This document shows, one piece after another, positions 1 to 64,000 of a stretch of 64,000 bases of DNA. Each line of letters starts with the position of its first letter. Position 1 is the first letter of the stretch. Under the pieces are notes generated by a model that was given only the letters and a program-made list of their open reading frames with translations, made no database searches and had not been told where the DNA came from. The position numbers were made by a program, and so were the translations under genes. This stretch comes from Alphaproteobacteria bacterium (GTDB taxonomy: Bacteria; Pseudomonadota; Alphaproteobacteria; UBA828): NCBI GenBank assembly GCA_965214705.1, contig OZ243972.1, forward strand, positions 672,001 to 736,000. The letters are read 5' to 3'.

Positions 1-610
1 GCGCGATCCGGGCTGCGGCGACCGTGTCGCCGTCCTTCACAACGCAGGCGGCGACCGTGACCACCGAGGGCGTCGAGTACCGCCGCCGCGCGCACTTCAT
101 GCAGGCGGCGTCGCCCGCCGGCGCGTCGAGCTCGATCCGGGTCAACAGGCCGCTTTGGGGCGGCGCGCCGTCCGTCCAATCGGCGTAGAAGTCCTCGATG
201 GATTGTGTGGTCTCGCCGTCGGCGCTCGCGAAGACCAGCCGCGCGCCGAGGGCCAGCATTGCAGGCGCGAGGTCGCCGAAGGGCGCGCGGGCGAACAGGT
301 TGCCGCCGACCGTGGCCATGTTCTGCACTGCGGGCCCGCCGATCTCGCGGGTCGCGGCCTGGAGCGCCGGGATAGGCACGGCGTCGCGCAGCACGCTCAG
401 CGGGACCGCCGCACCGACCGACCAGCCGCCATCGCGCGATACCACCTTGTCGAGGCCGAGGCGGTCCACCCCGATCAGGTAGCCGCCATCCGACGGATAA
501 GTCTCGCGCATCAGGCTCGTGCCGCCTGCGAGGACCGCAGCCGCGGTGCCGTGGCGCGCGATCAGATCGGCCGCCTCGTCGATCGAGCCCGGCCGAAGAA
601 ACTCTGGCAT
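1..610 (-). CDS. FAD-binding subunit of a xanthine dehydrogenase/CO dehydrogenase-type molybdenum hydroxylase (CoxM/CutM-like); runs off the window edge
   Basis: Manual translation from ATG at 610: MPEFLRPGSIDEAADL...VLAGGTSL...IGGPAVQNMATVGGNL...GDLAPAMLALGA, which carries the AGGT and ATVGGN FAD-binding motifs. Confidence 0.85.
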   Translation of the reverse strand, partial: MPEFLRPGSIDEAADLIARHGTAAAVLAGGTSLMRETYPSDGGYLIGVDRLGLDKVVSRDGGWSVGAAVPLSVLRDAVPIPALQAATREIGGPAVQNMATVGGNLFARAPFGDLAPAMLALGARLVFASADGETTQSIEDFYADWTDGAPPQSGLLTRIELDAPAGDAACMKCARRRYSTPSVVTVAACVVKDGDTVAAARIA

Positions 611-804
611 GGACGTCCCCCCCTCCGTCCGTTACTGAAGCGCGGGCCGGATATTAGCCCGCCTGTCTCACCAAGGTCACGGCCTGCGTCGCGTCGCGCG
701 GAACGCGCGCGGAGCACGGAACGCGCGCAGGCGTTCGCTCCGGCCTTGCCGCGCCGCCGGCAAGGCGGCTATCGTCCGCCGCTCCATCGATAACGAGGCG
801 CGAT

Positions 805-2184
805 ATGGCAACGAGGCCCGACCCGGTCGTCCGGAATCTCGACCTGGAGAGTGCGTTGGACGAGGTCACGGCGCGCTACACGAGCGCCAATCCCGCAAGC
901 TGGGCGCAGTACGAGCGGGCGAAACAGAGTCTGCCCGGCGGCAACACGCGGACCGGCATGTTCTACACGCCTTTCCCACTCGCGATCGGGAAGGCGACCG
1001 GCGCGACGCTCACCGATGTCGACGGCCACACTTACACCGACTTCGTCGGCGATTTCTCCGCCGGTCTCTACGGCCATTCGCATCCCGTGATCCGCGAGGC
1101 CCTGATGGCGGCCCTCGATGATGGGATGGCCTACGGCTCGTCGAGCCCCTACGAGGAGCGGCTGGCGACGCTCGTCTGCGCCCGCTTCTCTTCCATCGAG
1201 CAGGTGCGGTTTACCAACTCGGGCACCGAGGCCAACACCATGGCGCTGGTCACCGCCCGCGCGGTCAGCGGCAAGGACCTGGTCATGGTGTTCGAAGGCG
1301 CCTATCACGGCGGCACCATCTACTTCGGCCGCAAAAGCGCGCCGATCAACATGCCCTTCCCCTTCCTCATCGCGCCCTACAACGACCCGGAGGAGGCGAC
1401 GCGCCTGATCGCTGAGAATGCGGACCGTCTCGCCTGTGTGCTGGCTGAGCCAATGCAGGGGGCGTCCGGTGCGATTCCGGGCGATGTGGACTTTCTGCGG
1501 GCGTTGCGCGAGGCCTGCACCGCCCACGGCGTGCTGCTGATCTTCGATGAGGTGATGACCTCCCGGGTCGCGCCCAACGGGCGCCAGGGGCAGCTCGGGA
1601 TCACCCCCGACTTGACGACGCTCGGCAAATACATCGGTGGCGGCATCTCCTGCGGCGCCTTCGGCGGCCCGGCCGAGATCATGTCGCGCTACGATCCGTC
1701 GAAGCCCGGCGCCTTCGTCCACCACGGCACCTTCAACAACAACGTGCTGATGCTCAGGGCTGGCGCCGCCGGGCTCGAGAAGGTCTTCACGCCGGAGGTG
1801 CAGGTCGCGCTCAGCCAGTCAGGCATTGCCTTGCGCGATGCCCTCAACGGCCTCGCTGCCAAGCACGGGGCGCCGTTTCAGGTTACCGGTCTCGGCTCGA
1901 TCATGACGATGCACTTCCAGAGCGAGCCTCTGCGCTCCATTCGCGACATCCAGCCCAGGGACGAGCGCCTGCGCCAGCTCCTGCATCTCTACCTGATCGA
2001 CAAGGGGTTCTTCACCACCCGGCGCGGCTACATGGCGCTCTCGCTGCTCATCACCGAGGCCGATTGCGCCGGCCTGATCCAGGCGATCGACGACTTCCTG
2101 GCCCACCACGGCCATCTGCTGGATGCTGTTCCGGAGAACGCTCCAGTCGACGTTTGGCCGGCGGCCGCCGGCGCCACCACTTAG
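805..2184 (+). CDS. Class III PLP aminotransferase (glutamate-1-semialdehyde aminomutase-like)
   Basis: Motifs RFTNSGTEAN, FEGAYHG, LIFDEVMT and DLTTLGKYIGGG (PLP lysine). Confidence 0.9.
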   Translation: MATRPDPVVRNLDLESALDEVTARYTSANPASWAQYERAKQSLPGGNTRTGMFYTPFPLAIGKATGATLTDVDGHTYTDFVGDFSAGLYGHSHPVIREALMAALDDGMAYGSSSPYEERLATLVCARFSSIEQVRFTNSGTEANTMALVTARAVSGKDLVMVFEGAYHGGTIYFGRKSAPINMPFPFLIAPYNDPEEATRLIAENADRLACVLAEPMQGASGAIPGDVDFLRALREACTAHGVLLIFDEVMTSRVAPNGRQGQLGITPDLTTLGKYIGGGISCGAFGGPAEIMSRYDPSKPGAFVHHGTFNNNVLMLRAGAAGLEKVFTPEVQVALSQSGIALRDALNGLAAKHGAPFQVTGLGSIMTMHFQSEPLRSIRDIQPRDERLRQLLHLYLIDKGFFTTRRGYMALSLLITEADCAGLIQAIDDFLAHHGHLLDAVPENAPVDVWPAAAGATT

Positions 2185-2197
2185 TGAGGGAGAACGA

Positions 2198-2596
2198 ATG
2201 AACGATAGTGAACGCCGCAATCTCGCGGTGATTACCGAGGTCTGCGACGCCTATAACCGGCACGACGTGGAGGGCATTGTCCGGCACTTCGCCGAGGACT
2301 CGTCCTGGCTGCTCTCGCGCGGCGTGCCGCCCGAGGGGGGGCGCGCAAGAGGGATAGACGAGATCCGCGCCATGGCGCACAAGCGCTTTCGTACCATCCC
2401 AGACATGTACTGGCACATTCGCAGCCACTGGGTCGGCGGCAACCGGGGCTGCTCCGAGTGGACCGTCACTGGCACCGAATCCAACGGCAACAAGATCAAC
2501 TGGCTCGGCTGCGACATCTGGGAGCTGAACGACGACGGCAAGGTCGTCACCAAGGACACCTACTGGAAGTTTGCGGGCGAGGAGCCGCCGGAATAG
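2198..2596 (+). CDS. SnoaL/NTF2-like protein
   Basis: DAYNRHDVEGIVRHFAED...SEWTVTGT...GCDIWEL..DGKV pattern; GAGGGAG RBS before ATG 2198. Confidence 0.8.
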   Translation: MNDSERRNLAVITEVCDAYNRHDVEGIVRHFAEDSSWLLSRGVPPEGGRARGIDEIRAMAHKRFRTIPDMYWHIRSHWVGGNRGCSEWTVTGTESNGNKINWLGCDIWELNDDGKVVTKDTYWKFAGEEPPE

Positions 2597-2671
2597 GCAC
2601 GGCGCCCTGTTGTTGACAGCGTTCCGACCGGCTCTGTAAACAGCAGGGCCGCGCCGGCGCGGGACACCGCC

Positions 2672-2764
2672 GGAGGGATGGCCGAGTGGTCGAAGGCGGC
2701 GGTTTGCTAAACCGTTGTACGGTGACAAGCCGTACCGTGGGTTCGAATCCCACTCCCTCCGCCA
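2672..2764 (+). tRNA. tRNA-Ser (anticodon GCT), integration site of the island
   Basis: GGAGGGA acceptor stem, D-loop GCCGAGTGGTCGAAGGC, anticodon arm GCGGT-TTGCTAA-ACCGT, long variable arm, GTTCGAATCC T-loop, encoded CCA. Confidence 0.97.
2739..2764 (+). repeat. attL core (3' end of tRNA-Ser)
   Basis: GGGTTCGAATCCCACTCCCTCCGCCA, identical to 55797..55822. Confidence 0.95.
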
Positions 2765-2904
2765 TCTCTCCTGCTCGACTGTATCCAGGAGGCGCCAAAA
2801 AACATCTTAGAGTCCGCAGCTTACCTCGACTTATGCCGTTGTCTGTTCCCACCGCTTTGTATATGTTCCCAACATTGGTGTTGGCATGAATGTGGGGATG
2901 GGAA

Positions 2905-4098
2905 GTGTCGAAACTGACAGCTGCGGGGATACGGAGCCTGAAGACGCCTGGCATGCACGGCGACGGAGCCGGGCTCTACCTCAAGATCTCACGCACCGGC
3001 GCCCGGTCGTGGATACAGCGCGTGGTGATCTCAGGGAAACGGCGAGACATCGGTCTGGGTCGGTTCCCGGATGTCGGCCTTGCCCAGGCACGCGATAGTG
3101 TAACGAACAACCGCAGGCTGATCGCGGCCGGCGGCGATCCGCTCGCCGAGAAGCGCAGGGTCGCCACCCCAACGTTTCGGGAGGCCGCCGAGCGCACGTA
3201 CGAAGCGAACAAGCCGCGCTGGCGCAACGGCAAGCACACGGTGGGCTGGTGGCAGTCGCTGGAGCGGCACGCCTTCCCGATCATCGGCGACTTGCCCGTT
3301 GACCAGATCGGCCGAGAGGACGTGCTGCGCATCCTTACACCAATTTGGCATGTACGCATGGAGACCGCGCGGCGCGTCAGGCAGCGCATCCGCACGATCC
3401 TCAAGTGGGCCATGGCTCACGGATATGTCGAGAACAACGTCGCGGGCGAGACGATCGACGGCGCGTTACCGCCCATGCCGAGGGTCAAGAACCATTTTCG
3501 AGCGATGCCTTACGGCGAGGTGCATGAGGTGATCGAGGCCGTAAGGGGATCGAGAGCCTCCCTGGCGTCCAAGTGGTGTCTCGAGTTCCTGATCCTGACA
3601 GCCGCGCGGTCAGGCGAGGCGCGCGGCGCTTGCTGGTCAGAGATGGATACGGACACCGCCACTTGGACCGTCCCGGCCGAGCGCATGAAGGCCAAGGTCG
3701 AGCACCGCGTACCGCTCTCGCCTCGCGCCATGGCAATCCTGGCGGAAGCCAAGTCCATCCAGCATTTCGCGAGCGACCTCGTGTTCCCGTCTCCTCTGCG
3801 GCCGGGCAAGTCGATGAGCGACATGACCCTGACCAAGCTGCTGCGCGATCTCGCATTCGCCGATCGCACCACAGTCCACGGATTCCGGTCGAGCTTCCGG
3901 GACTGGGCGGGCGAGTGCACAAACGCGCCGCACGCGGTCATGGAGCTCTGCTTGGCCCACGCGGTGGGCAGCGCCGTTGAGGCGGCCTATGCGCGGTCTA
4001 CGCTGCTTGAGAAGCGCCGCGCTCTTATGGAGCAATGGGCGGCCTACCTGGAGGGCGAGGAAGGACGCGTCGTGCCGATGGTGCGCCACCTTGGATAG
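2905..4098 (+). CDS. P4-like tyrosine integrase with N-terminal arm-binding domain
   Basis: HGDGAGLYL...RRDIGLGRFPDVGLAQAR arm domain; catalytic residues in ARSGE, RMK, HGFRSSFR, LAH and AAYAR; probable GTG start at 2905. Confidence 0.95.
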   Translation: MSKLTAAGIRSLKTPGMHGDGAGLYLKISRTGARSWIQRVVISGKRRDIGLGRFPDVGLAQARDSVTNNRRLIAAGGDPLAEKRRVATPTFREAAERTYEANKPRWRNGKHTVGWWQSLERHAFPIIGDLPVDQIGREDVLRILTPIWHVRMETARRVRQRIRTILKWAMAHGYVENNVAGETIDGALPPMPRVKNHFRAMPYGEVHEVIEAVRGSRASLASKWCLEFLILTAARSGEARGACWSEMDTDTATWTVPAERMKAKVEHRVPLSPRAMAILAEAKSIQHFASDLVFPSPLRPGKSMSDMTLTKLLRDLAFADRTTVHGFRSSFRDWAGECTNAPHAVMELCLAHAVGSAVEAAYARSTLLEKRRALMEQWAAYLEGEEGRVVPMVRHLG

Positions 4099-4180
4099 GC
4101 CACGTTGCCCCTGCCTGGAAGGGCGCTCTCCCCCTGTCCCTCCTCGCCTCCACGCCCTCGTCGATCAGGATGGCCCCTTC

Positions 4181-4936
4181 CTGATCGAACACAGCTTGGC
4201 GGACCTGAAGCAATACCTAAGTGAGAAAGATCGGATCGACCACTTCAAAGCGTGCCAAAGCTTGGTCGTTGATAATCCAAAACCTGATGACGGAGGGGAT
4301 GATGATCCAGAGTTTGATCGGGGCTGGAATGTAGCGGCCACTGAAGAGAAGCGCTTTAGTCCATTCTTGGAGCCTGCGTCGAGAGATAGAGAGGCAGCGG
4401 AGAAGATCGACTCTCGGCGCGAGTTGATGGCCAGGCACATCTTGAATGTCGAGGACGGAATGCTAGCCGGATTGACCTACCAAGACGCCATTGTGCGCTA
4501 CAAGGCTTTCGGCATGCTCGATGTCTACTACCGGTTTGGTGCATGTCTGCGATGCCGAAAGTGGGTGGAACAGGCCAAGATCGACCCGCGAGCCGACAGT
4601 TTATTGCGTCATCTCGTGGCTCTGATTGTCAGTTTGGGGGAGCCGATTCCGCCCAGTCTACGAAATTGGGCGGGTGCCGCACTGTTCACTGATCGTCTGG
4701 AGCGCCGACGGGGACCGAAACCGATGAAGTGGAGGCGCGACCAGAAGATTACTTTGGCAATCGATATCTTGACCAATCTGACAAACTCGAAACTGAAGGA
4801 TGCGCTGGAGATAGTTGCAGAGGCGTGTCGAAAGGAAGGCCTCATCGATGCGGACCCGGAGACCATCAAGAAAATACGGGACCGGGTGAGGAAGAAGGCG
4901 AAGAAGAGGGAGGCGAAGGCAGACGCGGTCTCCTAA
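4181..4936 (+). CDS. Hypothetical protein between integrase and AlpA (start uncertain)
   Basis: Open frame 3977..4936 overlaps the integrase, so the real start is probably later; basic C-terminus; position typical of P4-like islands. Confidence 0.5.
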   Translation: MIEHSLADLKQYLSEKDRIDHFKACQSLVVDNPKPDDGGDDDPEFDRGWNVAATEEKRFSPFLEPASRDREAAEKIDSRRELMARHILNVEDGMLAGLTYQDAIVRYKAFGMLDVYYRFGACLRCRKWVEQAKIDPRADSLLRHLVALIVSLGEPIPPSLRNWAGAALFTDRLERRRGPKPMKWRRDQKITLAIDILTNLTNSKLKDALEIVAEACRKEGLIDADPETIKKIRDRVRKKAKKREAKADAVS

Positions 4937-5024
4937 CAGGGACACAATTCCGCGAATTCTGTCTCTCGTGCGGGCAGCAATTATTACCTATTCCTGGGCA
5001 AGTTCGATGAACAGGAGCGGGCCC

Positions 5025-5270
5025 ATGGCCACAAATGGCACACCAGCAACCGACCTGATGGCGGACAGGCTGCTACGCCGGCCCGAGGTCGAGGAGATAA
5101 CCTGCATGAGCACCTCGCGACTCTACGCCGCAATGCGAGAGGGGCGCTTTCCGCTTCCAAAGCGTATCGGGCCTGGGTCAAACGGCGCAGTCGCGTGGCG
5201 CCTCTCCGACATCCAGAAGTGGCTGGCAGATCTCCCCGATGCGAAGCGCCAGCACGCGGGCAAGTCATGA
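5025..5270 (+). CDS. alpA: AlpA-family regulator/excisionase
   Basis: RLLRRPEVEEITCMSTSRLYAAMREGRFPLPKRIG...AVAWRLSDIQKWL. Confidence 0.9.
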   Translation: MATNGTPATDLMADRLLRRPEVEEITCMSTSRLYAAMREGRFPLPKRIGPGSNGAVAWRLSDIQKWLADLPDAKRQHAGKS

Positions 5271-5679
5271 TCCTATGGTTCGAAAAGGAACGCGCCCGCC
5301 TGGATGCAGGGTCCAGGACGGGCGCGGCGGATCTCATAATCGACACGAGACCGCAAATAACTTAGCCCGCACCCGCGGCGCTCGCAACAGCGCCACGGTC
5401 TACCCTGCCCGCAAGCCCGCATGCCCGACCTGCGGGACACCGCCGGCGACCAAGACTGTGCTCGAGGTGGGCGTCGAGCTGCAGGAGGTCCTGCCGAAGA
5501 CCAAGCACGGCGAGAGCGGCGGCAAGAAGCCTAGGAGCTCGGACGTCGAGCGCCGGATCCGCGAGGCGCGGCGGTCCCACGATCCCTGTGTGGAGATCGA
5601 GCGGATCCGCCACGAGCAGGGCTACCCTGAAGGCTGGTTCGAGCAGATCGCGGGCCTCTGCGGGATCTTGCCCCCGTGA
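5239..5679 (+). CDS. Hypothetical protein with a CxxC motif (start uncertain)
   Basis: CPTCG motif; stop overlaps the primase start (GTGA). Confidence 0.45.
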   Translation: MRSASTRASHDPMVRKGTRPPGCRVQDGRGGSHNRHETANNLARTRGARNSATVYPARKPACPTCGTPPATKTVLEVGVELQEVLPKTKHGESGGKKPRSSDVERRIREARRSHDPCVEIERIRHEQGYPEGWFEQIAGLCGILPP

Positions 5680-8132
5680 AGACGTTGCTCGACTACCTCC
5701 GCGAGGACGGCATCGAGCCGCGCAAGGAAGGCAGCCGGTGGGTGGCGCTCTGTCCCTTCCACCAAGAGAAGACCCCATCCTTCAGCATCGATCTCGAGAA
5801 GGGGAAAGGAGGCCTCTACAAGTGCTTTGGCTGTGGCGAGGGGGGTGATTGCGTCACCTACCTCGAGAAGGCCCGTAAACTCACTAAGAAGGCGGCCCTT
5901 CGCTTGCACAAAGGGTCGCCTTCTAATGGGGCACAACCGAGCCGTGAAGGCCTCGACCGCTCCCCGGATCACAAGGCCAACGCCAAGCCTAAACAACCTC
6001 CGTTCGTTACCGAGCTGCCCCGGAACGCGCTCGCGATTTGGGATTACGTGGACGCTGAAGGCCGGCTCAAGTTCAAAATCGCGAAGCTCCCGCCGGGCCC
6101 CGACGGCAAAAGGAGGTTCTGGCCCTACACGCGCGGCAAGAAGGGGAACAAACGCGGCTGGATCATCAAGAACCTCATGAAGAAGGATCGCCCGCTCTAC
6201 CTTCTGCCCCGGCTCCTAAAGGCCCCCAAGGGCCAGCAGGTCATCGTCGTCGAGGGCGAGAAGTGCGTCCACGCGACGCTCGAGGCGTTTCCGAAAGCCT
6301 GCGTCACCACTTGGTCACACGGCACCCAATCATGGCGGCTCACCGATTTCTCGCCGATCTACGGCCGCAAGGTCCTGCTCGTCTCGGACGCCGACGAGAC
6401 CGGGCGCGAGGCGATGACTGGAATCGTTCAACTTCTCGTGAAGCACGAGTGCAAGGTGCGCGTCGCGCTCCCCCTCGGCGAAAGCGGTGACGACATTGCC
6501 GACGAGTTCGAGAAGGGCGGCACCGAAGGCGCCGCCAACTGGCTCAAGGGCCTGGCGAAGGACTACGAGCCGCCGAAGCTCCAAGTCGCAGTTACACCGG
6601 GCTCGGGCGAAGCCGCGGACACGCCGGGTGCCGGCGGTACCGCAGACACGCCGGATGAGCGCGCGGCCCCAAACGCGCCGGACTCACCGGACGCAGGCGA
6701 AGCCACAGATACGACGGATATAGCAGACAGCACGGACTGGACTAAAGATCTCCTTAAGCGAGCGGAGAATGACCCCGGCGCTCCGTTCGAGCCGGAAATC
6801 GTAGAGAAGATAAGGAAACTTAAGCACACCAACATGGCCTCGTGGATGCGCCTTAGAGCCAGTCTGCGGTTCAAGGCTAAGGTGCCTGTCGGAGAGCTTG
6901 ACAGAGAACTGAAAAAGAGGAGCCAAGATCTGGAACTCCTAGCCTCGCGAGGGCAGACATTGGAGTGGCCGGAGGATGAGCTCTGGCACGACAAAGTAAA
7001 CGGTGACGAATTGCTAGGTGAACTGGCCGCACAGTTCAAATTCCATGTCGACATGTCGGAGGCGCAGGCCGATACCGCGGCACTATGGGTCATGTATTCG
7101 TGGTCACATAATCAATGGGAAATATCGACCTTCCTGAACATCACAAGCGCGACAAAGCGGTGCGGCAAGTCCCTGTTGGTGGAGGTGATTGAGGAATTCG
7201 CAATTCGCCCGCTGAACTTAAGCGGGCACACAACATCGGCAGCTCTATTCCGTACGATCGAGCAGCATCGGCCAACAATTCTTCTCGACGAGGCCGATAC
7301 GTACCTTAGAGAAGATGAAAACTTGCGTGGCCTAATCAATGGCTCTCAACGCCTAAAGGGCGCTCAAGCATTGCGCATGGTCAAACTGGGAGACATTTGG
7401 CAACCAGCTTGCTTTGCCACATACTGCCCCAAGGTCATCGTCGGAATCGGCACTGTTCCCGGTACAATACTTGATCGCTCAATCGTGATTGAGCTGGAAC
7501 GTCGCACGTCGGGCGCCAAGAATATGCCGTTCTGGGGGGACCGCAATAAGGAAGAGACGCAAGCCATCCGGCGGAAAATGGCCCGATGGACGAATGACAA
7601 TGGCGCGTCGCTGGCTAAACCACGGCGTGATGTGGTCTTCCCGCCCGGCCTCCACGACCGGGCCCGCGACGCTTGGGCACCGTTGCATTCGATCGCCGAA
7701 TGCGCAGGCGGAGAGTGGGCCGAGACAAACGGTCGCGCGTGGAGAGCCTGCATGGCCATCACGGCTGCTACCATCGATGAGACGGACATAGCAGAAATAC
7801 TGCTGGCCGATATGCGGCAGGTGTTTTACGAAGCAGCGGATCCGCCGCATCTGCCAACCGGCAAACCTGACGCTGCTTACGACAATTTTAGTCCCGCCAT
7901 CCTCCCGGCACTAATCGCAATGGAGGGGCACCCTTGGTCGGAATATTCACGCAATCGGCCACTATCTCCGCGTGGTCTGGCGAAGCTGCTCAAGCGCTTC
8001 AAGATCACGCCGTGCACGATCCGGCTCGAGGCGGGTGCAACGCCGAAGGGATACAAGCTCGAATCGTTCGTGCCGGTTTGGAAGCGCTACGACATTGGCA
8101 AGCCCGAGGACCCTCCCGATCCTATGGGCTGA
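5676..8132 (+). CDS. Satellite-type primase/replication protein: CHC2 zinc finger, Toprim and DUF3631-like C-terminal region
   Basis: CPFHQEKTPSF...CFGCG; VVEGEKC...SDADETG...GDDIAD; ATKRCGKS P-loop-like motif, LLDEAD, DRARDAW. Confidence 0.88.
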   Translation: MKTLLDYLREDGIEPRKEGSRWVALCPFHQEKTPSFSIDLEKGKGGLYKCFGCGEGGDCVTYLEKARKLTKKAALRLHKGSPSNGAQPSREGLDRSPDHKANAKPKQPPFVTELPRNALAIWDYVDAEGRLKFKIAKLPPGPDGKRRFWPYTRGKKGNKRGWIIKNLMKKDRPLYLLPRLLKAPKGQQVIVVEGEKCVHATLEAFPKACVTTWSHGTQSWRLTDFSPIYGRKVLLVSDADETGREAMTGIVQLLVKHECKVRVALPLGESGDDIADEFEKGGTEGAANWLKGLAKDYEPPKLQVAVTPGSGEAADTPGAGGTADTPDERAAPNAPDSPDAGEATDTTDIADSTDWTKDLLKRAENDPGAPFEPEIVEKIRKLKHTNMASWMRLRASLRFKAKVPVGELDRELKKRSQDLELLASRGQTLEWPEDELWHDKVNGDELLGELAAQFKFHVDMSEAQADTAALWVMYSWSHNQWEISTFLNITSATKRCGKSLLVEVIEEFAIRPLNLSGHTTSAALFRTIEQHRPTILLDEADTYLREDENLRGLINGSQRLKGAQALRMVKLGDIWQPACFATYCPKVIVGIGTVPGTILDRSIVIELERRTSGAKNMPFWGDRNKEETQAIRRKMARWTNDNGASLAKPRRDVVFPPGLHDRARDAWAPLHSIAECAGGEWAETNGRAWRACMAITAATIDETDIAEILLADMRQVFYEAADPPHLPTGKPDAAYDNFSPAILPALIAMEGHPWSEYSRNRPLSPRGLAKLLKRFKITPCTIRLEAGATPKGYKLESFVPVWKRYDIGKPEDPPDPMG

Positions 8133-8178
8133 CACTCCTACGTACTCGATCCATCAGTGTCGAATACGGCAAACTCGT

Positions 8179-9075
8179 CTACGCTCGTTTCGTTATCGTC
8201 TCCGCCAGCGAGGCCTGCACGCCGCCGAGGTCCAGTTCGCCGTCCTTGTCCGGGCTGACCGCTTCGAACCGCGTGAACCCGAGCAACGAGACGACCTCGC
8301 GCAGCCGGTGCACCAGTACCAGCTTGTCGACGGTGCCGAGCAGTCCGTCCTCGCCGGAGTCCCGGGACCCACGCTCCGGCGTCTCGGCGTGAAATGTGGA
8401 CCGTGGATCGTCCTCGCCGATTCGTGCATCGCCGTTGTCGAGGATTTCGAACTCGGCGGCCTCGATGGGGATGTCCTGCCGTTCCCCGCTTCCTGCCTGG
8501 CGCGTGAATTCCGAGATCACTATATCGTCGGCAACATCTTCGAAGGCCGCATCGAGCTCCGGTATCCTGCGGAAGTTCTCCAGCATCCCCAGATCGTCGG
8601 CCGCCTTGAGCCGTTCGTAGTGTCTCGATACCTTCGCGGCCAGCGCGGCATCGAACTCCGGCAGAGAGATGACGCGCATCGTCTGCGGGAAGTAGGCATC
8701 GCTCGCCGTGCGCACCAGAAGCCGATACGGCTCGCCGCAGGCTTCCCGGGCATACAGACCGATCCACGGCCGCTTCCCCTCGTAATGGCCGAGCGCCCCG
8801 GTGCCGGGGCTGGATGCTTCGTAGAGCGAACGTTCCTCGCCGCATTCGTACACGCCGAAGGTGTCGCCGATGTCCGCGCCGGTGCCGCACTCTTCCAACC
8901 ACAGCGGCTATTCGCAGGTCCTGCCGCTCGAATGAACGAACACCCTCCAATCGAGATCGTCGATGTGGCCCTTGCAGCAGCCGCATACGAAGCGCACCGG
9001 GACCACCGGCCAGGGCTTGCCGTCCTCGTCCCGGAACCGGCGCTTGTCCAGGTGCTCCCATCGCACCAGACTTCG
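8179..9075 (-). pseudogene. drmB: Internal fragment of DISARM DrmB-like (DUF1998-associated) protein with an in-frame stop at ~8908
   Basis: PVRFVCGCCKGHIDDLDWRVFVH, RLLVRTASDAYFPQTMRVISLP and LVHRLREVVSLLGFTRFEA are DrmB-like; both termini missing. Confidence 0.72.
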
Positions 9076-9329
9076 GTGGCGCCATTGCGGGTCGCGCCAC
9101 GGGATGCCGCGCAGATCGACGGGGTCGAGCAGCAGCGCCCGGACATCGACGTACCCGCGGTTGGCGGCCGCAGCGACCTGCCTGGCGATTATCGATTTGG
9201 CCGCGTCGGGCGGCCCCCAGACTAAATGGTCGGCTGGCGGGCCTAGACCAGGAGAGCGAAGACGTCGGCGAGCTCGCTCGGGCGCAGTGTGTAGTCGGCG
9301 GAGATGGTCTCGGGAAGGGTCATCGGCAT
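9076..9329 (-). pseudogene. Degraded N-terminus of an AAA (MoxR/AAA_5-like) ATPase
   Basis: YTLRPSEL...*...VWGPPDAAKS (decayed Walker A)...DVRALLLDPVDLRGIP, with stops and a frameshift. Confidence 0.6.
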
Positions 9330-9499
9330 GCTCCGGATGGCAGGGAGGCGGCGCGGGCTCCCACCGGGTGCCCAACCGTCACCGGGACCTCAGCGGCCCT
9401 CTGCTCGTTGTGCTGCGGGGGCTTGTAGCCGGCACGCCATGCGGAGAGCCGGCGCCGGGCTGGCGTGTGCGGGCAGGCGCTGACCGGGCTGGCCAGGTT

Positions 9500-9800
9500 T
9501 TCGAAATCGCCGCCGGCGACCGGGGGAACGCCCGTCACCTCTGGAAGCGGCAGGAGCGTTGGCGACAGCGTGTGGCCGATGCGTCGCTCAAGCGCCGCGT
9601 AGGTGTGGTAGAGGTCGCGACGGAGGTTGGCCGCCCGGCGCAAATCGGCGCGTGATGCCAGGATGCAGAAGCTGCAACTCAGCCTCGACATGCCGGCGGA
9701 GTATCGATAGCCCTTTCTGCCGTGTGCCCCGGAGGTGGTGAAGGCGTCCGATTGCCGGCGTGGCGGCCAATGCCTGCCGAAGGCACCGCGGTCGCCGTCC
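9500..9800 (-). pseudogene. C-terminal fragment of a PAPS-reductase-family protein
   Basis: YSAGMSRLSCSFCILASRADLRRAA...LERRIGHT. Confidence 0.6.
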
Positions 9801-9913
9801 GAGCCCGTCGCGCGGCAAATGAATTGAGAGATGGGCCGTGCGGATGCTACAGCTTGCGCCGTGCTCGCCACGGAACGGCCAGTTCAACACTAGCCGGCGA
9901 TGGAGATGTCCGC

Positions 9914-10177
9914 ATGATCGACGAAGCCGCCTTGACGAAAGGCCAGCTCCGAAAGCTGAATGCCCTGCGCAAGTCTGTCGGCCCTGCCATTGCCGACGAG
10001 GCATTTTCGAAATGGCTCGAACAGTCTGTCGGAGCGCCGAAGACGGACGAAAATGCCGAAATCATCTCCAATGCCTTGTGGGACATGATCCAGGAAGGCA
10101 GGCTTTCGATCCGACGCGGCGGTTATGTCGTTCGGCGGGGCCGGGGGCGCGTGATCGTCGAGCCCCGCGAGAACTGA
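9914..10177 (+). CDS. Small hypothetical protein, possibly DNA-binding
   Basis: GGAG RBS; MIDEAALTKGQLRKLNALRKSVG...RRGRGRVIVE; directly upstream of the HU gene. Confidence 0.65.
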   Translation: MIDEAALTKGQLRKLNALRKSVGPAIADEAFSKWLEQSVGAPKTDENAEIISNALWDMIQEGRLSIRRGGYVVRRGRGRVIVEPREN

Positions 10178-10186
10178 CGGCCCGGA

Positions 10187-10498
10187 TTGCAAGAAGAGTC
10201 AGGGAGCGCTCAACTGAGCAAATCGGATCTTGTGCGACGTATCGTGGGAGAAACCGGACTGACCAGGCCGGATGCCGAGGCCGCCGTCAACTCCATGCTG
10301 TCCGGCATCGCCGCTTCACTCGCGCGAGGGGAGGCCGTCAGCCTTTCGGGCTTCGGGACCTTCGGCACCAGGAGCCGCCCCGCCCGCACGTGGCGAAATC
10401 CGAGGACCGGCGAGAGCCTGAAAATCGCCGCCTCGACCACGCCGACTTTCAAGGCCGGCAAGCCGTTGCGGGATGCCGTGAACGCAGGCGGGTCCTGA
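10187..10498 (+). CDS. HU/IHF-family DNA-binding protein
   Basis: SKSDLV...GEAVSLSGFGTF...RNPRTGE...PTFKAGKPLRDAVN. Confidence 0.92.
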   Translation: MQEESGSAQLSKSDLVRRIVGETGLTRPDAEAAVNSMLSGIAASLARGEAVSLSGFGTFGTRSRPARTWRNPRTGESLKIAASTTPTFKAGKPLRDAVNAGGS

Positions 10499-10675
10499 TC
10501 GGCGTGGCCGCCGGCCGAGGACAAGCGGGGACAGGAGAGGCCGCATGTTGAATTCGGCTGCATTCCATTCGAAGACAGCGCGTGCTCCGGCGGAACCACC
10601 AGGCCGAGGGAAATCAAGCCGGGACAACGGGTTGATGCACGGCCACCGTCTCAGCTACTCTTGAGTAACTTCTCT

Positions 10676-12100
10676 CTAAGCCGTTGACATAGAGGCATTT
10701 GTGTTTTTGTTGTCGTCGTCGATCTCGACCAGTTGGAAGCCGAGCTTCTTGGCCTGTCGACGGAGCGAAGAGAACTTTCGGTCCAGGCGTCGGCTCTCGT
10801 AGACCTCCATCCCCTTCTCGGCATATTGCTGGCCGCGGGTCACCATCAGGTAGATCAGGCAGGCGAGTTCTCGGGCGGTGGCGACAACGGCTACGCTGGT
10901 GTCCATCCGGGCGAGGCGGCTGCGGTGCTTGGCGCCGATGAAGGTTTGGCTGGTGCGAGCGGTCATGGCCGCCATGCGCAGTGCCTGGCCAACGCGGTTG
11001 ACCACCTTGGGCCCCCGGCCCGGCAACGGTTTGCCGCCGCTGATCCTGGTCCCAGGCGCCAGCCCCAGCCAGGAACTGAAGTGCTGTGCGGAGGGAAAGG
11101 CGGAGAAGTCAGGACCGATCTCGGCGGCGATCACCAGGGCAGTGTTGACGCCGACGGTGGGGATTGCGGTGAGATCGACCCCCATCATCTTATGCAGCGC
11201 CATAGCCATGGCCTTATCCTGCCCGCGGAGCGCCCTGCCGCTGCTGCTTGGGGTCTCGTTCGACGCCGTGCCCGATGATCCGACACTGGGAGTGTCCTCG
11301 GGCGTACCCTCATCCGTCGGATCGTCCGGCGGGGTCAGGTGCTCAACCTCCGCCATGATCCGCGCCTCGCAGTCCGCGATCTGCTGCTCCAGAAAGTCGT
11401 AGCGCTGCATCGCCTGCTCAAGCGCGAACAGGTGCTCCTCGCGCCAAGTGCCCTCCAGGCTCGCGGCAATCGTGTCGGCGCTGGCCTTGATCCGCCTGTC
11501 GCGAAGCGACGCCAGCCGCCCGGGGTCGCGCTCGCCGGCGATGATCGCCCGCAGGATGCGCTCACCCGTCTTCCCCATGATATCGCTGATCACCGAGTCC
11601 AGACGCACGTTCATCTGGGTCAGCGCCTTCTGCATATGCAGCACGCAGCGAGAGCGGTCCTCGATCAACTGCTTCGCCTGGCGCATGAAGGAGCGCAACG
11701 GGCAGATCGCGTCGCCCGGCCGGAAGGCGCCGCGCAGAAGGCCGTAGGACATCAGCTGCCAGATCCACTGGCAGTCCAGCACATCGCTCTTGCGCCCGCC
11801 GATCTGCTTCGTCATCCGGGGCGGCACAAGCATCACCTCGAAGCCGGCTCGATCCAGGACCTCGTAAACCGGGATCCAGTAGACCGAGGTCGACTCCATC
11901 GCCACCTTCGTCACACCGCACGACTTCAGCCACTCGGCCATCGCATCCAGGTCGCGCGTGAACGCGCCGAACTCCCTCACCGGTTCCTCGGCTCGCTCCG
12001 GATCCACCGCCACGAAGTGCCGGTCCTTGCCGATGTCGATCCCGGCGCAATTCGGGTGCACTACCTTGAGGCGCTGCCTCCTTCTCCGCTTGCGCGCCAT
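10676..12100 (-). CDS. IS110-family DEDD transposase/recombinase
   Basis: AGIDIGK, AMESTSVYW, RKSDVLDC (DEDD) and C-terminal WLGLAPGTRISGG serine loop. Confidence 0.95.
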   Translation of the reverse strand: MARKRRRRQRLKVVHPNCAGIDIGKDRHFVAVDPERAEEPVREFGAFTRDLDAMAEWLKSCGVTKVAMESTSVYWIPVYEVLDRAGFEVMLVPPRMTKQIGGRKSDVLDCQWIWQLMSYGLLRGAFRPGDAICPLRSFMRQAKQLIEDRSRCVLHMQKALTQMNVRLDSVISDIMGKTGERILRAIIAGERDPGRLASLRDRRIKASADTIAASLEGTWREEHLFALEQAMQRYDFLEQQIADCEARIMAEVEHLTPPDDPTDEGTPEDTPSVGSSGTASNETPSSSGRALRGQDKAMAMALHKMMGVDLTAIPTVGVNTALVIAAEIGPDFSAFPSAQHFSSWLGLAPGTRISGGKPLPGRGPKVVNRVGQALRMAAMTARTSQTFIGAKHRSRLARMDTSVAVVATARELACLIYLMVTRGQQYAEKGMEVYESRRLDRKFSSLRRQAKKLGFQLVEIDDDNKNTNASMSTA

Positions 12101-12357
12101 CGAGAGCCCTCCCAAACTCCGTTGACGTTGCGGGTGGGGAGGAACCGCGGCGAAGTCTCAATCTCTTGAACGAGGTCACGGGCGAACCCGCGCCATCAGT
12201 GACAGAAGCCGATCACGGTTCGGGCCAAGCTTCCAAACGGGTGCCCTCGCACGCCACTGAAGGGACGGCCTCGTCTGCCCTACCCGCTACCACTTCACGC
12301 TTCAACCGTCGAAGACTCAACCCCAGTCGAAGACTCTACCCCCAGTTACTTCAGCGA
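12101..12357 (-). ncRNA. Putative bridge RNA-encoding non-coding end of IS110
   Basis: Position and size match IS110 bridge RNAs; UUCG-capped hairpin; internal TCAAGAG matches the element's own end. Confidence 0.6.
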
Positions 12358-12694
12358 CTGAGCCGCTGCGCCGCAGTGGTGGTGGCTTCCAAGCTTCTGA
12401 AACAAGCAGTTAGGTGACTAAAGACATATCCCAGCGCATTCCCGGCCAGACACATGCGAGCCTCAAGTGGCCCCATATCGCGACGGCACTGCATTTGATT
12501 GGAATCGAGGCGTGAGAGGCACGCAGGACGATGGACAAGATTGTTAACTGGTTCCTCGACCAGGTACCGCCGCGGACAGGAGACTTGCCCGGGGGAAGTC
12601 GTAGACGACACCAACACTCACTTGCGGATCGAGCGCTCAAGTCGAATTTGAAGCGTTGCTTGGAATGGCACCGGACCAACTACCGGCCCTCGCC

Positions 12695-13558
12695 TTAACC
12701 ATTTGGATCAAACAATTGAGCGAGTTCAGTTACAATTTCGTCTATGCTAAGAATTGAGGTGTTCAGCGCCACTTTGTCAGCCAACGTTGGGCTATATTGG
12801 GTAACCTCGTCCTTTGATATTTCATGCCAAATTGGGAGAATACGACTTCGGCCCTCAATTTCAAGATTTACCAAGCCATCCAACTCCCGCTGGGGCCACT
12901 TCTTTGCAATAAAATGTCGAGATATAATCACTATTCCAAAACGTGATTGGACTAGCCCTTGGTCAATTCTCTGTCGCAAACTATCCCCTATCTTTAGAGT
13001 GAACTCATCATACCAAACCCTTGCTCCTTTAGCTCGAAGAGCTTCCGCTAAAGCGTGAACAAAACTGTCTTTGTCTTCACTAGCATGAGAAATAAAGAAA
13101 TCATAGCTATCTCTAGGTTGAGGAGCTAGTTGGCGTGACACAACCGGCGTGGATTGCAATGTTGCACGAGACCTTATTTCCCTAGTGATTCTTCTTTCGT
13201 GTTGTTCGCGCTCACGAATTTGCTTTTTCTCTTGGTCGGCACGTCTTTTTGCCTCCCTTTGCACTTCTTGTGAGTGTCGGTCCTGACATGAGTTCAAGCT
13301 TCTTGACTTATCCGATATTTTTCTGGAGATATCCGCTCTCCGCTTTTGAACATTCGCCAAATCTTTCATCGCGCGCTCGGCTTCTCGCGCCTTACTCTGA
13401 AACGTCGAGGAACTTCTTGTTTTGGAAGCAGCTTCGTTAGCACGGTTTATTTTCGCAATAAGGTCAGCTTCCCTTCTTGCTTCTCGAGCGTCGTTAGCAC
13501 GGAGGTCCGCGATTTCCTTCGTAAAACGATTGATCTGGTTTTGGTTAGCGGAGGTCAT
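12695..13558 (-). CDS. Coiled-coil plus TIR domain protein (TcpB/BtpA/PdTIR-like architecture)
   Basis: Long charged helical N-terminus; YDFFISHASEDKD, VWYDEFTLKIGDSLR, and KKWPQRELDGL with the catalytic Glu. Confidence 0.92.
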   Translation of the reverse strand: MTSANQNQINRFTKEIADLRANDAREARREADLIAKINRANEAASKTRSSSTFQSKAREAERAMKDLANVQKRRADISRKISDKSRSLNSCQDRHSQEVQREAKRRADQEKKQIREREQHERRITREIRSRATLQSTPVVSRQLAPQPRDSYDFFISHASEDKDSFVHALAEALRAKGARVWYDEFTLKIGDSLRQRIDQGLVQSRFGIVIISRHFIAKKWPQRELDGLVNLEIEGRSRILPIWHEISKDEVTQYSPTLADKVALNTSILSIDEIVTELAQLFDPNG

Positions 13559-13901
13559 TTTTCTCTTGGCGGAACTGGGAGCGCTGTTGCGCCGGAAGGA
13601 AAAATGTCGATGGCCCAGTCGCATTGCTGCGTCCGGCTATATCGGTACCGTGTTGAAGCCGCTCCGGGTGCAGAGGCCGCCTTCGGGTGTAACAGTCTCT
13701 GTACGACCGACCTTTATGAAGGATCTGATAGGCGACGAGGCGGTAATTGCTGACCGAGGCGGAGTTGCTGCTACAGTATCTTTCTTCGTTGAAGTAGATG
13801 TCGAAATTATCGTCGCTGCAGTCGGCAAGAGTGTGGGCTTGAATCGCGAACAGATCGATCGAGCAAACGCGGTTGAGGACGGTAGTCATGCGCGGCATCA
13901 C
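13545..13901 (-). CDS. Possible small hypothetical protein inside the TIR operon
   Basis: ORF fills the gap between two TIR genes on the same strand; no recognisable motif. Confidence 0.3.
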   Translation of the reverse strand: MMPRMTTVLNRVCSIDLFAIQAHTLADCSDDNFDIYFNEERYCSSNSASVSNYRLVAYQILHKGRSYRDCYTRRRPLHPERLQHGTDIAGRSNATGPSTFFLPAQQRSQFRQEKNDLR

Positions 13902-13910
13902 TGCTTCGCC

Positions 13911-14516
13911 TTAGGAGTTGGCACGCCGCATGGGCTGGCTCAGGTCGTAGCCACAGTTTGCTCGGTTACGAAAGGCAGCTTCAATCAGAAATTTGAGAGT
14001 CTCGCCGTTTATTCGTTCCCAGGGAACGACGGAGATTGTGACATCGGATTTCATGAGGTTGTCGATGAGCCGGCTTGGCATGCGGGGATACCGACGCTCG
14101 TACTCCGCTCGTTTGTCGATTGTTGTCCATGACGTAATATTTGGATACAATAATCGCTTTTCTTGTTCCCCATAGGGTGCGTGAAAATAGTCAGAAATCC
14201 CAGGAAGATTGATAACTACAATGCCCGATCTCTTGTTGACCGAGCCATCGTACATGCTCGAATGAATTTCCCAATCGACGTGTTTTCGCCGTCTGGTCTC
14301 TGTACCGACCAAAACAACGGTGACCGTGGAGTCCCTGAGATAGCGGTCTCTGATTGCCCGACGAATTTGTTCATCGGTCCATGTGTGAGGAATATCTCCG
14401 GTATCGACAGACCTGTCGACAAATATTGAATAACGCTCGCCAAAGTCTACTAACGCTTCCTTGTACCTTTGATCGTTATCATGGTGATAACTAATGAATA
14501 CTTTGTGCATAGCCAT
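13911..14516 (-). CDS. ThsB-like TIR protein (MTH538/DUF1863)
   Basis: HKVFISYHH, YLRDSTVTVVLVGTET and HVDWEIHSSM (catalytic Glu). Confidence 0.9.
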   Translation of the reverse strand: MAMHKVFISYHHDNDQRYKEALVDFGERYSIFVDRSVDTGDIPHTWTDEQIRRAIRDRYLRDSTVTVVLVGTETRRRKHVDWEIHSSMYDGSVNKRSGIVVINLPGISDYFHAPYGEQEKRLLYPNITSWTTIDKRAEYERRYPRMPSRLIDNLMKSDVTISVVPWERINGETLKFLIEAAFRNRANCGYDLSQPMRRANS

Positions 14517-15330
14517 TCTTATTTGTAACGATTTGATGTAAACCACGGGATACGATGTCGACTGCCTCTTGGATATGAGGCGTCCGAGCTAGGACATAGT
14601 TTTCCTCCTGGGAGAGACCGTTGTGTAGATCGTCCGGGGAATAGTTGCGAAAACAGTCTCTTCCGGACCAATCCTCGCGCGAGCCTCCCCAGCGTTCGGA
14701 GAGCCCGAGTGTTTCCGCGATGTCGCGAGCGCAGCCGCCGAAGCCGCCCAGCAGGAAGACCGGCTGACCGGCGTCAAGCGAGAGGTATGTCTCCTCGGCG
14801 ATACCCGGCATGGCGCCTTTGAATCCCTCGACTCTGCCGCCCAGAACGATCCGAGCAGATATGTCGGCGAGCATGACGGTTCGCATTGAGGTCAGTCCTT
14901 TCGCCCATTCATACTCCTGAGGTGCATGCGCAGGAAGGCTCATACGTTGTTCCCGTTCAAGACGTGCGCCGTCCAAGGAAAGGAAGACGAGGTGAGCGGC
15001 CGGCTCGTGGTCCGCAGAGAACGCTGCAAGTTCGTTCGAGGTCATGCTGATGTGCACCGGCCACGCCAGGTAGTCTGTCACGACTATGGTGCCGGCGTGC
15101 CGCGGATGACCCCGATAGCGTCCAACCAACTCGGCCAAGAGCTGGGTAAACCCGTGTTGTCGCAGATCCCCGCCGTATGCCAGACTAATTCCAGAAGCGA
15201 GCAAGCGCAGTGCAACCTCAGCCATGGCGTCGCGCAAATGTCCGTCGCTCAGGCCGAGGACGCGGAGGTCGGGGCTCTCTGAAATCGAGATCCCGACCGA
15301 GGGGGTTGTCTCCGCTTGGGGTGAGGTCAT
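14491..15330 (-). CDS. SLOG-superfamily protein (LD_cluster2-like), candidate signal sensor/effector
   Basis: VGISISES, LAYGGDLR..GFT, GLTSMR, ARIVLGG, MPGIAEE, PVFLLGGFGG; overlaps both neighbours. Confidence 0.82.
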   Translation of the reverse strand: MTSPQAETTPSVGISISESPDLRVLGLSDGHLRDAMAEVALRLLASGISLAYGGDLRQHGFTQLLAELVGRYRGHPRHAGTIVVTDYLAWPVHISMTSNELAAFSADHEPAAHLVFLSLDGARLEREQRMSLPAHAPQEYEWAKGLTSMRTVMLADISARIVLGGRVEGFKGAMPGIAEETYLSLDAGQPVFLLGGFGGCARDIAETLGLSERWGGSREDWSGRDCFRNYSPDDLHNGLSQEENYVLARTPHIQEAVDIVSRGLHQIVTNKNGYAQSIH

Positions 15331-16502
15331 CGACGTTCCTCCAGCCAGTCCGTCAAGGTCTGTACGCGTACCCCCGGTGCGATTTCCCGGAACAGCCTCT
15401 CATCGTCGGCGCTTAGAAGGGGTTCAGGATATACGATCGTGTGAGCCGAGTCCTCGGCACCAAGTGGTACTGCAGCCAAAGCGATCAACTCTGGTGGGCG
15501 TGCCGTGAACAGGACTCCTGGAGCATCCGTCATATACGACCCTACACGGCAAAGCCACAGCCAAGTGCGGAAGACCTCATCCAGGAGGCAGCCTGCAACC
15601 GTCCCGATCCGGTCACTACGGTCCGGATCCATACGGACGACCGGAACGTTCCCCAGATAGGACATCCCGCGCGGATCTACATCTCGCACGCAATCGACCA
15701 CGATCATGGGCACCAGGCGACGTTTCGCTTCGATGACTTCGCGCCGGCACCATTCGCGGGATGAGTACGAATCAGTATGGACCGCTAGGAGCGCGCCTGC
15801 CCCGATCTCATGCAGCAGTACGTCTCCGAACGAAAGCCCCGGCGGGATGTCATAGACATCGAAGAAGCTGTCGAGCGGGCTGTGCGTGTGGATCCAGTCG
15901 CGAATGCTGCGTCCCACGGATTCGCCATCGCCGTCATGCTTCGAGTGGCTGATGAAGACCCGAATCTTGTCCAGATAGCGTCCGAGCGTGTCGTCTCCAG
16001 CGCCGGCGGGCCGGAGTTGGTCGAGGCCATGTCGGAGCATTCGACAGAACTCGTGAGTGAGATCTGAGGTGAGGCGTCGTGCAGGGTCTACATCGGACGC
16101 GTCCCAGCGGTCCCACCGGAGGGCTTGCTGTGCGACCCCAAGGCCAAGGCCCCGGCGGTCCATTGTCACCGGGAAGAACCCGGCCGGAAGTCCTCGCCGG
16201 TGCGCGGCATCCGCGATGGCGGATGCGTAGTCGACCCACTCGCGATCTTCAACTAGGTTCGATTCCGCCAGAACCACAACGGCGGTAAACTGCGAGTCAT
16301 CCCAGTGGATTGGCAAGGGAGTGAGCGCGCCTGGCACGGGCTGGCTACGCTCAAGGACGCTTACGGCACGCTCCTGCCCGACGCCCCGATAGAGATCACG
16401 ACCAAAGTGCGTGCGGAGGAGATCAGCAATCTGCTGTCCTTCGCGATACGATGGATGCCACACCACGTACAGCGTGAACATCGGACCTGTCGATAACTCC
16501 AT
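15327..16502 (-). CDS. TIR domain protein with an N-terminal degenerate TIR-like region
   Basis: RVFISHSKHDG, FFDVYDIPPG and YSSREWCRREV (catalytic Glu); ATGA overlap with the SLOG gene. Confidence 0.88.
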   Translation of the reverse strand: MELSTGPMFTLYVVWHPSYREGQQIADLLRTHFGRDLYRGVGQERAVSVLERSQPVPGALTPLPIHWDDSQFTAVVVLAESNLVEDREWVDYASAIADAAHRRGLPAGFFPVTMDRRGLGLGVAQQALRWDRWDASDVDPARRLTSDLTHEFCRMLRHGLDQLRPAGAGDDTLGRYLDKIRVFISHSKHDGDGESVGRSIRDWIHTHSPLDSFFDVYDIPPGLSFGDVLLHEIGAGALLAVHTDSYSSREWCRREVIEAKRRLVPMIVVDCVRDVDPRGMSYLGNVPVVRMDPDRSDRIGTVAGCLLDEVFRTWLWLCRVGSYMTDAPGVLFTARPPELIALAAVPLGAEDSAHTIVYPEPLLSADDERLFREIAPGVRVQTLTDWLEERR

Positions 16503-17127
16503 GGTGCTGAAAACCCAGTCTCACGTTCGTTCAGTAATTCGCTCATTCATTCGGCGCCGATCCCGATTGCGTTGGATGTTTGTGGAAAGCAGCCTCGGCT
16601 CCTCGTCCGGATACACGCAAGGTGGGATCAAAGGCGAACTCATGGTCACGGGTTTCTCCGTCATTGCAAGCGTCTTTCGCAGCTACTTGCATAGGCCTCG
16701 GTTCAGGCTCCCCACGTCTGGGCTGCGCAAGCCCGTCGTGGGCTGCCGTGTCGATATTCAGTCTGGATCCATTTGCGGCATCGGCACTTTCCTGGGGACG
16801 GCCTCGGTGCTGCCATGACGCCAAAGGCTATCGTTGTGGGCGCCCCACAGTGAAGTTGTCGGGTTGCGCCGTCTCGACTGGGATGATCTGCGGCCTGGTG
16901 AGGACGCTGAGGCTCTGGTACGTGGTCTCGTGGTGGCGGGTGACGAGATCGGCACGGTGCGCCGCACGGGCGGGAGGGGTTGCCCGAGAGGGCTTCACCG
17001 CCAAGATTCCAACCGTGCGCGGCTGGCGGGGTTGAATTTGGCGATCAGAACCCCAGATGTAGTGTTTTGGGCGAGGGAAGGCCATACCCGTCGTGTTCGG
17101 TGGATTTGGCCAATCAGGAGAATCCAA

Positions 17128-17418
17128 GTGTCGGAGAGCAGATCTCACAAGACAACGGCGAATCGTTTGGCGGCCCGGTACAACACCGAGTACAACCGTG
17201 GACCGGGGGCCGACATCAAGGCGGAGGGCATCACGATCGAGGTAGAGACACCCGACACGGTCGCTGACGCGGGCAGGCAGCTGAGCGGTCATCGTGGTCC
17301 GGTATATGTCGCGGGGACAAACCAGAAGGCGGTAGAGCAGGCGCTGGACCGGTACGAGGACTCGACCATTGGCGTTATGAACAATCGAGGAAATATCATC
17401 AAGCCGTCGACGCGGTAG
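17128..17418 (+). CDS. Small protein with a PD-(D/E)xK-like nuclease signature
   Basis: AGGAG RBS before GTG 17128; SH......GADI...TIEVET resembles the H...D...EVE restriction-fold motif. Confidence 0.55.
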   Translation: MSESRSHKTTANRLAARYNTEYNRGPGADIKAEGITIEVETPDTVADAGRQLSGHRGPVYVAGTNQKAVEQALDRYEDSTIGVMNNRGNIIKPSTR

Positions 17419-17559
17419 CCTGCGGCGCTTTACGAATCAAGGTTCCGCAGACCCGCGATTGTCCGTTGCTCCAGCGTTCCATGCGCTATCCGGATTGAAT
17501 GAGGCGTAAAGCTCATTCGCGGCTTTGCAACCTAGGGATCAGAGGAGACCGCATAGATT

Positions 17560-18144
17560 ATGGCACGCTATTTTTCGGGCACGAGAAGCGAATTTCTCAC
17601 GCTTGAAGCTGCATCGAAGAGGGATTTGACGTGGGATGTTTTTGTGTCCCATACCACCGAAGACGACGATGTCGCGGAAGAGGTCGCCGAGTGCATCCGG
17701 AGCTTCGGGCTGTCGGCATGGGTGGATTCCGACCATCTGGACAGTAAGCATGATGGACCGAGTATGGCGTCCATTATCCAGGGGGTGATCCGACGGTCAT
17801 ACTGCTTACTGGCTGTCGTGACGAGCGCGACGAACGAGTCGTGGTGGGTGCCGTTTGAAATTGGTGTGGCTTCCGACAGAAAGAGGTACCTGTCCACATT
17901 CGGGGACCCGCGAGTGTTACTGCCGTCATTTCTTGCGGCCTGGCCGCGCGTGAGGGATCACGCGGAGCTGCATTTGTGGTGCTCCGAGGTGAAGAAAAAG
18001 AAAGCAACGCATAGGCCAATAATCCATGAATCGTATGTAGAGGTGGCGAGCGCACAGCGCTCCAGCTACGCTAGTGACATGAGAGCAATGGCCCGAAGGT
18101 TCCCAGGGCTCCGATGGGGTGTAGGTCTGGCATGGCGATCGTAA
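17560..18144 (+). CDS. TIR domain protein; the last residues are read through into the IS end
   Basis: WDVFVSHTTEDD, SAWVDS and SWWVPFEIGVA (catalytic Glu); GAGGAG RBS. Confidence 0.9.
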   Translation: MARYFSGTRSEFLTLEAASKRDLTWDVFVSHTTEDDDVAEEVAECIRSFGLSAWVDSDHLDSKHDGPSMASIIQGVIRRSYCLLAVVTSATNESWWVPFEIGVASDRKRYLSTFGDPRVLLPSFLAAWPRVRDHAELHLWCSEVKKKKATHRPIIHESYVEVASAQRSSYASDMRAMARRFPGLRWGVGLAWRS

Positions 18145-19795
18145 GTCATTGATTTAGCGCGATTGGCGGGTGGCCGTAGGCAGCCAGAATCGGGTTTTCG
18201 TGACAATCGGCCGGTGCAGGGCCGGATTTTGTCACAACGGCGGCATCCAGCAGTGGTGGGTGGGAACGCTCCGCACCGCGAGATGCGGTAGGATGCCGCG
18301 CCGACAACCCAACATCAGACCCAACATCAGGAGCGTTCCCATGCCAGTGTCGCAGTCTCTCATCGCCTCGTCCATCGACCTTTTGGGCCTGCCTGCCGAA
18401 GTCGCCGAAGCGGTCGCCCAGGTGGTGGAGTTCTGTCGCGAACAGGCTGGGTCTGACCCGTCTGCCGAGACGTTCGAAACGGTTGAGACGGGGCTGCGGG
18501 ACGCCATGAACGGCTTGGGTTGCAAGCTCCTTGGGGCCTTCGCCGAGAGCCGCGACGACGGTGCGAGCCGGATCGAGCGCGACGGACAGAGCTGGGTCCG
18601 GGTGGCGGCGACGCCGAAGACGATCATGACGACGCTCGGTCCCGTGACCTATCGGCGTGCGCGCTATCGCAGCGGCGCGAGCAGCACGTCGCTGGTGCCG
18701 GTGGACGAGAGCCTGGGCCTCATCGACGACTACCTGACGCGGCCGGCGGCGCAGCTCGGGCTGATGATGATGGGCCACTGTACGCCGCGTGAAGCGGAGG
18801 AGTTCTTCGCGAAAATGGGCGGAATGACGCCGTCGGTGAGCACGCTGCAGCGCCTGGCCCTGAGCATGCATGAGCACTGGGAGAGCGTCGCCCCGGAGAC
18901 GCTGGCCAGCATCCGTGAAACCCAGGGCATACCGCCCGATGCGGTCACCGCGTCCGTCTCCCTTGACGGCGTCATGGTGGCGCTGCGGGCCGGCGAGGAC
19001 GGCCGTGCCGAGGCGTGCTGGCGCGAGGCCTCTTGCGGCACGGTCTCCTTCCACGACGCCGAGGGCCAACGGCTGAAGACCCTCTATCTCGGCCGTATGC
19101 CCGAGAGCGGCAAGGCCGCGCTGAAAGCGCAACTTGCAAGCGAGGTCGCCCATATCCGCCGTGTGAGCCCGAAGATCAGGATCGGCGCCGTCGCCGACGG
19201 GGCCGCCGACAACTGGACCTTCCTCGAAAGCCTCTCGCCCGAGACCGAGGTCATCGACTTCTGGCACGCTTGCGAGCATCTCCGCGTGGCCTCTGACCAT
19301 GCGGTGGCGCGCCACTGGTTCGAGAAGCACCGCGAAATCCTGCGCCACGACCCCCGCGGCGTCGACAAGGTGATCCGGGCACTGCGCTACCTCCTGGACA
19401 GGGCAAAGGGGGACCCGGCCGAGATCGAGCGCGAGCTGGCCTTCTTCCGAAAGCACCGCCATCGGATGCGCTACCACGCCCTGAAGGAAGAGGGCATCGC
19501 CATCGGCTCGGGTGTGGTCGAGGCGGCCTGCAAGACCCTCGTCGCGCAGCGCTTGAAACGCTCGGGCATGCGCTGGCGGATCGACGGCGGGCAGGCGGTT
19601 CTGACCTTCCGCGCCCTGATCAAATCCGGCCTCTTCGACCGGGCATGGGATGCGCTCATGGACGCCCGATCCGGACCAGCTAACGACAACATCAGCCCAA
19701 CCGAAGTCCTGGCACTCGCTGCTTGACCAAAATGAACCAGCCCATATCCTTTAGCGCCATCACGACTGGCATATCGCCATACGAGAATCACACCC
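18117..19795 (+). mobile_element. ISKra4/ISLre2-like (p-MULT) insertion sequence
   Basis: Imperfect 23-bp TIRs GGGTGTAGGTCTGGCATGGCGAT and ATCGCCATACGAGAATCACACCC; 8-bp TSD CTCCGATG at 18109..18116 and 19796..19803. Confidence 0.9.
18341..19726 (+). CDS. ISKra4-like DDE transposase
   Basis: SLDGVMV, VADGA..NW, IDFWHACEHL and IGSGVVEAACK...RLKRSGMRW. Confidence 0.9.
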   Translation: MPVSQSLIASSIDLLGLPAEVAEAVAQVVEFCREQAGSDPSAETFETVETGLRDAMNGLGCKLLGAFAESRDDGASRIERDGQSWVRVAATPKTIMTTLGPVTYRRARYRSGASSTSLVPVDESLGLIDDYLTRPAAQLGLMMMGHCTPREAEEFFAKMGGMTPSVSTLQRLALSMHEHWESVAPETLASIRETQGIPPDAVTASVSLDGVMVALRAGEDGRAEACWREASCGTVSFHDAEGQRLKTLYLGRMPESGKAALKAQLASEVAHIRRVSPKIRIGAVADGAADNWTFLESLSPETEVIDFWHACEHLRVASDHAVARHWFEKHREILRHDPRGVDKVIRALRYLLDRAKGDPAEIERELAFFRKHRHRMRYHALKEEGIAIGSGVVEAACKTLVAQRLKRSGMRWRIDGGQAVLTFRALIKSGLFDRAWDALMDARSGPANDNISPTEVLALAA

Positions 19796-19800
19796 CTCCG

Positions 19801-20184
19801 ATGAGCGAAGAAAAGAGCGATTTGGCAACACTGTTCGGCATCTACAAGATTCATGCCGAACTCGCGGAACAAGCTGCCAGCTCAAGAGAGAGCTTGAACA
19901 AGCTCTACTCCGGTATGGTCACGGCGATCGTAGCGGGTTCGGTGCTAATTCACCGTGTGGCCCCGGATTCCGATACGATGTGGGTATTGCCAGTTCTTGG
20001 AATTGCTGTATCCCTGTCTTGGATGATGTCGCTTCACTCAGCGACGGGACGGCTGTCCGCCAAGCACGCGGTTCTGTTGGAATTAGAATCTAAACTACCG
20101 TTTGCCTTCTTGAAGCGTGAAAATGGGTACTGGGTTGCTTTGAAAGATAGAAAGATAACGCCAGAAGTTACACCACTAATTTAG
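19801..20184 (+). pseudogene. Small two-TM membrane protein, C-terminally truncated at 20124 by the IS1-like transposon
   Basis: Two hydrophobic segments; YKIHAELAE...R...N.LY and W......L.AKH.V...LE..LP pattern; codons after 20124 lie in the transposon TIR. Confidence 0.7.
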
Positions 20185-20213
20185 GAGGAAGAAGAATTCG
20201 GGGCAACAAATCA

Positions 20214-20342
20214 ATGCCAACAAGAAAGCGCCTGACAAGGGCAGAGCGAAAAGCCAATAGACGGGGGACTAGAGAGTACTATAGAAAGCAGAAAGATAAG
20301 AAGCTGCGGGATAAACGCAACAAGCGAAACAGGAAAAGGTGA
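20214..20342 (+). CDS. Possible 42-aa Arg/Lys-rich peptide
   Basis: MPTRKRLTRAERKANRRGTREYYRKQKDKKLRDKRNKRNRKR, followed by a GAGGGTG...CACCCTC hairpin. Confidence 0.35.
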   Translation: MPTRKRLTRAERKANRRGTREYYRKQKDKKLRDKRNKRNRKR

Positions 20343-20591
20343 GGGTGCCGTAACTTTGACACCCTCGCCATCAAAATCACAATGATCTAATCTATGACTG
20401 GCACCTACAATCTTTACCGATCGGCTACTCCCTCATTGCCAAATCCGCCCTCAGCGAAAATATGCAAGGATGATGTGGTACTCCTTTTTGCTAGTGGGGC
20501 GGTATTGCCCCGGTGCCATGCAGCGGCACCGGGGCACCTTGGGCCGAGATCGAGTGCGGTACAAGTTAAATTTCGGTAATCATGGCAAGCC

Positions 20592-20996
20592 TTACTCAAC
20601 GGCAACACCTATGGAAAGACAGCCGAATGTTGGTGGGTTAAGTTCTTTTATAATCTTAGAAACAGATCGGTCAAGAGAAAGCGGCGGGGCAGCGTTATTC
20701 TCTATTTTAATGTGGTTGGTTCCGGGGTGCAGTAGTTTCATATCATAGTCTGGATTCCCTTGACTATCATACGTAGAAAGTCCAACAGTTAGAAGATTAC
20801 CCTCGTACACTAATCTTATAGTTGAACTGATCCAAATCGGCAATCGCGTCTCCGTGTTGTTGGTCAGCGTCATAGACATTGACCAAGAAATATATCTAGC
20901 TACACCACTATCCCCAAAGCTGATTTCTTCCCATACTTCGCTAAACGTGACATCTTCCACAAGAACATTTCCATCTTCATCAAATATTAATGACAT
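20592..20996 (-). CDS. Hypothetical passenger protein, beta-rich, possibly 5'-truncated
   Basis: 134-aa ORF in AT-rich DNA; no motif recognised. Confidence 0.45.
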   Translation of the reverse strand: MSLIFDEDGNVLVEDVTFSEVWEEISFGDSGVARYISWSMSMTLTNNTETRLPIWISSTIRLVYEGNLLTVGLSTYDSQGNPDYDMKLLHPGTNHIKIENNAAPPLSLDRSVSKIIKELNPPTFGCLSIGVAVE

Positions 20997-21231
20997 GTTT
21001 TTCCAGTCATCACTTGTTCCACAAGTAAAGTTTTCTACGTGAAACAGGGGAGCTACCCCGATCTCGAAGCAAGGTTATTATATTCAGTGGGCGACCCGAC
21101 CAGCGGGTTTCCCAAGAGAAAGTTTGCGCCATCATTGTTCACGCTTTCTTTGCTAGTGTCAAGGATCGCAGCAACACACTGGAATCGTTGATGAATTGAT
21201 GAGTTGACCCCATCCTCTCTTGATGCGATGA

Positions 21232-21259
21232 TAGACTAGGTCAAGTAATGACTAGTCTA
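21232..21259. promoter_or_regulatory. Palindromic operator-like site upstream of the IS1-family transposase
   Basis: TAGACTAG-GTCA-AGTAA-TGAC-TAGTCTA directly before the AAGGAGG RBS. Confidence 0.5.
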
Positions 21260-21275
21260 CAAGGAGGATGGGAAA

Positions 21276-22130
21276 ATGAATCAGCTATCGAGGGAGAAGC
21301 GTAGACTTATATTACACTTGCTTGTGGAGGGAATGTCGATACGTTCTATTTGTCGAGTGCTAAAAGTATCTAAATCTGCGGTCACGAAACTACTGGTCGA
21401 TGGCGGCAAGGCTTGTCAGAAGTATCACGACAAAAAGGTACGCAGGCTAAATTCACTGGTGATCCAGTGTGATGAGATATGGTCATTTATCTATGCCAAG
21501 GACAAGAACCTGCATAAATGTATAGCCGCTCCAGCTTGGGCAGGCACGACATGGGCATGGACCGCGCTGGATAGTGAGAGCAAACTAATAATCTCGTACA
21601 TGGTAGGAGATCGGTCGGCAGATACCGCGATAGAATTCATGCAGGACGTAGAATCTAGACTGTTGAACAGGGTACAGATTACTACAGACGGTCATCCGGC
21701 CTATAGGGACGCGGTCTTAGAGGCGTTCGAGGGCGAAGTAGATTTTGCGCAATTGGTAAAGACATTTGACGATAATTGTCCCGGTATAAATCTAAGGGCC
21801 GTAGAAGGCGACCCGCAGGAAAACGATATTAGCACTAGTTTTGTAGAGCGGCAGAATCTAACCATGCGAATGGGCATGAAGAGATTTAGCCGTAAAACAA
21901 ATGCGCACTCGAAAAAAATAGAAAACCACTGCCACATGATAAGCCTGTATTTCGTCTACTACAATTTTATTCGTATACACGAGACCTTGGGAATCACGCC
22001 AGCTATGGCTGCCGGTGTCAGTAAAAGAGTAAGAGACCTAGATTGGCTGGTTGGTTTGATAGATAAAAATGCACCGAAGCCTAAGCGGCCCAAGCGATAT
22101 AAGAAGCGGAAAAAGAGAGATTGTAAATGA
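21276..22130 (+). CDS. IS1-family DDE transposase (single ORF, N-terminal HTH)
   Basis: EGMSIRSI HTH; IQCDEIWSF, QITTDG and STSFVERQNLTMR. Confidence 0.9.
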   Translation: MNQLSREKRRLILHLLVEGMSIRSICRVLKVSKSAVTKLLVDGGKACQKYHDKKVRRLNSLVIQCDEIWSFIYAKDKNLHKCIAAPAWAGTTWAWTALDSESKLIISYMVGDRSADTAIEFMQDVESRLLNRVQITTDGHPAYRDAVLEAFEGEVDFAQLVKTFDDNCPGINLRAVEGDPQENDISTSFVERQNLTMRMGMKRFSRKTNAHSKKIENHCHMISLYFVYYNFIRIHETLGITPAMAAGVSKRVRDLDWLVGLIDKNAPKPKRPKRYKKRKKRDCK

Positions 22131-22176
22131 AGTGTATCGAGGAACTAATTTATCCCAAAGGGATAATCATAGTCAA

Positions 22177-22770
22177 CTAGGTTTGCATACTGATATTATA
22201 AGTGCCCTCAAGCTGGAGGTTGGAAATCTCATGGACGATACCTTTATCCTTTGCCCAGTTAGCATCATACACCCGTTGAACGTCGAAAAATTCGCGGGCC
22301 TTGGAGCGTTCCAACAAGCTACGGCTGGAGATTATATCCCCAATCCTTGTATGGTCCGCTTCAACACTATCCAAGTACTCTCTGAACTGCCGACCGTCGA
22401 GCCTTGTAGGACTGTTGAAATCAAATCCTACACTGTGAAACAAAAATATCGAAGTGGGCGCACAATATCTTTTTTCCCCTGCCAAGAAAAGCACATTAGC
22501 GATTGAATCTATATGACCTACATTGTAAGTAATCAGGGTGATAGGTAATGACCTCATCATCGTATAGCAATGTATCCCAGCATGAACATTGCCTCCATTG
22601 CTGTTAATTAGCAAATGCACCTCTGCTGATCTGGTAGAAATTTCACGAAGAGTTATTATGAGTTCATGCATGGTTTGGTCATTTACGCCACGCGAAAACC
22701 ATACGTACTCTGTCGGTTTTGTTGCCACTGCTTCCGCCTCGGGGTTGTGAATATTGTTTGCACGTAGCAT
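22177..22770 (-). CDS. ClpP-family serine protease
   Basis: HLLINSNGGNV, IDSIANVLFLAG (catalytic Ser) and FLFH (His). Confidence 0.85.
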   Translation of the reverse strand: MLRANNIHNPEAEAVATKPTEYVWFSRGVNDQTMHELIITLREISTRSAEVHLLINSNGGNVHAGIHCYTMMRSLPITLITYNVGHIDSIANVLFLAGEKRYCAPTSIFLFHSVGFDFNSPTRLDGRQFREYLDSVEADHTRIGDIISSRSLLERSKAREFFDVQRVYDANWAKDKGIVHEISNLQLEGTYNISMQT

Positions 22771-22901
22771 ACGTTCTATTGAACGTCAAGAAAAAGGATG
22801 GCATTATGAGGATAAGATGGTTTAATGGTACCCTGCTTATTAGAGCAGGTACAGATGAAGAGCATGAAATGTTAGTGAAAATGTATGACTTACTGGAGGG
22901 A

Positions 22902-23210
22902 TTAAAATTTGGACGGGAGCTTGAAACCGGAATAATCAGCGATGTCGATGACGTTGAGCCTGTCGCCCTTGACGAATAGCTTTTTGCCATTGACCCGATG
23001 GGACAAAAGATGCTCTCTTATATCTTCAGCTGAAGTATTTTCCCAGCGTACAATCCATTGGGTCTCTGTAGCTTTCATGGCTTTGCGACTTTTACCATCA
23101 CCTTTTATTTCTTTAGCAATCTTATTGTAGCTGTCTTTATCCTTATTATCCAAGTCAAAGCTGATCGAATAGAGATCGGCGTTCTTTGCTTCGTCGAAAA
23201 TTTCTTTCAT
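22902..23210 (-). CDS. Small Cas2-like/'SinR-family' ferredoxin-fold protein
   Basis: YSISFDL......Y..I...I......TQWIV....A..I...L.....DRL.V pattern. Confidence 0.55.
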   Translation of the reverse strand: MKEIFDEAKNADLYSISFDLDNKDKDSYNKIAKEIKGDGKSRKAMKATETQWIVRWENTSAEDIREHLLSHRVNGKKLFVKGDRLNVIDIADYSGFKLPSKF

Positions 23211-23335
23211 TACGCTTCTTGTTATTGATATCGGCTCTCTCCACCGGGGTTCCTCGCGGCGGGGAATTGTACCACACTATTATTTGAGCACAACTAGGGA
23301 GTTAGAAATGTATCTTTCAAAGCAACCCAGTACCC

Positions 23336-23926
23336 AGGGGAAGATTTCTCAAATACGACGTGCATGCACTCCCGGACTTTGACGCAGAATTTCCGGAAGA
23401 GGAGAGACTTCCACAGACATTTAGGATTGAAATCAAACAGCGGGGAACCGGAAAGTGCTACCTAAGGTGGAATGAAGTATTCATTGGGAACCCGTTGACT
23501 GACAATATAGAAGCTTCGGATGACTATCGTTTTCATGATGTATTTCACTTTGCGCATGCAGCCATACTGCACTGGTCGCCTACATTTCGCTCGCTCATTC
23601 GGCAAAAACGCAAGAGTGATGAGAAGTTCGACGAGAATCAGGACGGAGGACGAGCGATCGTAATTGAGGAAGGTTTAACAGCATATATATTTGCGTGTGC
23701 AAAGGAGTTAAACTTCTTCGAAGGTCAGTCGTCGATTTCCTTTGATCTCCTAAAGACGATTGGGAATTTCGTACGAGGTTACGAGGTGGAGCAGTGCCCT
23801 CTCAAGCTATGGTAAGATGCGATATTGCAAGGCTATTCTGTTTTCAGGTCATTACGTGAGAACAGTGGCGGCGTAGTTGTGGGCAACAGAGTAACGCGGA
23901 CCATTTCTTACGAAGAGGAGGGATGA
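23336..23926 (+). pseudogene. MazG-like nucleotide pyrophosphohydrolase, MazG_C domain only; 5'-truncated with an internal TAA at 23813
   Basis: IGNPLTDN...DYRFHDVFH.A.AAILHWSP..R.....KRKS....DE.QDGGRA...EEG; frame continues W*DAILQGY..FR to a TGA overlapping the UDG start. Confidence 0.78.
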
Positions 23927-24600
23927 TGGCTGTTACGAATCCATGGGGTATCGTATCCATGGTAAGGGATTTGAGATTCCCGAACACGTTCAATCCGTAT
24001 GTCGAGCGGTGCGAGAAGTATGATAAGCCAAATGCACCGGAGATTAGAGCCTGTGTGCTTCTCGATATTTTGTGTGCGGCGGGTAAGGCCGACATTGATG
24101 CAATATGGATTGGTCGGGATCTAGGCCATCGCGGTGGTCGACGGACTGGCTTGGCACTGACTGACGATTTCTGGTTTTCCGCTCATACCAGACGATGGGG
24201 GGTGGACGTGGACCGACCCACACGTGGTCCGATAGTGCGGGAGAGGACCGCGACTATTGTGTGGGAAATGCTTGAACTGATCGAGGAAAATGTTTTTCTG
24301 TGGAACGTGTTTCCGCTTCATCCGTTTCCAAAAGATGATATGTACCGAGATCGCGCGCATATCGCGATTGAGCGCGACGCAGGCATGGTACTGCTACTCA
24401 GGTTGGTATCGTTCTTGCGGCCACGACGGATTATCGCAATCGGCAAGGACTCGGCACGAGCATTGGGCAACAAAACGGTGGAGGTGGACGTATTGGATGT
24501 ACGACACCCCAGCTACGGGGGTGAGAGGCGGTTTCGCGAGCAAATCGCTTCGCTTTACGGCTTAGGGATTTGTGATTCCCGGCCAAGCCTTCAATTGTAG
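23923..24600 (+). CDS. Uracil-DNA glycosylase superfamily protein
   Basis: FNPY, IGRDLGHRGGRRTGLALTD, ERTATIVW, WNVFPLHP and VRHPSYGG. Confidence 0.85.
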   Translation: MMAVTNPWGIVSMVRDLRFPNTFNPYVERCEKYDKPNAPEIRACVLLDILCAAGKADIDAIWIGRDLGHRGGRRTGLALTDDFWFSAHTRRWGVDVDRPTRGPIVRERTATIVWEMLELIEENVFLWNVFPLHPFPKDDMYRDRAHIAIERDAGMVLLLRLVSFLRPRRIIAIGKDSARALGNKTVEVDVLDVRHPSYGGERRFREQIASLYGLGICDSRPSLQL

Positions 24601-24741
24601 GATACGGAAGTACGAGTCGGAAGTCGGACTGGGGACGCCGGTGCGCACGTCTATGGATGGCTGCGTGTCAGGAATGGCCAACGCGTTCGATGAGCGCCGT
24701 CTTTATACAAGCTGTGGGAAGAAATTGGGGGAGGGCAAGGG

Positions 24742-25518
24742 ATGACGTTGCTCAACTTGGGTCCGGCTGAGGCGATAGAGCACGTCGGCAGGTTGGTTCC
24801 CGCTGGATGCGACGAAAACGCGGTATACGCTAGGTCTCTGCGATTTGGAGAGGATGATTCTGGTGAGGTCGTGCATGTGCCGGCGGGAAAGAGGTTGGTG
24901 ATCCGCGCCGGAGACCTGTCCATCGACTCGGATGAACTGGACGCGAAGAGCGCGAAGGGCCGAGGCGGGTACGCTCCGGTGGCGGATACCATTTGGACTT
25001 GGTATCGGATAGCAGGCGCAGGGGATAGCACACTTCTGATGCTGCTATTGGCCGCCGCCAGAAGGTTAGACGCTACACATGTATTTTGGTCAGGGACGAT
25101 GGATGCTCTGGAAGAGGCGTGCACTCTGGCTGATAATTTGCGGAGGCCCACCCTATTCCGGGCTTTGGCCATGGCTGAGGTGACATTGATTTCTTTGTCT
25201 CGAGGGATGGAGATGATTTATCGGTTGGAGAAGGAATTCAGCTTAGGCCTTCAGATATCCGAAAAATTTGACACCAACGCGAAGTCGCTGCGTCGGATGC
25301 GGAACGCTTTGGAGCATATCGACGATCGGGCGTTGGGGCAGGCCAAAGATGGAACGGCGGACAGTGCCATGTCCATCTTCTTTCAACCGTATTTCGTGGA
25401 CCACGGTGTTCTTACTTATGCCGGCGATGCGCTGTCGTTTGCCGAAGGCATTCCCAGGGTTCTGGGCGAGTGCCGGGAGCTAATCAAGAGTGTAATTGAC
25501 CTTCGTCCACGTGGTTAG
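24742..25518 (+). CDS. Hypothetical protein with a HEPN-like Rx4H motif
   Basis: Helical C-terminal half containing LRRMRNALEHIDDR. Confidence 0.55.
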   Translation: MTLLNLGPAEAIEHVGRLVPAGCDENAVYARSLRFGEDDSGEVVHVPAGKRLVIRAGDLSIDSDELDAKSAKGRGGYAPVADTIWTWYRIAGAGDSTLLMLLLAAARRLDATHVFWSGTMDALEEACTLADNLRRPTLFRALAMAEVTLISLSRGMEMIYRLEKEFSLGLQISEKFDTNAKSLRRMRNALEHIDDRALGQAKDGTADSAMSIFFQPYFVDHGVLTYAGDALSFAEGIPRVLGECRELIKSVIDLRPRG

Positions 25519-26029
25519 GTGATACGGCTTGCGCGTACAGACGGGTCGGTATCCGCCAGAGTCTCAAAGCCCAATGAAGAGGTCATGGAAGGCCACGCGA
25601 GGTCTAGAGTTTGATTCCATTCGCTTTCGGGACGAAGACAGGCGCCGCGCCTCTTTCGCCGGAGAAACCGAGGAATCAAGGATGTTCACCGGGTTGCGCG
25701 CACCCTCGCCGCATCGGGCCGCGATTCTGACGAAACAAGGGCATGTCGTGACTCTCGGCACGAGATCGTGACCTGCGGTCGGAGAGGCGAACGGTGTGCA
25801 ACGTTGGCTTTCTCCCCGGGCTCGGGTTCGGGATCAAGGTGTCGACCAGGTAGCGGTCGATGCGCGAAGCTCAAGGTGAGCGATCGCACCTCATAGGAAG
25901 CCGTTATCCCGACCCGAAGAAAACGGTATTGGCGGCGGACCGGCGCCCGCCTCACCCGCGGCCGGTCCTGGTCTCCGGTTGCCGTCCCCGGCCCTTGTCG
26001 AACGAACACCCGGACCGGCGTCCGGGGCG

Positions 26030-26290
26030 GACCCGGCGGCGGCTTCGCCTCGCTCTGGGGCCGGGGCGCGATCTCTTCGTTCGACGGGCGCGAGGGCAAC
26101 CTCACCCTGGACAGCGAGGTGACGACGGGGCTGATCGGCGCCGACTGGTCGTCGGACCCCCGGACCGGGGTCCGGGGCGCGCCGATGGACGGCGGGGCTG
26201 GCGATCGGCCATTCCACCGGCACGGGCGGCTACCGCTCGGGCGGCTGCGGCGAGGGCAATTGCGGCGGCGAATTCGAGGCCAGGGGTCGA
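26030..26290 (+). pseudogene. Fragment of an autotransporter-like beta-barrel domain
   Basis: GGGFASLWGRGAISSFDGREGNLTLDSEVTTGLIGADW...AGLAIGHSTGTGGY, without a proper start or end. Confidence 0.6.
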
Positions 26291-26302
26291 GAGCTTGCTG
26301 CA

Positions 26303-26506
26303 ATGGTGAAGGTGCTCGACGGGCTCAGGGCGGGCAAGTCGCAACGCAGCATGGCACGTGACATCTGGGGGGACGCGAGGGTGGCCGTCGAGCGGAGTTC
26401 CAAAAGCTGGATGCGCTCTCAGGTGCGGCGGTGGATCCCGAAGGTCAAGGCGATGGTCGACGGGGGCTGGCGCGATCTGGTGCCGCGCACCGTGCCGGAG
26501 GAGTGA
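26303..26506 (+). pseudogene. DUF2285-like C-terminal fragment
   Basis: VLDGLRAGKSQR.MA..IWG.......MRSQVRR.......MVDGGWRDL. Confidence 0.6.
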
Positions 26507-28342
26507 CGGGACGACGCGCAGGTCCGGGGGTCGTCCGGCGGGGCTGCGGTCGGGGAGGACGCGCGAAGAGCGGAAGGGGCGGAGGGTCGAATCAATCCGG
26601 TGACTGTTCGATTACGGAATCACGAAGGCGGGTGTGGGGTGGGTATTATCCGGGAATGCCGTTGCGGCTCCCCTCTTCTGCCGATGGCGTGGTCGGACGC
26701 CGCCAGCAATCGCCACCGATCCGGCTTCCCAAGTGGACAATCGGGAGCGCGGGGTGGAAAACATCTGATCCCGGCATGAAGATATACGAACAGTTATGAC
26801 TTTAATCTTTTGCAATAAAATGATTAATTGACGACACTGAGCAAATGCAACACCAATGTCCTCGACGGCACCAGGGTGGTCGCCCAACGCCGCGCGTACG
26901 TTGCCTCTGTTAACAGCGGCGGAATAATGCCCCACGCGGAGCGGCCGGGCGGTCTGGTCGCGGCGGCGCAAGAATGCGCCATCCATGGTCCCTTGTCTGT
27001 GTGGACGCGGGGCGGGCAAAGAATTCGGCCCCGTGGCGAGCCGGAAACGGGGTAATTTTCGCAATACTCACCCTGGTGCCCCTTGGTCCCTCCTCCACCC
27101 CCGCGCGCGCCGACGGGCCTCCAGCCGCCTTCTGGAGCCATATCGGCTGTGACGCCATGCTGGTTGGCCGCCGCCCGTCGCCAGGAGTCCCTTTCGCTAA
27201 GAAATGGGGCCCACTCGCGCGCTCTCAGAACTGGGGTCCCCTATTCCGCTGCCTCGCAAATGCGGTTCCCTCTCCGTACCGGACGCCGGGGGCATACATA
27301 TACAGAAGGGGCCCCGATCATGGGACCCGCAGCCCTCCCTCCCCCTCGCCTTTCGTCCGCGCGCCGGCGTGCCTCTCTTTTTCGCCCACCACGTGCACCC
27401 GCCGCCCGGCCACGAGCGCCCGCGCCCATCACCCAGCGCCACACGCACGCGCTCATCCAGGTCGAGATCATCGAGGCGCACGCGCTCGGCGTGGTGCGCC
27501 TGCGGCGCCGGGACCGGACCGACGCTTCGGGAGCGGGGGCAGGGGGCAAGGGCCTCGTCGGGTGGGCATGGATGTGGGCATGGGGAGGGGATGGCTTGGG
27601 AAAGTTGCCATTACCGGCGGTTTGGGTGCGAGGTTCGATAGTCTTCATGTCCGCCACGCGGCAAAATCGAGCCTGGACGGGTCTCAAGCCAGCCCTGAGA
27701 TCGCCGGCGCTGGCCAGATCCCCTCGCCAGGCAACCCAAGGGCGCTCATCTCCCCCGATCGCCCGGCGTGAGGACCATCGTAGCCCCTCGCGCGCGCGCG
27801 CGCGCGTTTTTGGGCGCCCAACCCGTGCCAGAGGGCGGTAGGGCGAGCTGTCAGCGCTTCTGCCCTATCTATAGACGCATGGCGGGATACTAGCTCTGGA
27901 TATTGGCTGGGCTGCGGGCGGGGTCTCGCCCCGTGGGGGTTGAGCGTGCGGCCTCGAGACGTCTGTGGCGGGCCTACCCGCGGTATCTTCGCAAGCGAGG
28001 CGCATACCGGACGGTCCAAGCGCTGGGAGCCAGCGATGTTCCGCCGCTGTTCTCGGTCTTGGCGTGGCTGCCTGGCGGGGTGCGCTTGCAGCCTCGACCC
28101 CGTCGAACAGGTGTTTTGGATAGAAGTCGGCCGAAATCCAGGCTCAGCGCGGGTTGTGGCGTTGTGGCGGATACAGAGGGGGTAGGAAGGAGGGATGAAC
28201 GAAGGGGAATCGAAGGCATCGGTCGACACATCGGCTTTCAACGACTCTAGCTTGTGTCACACACACACTAAATCATTGACCGCGCGGGATTATCACCGAC
28301 ACACACCTTCATAATTCTTGCCTATAGAATAAGCTATGATCG

Positions 28343-28858
28343 ATGTTGCTGTTCCGCAACATTTCAGGCTTATTAGACAGACACAGCTCCGCCCTGACCC
28401 CTTCTTTCGTTCACTCCCAGGAATTAGCGTTCTATCCGCCACAACCGGGGCAGCAGCGGTCTAGGCAGGTCGACCACACCCGGCGGTCTAGCAATCAGAA
28501 CAACGACCTAGCCCATTTCCTCTCCCGCGCTGCCCTCGCCCAAATTGTTGCGGATAGAGAGCACAGCGTATCAGCGACGTGCCGCCCCCCTATCCGCAAC
28601 ACAGCCCGAGATAGGGACGCATCGGCTGCGGCCTCCTCGCCGTCGCTCTACCAGCAAGCCATCTACCGGATCGACCCGACCGTGAACCCAGCCGGCGTCG
28701 AGGGGTCCATAAGGTTGCAGTACGGCAACCTGGACCACCTGCCTCACGAGACCTTCGTCGCGGAGGTCGCCCTGGCCCGGCGGTGCGAGGAAGTAGCGCC
28801 GTGCTTCTTGCGCGGCGTCGCGGACAGCTACGGCATGACCGATCAATTCGACGCCTAG
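28343..28858 (+). CDS. Hypothetical protein; only the C-terminal ~75 aa look protein-like
   Basis: YQQAIYRIDPTVNPAGVEGSIRLQYG...; no family recognised. Confidence 0.35.
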   Translation: MLLFRNISGLLDRHSSALTPSFVHSQELAFYPPQPGQQRSRQVDHTRRSSNQNNDLAHFLSRAALAQIVADREHSVSATCRPPIRNTARDRDASAAASSPSLYQQAIYRIDPTVNPAGVEGSIRLQYGNLDHLPHETFVAEVALARRCEEVAPCFLRGVADSYGMTDQFDA

Positions 28859-28859
28859 G

Positions 28860-29198
28860 AGACCATCAAGTGCCACCGCGAGATCATGCACGCGAGGGAG
28901 CGGTGCCGGGTCATCGACAGCTGCAACGAGAGGCGCCTGCACTCGGCGCTCGGATACCTAAGGAAGGTCTGAATAAGTGCCTCCTGCATTTCTCAGACGC
29001 GCAAGGCGGAAGCGCGCTTTCCGCTTTGCTCACATTTTCAGTGACTTACAGCCACCGAAAATGGTGGCACATCCCTGTGCCACGGGAACACCTGATAAAT
29101 CAGAGGTTCCCTAAGCCCCATCCGCTTCGAGGAGGAACAGTCCCGCAAGCCGGTCAAAGCAGCCGCGTGAAACTGTCCGGCCCCAGGGGCCCACTCCA
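28860..29198 (+). mobile_element. IS3-family 3' remnant
   Basis: NERRLHSALGYL|SPIRFEE integrase-core tail, and terminal ...AACTGTCCGGCCCCAGGGGCCCACTCCA. Confidence 0.75.
28962..29110. mobile_element. 149-bp IS5-like non-autonomous element (MITE or deletion derivative)
   Basis: Ends GGAAGGTCTGAATAA and TAAATCAGAGGTTCC; CTAA TSD at 28958..28961 and 29111..29114; removal restores the IS3 frame. Confidence 0.7.
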
Positions 29199-29319
29199 TG
29201 CGGCGGCGTAAGAATGTACTACTGGCACGGCGCCGGCTTGTCCCTGTAGTGCACAGGGGGAGACCCACGCGGCTTCGTGTAGCGCCCTACGCTACGCGAA
29301 GCCGCGTGGGAGATTCCTG

Positions 29320-29560
29320 TTGACCCACCGGGGCAACCGGGCCGCAGAGGAGGTCGGCGCCGGGTCAGGATCGGTTCTTGAAGCGCCAGCTCTTGTTGCC
29401 GGTCTCGATGATCTCGCAGTCATGGGTGGGACGGTCGAGCAGGGCTGTGGTCATCCGATCCTGGATGATCTCAGCAAGTGCCCGCCGGCCAAGGGGGCGG
29501 TAGCCCTCGCCCCGTTTCAGGCCATCCGCCTGCATCGCGTTCACCACCTCGAAGGCCATC
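29320..29560 (-). pseudogene. istB: IS21 istB 3' remnant with element end
   Basis: MTTALLDR.TH.CEIIETGN.SWRFK.R, followed by a ...CAACA end. Confidence 0.75.
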
Positions 29561-29691
29561 GGTAGACCCTCAATCGTTGCAGTTTCACTGTGGCATCGGG
29601 GTGCTCCTGCTCGTGGCTCTTGGACAACCACAGGGAGTACCCCCTCCTCACTGGCACATAATCGCGTCCGTCACCCACGAGTCCACGCGTC

Positions 29692-29724
29692 TTGACAGGC
29701 TCGATACTGGAACAAATAGTGAAT
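29692..29724 (+). promoter_or_regulatory. SOS promoter with alphaproteobacterial LexA box
   Basis: TTGACA at 29692 and GAAC-AAATAGT-GAAT at 29710..29724, upstream of imuA. Confidence 0.75.
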
Positions 29725-29746
29725 AACCATAAGCACTTCCCGCCTC

Positions 29747-30040
29747 ATGCCCCCGGATCGAGTCCCGCGTGCGCTCGCCGGCGGGGCCGGTGCGGCCGAC
29801 GTCTCCCCCGATCTGGCAGCGCTGCGGCGGCGCATCGCGGCGCTCGAACGCCACCCGGCCGCGCTGGAGGATGCCGCTGACGGAAGCCGGATGGGGAGGC
29901 CCTGGCCGCTCGGCGTGGGTGCCCTGGATGGCGCGCTGCCCGAGGGCGGCCTCGCGCCGAACGGCCTGCACGAGACAGCGGGCGCGAGCGAGGTCGGGGC
30001 CCCTCGCCGGGCCCGCGCTCTCACCAACGGCGGTGGCTAG
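29747..30040 (+). pseudogene. imuA: ImuA N-terminal fragment
   Basis: LAALRRRIAALE...PLGVGALDGALPEGGL....LHE. Confidence 0.75.
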
Positions 30041-31653
30041 CCCGAGTTATTCATGGAGAACCTTGCGGTTGAGGCTCGGTTATCGGGTCGCGTCGTGGCC
30101 TGACGCGGTTTGGCGCCGGGATCTGAGGATGGTCGTTATTGGGTTGAGGGTTGAACGAGCCTGGGTGATTGGGGCACGCCGCCCCGTCGCTCAGGGGCCT
30201 GCTGCGGCGAGACGGCCTGCGAGCAGGCGGAAGAGAGCGGCATCCGGGCAGGCCGAGGTGAAGTGGATGCGGACGCGGGTGGCCTTCTCGACGACGCGGG
30301 CGCCGATCTTGAGGAGGCGCAGCCTCAGGGTTGCGAACTCTGCACGGGCGAGCGGCGCGGCGCTGGGGATGGCATCGCGGAGCGCGAGCATCAGCCAGTA
30401 GGCTGCGGTGTGCAGCACCAGCCTGAGCTGGTTGGCGCGCGGGCTCTGGCAGGAGGTTCGGTCCGAGGCGAGCTGGCCCTTGTGCATCTTGATCAGGTTT
30501 TCGGCCTGGCCTCGGGCACAGTAGATGTCTTCGTAGAGATGGCGAGGCTCGCCTCCGAGCGAGGTGACGACATAGCGGGTGTCGAAGCCGCGCGTACTCG
30601 CCTCCAGCCGGGCAACGACCCGGCGTTCGCGGTCCCAGGAGCGGGCGGCGTAGGCGGAGGCGGCGAAGCTGCGCATCCTGTCCGCGCCGGCCTTGGCGCG
30701 GCGCACCTTGAGATCGTCGGCCACCTCGTATGCAAGCGCGTGCAGCGCGCGATTGCCGGCGAGGCCGAAGATGTAGTCGACCCCGTTCTGCTCGCACCAG
30801 GCCATGGCTTGCGCGCGGCCGTAGTGGCTGTCTCCCCGGAAGACGATCCGAGTGTGCGGCCAGTGGCGGCGGATGCGGCGGACCAGATGCTTGATGAGGG
30901 TGCGGACTTCGGGCCCCGACGGCGTCTTGCCCGGGCGCAGGAGAACCGCCACCGGCTTGCTGCTTTCCACGTGATAGACGTGGATGGGGAGGAAGCAGCG
31001 CGTGTCGTAATGAGCGTTGAACAGCGAGAGCTGCTGGTCGCCGTGCACGGCATCGCAGGTGTCGTCGATATCGAGGGTGATGGCGGCAGGTGGGGCTGAG
31101 AAGGAGCGGCAGAAGAGATCGACCAGGGCGGCCGTCATGCGCGCCACCTCGATGCGAGACAGCGCGTTCTCCAGGCGGCTCATGGTCGGTTGAGAACACA
31201 GGTCGCGGCCGTTCTCCGGCGCCCGGCCTGAGGCCAGCTTGAACAGCGGGTCGGTGCGCAGCGCGTCGCAGTCGTCGGCATCTTCGTAGCCACACGCAAT
31301 GGCCAGCATGCGAAAGCGCAGCATGGCCGAGATCAAGTGGACCACCTGCGCCTGATTGCGCCGATCGCGGATGCAGCCCGCCAGGGTCTCGGCCAGACGT
31401 AAACTGCGCTCCGCCTCGCGCAACAGGACCAAGCCGCCGTCCGACGAGATCAGGCCGCCGTCGAAGGCGGCGCTCACCTTCTTGCGTTGGACGCTTGGCA
31501 GATCGAAGGGGAGAAGGCTATCGTCGGTCATGGCGGGCGTGGCTTTTTCGTTGTTCGGAGAGGAAGACGCCTCGACAACGAATTCCTACCTGATGGCAAC
31601 GGCTTACGCTACGTCCGCCACCCCAAAATCAGACCCGACAAGAATAATCCGGG
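30041..31653 (-). mobile_element. IS1380-family insertion sequence
   Basis: TIRs CCCGAGTTATTC and GAATAATCCGGG; CTAG TSD at 30037..30040 and 31654..31657. Confidence 0.9.
30191..31531 (-). CDS. IS1380-family transposase
   Basis: FDGGLISSDGG, TLDIDDT, FRGDSHY and YCARGQAENLIK. Confidence 0.93.
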   Translation of the reverse strand: MTDDSLLPFDLPSVQRKKVSAAFDGGLISSDGGLVLLREAERSLRLAETLAGCIRDRRNQAQVVHLISAMLRFRMLAIACGYEDADDCDALRTDPLFKLASGRAPENGRDLCSQPTMSRLENALSRIEVARMTAALVDLFCRSFSAPPAAITLDIDDTCDAVHGDQQLSLFNAHYDTRCFLPIHVYHVESSKPVAVLLRPGKTPSGPEVRTLIKHLVRRIRRHWPHTRIVFRGDSHYGRAQAMAWCEQNGVDYIFGLAGNRALHALAYEVADDLKVRRAKAGADRMRSFAASAYAARSWDRERRVVARLEASTRGFDTRYVVTSLGGEPRHLYEDIYCARGQAENLIKMHKGQLASDRTSCQSPRANQLRLVLHTAAYWLMLALRDAIPSAAPLARAEFATLRLRLLKIGARVVEKATRVRIHFTSACPDAALFRLLAGRLAAAGP

Positions 31654-31657
31654 CTAG

Positions 31658-32050
31658 AGCAAGGCCGTCCTTGACGGACTCGCGACGGGCCGCGACCGCG
31701 GGCCGGTGCTGTGGGCGGTCAACCGCGAGGCCGGCACAAAGGGGCTGAGGCCCGGCATGCTCCGTGCTCGCCGGTTTGGTGACCGCGCGCGCCGATGCGG
31801 CGGCGGACCGGCGGGGGCTCAAGCGGCTCGCCCTCTGGTGCAACCGCTTCACGCCGTGGTGCGCGGTGGACGCCAGCGACAATAGCGATAGCGGTAACGG
31901 CGGGCTGCTGCTCGACATTACCGACTGCGCCCACCTCTTCGGCGGCGAGGCGGCGCTGATGGACGAGGTCGCGGCGCGGCTCGCGGGCCTCGGTATCGAG
32001 GCCCGCCTCAGCCTCGCCGACACCTCCGGCGCCGCCTGGGCATTGGCTCA
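31658..32050 (+). pseudogene. imuB: ImuB (inactive Y-family polymerase) fragment
   Basis: LALWCNRFTP..AVD...GLLLDIT.CAHLFGGE..L......ADT.GAAWALA. Confidence 0.78.
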
Positions 32051-32491
32051 CCCTTTGGGTGATGGTCCCAGCGCTGGGCGGGAGGTTGCCCGAGAGGCCG
32101 TGAAGCTGGACACCTTCGGCGGCACGGTTCATGTCGAATGGAATTCGGACGCGGCGGCGACGCCGCTGGGAGAACTCCTAGATCAGTGGGCAGCCTTCCT
32201 GACGAACTCGCTAGCAGATTAGCAGCGGATTGCCCGCAGGCATCCGCCGTAGGCTGCAGGTACTGCGGCCATGGCCTGTTGAACTTCCTCCTTCACGAGC
32301 AACGGGAGGAGGCTGTGCAGCCAGGTTTCCGGCAGGTCGAAGATGCAATGGAAGACGCAGGCGACACCCCACGGGCCCGATGCCTCCGTTTTGCAGTGGG
32401 TGAAAGGAGCCGTCAATGGTCGCCCCGCGCGACCAGGTCGGCCGTCTGCGGTTCGGGGCAAGTGATCTCAGCCGCGTCGCCGCTTGCAGTC

Positions 32492-34879
32492 TTATCCGGT
32501 CGGCCACGCCTCTGCCGATTCCCGAACGATACGCCAGAGTTTCTCCGGCGTCGCCGGCATATCGATGTGGGTAATGCCGAGCGGGGACAATGCATCGACG
32601 ATCGCGTTCGTCACGGCGGCGGGGGAACCGATGGTTGCCGATTCGCCGCACCCCTTGACGCCGAGGGGATTGTGGGTACACGGATTGTCCTCATTTGTCG
32701 CGTGGTCAAGAGTGCTAATGAAGCCTGCTCTCGGCATGCAGTAATCCATAAACGAGCCGGCCAAAAGCTGACCCGTATCCTGATCGTAAACGGCGTTTTC
32801 CAGAAGCACCTGGCCCATACCCTGCGCGAGGGCGCCGTGAACCTGGCCCTCGACGACCATCGGATTGATGATCGTTCCGAAGTCGTCGACGACGACGTAT
32901 CGCGCAATTTCCAGCTCGCCTGTCTCCCTATTTATCTCGACTTCGCAGACGTGACACCCGTTGGGGTAGGTCATGTTCTGCGCATCGTAGAACGCCGTCT
33001 CGTCCAGGCCGGGCTCGACCTCCTGGGAAGAGAAGTTTTGCGCTAGATACGCTTCGCCCGCGACGTCCTCGAAGCTCACCGACTTGTCGGTGCCCATGAT
33101 CGTGTAGGCGCCCTCCCTGAATTCGATGTCGACGTCCCTCGCTTCGAGCAGTTGGGCCGCGATCCTCCGGCCCTTTTCGATAACCTTTTCGACCGCCAGG
33201 AAGGCCGATGATCCACCGAGCGCCATCGAGCGCGAACCGTAGGTGCCGGTCCCGTAGGGGATCTGATCGCTGTCCCCGTGGACGACTTCGATCTTGCTCA
33301 GGGACAGGCCCAGACAGTCCGCGACCACCTGGGCGAACGTGGTTTCGTGACCCTGCCCGTGCGAATGGCTGCCGGTGAATAATGTCACCGAGCCTTCGGG
33401 ATGCACACGCACCTGCGCCGACTCCGGAAAGCCGACACGGGAGCCGAACGAGCCCAGCAATTTCGACGGTCCCATGGACCCGTTCTCGATGAAAGACGAG
33501 ATGCCGAGCCCGCGCAGCCTGCCCCTCGCCCGGCTCTCGTTCCGGCGCTGTTCGAATCCCTCGTAATCGCTGATCTTCAGCGCTTCTTCCATCAGAGTGG
33601 CGAAGTCGCCGGTATCGTACTCGAGGCCGACCGGGGTCCTGTACGGCATCGCGTCCTTCGGGATGAAGTTTCGCCGTCGAATTTCCGCGCGATCGATCCC
33701 CATCTCGCGCGCGGCATTTTCGACCAAGCGCTCTATAACCAGCGCGCCTTCCGGTCGGCCCGCACCGCGATACGCGTCGACTGGAACCGTATTCGTGAAC
33801 ACGCCCCTTATCTCGCAATGGATTGCCGGCGTCGTATAGGTGCCCGACATGATTGTCGTAAAAAAGAAGGTCGGGATCGCCGGCCCGAAGGTCGACAGGT
33901 AGGCTCCCAGGTTCGCTGTGGTCTTCACCCGCAGCGCAAGAAAGGTCCCGTCGGCATCGAGAGCAAGCTCTGCGTGCGTGACATGGTCGCGTGCCTGCGA
34001 ATCGGTGAGAAAGCTCTCCGACCGACTGGACGTCCACTTGACCGGACGATCCAATTTCTTGGCGGCCCATGCCGCGATACATTCCTCCCCATAGGCGAAA
34101 CTCTTGGCACCGAACCCCCCACCTACGTCCGGCGCAATGACCCGCACTTTGGTTTCGGGCACATGCAATATGTCGATCGCCATAAGGCTGCGGGCCATAT
34201 GCGGATTCTGACTCGAGAGATAGATCGTGTAGCGCCCGCTTATTCTGTCGTACTCGGCATTGACGGCGCGGACCTCCATGGGAACCTGCACGAGCCGGTT
34301 GACGACGAAATCAAGCTTCGTCACGTGGTGCGCGTTCGCGAAGGCGGCCTCGACCGCATCCCTGTCGCCGTTTTCCCAATCGAAGCAAACATTATCGGGT
34401 GCTTCCTCATGAAGCTGGGGCGCTCCCTTTCTGTCGGCGCCGGCCGTATCGGCGGCAACCGGCAACTCCTCGTAGTCGACTGCCACGAGATCGGCCGCAT
34501 CCTGGGCCGCGTCGAGGCTTTCTCCGATGACGACGGCGACCGGATCGCCCACATGGCGGACCTTGTCGACTGCGAGAAGGGGATGGGGCGGCAATTTGAT
34601 GTCCGAGCCATCCGCGTTCTGGAAAACCCAGACACAGGGAAGAGCCCCAATATTGTCGTGTTTCAGATCGACGGCGGTATAGGCTGCGATGATGCCCGGC
34701 GCCTTCGCCGCCTGCTCCGTATAGATCGACTTGAGGTGTGCATGGGCGTGTGGCGACCGGACGAAACAGGCGTAGGTCTGGCCGGGTCTCTTGATATCGT
34801 CGGTGTATCTGCCCTGCCCCGTCAGGAACCGGACATCTTCCTTGCGCCTTACGGCGGCGCCGATACCTTCGTCCACCAT
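32492..34879 (-). CDS. Molybdopterin-binding large subunit, xanthine dehydrogenase family (form II CoxL/CutL-like)
   Basis: RRKED.RFLTG.G.Y, DVGGGFG.K, AYRGAGRPE, HGQGHET and GVKGCGE. Confidence 0.93.
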   Translation of the reverse strand: MVDEGIGAAVRRKEDVRFLTGQGRYTDDIKRPGQTYACFVRSPHAHAHLKSIYTEQAAKAPGIIAAYTAVDLKHDNIGALPCVWVFQNADGSDIKLPPHPLLAVDKVRHVGDPVAVVIGESLDAAQDAADLVAVDYEELPVAADTAGADRKGAPQLHEEAPDNVCFDWENGDRDAVEAAFANAHHVTKLDFVVNRLVQVPMEVRAVNAEYDRISGRYTIYLSSQNPHMARSLMAIDILHVPETKVRVIAPDVGGGFGAKSFAYGEECIAAWAAKKLDRPVKWTSSRSESFLTDSQARDHVTHAELALDADGTFLALRVKTTANLGAYLSTFGPAIPTFFFTTIMSGTYTTPAIHCEIRGVFTNTVPVDAYRGAGRPEGALVIERLVENAAREMGIDRAEIRRRNFIPKDAMPYRTPVGLEYDTGDFATLMEEALKISDYEGFEQRRNESRARGRLRGLGISSFIENGSMGPSKLLGSFGSRVGFPESAQVRVHPEGSVTLFTGSHSHGQGHETTFAQVVADCLGLSLSKIEVVHGDSDQIPYGTGTYGSRSMALGGSSAFLAVEKVIEKGRRIAAQLLEARDVDIEFREGAYTIMGTDKSVSFEDVAGEAYLAQNFSSQEVEPGLDETAFYDAQNMTYPNGCHVCEVEINRETGELEIARYVVVDDFGTIINPMVVEGQVHGALAQGMGQVLLENAVYDQDTGQLLAGSFMDYCMPRAGFISTLDHATNEDNPCTHNPLGVKGCGESATIGSPAAVTNAIVDALSPLGITHIDMPATPEKLWRIVRESAEAWPTG

Positions 34880-34883
34880 TCCA

Positions 34884-35354
34884 CTAACTCCTCATCGCCT
34901 TCGCACCGGCCATTACGGACTTGACGATGTTCACGTAGCCCGTGCAGCGGCAGATGTTGCCCTCGAGCCCCTGGCGGACCGTCTCTTCGGAGGGATCAGG
35001 GTGGCGCGCGACAAGGTCGAGCGCGCTCATCAGCATCCCGGGCGTACAGAAGCCGCATTGAAGGCCGTGGCACTCCCTGAAGGCGGCCTGCATTGGATGA
35101 AGTTCTTCCCCCTTCGCGAGCCCTTCGACCGTGAGCACTTCCGCCCCTTCGGCCTGAACCGCGAGTAGGGTGCAGGACTTGACCGAGCGTCCATTCACGT
35201 GAACGACGCAAGCCCCGCATTGGCTCGTATCGCAGCCGACATGCGTCCCGGTGAGCCCCAGGTGCTCGCGCAGAAAATGGACGAGGAGCGTGCGCGATTC
35301 GACCGCGGCCGAGGCCTCTTCGCCGTTGACCGTCATTGACACAGACACGCTCAT
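34884..35354 (-). CDS. 2Fe-2S small subunit (CoxS/CutS-like)
   Basis: [18 protein letters not shown] and CRCTGY. Confidence 0.95.
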
Positions 35355-36012
35355 GGGCCCTCCCCCCACTTCCCCGATCCGGTTTTCTCCCTGGAGTGCT
35401 TTTCGACGGGCGCCGCGCGCGGGCTCGGCGAAAGCGCCGAGGAACGTGTTCGCCTCTTTCCGGGCCGTGCCATTTGGCAAGTGGGTACGCTCGCTCTCAA
35501 GATCCCGGGATCGCAGCGCGCCTTCCAGGCCTCTCCACGGAATGCCGGCGACCGGTGGTCTCCCCTAAGTTCGATTCCCGAACCGATTGATAAGCTCGAA
35601 TTCACTATTTCAAAGCGCAAACGATTGGGCAAGTTCGTCGCCGGAACATGCGGTTGAAGCGGCCATGCCCGCGGCGCGTCTAGGATGGCTTCGTCACGGG
35701 AGACGGCGCAATGACGCGCCTTCGGCGCGAGTTGGTCGACGGGTTTTGCTGCTCCCATTGCGCTCCGCCCGTTCGACCCGCCTTCGAGGCTCGCCGCGGC
35801 GCCCCGCCCTTCCGTCCTGACCGGTCAAGGGCCGGTCGCTTCTCGTCAAACACCGGTAACAGTCTAAAATGACGAGCGGTACTAACCGTTGAGGCAGCCC
35901 GCTCCTTGCAGGAGACGTAGCAAGGGCAGTCCGATCTCATTCCGTAAAGCCTCCCGGCAGTTGGGATCGGGTACGAACCAGCTCGCAGCTAAACCGAGAA
36001 GGACACAGACTC

Positions 36013-36402
36013 ATGAATACAATCCACAATCCGAAGACTATTCATCCGCCAGTCGGCGACATCTACAGTCACGGAGCCGAAGTGTCTCCGAACTCCCGGC
36101 TCCTGTGGGTGGCGGGCGAAGTCGGCATTACGCCCGCGGGCGACGTGGTAAAGGGTTTCGAGGCGCAAACGCGAACTGCTTGGGAGAACATAGCTGAAGT
36201 ATTAAAGTCCGCTGGGATGAGTTACGGTGATATTGTCAAGATGGATTCCTATCTAGTCGGCCTCGAATATTACGAAGAGTACGTCGACCTCCTGAGAGAG
36301 ATCTTGGGAGAGGCCAAGCCCGCATCCAAGGCCATCATCGTGCCCTCGCTCGTGCTTCCGGGATTGCTGTTAGAAGTCGAAGTGACCGCCGCCAGAGAGT
36401 AA
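36013..36402 (+). CDS. RidA/YjgF-family protein
   Basis: YSHG...AGEVG...Q...AWENI...PAS....V..L.....LLEVEV.A. Confidence 0.88.
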   Translation: MNTIHNPKTIHPPVGDIYSHGAEVSPNSRLLWVAGEVGITPAGDVVKGFEAQTRTAWENIAEVLKSAGMSYGDIVKMDSYLVGLEYYEEYVDLLREILGEAKPASKAIIVPSLVLPGLLLEVEVTAARE

Positions 36403-36617
36403 AAACAGCGGCGGGTTCGGCGGCGACGAGGACCTAGCCTGTCGGGCCGCCCCTTTCATCGTGGCCGGGTGAACGCTCGGCGTGTTCGGATGCAAAGGCG
36501 TGGATATTGGCCGCCTCTGTGGACGGAACGGCGTGGTTGCATCATACTTGTGGCTTGGCGGGGCAGGACGATTGCCCTTTCCCGCGTGTTCTTGAGTTCG
36601 GACCAAGGAGGGCTACG

Positions 36618-36983
36618 ATGCTGGACTTTCTGCAAGGCAAAGATCAAGGCACCTTGGAACCGTGGCCGGCGTTTGCTGATGCGGACTACGCAACTGTGCT
36701 CGAAGGCGATCCGAAGCAGGCATGCCGGCTCGACTTCGGTACCCTGGACGATCAACTGATGAGCGGCGTTTGGGAATGTACGCCTGGAAAGATGGAGTTC
36801 GTCTACCCGTTCAGCGAACTCTGTACCCTGCTCGAAGGGAAGGTCACGGTCACGGACTCCGCCGGCAGAGCGGTAACCTACGGGCCAGGAGATAGCTTTT
36901 ACATTGCGCAGGGTGAAAAGGTTCTCTGGGAGGTACACGAACGCGTTCGTAAGTGCTTCTTCCTGCATATCAACAAATCGTAG
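36618..36983 (+). CDS. Cupin (DUF861/cupin_3-like)
   Basis: SGVWECTPG...ELC.LLEG.V......YGPGD...W.V...VRK; AAGGAGG RBS. Confidence 0.88.
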   Translation: MLDFLQGKDQGTLEPWPAFADADYATVLEGDPKQACRLDFGTLDDQLMSGVWECTPGKMEFVYPFSELCTLLEGKVTVTDSAGRAVTYGPGDSFYIAQGEKVLWEVHERVRKCFFLHINKS

Positions 36984-37243
36984 CTCGACAGGCCGAGAAT
37001 TACGGCTTGCATCGCGCAGGCCGGTGACTTCACCGGTGCCTGGTCCCGCTGAGGCCAGGCACCGATTGGTCAGGGCGCGCAGCGCGACGCCGAGCGAACG
37101 CCGGTCACGAACCCTCGCCGTTGAAGCGGGGCCGCGTGAGTCTCGATGGCACAGTGGGCTCGACTGCCGCAAACCGCGAGGGGACGGTGCTCGCCTGCAC
37201 AGCCGGTTTGGCGAGCAACCTCGCCCCGCAGGTCATGCCACAG

Positions 37244-37627
37244 TCAGGCTTTCGGCGGCAGTGGCGGGAGGCCAATGAGATCCCAGCGCACCCCGTCTCC
37301 CGGGCAGATGGCGTAGAAGCAGACGGCCTTTCCTTCGGTTTCGTATATGAGCGGCGTGTCGCGCGGGAGCCAAATGGCATCGCCCGTATCGCAATCGAAC
37401 TTCTCTCCGGCGACGATCACGCGCAACTGCCCATCGAGGATGTAAAGGATCTCGTCGTAGGTGATCGTCCACTCATAAGAGCACTTCTCGAAGACGACGA
37501 TCCCTCCTCCCAGGGTTTTGCTCAACTCCGGCGTAACGAGGCGCGCAATCGTCGTGTTGTGTACCGGCAGCCCGCTCATTTCCTCGTAATGAAAATCCGA
37601 TTTCTTGAAAATTGTGGCTTTTGGCAT
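37244..37627 (-). CDS. EutQ-like cupin
   Basis: LGGG......WTITYDEILYILDG.L.......GD.IWLP. Confidence 0.85.
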   Translation of the reverse strand: MPKATIFKKSDFHYEEMSGLPVHNTTIARLVTPELSKTLGGGIVVFEKCSYEWTITYDEILYILDGQLRVIVAGEKFDCDTGDAIWLPRDTPLIYETEGKAVCFYAICPGDGVRWDLIGLPPLPPKA

Positions 37628-37665
37628 TTCCTTTTCCCTTTCGTTCTTTGTGCGGATGAGCCTCT

Positions 37666-38640
37666 TCATTCCTGGCTCTTGCGACTGGAAACGGAAAACC
37701 GTTTTAACTTGAAGCGTTGGAATTGATCAGGGAGCGCCACGATGCCTTTGGGCATGAACAAGATAATCAGGACGACGGCCAGACCGAGAAGAAGAAGACG
37801 ATACTGCCCGACTTCGCGAAGCCATTCGTTGCCAATCGTCACGATGAACGCGCCCAGAATCACACCGGGAAATCGGCCTAGACCGCCTACCGAGAGCATA
37901 ACCATAACAATCAGAAAGAATTCGGTTCCGAGAATCTTGGGCGTCACGACAATTACGTAATGAGCGTAAAGTGCTCCGGCCAACCCAGTAATCATTGCCG
38001 AGACTGTGAATACGACAAGCTTGTACCTGTAGTAGTTAACGCCGAGACTCTTGGCGAATTCTTCCGAGTCCCGCATGGCAACGAACGCTTTGCCCCATCG
38101 TCCGGGCACGATAATGAAATAGATTATGTAGATGGCGACAGCGGCCACGCATAGGGTGACGTAGAACCAGGCAAGCTTGTTCTGAGCGACGAGAGCGAAG
38201 TCGCCGATCTCGAGCGGCGGTACGCCCAAGAGTCCGGTGGCGCCGCCGGTCCCGATCGGACGCCCCTGGCGGATTAGCGGAGGCAGGGCGAGATGGACGG
38301 TAAAGGTAAAGAGGGCGATGAACTCGCCACGAAGACGCAGACACGGCAGGCCGATCAGCAGGCCGACGACACCGGCGCAACCCATCCCGACCAGGAGCGG
38401 CGTGATGGACGGGGCACCGAGACTCATGGCGGCCATAGACGAGCCGTACGCGCCTACGGCGAAGAACACGAGCTGCGCAAAGTTGACGATCCCGGCGTAG
38501 CCCAGCACGAGATCCCAGCCCGCGACAACCATGCTCCAGATAAAGCATAGGATCAAAATATGGATGAAATACTTGTCCCCGATCACGGCTCCCAGAACCG
38601 CAAGAACGCCGATGGCGATGAGGAAATAGACGCGATTCAT
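37666..38640 (-). CDS. HAAT (branched-chain amino acid-type) ABC permease, LivM-like
   Basis: GYAG..NF, LRLRG.F.AL.T and G.AF.AMRDSE..A.SLGV. Confidence 0.9.
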   Translation of the reverse strand: MNRVYFLIAIGVLAVLGAVIGDKYFIHILILCFIWSMVVAGWDLVLGYAGIVNFAQLVFFAVGAYGSSMAAMSLGAPSITPLLVGMGCAGVVGLLIGLPCLRLRGEFIALFTFTVHLALPPLIRQGRPIGTGGATGLLGVPPLEIGDFALVAQNKLAWFYVTLCVAAVAIYIIYFIIVPGRWGKAFVAMRDSEEFAKSLGVNYYRYKLVVFTVSAMITGLAGALYAHYVIVVTPKILGTEFFLIVMVMLSVGGLGRFPGVILGAFIVTIGNEWLREVGQYRLLLLGLAVVLIILFMPKGIVALPDQFQRFKLKRFSVSSRKSQE

Positions 38641-38740
38641 GGGGGCGGCTCGCTTCCCGCCGTTCTCATTGTTGCGGTGCCCGATAATTCGGCCGCCGGG
38701 ACGCGCGCCGTTCCACGAAGGCTGCGGGTTTCCCTCATGG

Positions 38741-39613
38741 TCATCGCGTCCAGCCGCCGAACAGTCCGCTGGGGCGAAAGATCAGGATCACGAGCAGGGT
38801 GATGAGCCACAGCGGTATGGTCCAGCTCGCTCCGATCCAGAACGTGGTGTAGGACTCGATAATCCCCAATATGAACGCGGCAACGAGCGTGCCTCGCGTG
38901 CTGCCGAGGCCCCCCAGCACGACGATCACGAAGGCCTTCAAGAACGGGACCCAGCCTACAAACGGGGAAATCAGGTGAATCGGTGCGAGCAATACCCCGG
39001 CAAGACCTGCTAGAACAGCCGAAAGTCCGAAGGCATAGCCGAAGATCTGATTGACGTTGATCCCGACCATGTTGGCGCCCTGCATGTCCTGGGCCACCGC
39101 CCGCATGGCCTGGCCATAGCGTGTCTTGCGCAAGAATAGTTCGAGCCCGAGCACGAATACGATCGCCAGCAGAAAGATGACGATCTTGTGGTACGAGAGG
39201 ACAAATCCGAAAGCCTCGAGCTTGCCCGGCACGAGCGGCGGCAGAACCTTGTTCTCGGGACCAAACCCTATCAGGTTCGCATTGTCGATAAAGAACGCCA
39301 AGCCCAGCGTCACCATCATCGTCGTGATGTTCCAGCCCGGCTTCCAGCGCAGCGGGCGGATCACCACCCGCTCGAGCGCCATGCCCAACACGAAGAGGGT
39401 CGGGATCAGGATGAGAAAGGTCACCGCATAGCTCAGCTCCAGATACCCGACCGTCAGAACCCACGCGAGATATCCGCCCACAGCATAAATCGCGCCATAG
39501 GCGAAATTGAGGATCCGGGTGACGCCGTAGACCAGGGACAGGCCAAATGCCAACAACGCGTAGACGGCGCCCAGCATGATCCCGCTGATCAGGATTTCGA
39601 TGATCTGATGCAT
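38741..39613 (-). CDS. HAAT ABC permease, LivH-like
   Basis: YALLAFGLSLVYGV.RILNFA.G, GQAMRAVAQD and VVLGGLGS. Confidence 0.92.
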   Translation of the reverse strand: MHQIIEILISGIMLGAVYALLAFGLSLVYGVTRILNFAYGAIYAVGGYLAWVLTVGYLELSYAVTFLILIPTLFVLGMALERVVIRPLRWKPGWNITTMMVTLGLAFFIDNANLIGFGPENKVLPPLVPGKLEAFGFVLSYHKIVIFLLAIVFVLGLELFLRKTRYGQAMRAVAQDMQGANMVGINVNQIFGYAFGLSAVLAGLAGVLLAPIHLISPFVGWVPFLKAFVIVVLGGLGSTRGTLVAAFILGIIESYTTFWIGASWTIPLWLITLLVILIFRPSGLFGGWTR

Positions 39614-39742
39614 TCACCAGCCATCCATTCCCTTGAACCCGAAACGCCTGCCCCGCCCAAAGTTGAAACGGGAACTCCCCGGCGCCCCCGGTTCTGACGA
39701 TACCTGTCGTGGTCACGACCACGGGTTGCTCAGCCGTCTACG

Positions 39743-40435
39743 TCAAGCCCTGTCCTCTGTCCGTCGGTGCTCGAGGGACTGAAGCGGACCTTCATAGCTT
39801 GTCTTTCCCTCTTCCAGAAAATACACACGGTCGATGAAGGTCTCGAGTTGGGCAATGTTTTCCTCGACGAGAAGTACGGTAATTCCTTCCTTGTTGATCC
39901 GCGCAATCGTGCGCAACATGTTCTGCACGAGATTCGGGGCAAGGCCGAAGGAGGGCTCGTCGATTGCCATGAATTTAGCCGCCGACATCAGGCCCCTAGC
40001 CAGCGCGAGCATTTGCGCCTCGCCACCGCTCAGGGTCCGCGCCACCTGGCCTTGCCGCTCCTTCAATTGCGGGTAGAGCTCGAAGACCAGGTTCAGGTTC
40101 TCGCTTTTCCGTTTGCGGGCATGGGGCAAGTAAGCGCCGAGGTCGAGATTCTCCCGGACCGTCATGTCGGGAAAGAGCCTGCGATCCTCCGCAACATAGA
40201 CCAGGCCCTGCTTGACGATCTCGGACACAGACAAACCATTGAGCCGCTTGCCCTGAAACGTCACGTCGCCCGACCGGATGGGAGTCAGGCCGCAGATCGC
40301 CTTCATCAACGTGCTCTTCCCGTGGCCGTTGGCTCCGATCAAAGCCACCGCTTCGTTCTCGGCCACGTGTATCGACACGTCGTGCAACACGTGGAATTCA
40401 TCGTAAAAGACATTGAGATTCGCGACTTCAAGCAA
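39743..40435 (-). CDS. HAAT ABC ATPase, LivF-like
   Basis: GANGHGKST, LSGGE and DEPS.GLAP. Confidence 0.92.
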   Translation of the reverse strand: MLEVANLNVFYDEFHVLHDVSIHVAENEAVALIGANGHGKSTLMKAICGLTPIRSGDVTFQGKRLNGLSVSEIVKQGLVYVAEDRRLFPDMTVRENLDLGAYLPHARKRKSENLNLVFELYPQLKERQGQVARTLSGGEAQMLALARGLMSAAKFMAIDEPSFGLAPNLVQNMLRTIARINKEGITVLLVEENIAQLETFIDRVYFLEEGKTSYEGPLQSLEHRRTEDRA

Positions 40436-41186
40436 CGGACTCGGATCCCAAGTAGATTTCGACCACCTTTGGGTCGCGCATGACGTTGAGCGGAGCATCC
40501 AGGCAGATGCGCTGACCGTGATCCAGGATCATGATTCGGTCGGACATATGGGTCAGCGCCCGAACCTTGTGCTCGATGATCATGAAGGTAATATCCAGTC
40601 GCTCCCGCAGGTGCAGGATCAAGGCGACCATCTGGTCGATTTCGTCCGTCGTGAAGCCGGCGAGAGGCTCATCCATGAATACCAGCTCCGGCTTCGTCGC
40701 AAGCGAGGCGGCCAGCATCGTCATCTTGCGGGTCAGGAGATCCACCTTGCTGGCCATCATGTCGCGCCGTGGATCGAGACCGCATTCGGCGAGGATTTCG
40801 TCGCGGAATTCTCTCTTCGTCCGACCCTCGATGGACTTCTTGCCCAATCCAAAGAGAGTGCCGACAGCGACATTCTCATCCACGCTGAAAGAGCTGAAGA
40901 TTTGCGGGATTTGAAAGGTCCGGGCCAAGGCTTTGTGACAGAGCCGATGCGGGGACCAACCGTCGATTCTTTCATTGTTAAAGAAGATTTTGCCCGAATT
41001 GGGTTTGAGCGCGCCGGTGCACACGTTCAGGAGCGTCGATTTTCCGGCCCCGTTGGGCCCGGCGACGCCAAAGATTTCGCCTCGCTCGATGTCGAACGAC
41101 AGGTCGTTGAGAGCGACGAGCGCACCGAATGATCGAGTTACGCCCTGCACCGAAAGCAGCGGACCGGTCGTCGTAGCGGAGGACAT
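40428..41186 (-). CDS. HAAT ABC ATPase, LivG-like
   Basis: FGALVAL, GPNGAGKST, RTFQ, DEP.AG and V.EIYLG. Confidence 0.92.
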   Translation of the reverse strand: MSSATTTGPLLSVQGVTRSFGALVALNDLSFDIERGEIFGVAGPNGAGKSTLLNVCTGALKPNSGKIFFNNERIDGWSPHRLCHKALARTFQIPQIFSSFSVDENVAVGTLFGLGKKSIEGRTKREFRDEILAECGLDPRRDMMASKVDLLTRKMTMLAASLATKPELVFMDEPLAGFTTDEIDQMVALILHLRERLDITFMIIEHKVRALTHMSDRIMILDHGQRICLDAPLNVMRDPKVVEIYLGSESVA

Positions 41187-41408
41187 CCTCAGCTGTTTCT
41201 GCGTGGCTGCACGGGTAGATGATACGCTGGTATTCCCAACGCGTGGCAGCGGCGCTCCCAGGAGGTGAGAGCCGAGCAAGCCGGCGTGGACACGCCTTCT
41301 GGATCAATCAAGCCGAGCCCACGCCCCTTGCGCCAGTTGTCGAGTTGACCCCCGCTCGGGTTCCCCTTGCGGTTCGATCCCAATCACCAGCTTATTCGTG
41401 CGATTCCC

Positions 41409-42641
41409 TCAGTCGTACCAATCAGGCTTCATGAAATCCGCGATCACGTTGGAGCCGATCATGAGCGTCACGAGCTCGCTGTTCTGGACCTGAAGAATCT
41501 GGGCCGGCGCGGCTTCGTCGGTCGAGGTTACGTGATGTCGGTCGTTAATCGTGAGCTTGCCCGTGATGCCGTCGTAGGTCATTGTCCGCATTTCTTCGTG
41601 GATCGCGTCATAATCGTCGACCGAACCAACCTTTTCGACGGCGGTCGCCCAAAACATGACTTGGTCGTAGATTTCGGCTGCGATACCGATTGCCGGGTCT
41701 TCGTCATAGGCCTCACGCCACCTTTCCACGAACACACGGCCTTTTTCGTCCGGCATGTGGGCCGAGGGCGTCATCCCCAGCACGCCGTCGGCGATTCCCC
41801 GCGAGACGACCTCGTTGAAGGCCGGGACGGCACCGGTGTAGCCGACGTAAAGGAGTGCCCCCTTGACTGGGTTGGTGTTGAACTGATCGACGAGGGCGTT
41901 CACGCCCGCCGGATCCAGGAACTCGGAGTAGATCAGGGCAGGTTGAGCCTCGTGGAGCTTGCTGAGGATCGGTCCCCACTCGCTGATACCGAAATCGACC
42001 TGCTCTGTCAGGGCGACCTCCCAGCCGAGCTCCTCGGCTGCCGCGATCGCGCCCCCCGTCATTTCGATTTCCCAATCGAACGGCCCCTGGATAATGGCCA
42101 GTTTATTGCTTGAGAATTCGTGGCCCATCTGCGTCAGCTGGCGAAACGTGATCCCGCCGTAATTCGCGGCCGTATCGATGAACATGTAAATATTTTTGCA
42201 TCCCATCTGTTCCGCAAGATTGATCACGTACTCCGGGCCGTCAACGTGAAGATACGGCACATCGTACGGACAAAACGCCGGGATATCGGGCCCCATGCCG
42301 CCGTACCCGTTGATCAGGACGTGGACCTCCTCCTGTTCGACCAGATTGAGGGCCGCCGCCTGAAGCTTGTCCGGCGTGAGATCGCCAATGTCGTACACGA
42401 TCATCTCGATCTGTCGGCCGAGCAGCCCGCCCTGCGCGTTTATGTCCGCAATGGCGAGCTTTTCCGCCTTCTCCATCACGAACCCGTCACTGGCGAAGGG
42501 ACCGGTAATCGGAATGGGTGCGCCCACCTTGATGGGCTCGTCGCTGGCATGGGCTCCGGGTATGACGGAACCCATAATAGAGCCCGCCAAAACCAGGAAT
42601 CCGGCGCAGATCAAAGATTTTATTTTTGCACGATACACCAT
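41409..42641 (-). CDS. HAAT ABC substrate-binding protein
   Basis: Signal peptide; PIKVGAPIPITGPFA..G...INAQGGLLGR. Confidence 0.9.
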   Translation of the reverse strand: MVYRAKIKSLICAGFLVLAGSIMGSVIPGAHASDEPIKVGAPIPITGPFASDGFVMEKAEKLAIADINAQGGLLGRQIEMIVYDIGDLTPDKLQAAALNLVEQEEVHVLINGYGGMGPDIPAFCPYDVPYLHVDGPEYVINLAEQMGCKNIYMFIDTAANYGGITFRQLTQMGHEFSSNKLAIIQGPFDWEIEMTGGAIAAAEELGWEVALTEQVDFGISEWGPILSKLHEAQPALIYSEFLDPAGVNALVDQFNTNPVKGALLYVGYTGAVPAFNEVVSRGIADGVLGMTPSAHMPDEKGRVFVERWREAYDEDPAIGIAAEIYDQVMFWATAVEKVGSVDDYDAIHEEMRTMTYDGITGKLTINDRHHVTSTDEAAPAQILQVQNSELVTLMIGSNVIADFMKPDWYD

Positions 42642-42818
42642 TTTGAAGCCTCCCATGGTTAGCAATTCAACGGCGGTTTCGTGCTTGGTTCCTCCCCGCC
42701 GCCGTCCTGCGCGAGTCGGAACAACGGCTTAACCTCCTTTGATAGCGAGGAAAACACTGGCAGATCGCTGGTGCCGAGTCAACGAGTTGGCATTCCATGT
42801 CGAGAACAATCGGAACCG

Positions 42819-42950
42819 TGGAGTAGTCCCCTTGGGGTCGGACAGTTTCAGGTGGCCGACTTGACCAGAGTGCGGGACTGTTCCTCCTCAAAGCGGTTGG
42901 GACACAGGTATCCGAGAGCCGAGCGCAGGCGCCTGTCGGTGTAGTGAGGC
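42819..42950 (-). mobile_element. IS3-family 3' remnant, inverted relative to 28860..29198
   Basis: Minus strand reads RRLRSALGYLCPNRFEE and ends ...AACTGTCCGACCCCAAGGGGACTACTCCA. Confidence 0.7.
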
Positions 42951-42996
42951 AGGTGGCACGTGCCTCCTTCGGCGCTCTCGTGGGCCGCCTTCGGTT

Positions 42997-43038
42997 AAGG
43001 GTTGGGCAGGCTCTCTCTCGAGAGCCTGCCCAACCCTT
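42997..43038. repeat. Perfect 19-bp inverted repeat hairpin abutting the IS91-like element
   Basis: AAGGGTTGGGCAGGCTCTC-tctc-GAGAGCCTGCCCAACCCTT. Confidence 0.85.
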
Positions 43039-43300
43039 TTGAACGAAGCCGCGGGCCACGAGAGGCGAAGTTGAGCTATGTGGAAAGTGCGCTGATGTCA
43101 GCGTCAGGCGGCATCCACCGGCAGCAGAGTTGCGCATAAAATCGACGCTCGCGCCGGTCTTTCGGCAGGCATGCGGGCGCACGCTGCGAGGACTGAGCGG
43201 GGTGTGAGCCGAGGGCTGTCAGCCCGGCTCAAGCGGAGACAGGTTCGGTCGTGCGTCGGCGCTTTGGCGCCGTTGCGCGGGGCCGAAGCGAGCGGGCGTC

Positions 43301-44542
43301 TCACGGTTTCCCCCTGTGGGTCGGCGGCAGCGCCGGCGGGCCGCGCGTCGAGCGGGGCTCATGGCGGCGGCGGATTTCGCGGACGAGGCGCATGACGCCG
43401 CCGCAGTGGGGGCAGGCCACGGGCGCGGTGCCGATCTCGGGCTCTTCGTCGGGCTCGGCCTGAGCGCCGTCCACGCTTCCCTCGGGGGCGGCGCAGCCGA
43501 GGGCGCCGAGAGCCTGGCGTGCTCTCTCCAGCGTGCTGGCGCGGCAGCCGTTGGCGAGGATGCCAAAGTAGCGAATGCGGTGCATGCCGTCCGGCAGGAC
43601 GTGCCTCAGGAAGCGGCGGATGAACTCGTCGGCGCTCACGGTGGCGATGCCGTAGCGCGGCTTTCTCTGCCCCGGCGCCTTGGGCTTTCGGTGGCGGAAG
43701 GAGACCGTCTCGCCGTCGAAGGAGACGATGCGGCTGTCGGAGATGGCGATCCTGTGCGTGTAGTGCGAGAGGTACCGGAAGACCTGCTCAGGCCCGCGGA
43801 AGGGCCGCTTGGCGTAGACCACCCAGTCCCTGGCCCGGGCGGCGGCAAGCGTGGCGTGGAACTCGCCGGGATTGGCGAGGTGGGCGAGGGTGCCGTGGAA
43901 CTCCAGGTCCCCCCGGCCGTGGGCGCGGGCGAGCTCCTTGAGGAAGAGGCGGCGGAACAGGCTGCCGAGGACCTTGACGGGGGCGAGGAAGGTGGTGCTC
44001 CCCGTCTTCCACTCGCCACTGTCTACGTCGAAGCCCGCGTTGGGCACGACCACGTGCAGGTGCGGGTGGAAGCGGAGCTTCTGATCCCAGGTATGGAGGA
44101 CCGCGGTGCCGCCGATGCGCATGCCGCCGTGGCGGGGATCGGCGGCGATGGTGCGCAGGGTCTCGGCGACGGCCCGGAAGAGGATGTCGAACACCACCCT
44201 GCGGTTGCAGAAGGCAATGGCGGCAACCTCCTTGGGCAGGGTGAAGACCACATGGAAGTAGGGCACCGGCAGGATGTCCCCGGCGCGCTCCTCGCTCCAG
44301 AGGTTGGCGGCGAGACCCTGGCAGGTGGGGCAGTGGCGGTTGCGGCAGGAGTTGAAGAGCGGATGCTCGCGCCCGCAGCCCTCGCAGGCGTACATGTGGC
44401 CGCCGAGCACGGCGGTGCGGCACGCCTCGATGGCGCCCATGACCTTGAGCCGGGCGGCGTCGATGCGCCCTTTGTGGCGCTCACGGAAAGCGGCGCCGGC
44501 GCGGCGGAAGATCTCCGCCACGCCCGCGCGTTCGGCCTCCAC
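43301..44542 (-). CDS. IS91-family (HUH/Y2) transposase
   Basis: CRT..LGG, NSCRNRHCP.C, YFHVVFTLP, LHTW...HPHLH and YLSHY. Confidence 0.93.
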   Translation of the reverse strand: MEAERAGVAEIFRRAGAAFRERHKGRIDAARLKVMGAIEACRTAVLGGHMYACEGCGREHPLFNSCRNRHCPTCQGLAANLWSEERAGDILPVPYFHVVFTLPKEVAAIAFCNRRVVFDILFRAVAETLRTIAADPRHGGMRIGGTAVLHTWDQKLRFHPHLHVVVPNAGFDVDSGEWKTGSTTFLAPVKVLGSLFRRLFLKELARAHGRGDLEFHGTLAHLANPGEFHATLAAARARDWVVYAKRPFRGPEQVFRYLSHYTHRIAISDSRIVSFDGETVSFRHRKPKAPGQRKPRYGIATVSADEFIRRFLRHVLPDGMHRIRYFGILANGCRASTLERARQALGALGCAAPEGSVDGAQAEPDEEPEIGTAPVACPHCGGVMRLVREIRRRHEPRSTRGPPALPPTHRGKP

Positions 44543-44548
44543 GCGCCG

Positions 44549-45427
44549 TCAGTTGCGCAACGCTGCGAAGCCTGAGATCGGGTGGTCGAGGCCCTCGAAC
44601 ATCTTGCCGGTGACGCGGGCGTAGTGACGGGTCGTGTTCGCGCTTCGATGGCCGAGCATGTCCCGGATCACCTCGATATCGCCGCCGCGCTCGAGGAGAT
44701 GGGTCGCCGCCGAATGGCGCAGGCAATGGAAGGTGTAGCTGCGGTCGAGCTCGGCAATGTCGCGCGCCCTCCTGAAGGCGGCCTGCAAGGTCTCCGTTGC
44801 GATGGGCCTGTCGAGCGAGACGCCGTAGAAGAGCCAGTTCGTCGGACGCGGCCAGATGTTCCTGTAGTAGACGCGCAAGTAGTGGATGACGATGTCCGGC
44901 AACGGTGCCATTCTCTCGGTGCCGCCTTTGCCGGAGGGGATGTGCAGCAGCTTCTTCTCCGACAGGATGTCGCCGACCTTGATGGCCAAGGTCTCGGAGA
45001 TGCGGAGCCCGCCGCCATAGCCGGTGACAATGGCAGCACGGTGGCGGAGGTCGGGTGTCGCAAGGATGAGGTGCTCGACCTCCTGCTCCGACATGTAGCG
45101 CGGCAGCTTGCCGGGCTTCTTGCGGGAGCGCAGGCCGGCGACATGGTCAGGCCAGCCGAGTGTGTCGATGTAGAGGAAGTTCAGCGCGGCGAAGGAGACG
45201 TTGGTCGTGCCCGGACTGAGCCCCTTGTCGATCCGCCCCAGGTACCACTGGCGCACCTGCTCGGCGTCGAGCTCGTCCGGCGAGGCGTCGTAGTACCTGG
45301 CCAGGTTCTTGATCTCGCAGATGTAGGCCTTGGACGTGCTCGCGGCCAGATTGGCGATGCGGAGCTGCTCCTCCATGCGCTGGCGAAGAGGGGTGACGGT
45401 GTTCGTGTCGCACGCGGTCCCGGTCAT
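44549..45427 (-). CDS. XerD-like tyrosine recombinase
   Basis: GLRISE, GKG, HCLRHSAATHLLE and LGH....T.HY. Confidence 0.92.
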   Translation of the reverse strand: MTGTACDTNTVTPLRQRMEEQLRIANLAASTSKAYICEIKNLARYYDASPDELDAEQVRQWYLGRIDKGLSPGTTNVSFAALNFLYIDTLGWPDHVAGLRSRKKPGKLPRYMSEQEVEHLILATPDLRHRAAIVTGYGGGLRISETLAIKVGDILSEKKLLHIPSGKGGTERMAPLPDIVIHYLRVYYRNIWPRPTNWLFYGVSLDRPIATETLQAAFRRARDIAELDRSYTFHCLRHSAATHLLERGGDIEVIRDMLGHRSANTTRHYARVTGKMFEGLDHPISGFAALRN

Positions 45428-46126
45428 TATCGATCTCCCTGGATCGCGACGGCGCGCCGCCGGACCGATCCGGCGACGGTCCGTCGCAGGGGTCGATGCT
45501 AACCACTGGTGATCGGGAGGCTGCTGGGGATCCGCCACCCGACGGGCGGAGCGCCACTGACGCAACCGGGAAGCGAACGCACAGAACAAACGGCACCCGC
45601 GACGCCTCGGAAATGAATGAACTCTACGCCGCTAACTCCGCGTAGCGGCTTCGTTCAAAGTGCTTTTCGTCAGGCCGCGCGAGAAATCAAGGAACAGGAC
45701 GCCTTCATCTTTAACGAAGAGGCCGCCAGCCTCGGCAACCCTTACCCGCTACTCCCATCGCGATCAGGATAGCGCTGGCCGTTTGGCCACAGCCGCGTGC
45801 GCAGGCCGCACAGATTATCCGCGACCGGTGCCCGGTCTCGAGGAGGGTTCGCGCGAGGGCGAGCTCGCTGTCGTCCGTGGCCTGGGCCGCGAGAATGTTC
45901 CTGTAGTCGCGGTCGCGGAGGTCGCGAACGCCGTCGGGTCAGCGCTTGGCGATCTCGTCTTCCGACTTAAACTCCGCTAGCGCCAAGGTTGTCGCCGGAG
46001 CGTCCGCATGACCCGGCCGCTGCGCGTGGACCACCCTCGGGCCATCGTCAGCAAGGCCCACTTAGTGGGGGCAAACCAGGGCTAATAGCCAGCTTTGGCA
46101 AACCGATCCGTTTCGTTATTCCCTGC

Positions 46127-47113
46127 TCAGCCCTGGATCTTGCCGCCGCGGCCATAGACCAGCAGCATCACAATTATCACGCCGCCGTAGATGATCTGCC
46201 GCCCGGCCTCCTGCATCTGCATCACCGACAACATGCTGGAAAGGAGCGTCAGCAGCACGACGCCCATGACCGTGCCTGAATAGGTGCCGCGCCCACCCAG
46301 AATATGAGTGCCGCCCAGCACGACGGCGGCGATGGTGGGCAGGAGGTAGGGATCCCCCATCGCCTGGTAGGCCTGGTTGGCATAGCCCGCCAGCAGCATG
46401 CCGCCGACGGCGCTGCACGTCCCCGCCCAGACGAAACAGAAGACCAGCACCAGCCGGGTACGCACGCCCGAGAGATAGGTCGCCGTCTCGCGGTTGCCGA
46501 TGGCGTAGATGTAGCGCCCCAGCGGCGTCATCTTGAGGATGAACACCGCGACGATGGCGACGATGGCCCAGACGTAGATGGCATTCGGGATGCTGAGCAC
46601 GGCGCGCCCGACGCTGGCAGCCCGCATGAATTCCGTCGGCGCGCCCGTGGGCGCGAAGCCTCCAGTGTAGAACACCGAAATGCCGAGAATCAGGGCGTTC
46701 ATGCCGAGGGTCCAGATCATCGACGGCGCGCGCAGGTAGGCGACGCCGAGGCCGTTGAGCAGGCCCACCAGGGCGCCGAAGGCGAGCCCCGCGGGCACCG
46801 CGGCGAGCGAAAGCGGGCCGGTGCCCTCGATGCCGGCAAGCGCGGTCGCGACGATCGCCGCCCCGGTGAAGGTCCAGGGTATCGAGAGATCGATGTGGCC
46901 GAGCAGGATCACCAGCATCGCGCCCGTGGCGAGGACGCCGAGGAAGGAGGCGATCTGAAGCTGCTGCAGCAGATAGGTCGCCGTCAGCACCTGCGGGAAA
47001 TAGGCGCTGCCTGCGAAAATCAGGGCCAGGATGAAGCAGAACGCCACCAGCACCGGGCGGTCGACGCGCTTCAAGGCGGCAGACGCGGGCCCTTGCAGGC
47101 GGAGTACGCGCAT
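46127..47113 (-). CDS. Sugar (CUT2/RbsC-like) ABC permease
   Basis: GHIDLS, GR.IYAIG and IAAVVLGG....GG.G. Confidence 0.9.
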   Translation of the reverse strand: MRVLRLQGPASAALKRVDRPVLVAFCFILALIFAGSAYFPQVLTATYLLQQLQIASFLGVLATGAMLVILLGHIDLSIPWTFTGAAIVATALAGIEGTGPLSLAAVPAGLAFGALVGLLNGLGVAYLRAPSMIWTLGMNALILGISVFYTGGFAPTGAPTEFMRAASVGRAVLSIPNAIYVWAIVAIVAVFILKMTPLGRYIYAIGNRETATYLSGVRTRLVLVFCFVWAGTCSAVGGMLLAGYANQAYQAMGDPYLLPTIAAVVLGGTHILGGRGTYSGTVMGVVLLTLLSSMLSVMQMQEAGRQIIYGGVIIVMLLVYGRGGKIQG

Positions 47114-47117
47114 CGCC

Positions 47118-48092
47118 TTAGTCCATGACCTCGAGGCGGTTGCGGATGCGCACCACGCGCAAGGCCGCAAGCGCCACCGCGCCCAGGAGTATGATGCCCT
47201 CGAACAAGGGCTGGGCCAGAGGCGGCGCACCTGCGAAGAACATCACGCCGTTGATGGTGCGCAGGATGTAGGCGCCGAAGATCGAGCCGATGACCCCGCC
47301 GATTCCGCCATAAAGGGACGTGCCGCCGATCACCACCGCGGCAATCGAGTTGAGGGTGTAGGGCACGCCGATCAGCGCATCGCCGCTGAATGTTTGAAAG
47401 CCGAGGAAAAGCCCGCCGATCGCCGCGAACAGGCCGGCGAGCGAGTAGGCTGCGAGCTTCGACCGGTCGACCCGCACGCCGGACATATAGGCCGCAACCT
47501 CCGACGAGCCCGCGGCATAGACGCCGCGGCCCAGCACGGAGTTCTTGAACGGAACCCAGATCAGCACCACGACCGCCACGATCAGCAGGAGCGAGGTCGG
47601 CACGACCCCGAAGGTTTCGTAGGTCATTGCCTCGCTCAGCACGTCGTCGATCTCGCCGCCCGGAATGGGGCGGATCAGCAGCGCCAGCCCAGTGTAGACG
47701 GCGCCGCTCGCAAGTGTGGCGATGATCGGCTGGATGCGGCCGTAGACCACGACGATGCCGTTAATCAGGCCGCAGGCGAAGCCCGTGAGCAGCACCAGAA
47801 TGACTCCGAGCGCGACCCGCTCCGGCGAGCCGTTGACGACTTCCGAGGCAAGCGCATTGCAGAGCGCGAGGATCGAGCCGATTGAAAGATCGAGCCCGCC
47901 CGTGAGCACGGGCAGCGTCTGGCCCATTGCAACAAAGGCAAGCGCCGCGCCGGTGTTGGATGCCGTCGTCATGACGTAAACCGACGGCCCTCGCGGGTGG
48001 AGCGAGAGAAACACCGCAAAGAGGATGAGGAAAATCGTGATCGCGAGCACCGCGCCGTAGTTCTGACGCAGGTGAAGGAACAGGCCGCTCAT
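47118..48092 (-). CDS. Sugar (CUT2/RbsC-like) ABC permease
   Basis: GGLDLSIG, IIATLA and IAAVVIGGTSL.GG.G. Confidence 0.9.
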   Translation of the reverse strand: MSGLFLHLRQNYGAVLAITIFLILFAVFLSLHPRGPSVYVMTTASNTGAALAFVAMGQTLPVLTGGLDLSIGSILALCNALASEVVNGSPERVALGVILVLLTGFACGLINGIVVVYGRIQPIIATLASGAVYTGLALLIRPIPGGEIDDVLSEAMTYETFGVVPTSLLLIVAVVVLIWVPFKNSVLGRGVYAAGSSEVAAYMSGVRVDRSKLAAYSLAGLFAAIGGLFLGFQTFSGDALIGVPYTLNSIAAVVIGGTSLYGGIGGVIGSIFGAYILRTINGVMFFAGAPPLAQPLFEGIILLGAVALAALRVVRIRNRLEVMD

Positions 48093-49639
48093 CCGGCGGC
48101 GTCCTTGTGCGCCTCGTCCAGCGCCAGGTTTAGCGATGCGCGGACGATGTTGCGCTCGGTGATCTCTTCGCCCGCAAACACGTGCTGGACCGCGCCCTGA
48201 TAGAGAATGAAGACGCGGTCGCACATGCCGATCAGCTCGTCATAGTCCGAGGTGTAGAAGAGGATAGTGGCGCCCTCGTCGGCGAGTTGGCGCATGAGTG
48301 CGTAGAGCTCTTGCTTGGTGCCGACATCGATTCCCCGGGTCGGGTCCATGAGCAGCAGGATTTTGGCTTCGGTGACCAGCCATTTGGCGATCACGACCTT
48401 TTGCTGATTACCACCGGAAAGGCTGGCGACGGCATCGCGGACATTGCCAATCCTGATATTGAGCCGCTCGACCAGCTCGTCCACGCGCGCGCCCTCGCGC
48501 TTGCGATCGATGACCACGTGGCGCATCATCTTGCTGAGACCCGCAATGGTCAGGTTCTCGCGCACGCTCATCGGTAGCATGAGGCCTTCGGTTTTGCGGT
48601 CTTCAGGGATCATGGCGATCCCGCTACGCGGTGCCTTTGCCTGGGCCGGGCTGGAGATCCGCGCTCGCCTGCCGCCGATGCGGACCGCACCGCGCACCCC
48701 CCTGAGCGCGCCGAAGAGCGCAAGCAGGAGCTCTCGCTGTCCTTGGCCATCGAGGCCGCCGAGGCCAACGATTTCGCCCGGCGCAGCTGTGAGCGAAATG
48801 TCGCGGAGGCGGTCCTGCCAAGTCAGCTCCTCAATTTCGAGCGCGGGCTGCCCGTCGGGCGGCGCCTTGGGCCTGGGCGGATAGACCTGGCTGATCTCGC
48901 GCCCGATCATCATGTGCACGATCTCGTCGCGTGAGCGGTCGGCCTGCGGAAAGGTCTCGATGTGGCGGCCGTTGCGGAACACCGAACACGTATCGGCGAT
49001 CGCCTCGATCTCCGTCATCCGATGCGAGATGTAGAGGATCGCGAGCCCTTCATCGCGCAGCTCCCGCAGGATGCGAAACACGGCCGCCACGTCGCGCGCG
49101 GTGAGCGCGGACGTGGCCTCGTCCAAGATCAGGACCTTGGGATCGCGCGCGAGCGCGGTCGCAAGCTCCACCAGCTGGCGGCGCGAGAGCGGCAGGTTAC
49201 GCGCGCGCTCCAGCGGATCGATGTCCTCGCAGCCGACACGGGCGAGCAAAGCCTCGGCGCGCCGGCGCTGGCGGCGCCGGTCGATGAAGCCCCATTTGCC
49301 CGGCGGGCGCGTGATAAAGATATTGTCTGCGACCGAGAGATCCGGAACCAACGACAGCTCCTGAAAGACGCAGACGATGCCCTGCCGCATGGCCTCGGGC
49401 GGCGTCGCGAAGCGGACCTCCTCGCCAGCAAGCCGCATCGTGCCGGCGTCGGGTCGGACGACACCGGCGGCGATCTTGATAAGCGTGCTCTTCCCCGCGC
49501 CGTTCTCGCCCAGCACCGCATGGATCGAATGGCGGCGGCAGGCGAAGTCAACGTCCTGTAACGCGTGCACGCCGCCATAATGCTTGGCGATCCCGACCAT
49601 TTCGAGGAACGGCGCATCGGCACCGCCTCGATCAGACAC
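48089..49639 (-). CDS. Sugar ABC ATPase (RbsA-like, two NBDs)
   Basis: GENGAGKST, PEDRK.EGL, LSGGNQQK and PTRGIDVG. Confidence 0.93.
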   Translation of the reverse strand: MSDRGGADAPFLEMVGIAKHYGGVHALQDVDFACRRHSIHAVLGENGAGKSTLIKIAAGVVRPDAGTMRLAGEEVRFATPPEAMRQGIVCVFQELSLVPDLSVADNIFITRPPGKWGFIDRRRQRRRAEALLARVGCEDIDPLERARNLPLSRRQLVELATALARDPKVLILDEATSALTARDVAAVFRILRELRDEGLAILYISHRMTEIEAIADTCSVFRNGRHIETFPQADRSRDEIVHMMIGREISQVYPPRPKAPPDGQPALEIEELTWQDRLRDISLTAAPGEIVGLGGLDGQGQRELLLALFGALRGVRGAVRIGGRRARISSPAQAKAPRSGIAMIPEDRKTEGLMLPMSVRENLTIAGLSKMMRHVVIDRKREGARVDELVERLNIRIGNVRDAVASLSGGNQQKVVIAKWLVTEAKILLLMDPTRGIDVGTKQELYALMRQLADEGATILFYTSDYDELIGMCDRVFILYQGAVQHVFAGEEITERNIVRASLNLALDEAHKDAAG

Positions 49640-49698
49640 GGAAAAATCCCGAAAGGCGGGTTCGCCCGCGCGTGGCGGGCGAACCGCGCGTCACCGAA

Positions 49699-50817
49699 CT
49701 ACTCGTCTTCCGCGGTCTCGGCCAGCACTTCCTCGGCAGTGAGCGCCGGGCCACAGGCAGGAAATCCGCTCCCCAGGTTGATCACGTCGGGAAGATCCGG
49801 GAAGTAATTGACACCCTCCTCCAGATCCTCGCTCAGCACATAGGGCAGCGGGAGCGCGATCATCGCCGGCAGCTCGTGGCCCTTGAGCAGCGCGATCGCA
49901 GCCTGCATGGCGATGGCTGACATCGCCGGTGCCTGGGTGACCGAGGCGCCCGGCACGTTGTGCTTCGCCATCAACTTGCGGGCGCCGTTTTCGCCGTCGC
50001 CACCGATCGGGACAATTTCGTGGCCAGCGTTGAGGATGGCGTTAATTGCGCCGACGGTGCCGTGTTGGAGCACCATGCCGTCGAAATGTCCGTGGGTTGC
50101 GATGGCGTCTGCCACGACCTTTTGCACGGTGCCGGTGTCCCAGTTGCCGATCACCGTGACCACCTCGACGTCCTCGATCGGGTCGAACACCAGGTGCATA
50201 CCGATCGAGCGGTCGCGATCCACAGAGTTGCCGGGCAGCCCCCGCACCTCGAGCACCTTGCCGCTCTTCCTCACCATATGCTTGACCACAGCCCGCGCCT
50301 TGGTCCCTTCGAGCTCGAGCTGAGGCTCGTTGAGCTGCACCACCTCGTCGGTGTCGAGAATGTTGTCGAACGGCACCAGTATCGTGCCCGCGCGCTTGGC
50401 GCGCTTTATCACACCGGTGAACGCCGTCGGGTTGACGGCGATAAAGATGATCGCATCGAAGCCGGCCGCGATCATGTTGTCGATCGCCGAAATTTGGGCC
50501 GCCACGTCGGTGCCGGTGCTGACGATTTTGAGCTCGGCGATGTCCTTGGCGTTCTCCGGCCGTCTGGCCCACGCCTTGAGGCTCTGGATCATCTCGATGC
50601 GCCAGTCATTGCCGGCGAACCCGTTGGCAAGCGCGACACGGTACGGCCCCTCGCGCTCGGGGTAGCTGATCGTGGGCGTGTTTTCGTCCCACGGCGCGAA
50701 GCAGTCCGGCAACGGATTGGGCTTTTGCGCCAAGGCGTCGCCGGCGCCCACGGCTATGCCGAGGGCCAGTGCGGCGGCAGCAAGCCAGCGCAGCGGCTTC
50801 AGACGTTTCCCCGTCAT
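49699..50817 (-). CDS. Sugar ABC substrate-binding protein
   Basis: Signal peptide; N.FAGN.WR..M and periplasmic binding protein type I pattern. Confidence 0.88.
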   Translation of the reverse strand: MTGKRLKPLRWLAAAALALGIAVGAGDALAQKPNPLPDCFAPWDENTPTISYPEREGPYRVALANGFAGNDWRIEMIQSLKAWARRPENAKDIAELKIVSTGTDVAAQISAIDNMIAAGFDAIIFIAVNPTAFTGVIKRAKRAGTILVPFDNILDTDEVVQLNEPQLELEGTKARAVVKHMVRKSGKVLEVRGLPGNSVDRDRSIGMHLVFDPIEDVEVVTVIGNWDTGTVQKVVADAIATHGHFDGMVLQHGTVGAINAILNAGHEIVPIGGDGENGARKLMAKHNVPGASVTQAPAMSAIAMQAAIALLKGHELPAMIALPLPYVLSEDLEEGVNYFPDLPDVINLGSGFPACGPALTAEEVLAETAEDE

Positions 50818-51481
50818 CTTCCATCTCCCTGTCACGGCTGCGGTGCGGGACAATGGGTGCCATTCACGGATCCCGAATTCTCGGATATCCCTACCGGATC
50901 GAACCTCCCACACCGGAGAGCCTTATTGTCAGTTTGTTGGCACCGGCCCCCGGATGCGGAATGATCAGAGAAAGCAGGCCACGCGTCAACGCCGGGGGGC
51001 ACGCGTCCAGATCACCCGGCCGCTTGGCGTGAAGCATTAATCCGCTTCCGTTAACGGCAGCTCTCTGGAGTGGGCACTGTCGGAGGGAATTTAATTCGGA
51101 GCTCTCTCTAACATGCTGAATCTTCTCTATCTTTTGGCTTGTTTTCCTGGCCGCTCCACACTTGGCCCGACACCATCGCTTGAGTCATTAGCACCCCCCT
51201 CCCCGAGCCAATTCTGCGCCCCGCCCAAACAGTTCAGTCGTGGTGCATTGCCGCTGCGCCCACGTAAAACTTTGAGGAGCCGCTAATCGGTACGCCGGTT
51301 CATCCCGTAGATATTTTCGCGGGGAGCGCTGATCGACTTGTCCACATCGCTCAACTGCAAGTGCGAGAGCCTCGCATTTCTCCGGAATTGTGGTCACCAT
51401 CGCAATGTATGACATTGATCGGCGTGCGAGAGCCAGAGCGGCTCGGGTGCAAACAAAAAGACATGACAGGAAGCAAGACAT

Positions 51482-52567
51482 TCAGGATTGCGTCTCTCCC
51501 GCCGCACGGATGCAGGCAGCGAACGGGGCGTGGATTCCGGTGAGATAGAAGGACTCGAAGTCGCCCGCCCCGGAGTTCTGGCAGAGCGTTGCGCTCACGC
51601 CGGAGGCTTCGTGGTGGCCCGTGCAGGTGGTATGGCCCGGTAGCTGGCCGATGTGGCCCTTGATATCGAGCCCGTCGATCGTGGACACCAGGATACCGTG
51701 GCCGTTCGCCGTGATCGGCGCGCCGGGGAAGCTCGCCTCCTTCAGATTGCCAGCCATTTCGTGAAGACGGGTATCGTCCAGTACTAGGCCTGCGAAGAGA
51801 GCATGGATCCAGCGCATCAGATCGCGCGGGGTCGCGACGATGTCGCCTGCCGCGTTGGCGCCCGAGAGCGGAAACCAGCCGGTCGAATCCCAGCAGCCGT
51901 CAACCGGCTCGCCGGCGCCCGCAATGTCCCACTGGCCGTCCTCGTCCTCCTTGTGGAAGTAGGCGCGCGTCACACGCGCGGCGGGGTAGGGCTCGTCGGT
52001 GCCGACCCAGGTGTCTTGGAGACCCAGCGGCTCGAACAGGCGTGAACGCAGTGCCTGGCTGAGCGTGCTGCCCGTCTCCTGCTCGATGATCATGCCGGCG
52101 AGGATGTAGCCGGTGTTGTTGTACTGCATCTGGCCCCAGGGCTCGCCCTGCTCCGTCATCTCGAAGGCGAAGTCCACGATTTCCTGCGGCGTCCAGACGC
52201 GGTCCGAGATCATCGGCATGTGGTTCTCGAACTCGGGCAGGCCGCTGCGGTGGTTGACGAGGATGCGAACCGGCAGGCGCTCCGCCTTGGGCAGGTCGGG
52301 GAACCAGCGGGTGATGGGCTCGTCGAGGTCGAGCCGGCCCTCCTGGGCGAGCTGCAGAAGACAGGCCGCGACATAGGTCTTGGTGCAACTCGCGATGCGG
52401 AAGAGATGATCGGGTGTCAGCGGCTCCTGTCGCGTACGATTGGCGAGCCCGCTCGCGATCAGAACTTCCTCCTCGTCCGGTGCTCGCAGCGCGAGCGAGA
52501 CGCCGACAATCCCCTGCGCCACGTAGTCGTCCACAATCCCCTGCAACCGTGTCCTGAGAGTACTCAT
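51482..52567 (-). CDS. Serine hydrolase of the beta-lactamase/D-peptidase family
   Basis: FRIASCTK (SxxK), YNNTGY (YxN) and GHIG. Confidence 0.9.
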   Translation of the reverse strand: MSTLRTRLQGIVDDYVAQGIVGVSLALRAPDEEEVLIASGLANRTRQEPLTPDHLFRIASCTKTYVAACLLQLAQEGRLDLDEPITRWFPDLPKAERLPVRILVNHRSGLPEFENHMPMISDRVWTPQEIVDFAFEMTEQGEPWGQMQYNNTGYILAGMIIEQETGSTLSQALRSRLFEPLGLQDTWVGTDEPYPAARVTRAYFHKEDEDGQWDIAGAGEPVDGCWDSTGWFPLSGANAAGDIVATPRDLMRWIHALFAGLVLDDTRLHEMAGNLKEASFPGAPITANGHGILVSTIDGLDIKGHIGQLPGHTTCTGHHEASGVSATLCQNSGAGDFESFYLTGIHAPFAACIRAAGETQS

Positions 52568-52710
52568 GGCCCGCTCCCCCAAATGGTCCTCGTTCCGTCC
52601 CATGGTCGCACAACGGCGCGGCAAGTGCCTCATTCCGTGCTTGCTCGTTGGTTTTGGCACGGCAATCGTCCATACTTTCCGGGACACGGGCCCATGGCGT
52701 GGAGACGGCT

Positions 52711-53500
52711 GTGTGTGACTCGTTCGTAGCGCTTGGCGATTCCACCGTGCGGGGTTCCGTGCTCCTGGCTAAGAGCGCGGATACCGAGGTCAACGAGGCC
52801 GAGCACGTCGTGCGTTTCGGGGCGCGGGACTATCCTCACGGCGCGCTCGTCCGCATCACCCATCTGAACATTCCGCAGGCCCGCCGCACCCACGAGATCA
52901 TCCTCGGAAAGTCCTTCTGGAGCTGGGGGGCCGAGCTCGGCTGCAACGAGCATGGCGTCGCCGTCGGCAACGAAGCGGCGTTCAGCAACCAGAGCGAGGA
53001 GAAGGACGGCGTCGTAGTGCTCGATCTGCTGCGGCTCGCCGTCGAGCGCGCGCGCAATGCGCGCGAGGCGGTAGACGTGATCGGCCACCATATCGAGACC
53101 TATGGCCAAGGCGGCAACTGCCAGATGATGGGCAACTACGCCTTCGATTCGGGCCTGCTCGTGGCCGACCGGAACGAAGCCTATGTGGTGAACGGGGCGG
53201 GCCGGCACTGGGCCGCCCGGCGTGTGAGCGGCGTCGAGGCGATCTCCAACCGCTATCAGGTCCGGGACGACTGGGATCTCTCGTCGCTGGAGCCCGAGAA
53301 CGGCGCGAAGCCGGACTTCCGCGCGCTGTTCGCCGAGGAGGCCTTGGAGGCGAGCTGCGGCGCGAGCGAACGGGAGAACGCCGCTCAGCGCATCCTGGAA
53401 GAGCGCCGAGGCGCGATTACCTTGAAGGACATGGCTGACATCCTCCGTCACGTGGGCGACGAGGACGCGTACGAAGTCTGCTACGAAGGCGGGCCGGACC
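52711..53500 (+). pseudogene. Peptidase C69 (secernin-like Ntn hydrolase), C-terminally truncated
   Basis: (M)CDSFVA...AKSAD...WGAE.G.NEHGVA.GNEA...DLLRLA.ER; similarity ends near 53500 and the frame runs into unrelated sequence. Confidence 0.75.
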
Positions 53501-53593
53501 GCTCGCGCGGAAATACGCGGGAATCCCGACGCTTTGGCGATTGTTTGGCGACCGGCCCGGCACCAGCCGGAGCCGCCAAACAGGGAGATCGCC

Positions 53594-54382
53594 ATGAAAT
53601 CGACGCTCTGCACCGTGGCCTTGGCCGCGGTCGCCACGCTTACGCTTGCCTCGTGCGGTGGAGGCGGTGGATCGCCAACCACGTCCGAGCAGCCTCCACC
53701 CCCAGAAGTCGGGGATCAGGATCAGGTTCCCGATCCTATGCCCGAGGTTCCTGGAAGCGACGACGCAACAGGCCAGATGCCGGACGATGACCTGATGGAG
53801 CCTCCACCGCCCCCAACGCCCGGCCTGGCAACGCTGACAGAGAGCTTGGAGACGTACAACAACTACACGTCGACGTCTCTTGCCATTGTAGGGGGGGATA
53901 TCGTCGAGGTTCCCCGCACCTACATCGACATCGGGAACTGGGGGTACAGCGCCACAGCAGCGAATGGCACCCAACTCTTCACCGCAACGTCTCAAGCTTC
54001 GGGCTCGATCACCAACGGAGAGCCCGACTATCAGTCCTACTTCTCCTCGGTGATCGGCTCTTGGAGCTTCTCCAACCCTGTCGAGGCCGGAGGATTGGCA
54101 ACATGGGCCGGCGGCGTGCGCGGCATCTCCGACGACTACAGGCGAGTGGAGGGCAAATCGAGCATCCGCTACCACTTCGGCGCCAATCTGGTTGATGTGA
54201 CGTTCGACCAGTTTGACGACGGCCGTGCGGCAATGCAGTGGCTTGCTCTGCCTGTCCTCATCGGGGGGTTCAGCTATGGTCTTCAGCTCGACGGCAACTT
54301 CTACGGCACCAATCACGAGGGCGTTGCCGGCAAGTTCGATCGCGACGACTTGCGGGGCGTCTTCGGCGCGGTGCGCCAGTAG
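53594..54382 (+). CDS. Surface lipoprotein with Pro/Asp-rich linker and TbpB-like C-terminal beta-barrel
   Basis: Lipobox LASC-GGGGGS; C-terminus G.FYG.NHE.VAG.F.....GVFGA.R. Confidence 0.78.
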   Translation: MKSTLCTVALAAVATLTLASCGGGGGSPTTSEQPPPPEVGDQDQVPDPMPEVPGSDDATGQMPDDDLMEPPPPPTPGLATLTESLETYNNYTSTSLAIVGGDIVEVPRTYIDIGNWGYSATAANGTQLFTATSQASGSITNGEPDYQSYFSSVIGSWSFSNPVEAGGLATWAGGVRGISDDYRRVEGKSSIRYHFGANLVDVTFDQFDDGRAAMQWLALPVLIGGFSYGLQLDGNFYGTNHEGVAGKFDRDDLRGVFGAVRQ

Positions 54383-54389
54383 CACGATC

Positions 54390-54419
54390 ACGGGGGCGGA
54401 GATCATTCTTCGCCCCCGT
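54390..54419. terminator. Hairpin between convergent genes
   Basis: ACGGGGGCG...CGCCCCCGT. Confidence 0.5.
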
Positions 54420-54912
54420 CGTCATCCTCGGTGGCGGGCGGCCTCTTCTTCACTTCCGGTGACAAATTGAGACTGCCCTCTAGGCCACCATCGAAATCAA
54501 CCGAAAGGCGAACCGGGAGAGCAAGCCGGTAGCTGCCATCGGCCATCGACACGATGTTCGTCCCATCAGGTAGCTTGGCGTAGGTGTGACCGTCGCTAAG
54601 CGGACGTTGAGGGAACTGGCGAATGGTCCCCTTCAAGCTCCGCACAGTCTCTGCGTCTATCGCGTTCCGAAGATGACGCTCGTGTTCGGCCGCTAAAGGC
54701 GAACCGTGGAAGTTGACAGTCTGCGTGATGGACGGTGTTCGATTTTCTTTTTCTAAGGCGTCAAGCCTCGCAAGAAGGCGCTTGCGCCCACCTCTCCCCC
54801 AAAGGAGCGTGCTGATCACGCCCACCCCCAAGGCGATGATACCGCCCGCCAGATGCCAGCCGATTTTGACGAGAAAGTCGGCGGTTGCCGCGTCCGCAAG
54901 ATGATCTTCCAT
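54403..54912 (-). CDS. Hypothetical protein with one N-terminal TM helix
   Basis: LAGGIIALGVGVISTLLW hydrophobic segment. Confidence 0.55.
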   Translation of the reverse strand: MEDHLADAATADFLVKIGWHLAGGIIALGVGVISTLLWGRGGRKRLLARLDALEKENRTPSITQTVNFHGSPLAAEHERHLRNAIDAETVRSLKGTIRQFPQRPLSDGHTYAKLPDGTNIVSMADGSYRLALPVRLSVDFDGGLEGSLNLSPEVKKRPPATEDDDGGEE

Positions 54913-54964
54913 CCCGTCATCATCGAGAATCCCCTCCCTCCCCGGGTCAACCTTTCTTTGTAAT

Positions 54965-55437
54965 CCCCTTCGACTTTCTCGGCTTCACCCACGTGTGGGG
55001 ACGGTCGCAGCGAGGCAGGACCGTCGTTCGCCAGATCACCGCCAAGGATCGCTTCACCCGCGCGCTGAGGGCGGTGCACCAGTGGTGCAAGGCCGATCGG
55101 CATCGCCCGCTCGATGAGCAGCAGCGATACCTTGCGCGGGTCATCCGGGGCCACTGCGGCTACTACAGTCTGACGGGGAACAGCAAACGTCTCAGTGACT
55201 TCCGCTATTGGGTCATCCGCCACTGGCGCAAAGCGCTCGCGCGCCGCAGCCGAAAAGGGCGCGTGACCTGGGATCGCATGAAGGACATCCTCGACCGCTA
55301 TCCCCTGCCGCCGGCCACGGTCGTGCACTCGATCTATGCCGCCTGAGCGAACCTGACATGCGAGGAACCGAGTGCGGTGATCCCGCTCGCTCGGGTCTGT
55401 GAGGGGAGGGGCTCGGCAACGACCACTCCTACTCCGC
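54965..55437 (+). mobile_element. Group II intron 3' remnant (end of RT/maturase plus domains V-VI)
   Basis: PFDFLGFTH.W...IRGHCGYY...RRS; then GAGGAACCGAGTGCGGTGATCCCGCTCGCTCGGGTCTGTGAGGGG...CCTACTCCGC. Confidence 0.85.
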
Positions 55438-55452
55438 CCGCGGTGTCACGTA

Positions 55453-55465
55453 AATCAATGAGTTA
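55453..55465 (+). promoter_or_regulatory. IHF consensus site near attR
   Basis: AATCAA-TGAG-TTA matches WATCAA-N4-TTR. Confidence 0.45.
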
Positions 55466-55796
55466 GCAGGCCGATTGGCGTCCAATCTACGTACCGATCA
55501 ACAAGCGGCTACCACGAGGCTGGCGCAGGCAAGCTAGTCTCCCGCGGCCTAGGCCATCGCGAACCCGCCTTGGGGTTGCGGGATTGCAACAACACCCTGA
55601 GCCTGAGGAAAACCACGCGATTGCACTCCCGGCCTCGGTCGCACGTTCGAATCTGACAGGCATTCCAAATACCATCGTGGTAGGCTGCAAATCTGGTTTG
55701 GGAAGCTCGCTATGCTTCTTTCCGGCGTGTTGGGCCAAATGTGGGGCTGGCGAGAGTTTTTCCCAAAAGGGTATTTGACTTCTGTAGGTTACGGGA

Positions 55797-55822
55797 GGGT
55801 TCGAATCCCACTCCCTCCGCCA
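55797..55822 (+). repeat. attR core (duplicated tRNA-Ser 3' end)
   Basis: 26/26 identity to 2739..2764. Confidence 0.95.
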
Positions 55823-55993
55823 CCCCTCTTCCGTAAGCTACTGTAATAGACGGGTTTGCGTTGATCGGGCTGCACGTCACCCCGTTCTTGTTCCCAAACT
55901 GAAGCCGGATTATTCGATATGTCCTGCCATCTCGCGGGGCGGTGACCAACGTCCCCGAAGAGTCTCGCAAGTCACCGAACGGGGTAGTGGATC

Positions 55994-57445
55994 ATGACGG
56001 TAGTTGTGGAAACCCGAGCCGATCTCACGCTGGAGGCCGCCCGGCGGGTGGCCTGGGAGGGCGAAGGGGTCGAACTCGGCGAGAGAGCGCTCGCCGCCAT
56101 GGCGCGGGGACGGGAGCGCCTGGAACGCATTATCGAGCACGATCCCGACGTCACCATTTATGGCGTGACCACAGGGCCGGGTCAGCTTGCCCGAAAGACG
56201 CTGACACCCGAACAGCGCGAGCGGTGGGCCGGCATGTCGCCGGCGCGGATCGCGGCCTCATGGGGCGATCCGTTGCCGGAGCGCGTGGTCCGCGCCATCG
56301 TGCTGGCGCGGCTGACCAACTTCGTGGAAGGTCATGCCGCAGTCTCGCCAGAGATCGCGCAGCGCGTCGCCACCATGCTCGACAAGGACGCGATGCCCAT
56401 GGTCCCGACCAAGGGCCAAGGCGGCGCCGGCGAGATCCTGTCGTTGAGCCATCTGTTCATGGGCCTCGCGGAAGAGGCGGAGCCCGCAATCAAGGACGTG
56501 ATGTGCCTGGTCAACGGATCGCCTGCGGCCACGGGCCTCGTGACAGATGCCGCGCTGGTCGCCGAGGGTCGGCTCGAGATCGCAGCACGGGTCTTCGCGT
56601 TCTCCTTCGAGGCCTTCAACGCGCCGCTCGACCACCTCGACCCGGCGCTCGGCGACTATTGGAACAACCCGCACGATCGCTGGGCGCTCGGGCACCTGCG
56701 TGAGCTGGTGGCGGGCGGTCATGGCGGGGACCGGCGCCCCTATCAGGCGCCCGTCAGCTACCGCATCCTTCCGCGAATGCTGGGTCAGGCCCGGCGCGCG
56801 GTATCACTGGCTGCGGAGGTCGCGGCTGAATCGCTCCAGGCGGTGACCGACAACCCGGTGTGGGCCGAAAGCGCCGACGACGATCAACCGTTCGGCCGCT
56901 TCGTCACGAACGGCGGCTACCACAACCCCCACGCGGTGCTCGCCATGGATGCGCTCACTGCTGCGTGCGTCAACCTCTGCGTTCTGGCCGAGCGCCACGG
57001 TGCGAAGCTTCTGGACGGTGCCGTCTCGTTGCTTCCCGACCAGCTGGCGGTTTCGGACGCCGACGGCGACACCCCGCGCCCTTACATGGGATGTCTGCCG
57101 ATGGCCCAGACCGGCTACGAGGAGGAAGCCCGCCTTTACGCCCAGGCCACGGTGTTGCCCGGTAGCGAATCGGGCGGCTTCGGCCAGAACGACGTGGCGA
57201 GCCCGGTGTTCCTGGCATGGTCCAAGCAGGATCGCGCCGGCCGGTGCCTCGACATGGCGCTCGCCAGCCTCGTGCCGATCGCGTTCCGTGCCCTTGACGT
57301 TACCGGCCGCCCCGTCCCCGCGCCGCTGGCCGAGCTCGAAGCCGCAGCCCGGGAGATCGTGCCCGACCCTGTGCAGCGCCCGGCATTCGGCCCCGTGGTG
57401 GCCGCGCTCGCCGACGCCTTGCGCCGCGATATCTATCCGTCTTGA
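55994..57445 (+). CDS. Aromatic amino acid lyase (HAL/PAL) superfamily protein lacking the ASG motif
   Basis: IYGVTTG, Q.P.S.R..P...G, TDNP and NGG.H; GGAGEI in place of GASGDL. Confidence 0.85.
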   Translation: MTVVVETRADLTLEAARRVAWEGEGVELGERALAAMARGRERLERIIEHDPDVTIYGVTTGPGQLARKTLTPEQRERWAGMSPARIAASWGDPLPERVVRAIVLARLTNFVEGHAAVSPEIAQRVATMLDKDAMPMVPTKGQGGAGEILSLSHLFMGLAEEAEPAIKDVMCLVNGSPAATGLVTDAALVAEGRLEIAARVFAFSFEAFNAPLDHLDPALGDYWNNPHDRWALGHLRELVAGGHGGDRRPYQAPVSYRILPRMLGQARRAVSLAAEVAAESLQAVTDNPVWAESADDDQPFGRFVTNGGYHNPHAVLAMDALTAACVNLCVLAERHGAKLLDGAVSLLPDQLAVSDADGDTPRPYMGCLPMAQTGYEEEARLYAQATVLPGSESGGFGQNDVASPVFLAWSKQDRAGRCLDMALASLVPIAFRALDVTGRPVPAPLAELEAAAREIVPDPVQRPAFGPVVAALADALRRDIYPS

Positions 57446-57524
57446 CGGAAGTTAGAGAGTCGCCCGCTCGCACCCCTTTTTGGCCCCGCCCATTTGTCGC
57501 AATGTTTGCACCGGCAAATCGACT

Positions 57525-58547
57525 CTACATCGTCGTCAAACCGTCTTTTCCCGGTGCATCGGATCGACAGAATGTGATTTCTGGCTCTCGGCTTATCCAC
57601 CGCTCCCTGACGCTTCTTAATTCTTTGCTTTCCACTTTCAGTTCTCCTGCCAGGTCGACGAGCACCGTCAGAAAACGTCTGGCACTGGGGTTCCTTTGTC
57701 CCGTCGTTGTCAGAAAAGCGTACAGGCCGCTTTTCGTCTGCAACCACTCATCACGAATTGGAATAAGACGGCCAGTCTCGAAATCGCTATTCAAATAGCC
57801 ATTCCAACCCAGGGCGAGTCCCTGTCCCCTCGCCGCAGCGTCCGTCAAGTGAAAGTAAATTTCGTGTTTTTCGATCGGGGCCTCCGGGGGCCGGCAGTTC
57901 TGTGACTTGAACCATGTCTCCCACGTTGTCCAACTCGCTCCCGCCGCGGTCCAGTCCAAACGGGGCACGCCAAGCCATTGAGAGGGATGTTCGGCGAGCT
58001 CCCGCCTGAAGCGCTTGAAATAGGAGGGCGAGGCTACCGGAACGACTTCTTCATCAAGTAGCCTCTCCGAATGTTGATTGCGGCAAACGGTCGAATACTC
58101 GAAGAACACGTCGACACCCACCGGCAGCAGCGAGGGAAGCATGTCGTATTCGCAGTTCAGTATCCGGAGATCGATGCTTTCATCCAGATGCCGCTTCAGC
58201 CTCGCGTAGAGTGGAAGCAAGATCATCACCGAAACGGCCTGCGTACAGCCTATCGTCACGATTGTGTTTTCGGCGTGAAGTTTGTCACTTGCGGCACGCA
58301 GGCTTTGAATCGATGGCTGTACAGAGGAAAAATAGTCTTCACCGGTTCTGGTCAGTACGAGACCTCGGCCCTTTCGTTCGAATAAGCGAACGTTTAGCGC
58401 GTTCTCCAGCTTACCGATGTGACGGCTGATTGCGGGGGACGACACCTCCAGCTCCTCGGCAGCATGAACTACGCTACCGAGGCGAGCGGTCGCCTCGAAC
58501 GCGAGTAGAGCGCTGGTAGAGGGAATGCCCGATTTGACGTCTTTCAA
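57525..58547 (-). CDS. LysR-family regulator (GcvA-like)
   Basis: PS..AL.AFEATARLGS...AAEEL.VS.PAISRHI..LE..L...LF.R. Confidence 0.9.
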   Translation of the reverse strand: MKDVKSGIPSTSALLAFEATARLGSVVHAAEELEVSSPAISRHIGKLENALNVRLFERKGRGLVLTRTGEDYFSSVQPSIQSLRAASDKLHAENTIVTIGCTQAVSVMILLPLYARLKRHLDESIDLRILNCEYDMLPSLLPVGVDVFFEYSTVCRNQHSERLLDEEVVPVASPSYFKRFRRELAEHPSQWLGVPRLDWTAAGASWTTWETWFKSQNCRPPEAPIEKHEIYFHLTDAAARGQGLALGWNGYLNSDFETGRLIPIRDEWLQTKSGLYAFLTTTGQRNPSARRFLTVLVDLAGELKVESKELRSVRERWISREPEITFCRSDAPGKDGLTTM

Positions 58548-58730
58548 GGTGCCTCGCTGGTACTGTCCGATGTCGAGTCCTCTGAAGGCGTGTCGAACGC
58601 ACCCCCCCAATTCGTTGGTTAAACCCTATTCGTCCGGGCGCTCTCTGCCGCCTCCCAATTAGGGGGGACTGCAAGAATTGTCAGTAGCGTGGACGAGAGC
58701 GGAACGTGCCATTGTGAGCAGGCTAGGGTG

Positions 58731-59881
58731 TCATTGCCGCGCCAGAGGGAGGTCTCCCAACGACATAACCATTTGCACCAGATCCAACTGACGGGAGATG
58801 CCCAGCTTTCCGAACATATGCTTGATGTGCCAGCGGATGGTGCCTTCGCTCCGCCCCGTCTCGATGGCGATTTGGCGGATGGTGTATCCCTGAGCCAGCA
58901 TCACCGCCACGTGGCTCTCCGCCGGTGTCAGGCCGAGCAGAGCTTCCACCAGCGCCGGATCGATACGTGCCCGGCTCGCCGGGTCGACCACCAGCACGAG
59001 CGCGGCGACGCTGCTGGGACGCATGTCCGTCCGCTCGTCGCTTACGGGCATCGTGTGCAAGACGAGACCGGGCGAAACGACCGAGCGCTTCACCATCATC
59101 GTGCCGCTTGCACCTTGGCCACCGAAGCGCGGCAGTGCCCGACCCAATATTTTTGGAGAGCGGCGTCGTCTGCCGGTGTGCAGGCGCACAGAAGACCGTC
59201 CCGGTCTGACAATCCATCGCTCTTGCGCAGAATATCGCGGGCACGGTCGTTCGCGTCCACGATCCGCCCGCGCCGGTCAAGCTGGATGACTCCGAAACGG
59301 GTGTTCTCGAGCAACCCGATGACGGACGACCCCAGCGCGCGCGCGCTGACCAGCGACTGCCTGACCCGCACGAACTGACGAATGTGGGGCAGAAGACGCT
59401 CGATCGTCTCGATCCGGGCCGTCAACCAGCCGTCCCCGTCAACGGGGTCGGCAGTTTGCCAGCCGATGTGCGAACTACCCGGCCCGTCCAGACGTACGTT
59501 GAGGCCATTCTGGGTCTCGCCGAGCGGCATCGCCTCATTGAATGCCGGGGAGGTCTTACGCTCCTGGTCGGTGTAGAGCTCGGCGACACGGACCAGCCGG
59601 CTGTCGGGCAACTGCCTGAATCGAGGCATGCGTTCGTCGCTGGAGTGATAGACGTCGTAGTACAGCCGCTCGAAGTACTCGTTGCGCTCCCCGCGGTAGC
59701 AGAACCGTTTGAGGAGGATTTCGACTTCTTCCCGGGAGCGCCTCTCGCCGAACACCAGGAAGTTGCCCTTCGACCCTATGGCCTCGTCGATCAGGCCCGC
59801 AGTCGCCGGCCAGTGCGCGTCGTCGAGCGCTGCTTCGTGCAGCGATCCCAGAATGCGCTCAAACAGCTCTTGATCGCCCAT
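58731..59881 (-). pseudogene. PAS/LuxR-type HTH regulator split by a frameshift near 59150
   Basis: N-terminal part in frame 59096..59881; HTH (GLTPAE..VA..L..G...IA......TIRWH.K..F.K.G) in frame 58731..59189. Confidence 0.75.
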
Positions 59882-60532
59882 GAGGGATCCGTTCTCACGG
59901 TCCATTTGTTGACGATGTTCTCTTGCCGACGATCTCCGGTCCGTCGGCTTTGGCGGGGGGCAACATTCAAACTTCGCTCTTGGCGAGCATCATTCTTCTC
60001 ACCTCCGCCGGGCCGGCCAGCGACGCTCGCAGCCCCGGCGGCATGGGCCAAAGCCCTGCACCCGTATCGTCCCGTTGCCGGCGAACGGACACAGCGCTCC
60101 AACCATGATCGATGGCTGCGCGTCGGACCAATGGTAAGCGGGCGCACGACTAGTGCCGCCTCCCAAATGGGAGGGGAAACAGCCAAAATTGGGGGGCTGC
60201 AACTTCGGCACGGGGTTCGGAGTGAAGGGCGCGTGCCGGAGTGAACGGTCCCAGGCTCGGGCGTCTAGCCCGCATTTTTCACCACGGTCGCGGCCTGCGT
60301 CGCGGCCAGGCGTTTGAGCCGCCAGGAGCGGGCCGAAAAGCGTATCAGGGAATACGGTTGAGGCCCGCAACGCCGCGGGCGGGCGCCTAGGCGCAACCCG
60401 AAGGGCGGCGCTCTCCGTCCGACAGCGTGCGTCACGGCTCTTGCCCGATGTCCCCGCATCGCGCTGCGCGCCGTTCCTACCCTGTCGGCCGGACAGAGCC
60501 GCGCAGACCATGACCGTGGTGAGAAATGCGGG

Positions 60533-61354
60533 CTAGTGCGACATCAGCACCGGTACGGTCATCTGCCGCAGGATGTCGCGGGTCACGCCGCCCAACAGCA
60601 CCTCGCGCATGCGGTGGTGGCCGTAGCCGCCCATGACGAGGAGGCCCGCTCCGAGATCGCTGATCTCGGAGAGAAGGGCGTCGCTCGCACCAAGGTCCGA
60701 CGAACTGATCGCGTGCCTGGCATCTGTGCTGACGCCGTGACGCGCGAGGTAGGTGCTGACTTCGGCTCCCGGAATGTGCTTGCCGTCGCCGGTGTCGATA
60801 CCGAGCACGATCACCTTGCTCGCCTGCTGCAAGAGCGGCAGCGCGTCGGCGAGCGCGCGCCTCGCCTCACGGGTGCCGTTCCAGGCGAGCATGACGGTCT
60901 CCGCATTCACACTGAAGGAGCCGGCGTAGGGCCAGACCAGCACCGGTCCCCCTGCTGCGAGCACCGCGCTGTCCGCCAGCCCTGAGATGCTGTTGTCGTC
61001 GTCAGGGTCGGTCTGGCCCACGATCGTGATGTCGGCGTAGTGGGCGCTCGTGGTGACGCCATCGACCGGGTCCCCCGTCAGCAGGCGCCATTCGGTCGGC
61101 GCCGTCGTCTTGGCCGTCCGCTGAGTGAATTGCCGCTCCGCCTCCTCGGCGCGCGCCCGTTGTTCGGTATCGAGCCGCTTATAGACCTCCGTGGAGAGCT
61201 CGAAGCTCGCGAAACCGGGGACGACGAGGCGAGGCAGCACGTAGACGCCGGTCACCCTGCCTTCATGCCGTTCGGCCAGCTCGATCGCCGCCTCCAGCCG
61301 CACCTGCGAGCGCTTATCCTGAGCCAGATGAACGACGATGTCCTTGTACGCCAT
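60533..61354 (-). CDS. Universal stress protein (two USP domains)
   Basis: YKDIVVHL, LAWNGTREARRA..DALPLL and LLVMGGYGH.R.RE..LGGVTR..L....VPVLMSH. Confidence 0.93.
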   Translation of the reverse strand: MAYKDIVVHLAQDKRSQVRLEAAIELAERHEGRVTGVYVLPRLVVPGFASFELSTEVYKRLDTEQRARAEEAERQFTQRTAKTTAPTEWRLLTGDPVDGVTTSAHYADITIVGQTDPDDDNSISGLADSAVLAAGGPVLVWPYAGSFSVNAETVMLAWNGTREARRALADALPLLQQASKVIVLGIDTGDGKHIPGAEVSTYLARHGVSTDARHAISSSDLGASDALLSEISDLGAGLLVMGGYGHHRMREVLLGGVTRDILRQMTVPVLMSH

Positions 61355-61442
61355 GATCAAGCCTCCTTCTCCGTACCGGCTCGTGCGTGACACCCGAGCC
61401 ATGGAGCGCAAGTCAGCCTAACGGGGTGACTGAGGGCGCGGT

Positions 61443-61456
61443 TTGACATGGGTCAT
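61443..61456. promoter_or_regulatory. FNR/FixK-like box upstream of the USP gene
   Basis: TTGAC-ATGG-GTCAT about 90 bp upstream of the start codon. Confidence 0.5.
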
Positions 61457-61482
61457 TCCAGCCGTCGGCGCGCGCCTCATTC

Positions 61483-61770
61483 CTAGTGCGCCATCAGCAC
61501 CGGCACGGTCGTCTCCCGCAGGATGTCGTGCGTGACGCCGCCGAACAGCCGCTCGCGCAGGCGGTGGTGGCCGTAGCCGCCCATGACGAGGAGGCCGATG
61601 CCGTGATCGCCGATCTCGGAGAGCAGGACATCGCCCGTGTGGATGCCCAAGGAGGCCCGCGTGTGCCGAGCCTCCGCCCTGACTCCATGGTGCGCCAGAT
61701 GCGTGCTGATATCAGTGCCGGGTATGTGCCTGCCGTCGGACCTGTCGACCCCGAAAACGATTAGTGCCGG
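61483..61770 (-). pseudogene. Truncated USP paralogue (C-terminal part only)
   Basis: Closely similar to the 3' part of 60533..61354; no USP N-terminus. Confidence 0.75.
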
Positions 61771-61957
61771 CGCGGGCTCGGCAGGGCTGACGCGGGCGCG
61801 TACGGCGGTCTGCGGACGCTGTCCGGGCGTCTGTCGCAATTGCCGCCCGGCTGTCATCTGCCGTGCCCTCTCATCGTCCTCTCTCTTTCCGACATGGTGA
61901 GAAGGGAACATCGGCGCAAGGCCGGGGCGATCAGGGTCGTGGTGAGTACACCGCCGG

Positions 61958-62422
61958 CTAGGCCGGTGCGTCGCGGGAGGGAACCTGGGCCAACGCCCGG
62001 CCGGCAAGCACGGTCCGCTCGGCGACGGAGCACGTGGTCTCGAACTCGACGCGCCGACGCTCCGGGATCAGGCGGTCCACCACCGCCCGTGCGATCACCT
62101 CGTCGCCGGGGCGGACCGGAGCCGTGAATCGGAGGGACTGCGAGAGGTAAATGCAGCCCGGCCCCGGCATCCGGGTGCCGATGACTGTCGAGATCAATGC
62201 TGCGGTGCACATGCCGTGGACGATCCGGCCGCCGAAGCGCGAATGTTCGGCAAAGTCGTCGTCGAAGTGGAGCGGGTTGGTGTCGCCCGTCAGGTCGGCG
62301 AAGAGCCGCATCTCCTCGTCGTTGATAACGCGCCCGTATTCTGCGCTCATGCCAATCTTCAGGTCCTCGAAGAAATAACCGAATCGGGCATCGCCCGGGG
62401 CCGCCTGGGCCGCCTGCTCCAT
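61958..62422 (-). CDS. MaoC/PhaJ-family dehydratase
   Basis: FADLTGDTNPLH.D...IVHGM...PGPG.IY..Q.L.F.APV. Confidence 0.92.
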   Translation of the reverse strand: MEQAAQAAPGDARFGYFFEDLKIGMSAEYGRVINDEEMRLFADLTGDTNPLHFDDDFAEHSRFGGRIVHGMCTAALISTVIGTRMPGPGCIYLSQSLRFTAPVRPGDEVIARAVVDRLIPERRRVEFETTCSVAERTVLAGRALAQVPSRDAPA

Positions 62423-62656
62423 GATCGAATTCCCTCCTTCCGGGTTGCCGAGCGCCGGATTGTGCGGTGCAACAGAGCGCCTGGCAAGCGCGCGCCCATG
62501 ACCGGTCGCCGCCACCCTCCACACGCGGCTGCGGCCGCCTTGTTCGCTGGCGCGGGCGCGCGGTATATGTGGCGCTCCGGCAGGGGCTATATGTGTGGCG
62601 CTCCTGCAGGAGCGACGGCGCTCGCCGTCGGCGCGGCAATGAAGGGAGAAGAACCG

Positions 62657-64000
62657 ATGGCCAAGTTTCCGACGGTGCGCACACCGACGATCGAGGAGGT
62701 CCTCGACATCGCCGAGGGCTACGGCATGACGATTACCGTGGAGGACGCGGAATCGTTCCAGGGCCTCATGGCGGGCACGATCGCCTCCTATCACCGGCTC
62801 GACGATCTCGACGAGCCGAAGCTGCCCGTGAAGTATCCGCGCAGCACCGGCTACCGGCCGCCGCCGGAGGAGAACCCCTACAACGCCTGGTACTGGAAGT
62901 CCGAGGTCAAGGGCGCCAGCAGAGGGCCGCTCAAGGGCAAGAAAGTCGCGCTCAAGGACAACATCTGCCTCGCCGGCGTCCCGATGATGAACGGGGCGAC
63001 GGTGCTCGAGGGCTACGTGCCCGACATCGACGCGACCGTGGTGACCCGCATCCTCGATGCCGGCGGCACCATCGTCGGCAAGGCCGCCAACACCTATCTC
63101 TGCTTCGACGGCGGCAGCGCGACCACCGCCACCGGCATGGTCGATAACCCGCACAAGAGGGGCCATACCTGCGGCGGCTCGTCCGCCGGCAGCGGCGTGC
63201 TGGTGCTCACCGGCGAGGCGGACATGGCGCTCGGCGGCGACCAGGGCGGCTCGATCCGCATGCCGGCCTGCTGGAGCGGCATCTACGGGCACAAGCCCAC
63301 GCACGGCCTGGTGCCCTACACCGGCATCTTCCCCATCGAGATGACCCTCGACCACACCGGCCCCATGGCGCGCTCGGTGAGCGACGTGGCGGCCCTGCTC
63401 CAGGTCATCGCCGGTCCCGACGGGCAGGACCCCCGCCAGATCGGCACCAAGACCCAGCGCTACACGAGCGCCGTGGACAAGGGCGCGGACGGCATGAAGA
63501 TTGGCGTGGTCAAAGAGGGCTTCGGCCATCCCGAGAGCGAGGACGCCGTCGACAGCTGCGTCAGCGCGGCGGTCCGGCGCTTTGCCGAACTCGGCGCCAC
63601 GGTGGAGGAGATATCGATCCCCATGCACCTGGACGGCCCGCACATCTGGAACGGCATCGCCGTCGAGGGCGCCACCGCGCTGATGCTGAAGGGCAACGCC
63701 TTCGGCACCAACTGGGAGGGCTACTACACCACCTCGCTGATGGACGCCTACGCGCGCGGCTGGCGCTCACGGCCGGACGATCTCTCCGAGACCGTGAAGT
63801 ACGTCATGATGCTCGGCGAGTTCATGCACCGCGAGTACCACGGCCGCTACTACGCCAAGGCGCAGAACCTGAGCCGCCGGCTGCGCGAGACCTACGACGC
63901 AGCGCTCGCGGAATACGACGTGCTCGCGATGCCGACGCTACCGATGCTGGCGACCAAGCTGCCGGAGCCGGACTGCTCGCGCGAGGAGTACGTCGATGCC
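62657..64000 (+). CDS. Amidase signature family amidase; runs off the window edge
   Basis: Manual translation: VALKDN (Lys), GGSSAGS and GGDQGGSIRMP (Ser). Confidence 0.93.
   Translation, partial: MAKFPTVRTPTIEEVLDIAEGYGMTITVEDAESFQGLMAGTIASYHRLDDLDEPKLPVKYPRSTGYRPPPEENPYNAWYWKSEVKGASRGPLKGKKVALKDNICLAGVPMMNGATVLEGYVPDIDATVVTRILDAGGTIVGKAANTYLCFDGGSATTATGMVDNPHKRGHTCGGSSAGSGVLVLTGEADMALGGDQGGSIRMPACWSGIYGHKPTHGLVPYTGIFPIEMTLDHTGPMARSVSDVAALLQVIAGPDGQDPRQIGTKTQRYTSAVDKGADGMKIGVVKEGFGHPESEDAVDSCVSAAVRRFAELGATVEEISIPMHLDGPHIWNGIAVEGATALMLKGNAFGTNWEGYYTTSLMDAYARGWRSRPDDLSETVKYVMMLGEFMHREYHGRYYAKAQNLSRRLRETYDAALAEYDVLAMPTLPMLATKLPEPDCSREEYVDA

Follow-up and report, generated by a model that had tools for sequence, protein, structure and literature searches.

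The closest described relatives of the locus investigated in this study are found among Thoeris systems. In type I, a ThsB TIR protein is paired with ThsA, a SIR2-SLOG protein whose SLOG domain is of the STALD type according to the accessible part of PMC13276650. Type III consists of ThcA and the ThcB TIR proteins (van den Berg et al. 2024, as cited in the accessible parts of 10.64898/2025.12.03.692087, 10.1101/2024.10.24.620036 and PMC13276650), and the first of these sources describes, in the same part, an architecture of multiple TIRs accompanied by a stand-alone SLOG protein. It also contains types with membrane effectors, which are 2TM-Macro in type II, DUF2270/ThsF in type V and SLATT/ThsH in type VII.

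Our analysis concerns a window of 64,000 nucleotides from an alphaproteobacterial genome, in which genes for TIR, SLOG, membrane and nuclease-like proteins span 7.5 kb and are centred on a divergent intergenic region of 625 bp (Table 1). Open reading frames and Pfam searches recover all four TIR genes proposed in an initial annotation, each with its motif around a catalytic glutamate as in Thoeris TIR proteins, namely WPQRE, VDWE, WCRRE and WVPFE. In alignments, the glutamate corresponds to that of WP..EL in TcpB/PdTIR and of VRYE in B. cereus ThsB, where we take it to be the catalytic residue. A profile search of the 7.9-Mb genome located all three matches to PF13676, the single match to PF18163 and one of three matches to PF08937 at this locus, and the clustering of TIR and SLOG genes at 12695-20184 is thus not due to chance. 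With a tRNA-Ser gene, an integrase gene and low GC content in its surroundings, the stretch is, in our judgement, probably part of a horizontally acquired defence island that holds four independent units rather than one system. By sequence comparison, these would be a Thoeris-like cassette of three genes and candidate defence system (unit A), a stand-alone TIR of the AbTir/PdTIR family corresponding to PDC-S66 (unit B), an orphan protein of 96 residues with a nuclease-like predicted fold (unit C) and a Thoeris-like pair of TIR_D and 8xMP, apparently once translationally coupled and today split by an insertion sequence (IS, unit D). The modules would represent variants of Thoeris-type signalling with a putative role against phages.

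Table 1. Features of the locus (positions in the window).
Feature	Position	Strand	Description
S66 TIR	12695..13624	-	309 aa; coiled-coil + TIR, AbTir/PdTIR/TcpB family
ThsB-like TIR	13911..14516	-	~199-201 aa from conserved Met; ORF listed to 14546
SLOG cluster 2 (SLOG279)	14491..15330	-	279 aa; stand-alone
TIR_A	15327..16502	-	391 aa; first gene of conserved trio
96-aa protein	17128..17418	+	predicted restriction-endonuclease-like fold
TIR_D	17560..18144	+	present ORF 194 aa; native 185 aa, ends 18115 + restored TGA
ISKra4-like IS	18116..19796	+	1,681 bp; transposase ORF 18170-19726
8xMP membrane protein	19801..20184	+	native 127 aa; PF24838, 2-TM

The properties of the proposed unit A are reflected in the sequences of its three proteins, TIR_A, SLOG279 and a ThsB-like TIR. 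TIR_A (model pLDDT 81, AF2) contains an N-terminal alpha/beta domain (residues 1-~165) that matches no recognised family, a TIR domain (~180-300; Pfam TIR_2, 5e-8) and a conserved C-terminal domain (~300-391), and the glutamate of its WCRRE motif, E255, is invariant across all 20 sequences of an alignment. SLOG279 is a member of PF18163 (3.7e-71, 240.2 bits over residues 11-221, with a gathering score of 25.3) that finds no match among NCBIfam and PADLOC models; among its 1,879 homologues, identity amounts to 67-100% for the best 120. The ThsB-like TIR matches PF08937 (ThsB_TIR, 1e-19), its E93 within VDWE is invariant in all 15 aligned sequences, and, at E 2e-3, a profile built from these 15 sequences detects ThsB of B. 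cereus (6lhy) as well as ThsB1 (9b7d). The SLOG gene overlaps its neighbours on either side as had been annotated, its start with the stop of TIR_A as ATGA and its end, over 20-26 nt, with the ThsB-like gene, provided that the latter starts at a conserved methionine (14516 or 14510), where conservation begins with MHKVFISYHH.

The coherence of these three genes emerges from a survey of 38 loci anchored on the SLOG gene, which show 54-89% identity and are distributed over Alpha- and Gammaproteobacteria, Rhodothermales, Binatia, Acidobacteria, Chloroflexi and Actinobacteria. TIR_A is located upstream of SLOG in 31 of these loci and the ThsB-like TIR downstream in 28, and the full trio is intact, with all three genes at a coverage of at least 93%, in 13. 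No other gene family is common to more than six of the 38 loci, and the left arm, annotated as an operon of four genes, thus reduces to three that are conserved together. Many of the loci contain truncated or frameshifted copies, which could reflect decay or assembly errors. A search of 30 relatives, 18 of them in the same genus, did not find the SLOG protein, which fits horizontal transfer. All three genes are also present on a Klebsiella plasmid with 45-50% identity, where the ThsB-like TIR (50%) is relocated to a divergent position upstream.

The layout of the left arm parallels that of a true type III locus that we have inspected, where ThcB4 is followed by the small SLOG protein ThcA with small TIRs flanking the pair. 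At both loci, a large TIR protein of ~380-390 residues with central TIR domain directly precedes the SLOG gene, SIR2, Macro or caspase effectors are absent, and the left arm shares with type III the presence of several TIRs and a stand-alone SLOG without further effector domain. In contrast, TIR_A reaches only 30.9 bits, confined to the TIR core, against the ThcB4 model NF058526, where the cut-off is 220 and the true member scores 452, and SLOG279 shows no match at E<=10 to the ThcA model NF058525 (cut-off 110 bits), for which true ThcA scores 245 bits. Profile comparisons extend over 67 columns of the SLOG core for SLOG279 and ThcA (hhalign E 0.078) and over 61 columns of the TIR core for TIR_A and ThcB4. 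ThcA, moreover, is a protein of 188 residues of SLOG cluster 3 (PF18180) whereas SLOG279 belongs to cluster 2 (PF18163), and the conserved trio comprises one small TIR compared to several in type III. By the available models, we have thus rejected membership in type III, with the likeness of the left arm, annotated as Thoeris III-like, being one of layout only. Type I is ruled out because Pfam detects SIR2 in none of the ORFs at this locus, as had been noted for the left arm. The trio resembles type I in the proximity of a PF08937 TIR to a SLOG-containing partner and in a proposed logic where an ADP-ribose derivative made by a TIR would act via SLOG on an NADase, but it differs in the type of SLOG (cluster 2 instead of STALD, the latter as given in the part of PMC13276650 referred to above) and in its putative NADase, which would be a TIR on a polypeptide apart from SLOG that is fused to it in relatives.

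Pfam searches identify no classical effector domain in the trio, and its proposed mechanism relates to the logic of the SIR2-SLOG protein ThsA, with SIR2 replaced by a TIR and the receptor encoded as a separate polypeptide. We infer the assignment of sensor and effector roles to the TIRs, the nature of the signal and all phenotypes. The ThsB-like TIR would sense infection and convert NAD+ into a signal derived from ADP-ribose, the SLOG protein would bind this signal, and SLOG and TIR_A would act as one unit in which bound SLOG switches on the NADase activity of TIR_A, whose depletion of NAD+ would abort the infection. SLOG is proposed to work as a unit with TIR_A because of gene fusions in relatives: among 85 longer SLOG homologues, 63 are fused proteins in which SLOG is preceded N-terminally by a TIR_A-like region, in all 63 cases with the domain order matching the gene order and in 48 with at least 80% coverage of TIR_A. 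The role of TIR_A as NADase effector thus draws on these fusions and on the analogy to SIR2-SLOG proteins, but the fusions could also be explained as a generator joined to its own receptor. A wiring in the opposite direction, with TIR_A as sensor and generator, SLOG as receptor or as enzyme processing the product (a LOG-type N-glycosidase), and the ThsB-like TIR as NADase effector, appears unlikely to us, although several features can be accommodated by it. The two additional conserved domains of TIR_A could sense phage, TIR_A and SLOG form the most conserved pair, which is kept without an adjacent small TIR in loci L030 and L032, SLOG279 retains two Gly-rich nucleotide-pocket motifs besides many invariant residues, and catalytic roles have been proposed for some SLOG clades by the Aravind group, in the accessible part of PMC9503650. 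On the other hand, proteins of PF08937 are known signal generators of Thoeris, as evident from the family name and from the PDB matches, and a diffusible signal would gain little from a fusion of generator and receptor. Further fusions join the PF18163 family with patatin (2 cases), AAA ATPases (14) and a combination of TIR and CHAT protease (8), which marks it as a sensor module, and SLOG279 can be aligned to a SLOG-patatin protein over the sensor domain of the latter. We thus favour TIR_A as the candidate effector and the ThsB-like TIR as the candidate generator.

The remaining TIR of the left arm, S66 TIR, matches Pfam TIR_2 (6e-22) and, from end to end, the PADLOC model PDC-S66 (1.2e-104, positions 4-280 of 282). 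Its matches to the PDB entries 4lzp, 3h16, 4lqc, 7uwg and 8g83 (E 2e-57 to 3e-49), from the AbTir/PdTIR/TcpB (BtpA) family, cover its own TIR domain and the linker before it, with no difference found, and it appears to be an ordinary member of this family of coiled-coil TIR NADases. It is probably either independent of the trio or an accessory sensor, and its role at the locus may lie in defence, accessory sensing or interaction with a host. S66 TIR, and perhaps TIR_D, as extra sensors of the ThsB type that feed SLOG279 and widen the range of detected phages is a reading to which we assign a distinctly low probability. S66 TIR is co-directional with the trio at a distance of 286 bp, four small TIRs surround ThcB4-ThcA in the true type III locus, and the accessible part of PMC13069673 cites Thoeris systems in which different phage cues are served by several TIRs. 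Moreover, a plasmid of Pseudomonas veronii harbours four TIR genes of similar kinds, including AbTir-like, ThsB-like and TIR_D-like ones, around a TIR_A-SLOG core, so that the grouping of multiple TIRs with this core is recurrent. S66 TIR is, however, absent from all 38 SLOG-anchored loci, PADLOC treats S66 as a single-gene candidate, and TIR_D had a coupled candidate effector of its own. While S66 TIR is thus best described as a separate unit, an AbTir-like gene adjoins the core in one of three plasmid loci, and in light of the AbTir-like and TIR_D-like genes in P. veronii the independence of unit B may be incomplete.

The second Thoeris-like module, located in the right arm, combines TIR_D (TIR_2, 1.7e-10), which matches PADLOC ThsB models (1.8e-12) and weakly AbTir, with the announced two-TM protein, which belongs to PF24838 ('8xMP'; 44.6 and 45.4 bits at a cut-off of 30, profile positions 3-103 of 136) and displays two hydrophobic helices in the hydropathy profile (~35-55 and 59-80). 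The initial annotation, in which the locus ended at 20124, overlooked an IS of 1,681 bp between both genes and the extension of the native 2-TM gene to 20184. The IS provides the last nine codons of the present ORF of TIR_D and, in the 2-TM ORF as listed (from 19723), the first 24. Its terminal inverted repeats are imperfect, the target duplication measures 6 bp (TCCGAT), and the genome contains 22 further full-length copies of 100% identity. The element is thus a mobile IS, whose assignment to the ISKra4 family is approximate, as its transposase scores 168.4 bits against NF033572, under the cut-off of 205. The insertion point coincides exactly with the gene junction, where an IS-free reconstruction restores an overlap of the TIR_D stop and the 8xMP ATG as ATGA, and a sponge metagenome contig (run X8) contains the IS-free junction, with 1,687 nt skipped. 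In this pair, TIR_D would make a signal that triggers oligomerisation or opening of 8xMP as proposed effector. Among 39 other 8xMP loci, nine have a TIR gene immediately upstream (4 of 17 and 5 of 22 in two genome samples), frequently with 4-nt overlaps. Most high-scoring 8xMP proteins adjoin housekeeping genes without TIR, and the family is therefore not purely defensive. With a small TIR and a small membrane protein encoded in one operon of two genes, the pair resembles types II, V and VII in general design, as outlined in the accessible part of 10.64898/2025.12.03.692087. In a comparison covering these three types, its proposed effector differs by its assignment to PF24838 and has no match to Macro, DUF2270 or DUF6650; SLATT families of Pfam likewise yield no match at E<=10 for the 8xMP protein of the locus or two TIR-linked relatives.

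The small gene between both arms has a GTG start preceded by AGGAGA and 189 homologues, the best 120 of which are 61-93% identical. Its AF2 model (pLDDT 91.5) suggests a PD-(D/E)xK-like fold, where E3, D29, E38 and E40 are invariant in 28 sequences and the (D/E)xK position is without lysine. The best structural neighbours (PaqCI, SPO1766, AF2093, NucS, Can1/Can2 and YaeQ), the top ones being of this fold, are found at Z 5.0-6.5 only, and Foldseek matches are weak (E >= 0.08). The gene annotated as nuclease-like is thus present and conserved, and its predicted fold may be that of restriction endonucleases, but it is not a fixed partner of TIR, SLOG or 8xMP. The gene neighbours vary across 13 metagenome loci anchored on the 96-aa gene, and the gene was not found in 400 other genomes of the phylum. 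By its genomic distribution, it is outside both TIR modules and has no fixed partner genes.

These distributions also bear on the combined bidirectional architecture initially proposed, in which all seven genes would form one system, with the right arm contributing nuclease and pore outputs for signals of the left. The location of the genes within 7.5 kb around the divergent intergenic region, the concentration of four of the six TIR-family genes of the genome and the grouping of four TIR genes with the TIR_A-SLOG core in P. veronii would be in line with such a system, but we consider it highly improbable. In the loci surveyed, the two arms do not occur together: genes for the 96-aa protein, 8xMP or S66 TIR are absent from all 38 SLOG-anchored loci, one of which (L032) has a weak TIR_D-like match, and relatives of TIR, SLOG or 8xMP are absent from each of the 13 loci in which the 96-aa gene served as anchor. 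TIR_D, by its former ATGA coupling to 8xMP, forms a self-contained module of two genes instead of an additional output of the left arm, and elsewhere 8xMP partners with unrelated TIR subtypes. Four independent units thus remain our preferred description.

The stretch, which the initial annotation had described as a single bidirectional defence system spanning both arms with four TIR proteins, is better regarded as holding two uncharacterised Thoeris-type variants together with one member of an already known TIR family and one orphan gene, the whole set being located on a mobile island. Every gene named at the outset is present, as confirmed by the listing of open reading frames and Pfam matches (table), and the catalytic motifs of all four TIR proteins are intact. 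In the left arm, a trio composed of the large protein TIR_A, the stand-alone SLOG protein SLOG279 and a ThsB-like TIR is separated by 286 bp in the ORF listing from the gene of a coiled-coil TIR (S66 TIR). The SLOG gene indeed overlaps both neighbours, since its start shares an ATGA with the TIR_A stop and its end extends 20-26 nt into the ThsB-like gene, as measured from the conserved start MHKVFISYHH of the latter. The clustering of TIR genes is not due to chance, as in the 7.9-Mb genome all three matches to PF13676, one of three to PF08937 and the sole match to PF18163 are found at this locus.

Features of the locus and its surroundings (positions counted from the start of the window)
Feature	Position	Strand	Remarks
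tRNA-Ser(GCT)	2672-2764
Tyrosine integrase	2890-4098
Primase-like protein	5676-8132		CHC2 zinc finger and DUF3631
S66 TIR, coiled-coil TIR, 309 aa	12695-13624	minus	motif WPQRE
ThsB-like TIR	13911-14546 (listed ORF)	minus	PF08937, motif VDWE
SLOG279, stand-alone SLOG cluster 2 protein, 279 aa	14491-15330	minus	PF18163, 240 bits
TIR_A, 391 aa	15327-16502	minus	TIR_2, motif WCRRE
96-aa ORF	17128-17418	plus	GTG start preceded by AGGAGA
TIR_D	17560-18144 (listed ORF)	plus	motif WVPFE
Insertion sequence	18116-19796
8xMP protein		plus	third plus-strand gene, PF24838
IS1-like transposase	21276-22130
ClpP-like protease	22177-22770		top NCBIfam matches ClpP and phage head-maturation protease, all under cut-off
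MazG_C-domain gene	23360-23815		7 kb from TIR_A
UDG-superfamily gene	23923-24600		7 kb from TIR_A
Exact 26-nt repeat of the tRNA-Ser(GCT) 3' end	55797-55822

Sequence comparison argues for a conserved left-arm unit of three genes. Near-length homologues of SLOG279 number 1,879, the best 120 of which are 67-100% identical, and a SLOG-anchored scan with one genome per species provided 38 loci, with identities of 54-89%, whose hosts belong to Alpha- and Gammaproteobacteria, Rhodothermales, Binatia, Acidobacteria, Chloroflexi and Actinobacteria, a spread that we place at at least seven phyla. Once all window proteins had been mapped onto these loci, TIR_A was found immediately upstream of SLOG in 31 of the 38 and the ThsB-like TIR immediately downstream in 28, with all three genes present at a coverage of at least 93% in 13, the rest being incomplete because of truncation, frameshifts or contig ends. 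In many of the loci the TIR_A or ThsB-like gene is shortened or out of frame, and TIR_A of locus L022 carries a 2-kb insertion; such broken copies could reflect either frequent decay or errors in long-read assembly. All-against-all clustering of flanking ORFs revealed no further family shared by more than six of the 38 loci. The S66 TIR, the 96-aa gene and 8xMP are found in none of them, even at E 1e-3, and a weak TIR_D-like match is confined to a single locus (L032). Among 30 relatives searched, 18 of the same genus, SLOG279 was not found. Despite its wide spread, the trio has no PADLOC 2.0 or NCBIfam model, SLOG279 itself lacking one in PADLOC 2.0.

Three plasmids carry the TIR_A-SLOG core. 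On one from Klebsiella pneumoniae the three genes are all present, 45-50% identical and bearing generic RefSeq labels only, the small TIR having shifted to a divergent position, and on one from Rhizobium a TIR_A-like gene interrupted by IS3 accompanies SLOG. A Pseudomonas veronii plasmid (L107 745-5198) contains five co-directional genes encoding AbTir-like (annotated 'molecular chaperone Tir'), ThsB-like, TIR_A-like, SLOG and small TIR_D-like proteins, and thus four TIRs and a SLOG as in the window, in another arrangement.

The relationship between TIR_A and SLOG279 is illustrated by protein fusions. In a search for longer proteins, SLOG279 retrieved 85 homologues, whose regions were mapped by BLAST. 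In 63 of these a TIR_A-like region is N-terminal to the SLOG region, matching the order of the two window genes in 63 of 63 cases, and the fused form is common. In 48 fusions the covered part amounts to 80% or more of TIR_A and includes both its N- and C-terminal domains, with the database protein P0242 sharing 41% identity across residues 1-386. These fusions suggest that TIR_A and SLOG279 function as one unit. Further partners of the SLOG family include AAA-type ATPases (14), TIR with a CHAT protease (8), patatin (2) and EF-G domains (2), as counted from precomputed Pfam lists with the domain order verified for P0242, P0255, P0246 and P0308, a pattern typical of a ligand-sensing module that is joined to different effectors. 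The N-terminal domain of TIR_A has no Pfam match at E<=10, nothing under E 1.9 in a PDB profile search and an hhalign probability of 0.3% against the ThsB-like family. The profile of the complete protein has no PDB match at E<=0.01, and the neighbours in a structure search all align to the TIR domain (176-316), which thus barely probes the N-terminal domain. A language-model atlas places TIR_A next to TIR-family clusters at 0.87-0.91, which serves as a lead only.

In the accessible parts of the respective reports, type III Thoeris is described as a SLOG effector accompanied by several TIR proteins, its signalling being stated as unknown (10.64898/2025.12.03.692087; 10.1101/2024.10.24.620036; PMC13276650). 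Of 401 genomes of the phylum, 7 contain true members as defined by the NCBIfam models ThcA and ThcB4, the best locus comprising, in this order, three small TIRs, a SLOG-patatin protein, ThcB4 (452 bits), ThcA (245 bits; PF18180, SLOG cluster 3) and one TIR. The trio shares with type III the succession of a large TIR immediately followed by a small SLOG, and in this respect the left operon is Thoeris III-like, as had been proposed. However, the proposal does not extend to membership, as TIR_A reaches only 30.9 bits on the ThcB4 model and SLOG279 has no ThcA match at E<=10. In profile comparisons, the alignable part is limited to the TIR core (61 columns, E 0.011) and, between SLOG279 and ThcA, to that of the SLOG domain (67 columns, E 0.078). 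With the same layout built from different families, the trio thus appears to be an architectural sibling of type III Thoeris rather than a member. In the true type III locus L047 (7696-9312), the small TIRs and ThcB4 are separated by a 538-aa protein whose N-terminal domain is SLOG cluster-2-like and which also contains a patatin (CBASS-lipase-like) domain; this protein may act as an additional effector that responds to the same TIR signals.

A second pronounced feature of the locus concerns the coupling of TIR_D to 8xMP. The 2-TM gene noted at the outset is present, although an insertion sequence of 1,681 bp that separates it from the fourth TIR had been overlooked. This element was recognised from its repeats elsewhere in the same genome, where 22 additional full-length copies, all 100% identical, bring the total to at least 23. 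It has imperfect terminal inverted repeats, a 6-bp target duplication (TCCGAT) and an ISKra4-like transposase (168 bits, under the NCBIfam cut-off of 205), and resides exactly at the TIR_D/8xMP junction, where it contributes the final 9 codons of the TIR_D ORF and the initial 24 codons of the listed 2-TM ORF. In silico excision of the element with one copy of the duplication restores a TIR_D of 185 aa, whose TGA overlaps the ATG of 8xMP (19801) as ATGA, and an 8xMP of 127 aa. An IS-free allele is found in nature, in a contig of sequencing run X8 (labelled sponge metagenome, from a separate study to that of the best holders) that connects 18108 to 19796, omitting 1,687 nt, with flanks of 142 nt and 204 nt containing 2 differing letters each. 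The disrupted and IS-free natural alleles offer a ready comparison. The number of identical copies suggests that a burst of transposition occurred recently, and in runs X1 and X5 the element is sequenced about 20-fold deeper than its flanks. Outside the window, the genome contains two more ThsB_TIR genes (C1:4118117-4118401 and C1:863061-863360), the latter about 0.5 kb away from a further copy of the element.

Of 401 genomes of the phylum, 17 contain a match to PF24838, as do 21 of 391 of the class, and from these we have examined 17 and 22 8xMP loci, respectively, outside the window's own genome and excluding L098, which is short and interrupted by stops. A TIR gene is located immediately upstream on the same strand in 9 of these 39 loci (L056, L057, L058, L062, L081, L082, L084, L095 and L100), with most pairs overlapping according to stored gene coordinates, which suggests that TIR and 8xMP form a recurrent pair. 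The TIRs belong to different subfamilies and their 8xMP partners share 26-28% identity with the window protein. Since the highest-scoring 8xMP members adjoin housekeeping genes without a TIR, the TIR-linked proteins form a divergent subset. The window protein has no detectable similarity to SLATT, Macro or DUF2270, its sequence retrieves nothing meaningful from the PDB, and a literature search for '8xMP' returned only unrelated papers.

The remaining two genes appear to belong to neither variant. The S66 TIR matches the PADLOC candidate PDC-S66 end to end (1.2e-104) and solved TcpB/BtpA, PdTIR and AbTir chains at E 2e-57 to 3e-49, and thus appears to be an ordinary member of this family. The 96-aa ORF, with 189 homologues and invariant E3, D29, E38 and E40 in 28 aligned sequences, is by these comparisons a genuine conserved gene. 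Its earlier description as nuclease-like is plausible: the confidently predicted structure (pLDDT 91.5) has restriction-endonuclease-like folds as closest solved neighbours, at Z 5.0-6.5 only and Foldseek E >= 0.08. The neighbours of the gene vary over 13 metagenome loci (SIR2_2, DpnII-type endonuclease, HsdM, ThiF-JAB, HD hydrolase and others), none of which places a TIR, SLOG or 8xMP relative beside it; together with the absence of S66 TIR, 96-aa gene and 8xMP from the SLOG-anchored loci, this argues against the assignment of both arms to one system. The gene is found in none of 400 other genomes of the phylum and has no match in the phage collection. Its assignment to a module with TIR_D and 8xMP was rejected, as BLAST detects no relative beside TIR-8xMP pairs.

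TIR signalling is common to bacterial, plant and animal immunity. In the mechanism that we propose, the ThsB-like TIR would upon infection make an ADPR-derived signal that would be bound by SLOG279, with TIR_A and SLOG279 together acting as NADase effector by analogy with the SIR2-SLOG protein ThsA, and the product of TIR_D would open or assemble 8xMP in the membrane. The opposite wiring, with TIR_A as generator and the SLOG protein as enzyme, we consider unlikely. The proposal that the locus combines two uncharacterised Thoeris types, a TIR-SLOG(cluster 2) effector with a ThsB-like sensor TIR and a TIR + 8xMP module, is itself tentative and its chance as a whole falls short of even. If correct, TIR domains would serve as both signal writer and executioner within one pathway, a TIR domain would replace SIR2 as SLOG-gated NADase in a widespread effector that is either split or fused, and 8xMP would be a small, probably oligomeric, new receptor and effector for a TIR-made, possibly novel nucleotide. 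The TIR-8xMP pair contributes a candidate membrane receptor for TIR products. If TIR_A were a SLOG-gated NADase, it would exemplify in simple form the activation of one TIR by another via a small molecule and, owing to the layout common to both, would help to explain the uncharacterised type III Thoeris. The number of Thoeris types in bacteria is rising rapidly, with eleven verified and 29 predicted types listed in the accessible part of a 2025 preprint (bioRxiv 10.64898/2025.12.03.692087), and the trio or the TIR-8xMP pair may already be among the latter. Our literature search found no described TIR-SLOG-cluster-2 system, although Figure 1C or Table S1 of this preprint may contain one.

The locus is located on a low-GC stretch following the tRNA-Ser, integrase and primase-like genes of the table, which together with the repeat of the tRNA 3' end at 55797 suggests that the TIR cluster lies within an island integrated at the tRNA, or within islands in tandem, with an extent of up to about 53 kb. 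Between 20001 and 24000, the GC content is 44-46% compared to about 65% in the flanks, and this segment also holds several ORFs without family. Its MazG_C and UDG genes may constitute a second module in loose linkage. On the Rhizobium plasmid (L106 321-1291), their homologues, at 51% and 46% identity, are located immediately upstream of the TIR_A-SLOG core, a MazG_C homologue (46%) resides close to the core in L032 (3509-3919), and the chimeric database protein P0250 combines TIR, SLOG, dCTP-deaminase-like, MazG_C, ThsB_TIR and Nmad2 regions.

Follow-up and report, generated by a model that had tools for sequence, protein, structure and literature searches.

The window, by which we mean the whole 64,000-nucleotide stretch of DNA analysed, contains a block of genes that has been interrupted by two mobile elements, the earlier order of which can be read by comparison with a locus (L012) in a Pseudohongiella MAG. 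The features of the block are as follows, with strand given where one applies.

16697-24691: block homologous to the ~5-kb cassette of the Pseudohongiella MAG (L012 2582-7537), broken up by two mobile elements and shortened by a deletion of 1.85 kb
17128-17418, + strand: conserved 96-aa ORF with a GTG start, the first operon gene in both the window and L012
17560-18144, + strand: TIR gene, of which 17560-18114 (185 aa) is ancestral coding sequence; the present ORF has 194 aa, with 9 codons from the insertion sequence (IS)
18109-18116: left copy of CTCCGATG, an 8-bp target-site duplication, by direct reading
18117-19795, + strand: ISKra4-like IS of 1679 bp, bounded by imperfect inverted repeats of 24 nt
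18341-19726, + strand: IS transposase, 461 aa (NCBIfam NF033572 ISKra4 family; Pfam UPF0236, 4.6e-8)
19796-19803: right copy of CTCCGATG, target-site duplication, ending in the ATG start codon of the 8xMP gene
19801-20184, + strand: truncated 8xMP-family gene (Pfam PF24838), a 127-aa ORF with homology to residue 108 only
20124-23336: second mobile element (3213 bp), richer in AT and bounded by inverted repeats of 39 nt
21276-22133, + strand: IS1-family-like transposase, 284 aa, inside the second element
23360-23818, + strand: MazG/MazG_C remnant, the C-terminal 151 aa (Pfam MazG_C, 2.4e-64); the L012 counterpart has 386 aa
23923-24603, + strand: UDG-superfamily gene, the last of the shared cassette (Pfam UDG, 4.9e-6, 27.1 bits versus a cut-off of 24.3)

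Comparison by blastn reveals three segments of the block that are shared with the Pseudohongiella locus: 16697-18116 corresponds to L012 2582-4003 (83%), 19795-20125 to L012 3995-4325 (90%), and 23335-24691 to L012 6175-7537 (90%). The lengths balance once the two elements and the deletion are included (4956 + 1679 + 3213 - 1850, i.e. ~7995). The gene order in L012 is a 96-aa ORF, a 185-aa TIR, a 147-aa 8xMP protein, a ThsB-type TIR, Nmad2, MazG and a UDG-like gene; terminal repeats bounding the 5-kb shared cassette were considered, and none were found. The 96-aa ORF has 189 homologues of 96-98 aa with 60-90% identity and no Pfam match; its AF2 model (pLDDT 93.5) gave weak matches to restriction-endonuclease-like folds (YaeQ, E 0.03; XPF; Hef), and its Atlas lead is PDDEXK (0.83). 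A search of Rfam with 10000-27000 gave no match at E<=0.1; the conserved sequence ahead of the 96-aa ORF is no known RNA.

The first mobile element lies exactly between the 185-aa TIR gene and the small membrane-protein gene. Its inverted repeats (18116-18139 and 19773-19796; 24 nt) are 79% complementary, and its GC content is 0.68, versus 0.56-0.60 in the flanks. When its own genome was searched with 18090-19830, with 40 matches scored, 22 further full-length copies at ~100% identity were identified, the alignments of which run from query positions 23-31 to 1706-1712, equivalent to 18117-19795 of the window within a few bases; truncated and diverged copies were also among the scored matches. 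The genome is in the midst of an IS burst. Judged from its transposase, the element is a relative of the ISKra4 family rather than a confirmed member: like ISKra4-family elements it has terminal inverted repeats, an 8-bp target duplication and many identical copies, and NF033572 is by far the best match for the transposase ORF (1.9e-49, 168.9 bits), but the transposase scores below the curated cut-off of 205, which is the reason for the reservation. The insertion, which struck the overlap of the TIR stop and the 8xMP start, has parted the two genes by 1.7 kb, swapped the sequence preceding the ATG of the 8xMP gene, and added nine residues to the TIR protein. A promoter-like site (19723-19750, + strand) is present in the end of the IS, facing the 8xMP remnant; the promoter/terminator scan was uninformative, with 3 promoter-like sites versus 1.2 +/- 1.2 expected.

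The TIR assignment comes from matches to Pfam TIR_2 (1.5e-10, 42 bits versus a cut-off of 28) and to the PADLOC ThsB model PDLC00436 (1.6e-12); the protein is 68% identical to the L012 TIR, and E100 (window numbering), which aligns with the catalytic Glu, is invariant, together with an F28/S30 motif, in 11 aligned 8xMP-linked TIRs. The sequence-only reading that preceded this analysis had proposed that removal of the IS and one CTCCGATG copy restores an overlap between the two genes, and on such removal the TIR frame indeed ends FPGLR, with a TGA overlapping the ATG at 19801 (ATGA). Its further proposal, that the TIR and membrane-protein genes were once a translationally coupled unit, is borne out by an intact pair with the same overlap in L012, where the 185-aa TIR ORF (3447..4004) overlaps the 147-aa homologue (4001..4444) by ATGA. 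The TIR/8xMP junction of another locus, L013, is identical to that of L012; since both show the same overlap, the restored junction is no chance reading.

The description of the pair as a two-gene module was, by contrast, too narrow, the ancestral unit being TIR, 8xMP and ThsB-type TIR, preceded by the conserved 96-aa ORF. Within the close subfamily, the downstream ThsB_TIR gene, which has been deleted in the window, is a more constant partner of 8xMP than the upstream TIR gene. Because the latter is absent or a remnant in six of 13 close loci (L014, L015, L017, L049/50 and L051), 8xMP need not be coupled to it.

The second mobile element is present as a single copy in the genome and has a GC content of 0.41-0.48; its inverted repeats (20124-20162 and 23298-23336; 39 nt) are 85% complementary, with no flanking duplication on reading of its ends. 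Simple replacement by AT-rich DNA over 20126-23334 was considered and ruled out, the segment being a bounded element with these 39-nt inverted repeats. Its transposase matched NCBIfam transpos_IS1 (6.1e-23, 81.8 bits, below the cut-off of 100) and Pfam DDE_Tnp_IS1 (4.7e-10). Approximately 1.85 kb of the cassette (L012 4326-6174) is without a counterpart in the window. Lost at the second element are the C-terminal 39 residues of 8xMP, which contain the third transmembrane (TM) helix, together with the ThsB-type TIR, Nmad2 and the N-terminal half of MazG; the arrival of the element is tied to this ~1.85-kb loss. It is this element, missed in the sequence-only reading, that caused the C-terminal loss from the membrane protein. 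The system in the window has been inactivated twice, by the ISKra4-like IS and by the IS1-like element with the 1.85-kb deletion, and it has no live function.

The truncated membrane protein is the sole match to PF24838 (8xMP) in its genome (9.3e-12, 45.4 bits versus a gathering threshold of 30), and it covers profile positions 3-103 of 136, i.e. it is a truncated member and the domain is not full-length; the homologues P0071 and P0102 cover positions 1-132 and 1-134, respectively. Intact homologues score 45-53 bits and relatives up to 148 bits. The family of octameric membrane proteins named in the sequence-only reading does exist, as PF24838. Most of the 113 homologues of the window protein have 147 aa, so that the suspicion of a missing C-terminus was well founded: 39 residues have been lost, which are found nowhere else in the genome (tblastn), with divergence from the homologues beginning after residue 108 (~nt 20124) and the last 19 codons coming from the second element.

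The intact homologue has three hydrophobic helices rather than the two previously assigned to this protein. Its AF2 model (pLDDT 86.3) has helices at residues 2-53, 62-96, 103-113 and 117-146; the segment 79-122 contains 10 K/R versus 5 D/E, the loop 54-61 contains 0 K/R, and the conserved polar residues Y15, R29, K88, E96 and E107 are located in the predicted cytoplasmic parts. Pfam reveals 8xMP alone in the truncated and the intact proteins, even at E<=10, in agreement with the earlier statement that Macro, SLOG and SAVED domains are lacking. Searches with the 8xMP profile against PDB sequences gave a single chance match (E 0.85), and those with the model gave no match at E<=1e-3 in the PDB with Foldseek, generic helical bundles and designed proteins with VIA wide (top Z 10.3, in the noise range of helical models), and only 8xMP or unnamed clusters in the ESM Atlas; no source name is attached to six 8xMP clusters. 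Francisella RipA may be a member of the 8xMP (PF24838) family; no NCBIfam RipA match was seen in 10 family members (E<=10), the profile set being one that may contain no RipA HMM. Papers on Francisella RipA, judged from their search listing, describe a cytoplasmic membrane protein required for intracellular growth and do not mention TIR. Literature searches returned no relevant paper on 8xMP/octameric membrane protein, RipA octamer, PDC-M50 or PF24838.

The association of 8xMP with TIR genes extends well beyond the window. At 13 of 13 close loci (L012-18 and L048-53) at least one TIR gene is directly beside the 8xMP gene, a count that includes the near-duplicates L049/L050 and L052/L053 and takes in L050 without a separate check; TIR genes were identified by Pfam on picked ORFs at 10 of the 13, and by reading together with PADLOC ThsB PDLC00418 (~1e-58) at L015 and L049. 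Three to four TIR genes surround one 8xMP gene at L018 and L052. A wider set of 40 other 8xMP loci came from two genome samples, 401 of the phylum and 401 of the class, the neighbour check leaving out the sub-threshold PF24838 matches L034-L045 and L047; in nine of these 40, the gene immediately preceding 8xMP in the same orientation is a TIR gene by Pfam (L026, L027, L028, L032, L076, L077, L079, L091 and L096), with start/stop overlaps of ATGA in L076 and TTGA in L079. The expectation of the sequence-only reading that homologues of the membrane protein are linked to TIR genes is, therefore, upheld in all of the close loci and in a minority of distant members. At least six TIR architectures adjoin 8xMP in unrelated taxa, with partner types including TIR_2 (185 aa), ThsB_TIR (136-211 aa), TIR_2/SEFIR, TIR_2 (360 aa) and TIR-NB-ARC-WD40 (1215 aa), the last encoded on a Rhizobium leguminosarum plasmid, where its gene stops 2 nt short of an 8xMP gene. 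A plasmid search for the intact homologue gave one match, and phage records gave no tblastn match for it. At L029, the 8xMP neighbour is a prok_STING protein. The other 31 of the 40 sampled 8xMP genes have no TIR neighbour, their contexts including HemN, DUF2383, T6SS and AOX, so that the 8xMP family is not confined to TIR signalling.

Of the features by which Thoeris systems are recognised, a TIR gene with the catalytic Glu and an operonic candidate effector gene adjoining it are present, and a known signal-binding domain (SLOG, Macro etc.) is absent from 8xMP as judged by Pfam. In type II Thoeris, TIR-made His-ADPR activates Macro-TM, a membrane-disrupting effector; the arrangement described here is similar in that a membrane effector is proposed beside a TIR, but 8xMP is without a Macro domain. 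SLATT proteins, which also occur in CBASS, are small helical membrane effectors that are thought to oligomerise on a nucleotide signal (cADPR). As in type VII Thoeris (ThsB with ThsH, a SLATT protein), 8xMP is a small helical membrane protein beside a TIR, although SLATT has 2 TM helices and 8xMP 3. A SLATT profile check, as suggested in the sequence-only reading, did not reveal a relationship: there was no Pfam SLATT match at E<=10 in four 8xMP homologues, and hhalign of 8xMP with five SLATT_1 sequences gave a probability of 1.3% twice, the other SLATT subfamilies being covered by hmmscan only. A stray NCBIfam SLATT_1 match (E 0.066) was seen on L019 only.

According to the available text of a 2025 preprint (10.64898/2025.12.03.692087), TIRs paired with small multi-TM ring effectors, i.e. 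ThsF (DUF2270) and ThsH (SLATT), are anti-phage and respond to cADPR isomers. Type V Thoeris, comprising the ThsB TIR and ThsF (DUF2270/PF10028), is reported there to be defensive, with 3'cADPR as the trigger of ThsF and a ring containing basic pockets as its predicted assembly; the validated effectors ThsF and ThsG also lack a known signal-binding domain (10.64898/2025.12.03.692087). With type V Thoeris, as far as it is described in that text, 8xMP shares its small size, three membrane helices, TIR-adjacent position and lack of a classical ligand-binding domain. Unlike ThsF, 8xMP has no detectable DUF2270 homology: four 8xMP homologues gave no Pfam match to DUF2270 (PF10028) at E<=10, hhalign of 8xMP alignments with 11 DUF2270 sequences gave probabilities of 3.3% and 1.1%, and PF10028 has no match in the genome of the window.

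On balance, we consider that the locus is probably the wreck of a horizontally transferred, multi-TIR, Thoeris-like anti-phage cassette, with 8xMP as its membrane effector. It is a more tentative proposal, possible rather than probable, that 8xMP (PF24838) represents an undescribed Thoeris-type effector class, i.e. a standing membrane ring of three-helix subunits that is gated cytoplasmically by a TIR-made NAD derivative. We infer the mechanism in each of its aspects, that is defence, signal production, ligand binding and oligomerisation. The TIR proteins would sense phage infection and, with their catalytic glutamate, would make from NAD+ a signal derived from ADP-ribose. This signal would bind a homo-oligomeric 8xMP ring on its cytoplasmic face, which is basic and conserved; the ring, with three TM helices per subunit and the N-terminus inside, would then open, or otherwise perturb, the inner membrane, such that infection is aborted. 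Several TIR sensors may act via one 8xMP effector. By analogy with type V and type VII Thoeris (10.64898/2025.12.03.692087, in its available text), a small-molecule signal would be more economical than direct activation. This explanation is weakened by the constant Nmad2-MazG-UDG neighbours, which could point to another role, linked to nucleotide modification.

Small TIR proteins can be NADase effectors instead of signal makers, and the polarity may be the reverse of that proposed, with the TIRs as NAD+-depleting effectors and the membrane-embedded 8xMP ring as a sensor, anchor or inhibitor, releasing or activating the TIRs once it detects a perturbed envelope or the entry of phage DNA. Such an arrangement is consistent with retention of the catalytic Glu, which is required for plain NADase activity too, with the lack of a recognisable ligand-binding domain in 8xMP, with the observation that translational coupling often marks complex-forming proteins, and with the fusion of one 8xMP (P0220) to an AAA_21/SMC-type ATPase, which shows that a larger defence-type protein can carry 8xMP as its N-terminal module. 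We nonetheless regard it as unlikely, given that 8xMP also follows TIR-NB-ARC-WD40, which has its own sensor repeats, that the presence of several different TIRs per 8xMP fits many sensors acting on one effector, and that the validated TIR plus small-TM systems run the other way (10.64898/2025.12.03.692087, in the text available).

Still less probable, in our view, is the direct activation raised in the sequence-only reading, in which a TIR would bind the cytoplasmic face of 8xMP and gate it without a diffusible second messenger. The ATGA/TTGA overlap, which suggests stoichiometric co-production, and the lack of a known nucleotide-binding domain in 8xMP are in its favour, but the partner TIRs differ widely (16-29% identity with the TIR of the window), and some precede and others follow 8xMP, a pattern not easily fitted to one conserved interface, and the invariant catalytic Glu argues that enzymatic activity matters. 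The lack of a TIR neighbour for most sampled members, together with the non-defence contexts of the best-scoring ones (E ~1e-40, L019-L025), would suit a housekeeping or stress membrane protein that hitch-hikes in defence islands beside TIR genes with no functional link to them. This we find hardly credible: 8xMP lies immediately beside, and in the same orientation as, TIR genes of at least six architectures in unrelated taxa, start/stop overlap is read in L012, L076 and L079, and, since TIR genes are rare, chance adjacency in 9 of 40 and 13 of 13 loci is implausible.

TIR-based signalling is common to bacterial, plant and animal immunity, and a new effector class would represent another route by which an NAD-derived signal kills or arrests a cell. 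8xMP, a family without an assigned function, is tied to TIR genes by recurrent coupled adjacency across phyla and architectures, and it is because of this repeated, translationally coupled adjacency that it is a concrete candidate membrane effector. If 8xMP proteins are indeed TIR-gated membrane rings, one effector class would serve TIRs ranging from a 136-aa ThsB to TIR-NB-ARC-WD40 STAND proteins; members outside of TIR contexts, Francisella RipA perhaps among them, could likewise be membrane rings gated by a ligand; and a testable function would be available for a family otherwise known only as a virulence-linked protein lacking an assigned mechanism. The gain is incremental, in that 29 putative Thoeris effector types have already been listed, which may include 8xMP (2025 preprint, 10.64898/2025.12.03.692087); the terms '8xMP', 'RipA' and 'Nmad' do not occur in the available part of its text, although its effector list may still include this family. 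The window illustrates clearly how two mobile elements have silenced a putative defence operon, and intact loci, L012 among them, can be cloned for testing.

A possible connection concerns the PADLOC candidate system PDC-M50, which comprises a small protein of 134-159 positions (A) and a TIR-like protein (B). No PADLOC model matches 15 of 16 8xMP proteins, including those of the L012 and window type, and the link of 8xMP to PDC-M50, as judged from these profile matches, is weak. The 8xMP of L028 weakly matches two PDC-M50A models, near full length (E 0.0056 and 0.017), and the ThsB-type partners match PDC-M50B with values of 1.5e-10 to 8.5e-5.

Recurrent and tight coupling to TIR genes makes it plausible that 8xMP, a small membrane protein, belongs to a new variant of Thoeris-type immunity. 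The gene downstream of the TIR gene in the window is a member of Pfam PF24838, the '8xMP, octameric membrane protein family' (9.3e-12, 45.4 bits versus a cut-off of 30), and the sole PF24838 member in its genome; NCBIfam and PADLOC gave no match for it. The RipA label proposed in the sequence-only reading was matched by no NCBIfam model and appeared in no source names for the 8xMP family members checked. The upstream gene encodes a TIR protein (Pfam TIR_2, 1.5e-10; PADLOC ThsB models, down to 1.6e-12); its catalytic glutamate, E100, is conserved without exception in an alignment of 11 8xMP-linked TIRs.

The two genes are separated by an insertion sequence (IS):

18117-19795, insertion sequence of 1679 bp with a direct repeat on both sides

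By direct reading, the repeat CTCCGATG brackets the IS at 18109-18116 and 19796-19803; the IS termini are imperfect 24-nt inverted repeats, and the top match of its 461-aa transposase is to the ISKra4 family (1.9e-49, 168.9 bits, below the curated 205 of NCBIfam). A search of the window's own genome (7.9 Mb, 3 contigs) found 22 further full-length copies at ~100% identity, the alignments of which start and stop at the same bases, so the IS limits are set independently of this locus. With the window's copy, the 23 full-length elements lie on all three contigs, alongside truncated fragments and diverged relatives at 70-90% identity, and look like the product of a recent burst. Once the IS and one repeat copy are removed, the TIR frame has 185 codons (17560-18114) and its TGA stop overlaps the 8xMP start codon at 19801 as ATGA. 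The same overlap occurs naturally in an intact pair from a Pseudohongiella MAG (L012), between a 185-aa TIR ORF (3447..4004) and a 147-aa 8xMP homologue (4001..4444), and the window DNA is 83-90% identical to L012 on both flanks of the IS site. The IS ends, the repeats and this intact pair thus bear out both the coordinates and the reconstructed junction of the sequence-only reading. With the IS in place the TIR frame gains only nine codons (194 aa), which probably leaves the TIR itself intact.

The truncation of 8xMP has another cause than the earlier reading gave, namely a second, AT-richer mobile element that it overlooked:

20124-23336, mobile element of 3213 bp with 39-nt inverted repeats at its ends (85% complementary)
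21276-22130, IS1-family-like transposase within it (Pfam, NCBIfam)
22177-22770, minus strand, ClpP-like ORF within it

The element, which also holds ORFs without family assignment, is present in one copy in the window's genome. Its ends show no target duplication and the counterpart of L012 4326-6174 is absent from the window, implying that its arrival was accompanied by a 1.85-kb deletion. Lost in this deletion were the 3' end of 8xMP, genes for a ThsB_TIR and an Nmad2 protein, and the part of a MazG/MazG_C gene that encodes the N-terminal half. The sizes agree (4956 + 1679 + 3213 - 1850 ~ 7995 bp, 16697 to 24691). The system in the window's genome is therefore dead twice over, by the IS and by the second element with its deletion.

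Among 113 8xMP homologues, mostly of 147 aa, the window protein aligns up to residue 108 and diverges beyond. In an AF2 model of the intact protein from L012 (pLDDT 86.3), helices span 2-53, 62-96, 103-113 and 117-146, and hydropathy gives three hydrophobic segments, with a basic linker at 79-122 (10 K/R) and an acidic loop at 54-61, suggesting an N-in/C-out topology with three TM helices rather than the two previously proposed. Hence the window copy is without its third TM helix, part of the 39 missing C-terminal residues, of which no trace was found elsewhere in the window's genome.

In the close subfamily (seven loci from species genomes and six from metagenomes, two pairs being near-duplicate), all 13 loci have at least one TIR gene directly adjoining 8xMP, L050 being taken from the layout it shares with L049. 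Pfam searches of 130 greedily picked ORFs placed a TIR in 10 of the 13; for L015 and L049 the picker had chosen an opposite-strand ORF, and reading shows a 158-177-aa ThsB-type TIR directly downstream (PADLOC ThsB PDLC00418, ~1e-58). A local HMM scan located downstream ThsB-type TIRs in L012, L013, L014, L015, L017, L018, L048 (partial), L049, L051 and L052, and upstream TIRs in L012, L013, L016, L018 (two), L048, L052 (two) and the window; of the upstream TIR, L014 keeps just the last 100 bp and L017 the last 76 bp. From this distribution the ancestral unit is TIR - 8xMP - TIR, and the steadier partner of 8xMP in the close subfamily is the downstream TIR rather than the upstream one retained in the window. 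The sequence-only reading of a two-gene, two-TM module accordingly holds for the TIR link, and not for the gene count, the TM count or the cause of truncation. In L013 (179-1110; a MAG at 2.3x coverage) in-frame stops interrupt both the TIR gene and 8xMP, and the catalytic Glu is Gln, reflecting either decay or assembly error.

A wider search for PF24838 covered two sets of 401 genomes, one from the phylum and one from the class; besides the window's, 40 loci were examined, i.e. all matches above cut-off plus L099. A Pfam TIR gene lies directly upstream on the same strand in nine: TIR_2/SEFIR in L026, a 360-aa TIR_2 in L027, and ThsB_TIR in L028, L032, L076, L077, L079, L091 and L096. Two of these, on reading the sequence, have overlapping start and stop codons (L076, ATGA preceded by AGGAGG; L079, TTGA). 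In Rhizobium leguminosarum, a plasmid carries a 1215-aa TIR-NB-ARC-WD40 gene whose end lies 2 nt before an 8xMP gene. The whole family comprises 647 representative clusters (E<=1e-3). Other associations seen were a prok_STING protein downstream of 8xMP (L029, 409-1875), a downstream AbiJ_NTD4 gene overlapping it (L083, 495-1962), and an 859-aa fusion of 8xMP to an AAA_21/SMC-type ATPase (P0220).

We propose that the TIRs would make an NAD-derived signal upon infection and that an 8xMP oligomer would be the membrane effector, since TIR sensors of many unrelated architectures recurrently have the same small membrane protein beside them, a STAND protein with its own sensor repeats is among these partners, and several TIRs accompany a single 8xMP. 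There is also precedent for TIRs with small TM proteins: according to the text of a 2025 preprint (10.64898/2025.12.03.692087), TIR with DUF2270 (three TM helices, predicted ring, 3'cADPR) and TIR with SLATT (cADPR) both defend against phage. A rival, less likely assignment makes the TIR an NADase and 8xMP the sensor; that STAND partner speaks against it. Coincidental adjacency is unlikely: the unrelated contexts of the remaining 31 of the 40 loci, including the best-scoring L019-L025, favour it, and the link found at 13/13 close loci, 9/40 wider loci and the Rhizobium plasmid speaks against it and upholds the earlier claim of TIR linkage. Direct protein gating of 8xMP is another less likely rival. 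In its favour, four intact homologues gave no Pfam match to Macro, SLOG, SAVED, SLATT or DUF2270 even at E<=10, so the earlier statement that the effector has no Macro, SLOG or SAVED domain extends to full-length proteins; conserved polar residues in predicted cytoplasmic helices (Y15, R29, K88, E96, E107) are candidate ligand contacts under the signal-effector proposal.

Thoeris types V and VII appear closest to the 8xMP-TIR unit by function, and neither by homology: when two 8xMP alignments were compared by hhalign with 11 DUF2270 (type V) sequences the probabilities were 3.3% and 1.1%, and with five SLATT_1 (type VII) sequences 1.3%. A possible relative is the PADLOC candidate PDC-M50: the ThsB-type partners of 8xMP match component B, and component A has a weak match to one 8xMP (L028; E 0.0056) and none to the other 15 tested. 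Our literature search found no paper with PF24838, PDC-M50 or 8xMP in the present sense. 8xMP is unmentioned in the text of 10.64898/2025.12.03.692087, the 29 effector types of which are set out in figures and supplementary tables outside this comparison.

The pair sits in a ~5-kb cassette (window 16697-24691 versus L012 2582-7537, 83-90% nt identity; 72-85% with MAGs labelled Gemmatimonadetes, Paracoccaceae and Proteobacteria). No terminal repeats were found where the shared block ends. This sharing suggests recent horizontal transfer. Its other parts are:

17128-17418 (L012 3015-3305), very conserved 96-aa ORF at the operon head
23360-24603 (L012 5001-7537; also L014, L015, L017, L049-L051), Nmad2-MazG-UDG region

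The 96-aa ORF has 189 homologues of 96-98 aa, a confident AF2 model (pLDDT 93.5), no Pfam family match and only weak restriction-endonuclease-like fold matches (YaeQ E 0.03, XPF, Hef). In nine or more of the clusters of these homologues, the longest contig equals in length that of an 8xMP homologue cluster, which suggests frequent co-occurrence. In most close loci an Nmad2 - MazG/MazG_C - UDG-like set lies downstream of 8xMP-ThsB_TIR, with a 5-hmdU DNA kinase helical domain instead in L051; the set may belong to the TIR-8xMP system or form a nucleotide-directed system of its own.

A second TIR system with overlapping gene ends adjoins at 13911-16502 on the minus strand:

15327-16502, minus strand, TIR_2 protein, 391 aa
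14491-15330, minus strand, SLOG cluster-2 protein (Pfam 3.7e-71)
13911-14546, minus strand, ThsB_TIR, 211 aa

A homologue of the 211-aa ThsB_TIR (71% nt identity) lies directly upstream of 8xMP in a Terriglobia MAG (L016). A weak TIR-like match at 12698-13636, minus strand (E 8.4e-5, local HMM from 11 TIRs), could be another TIR gene of the island.
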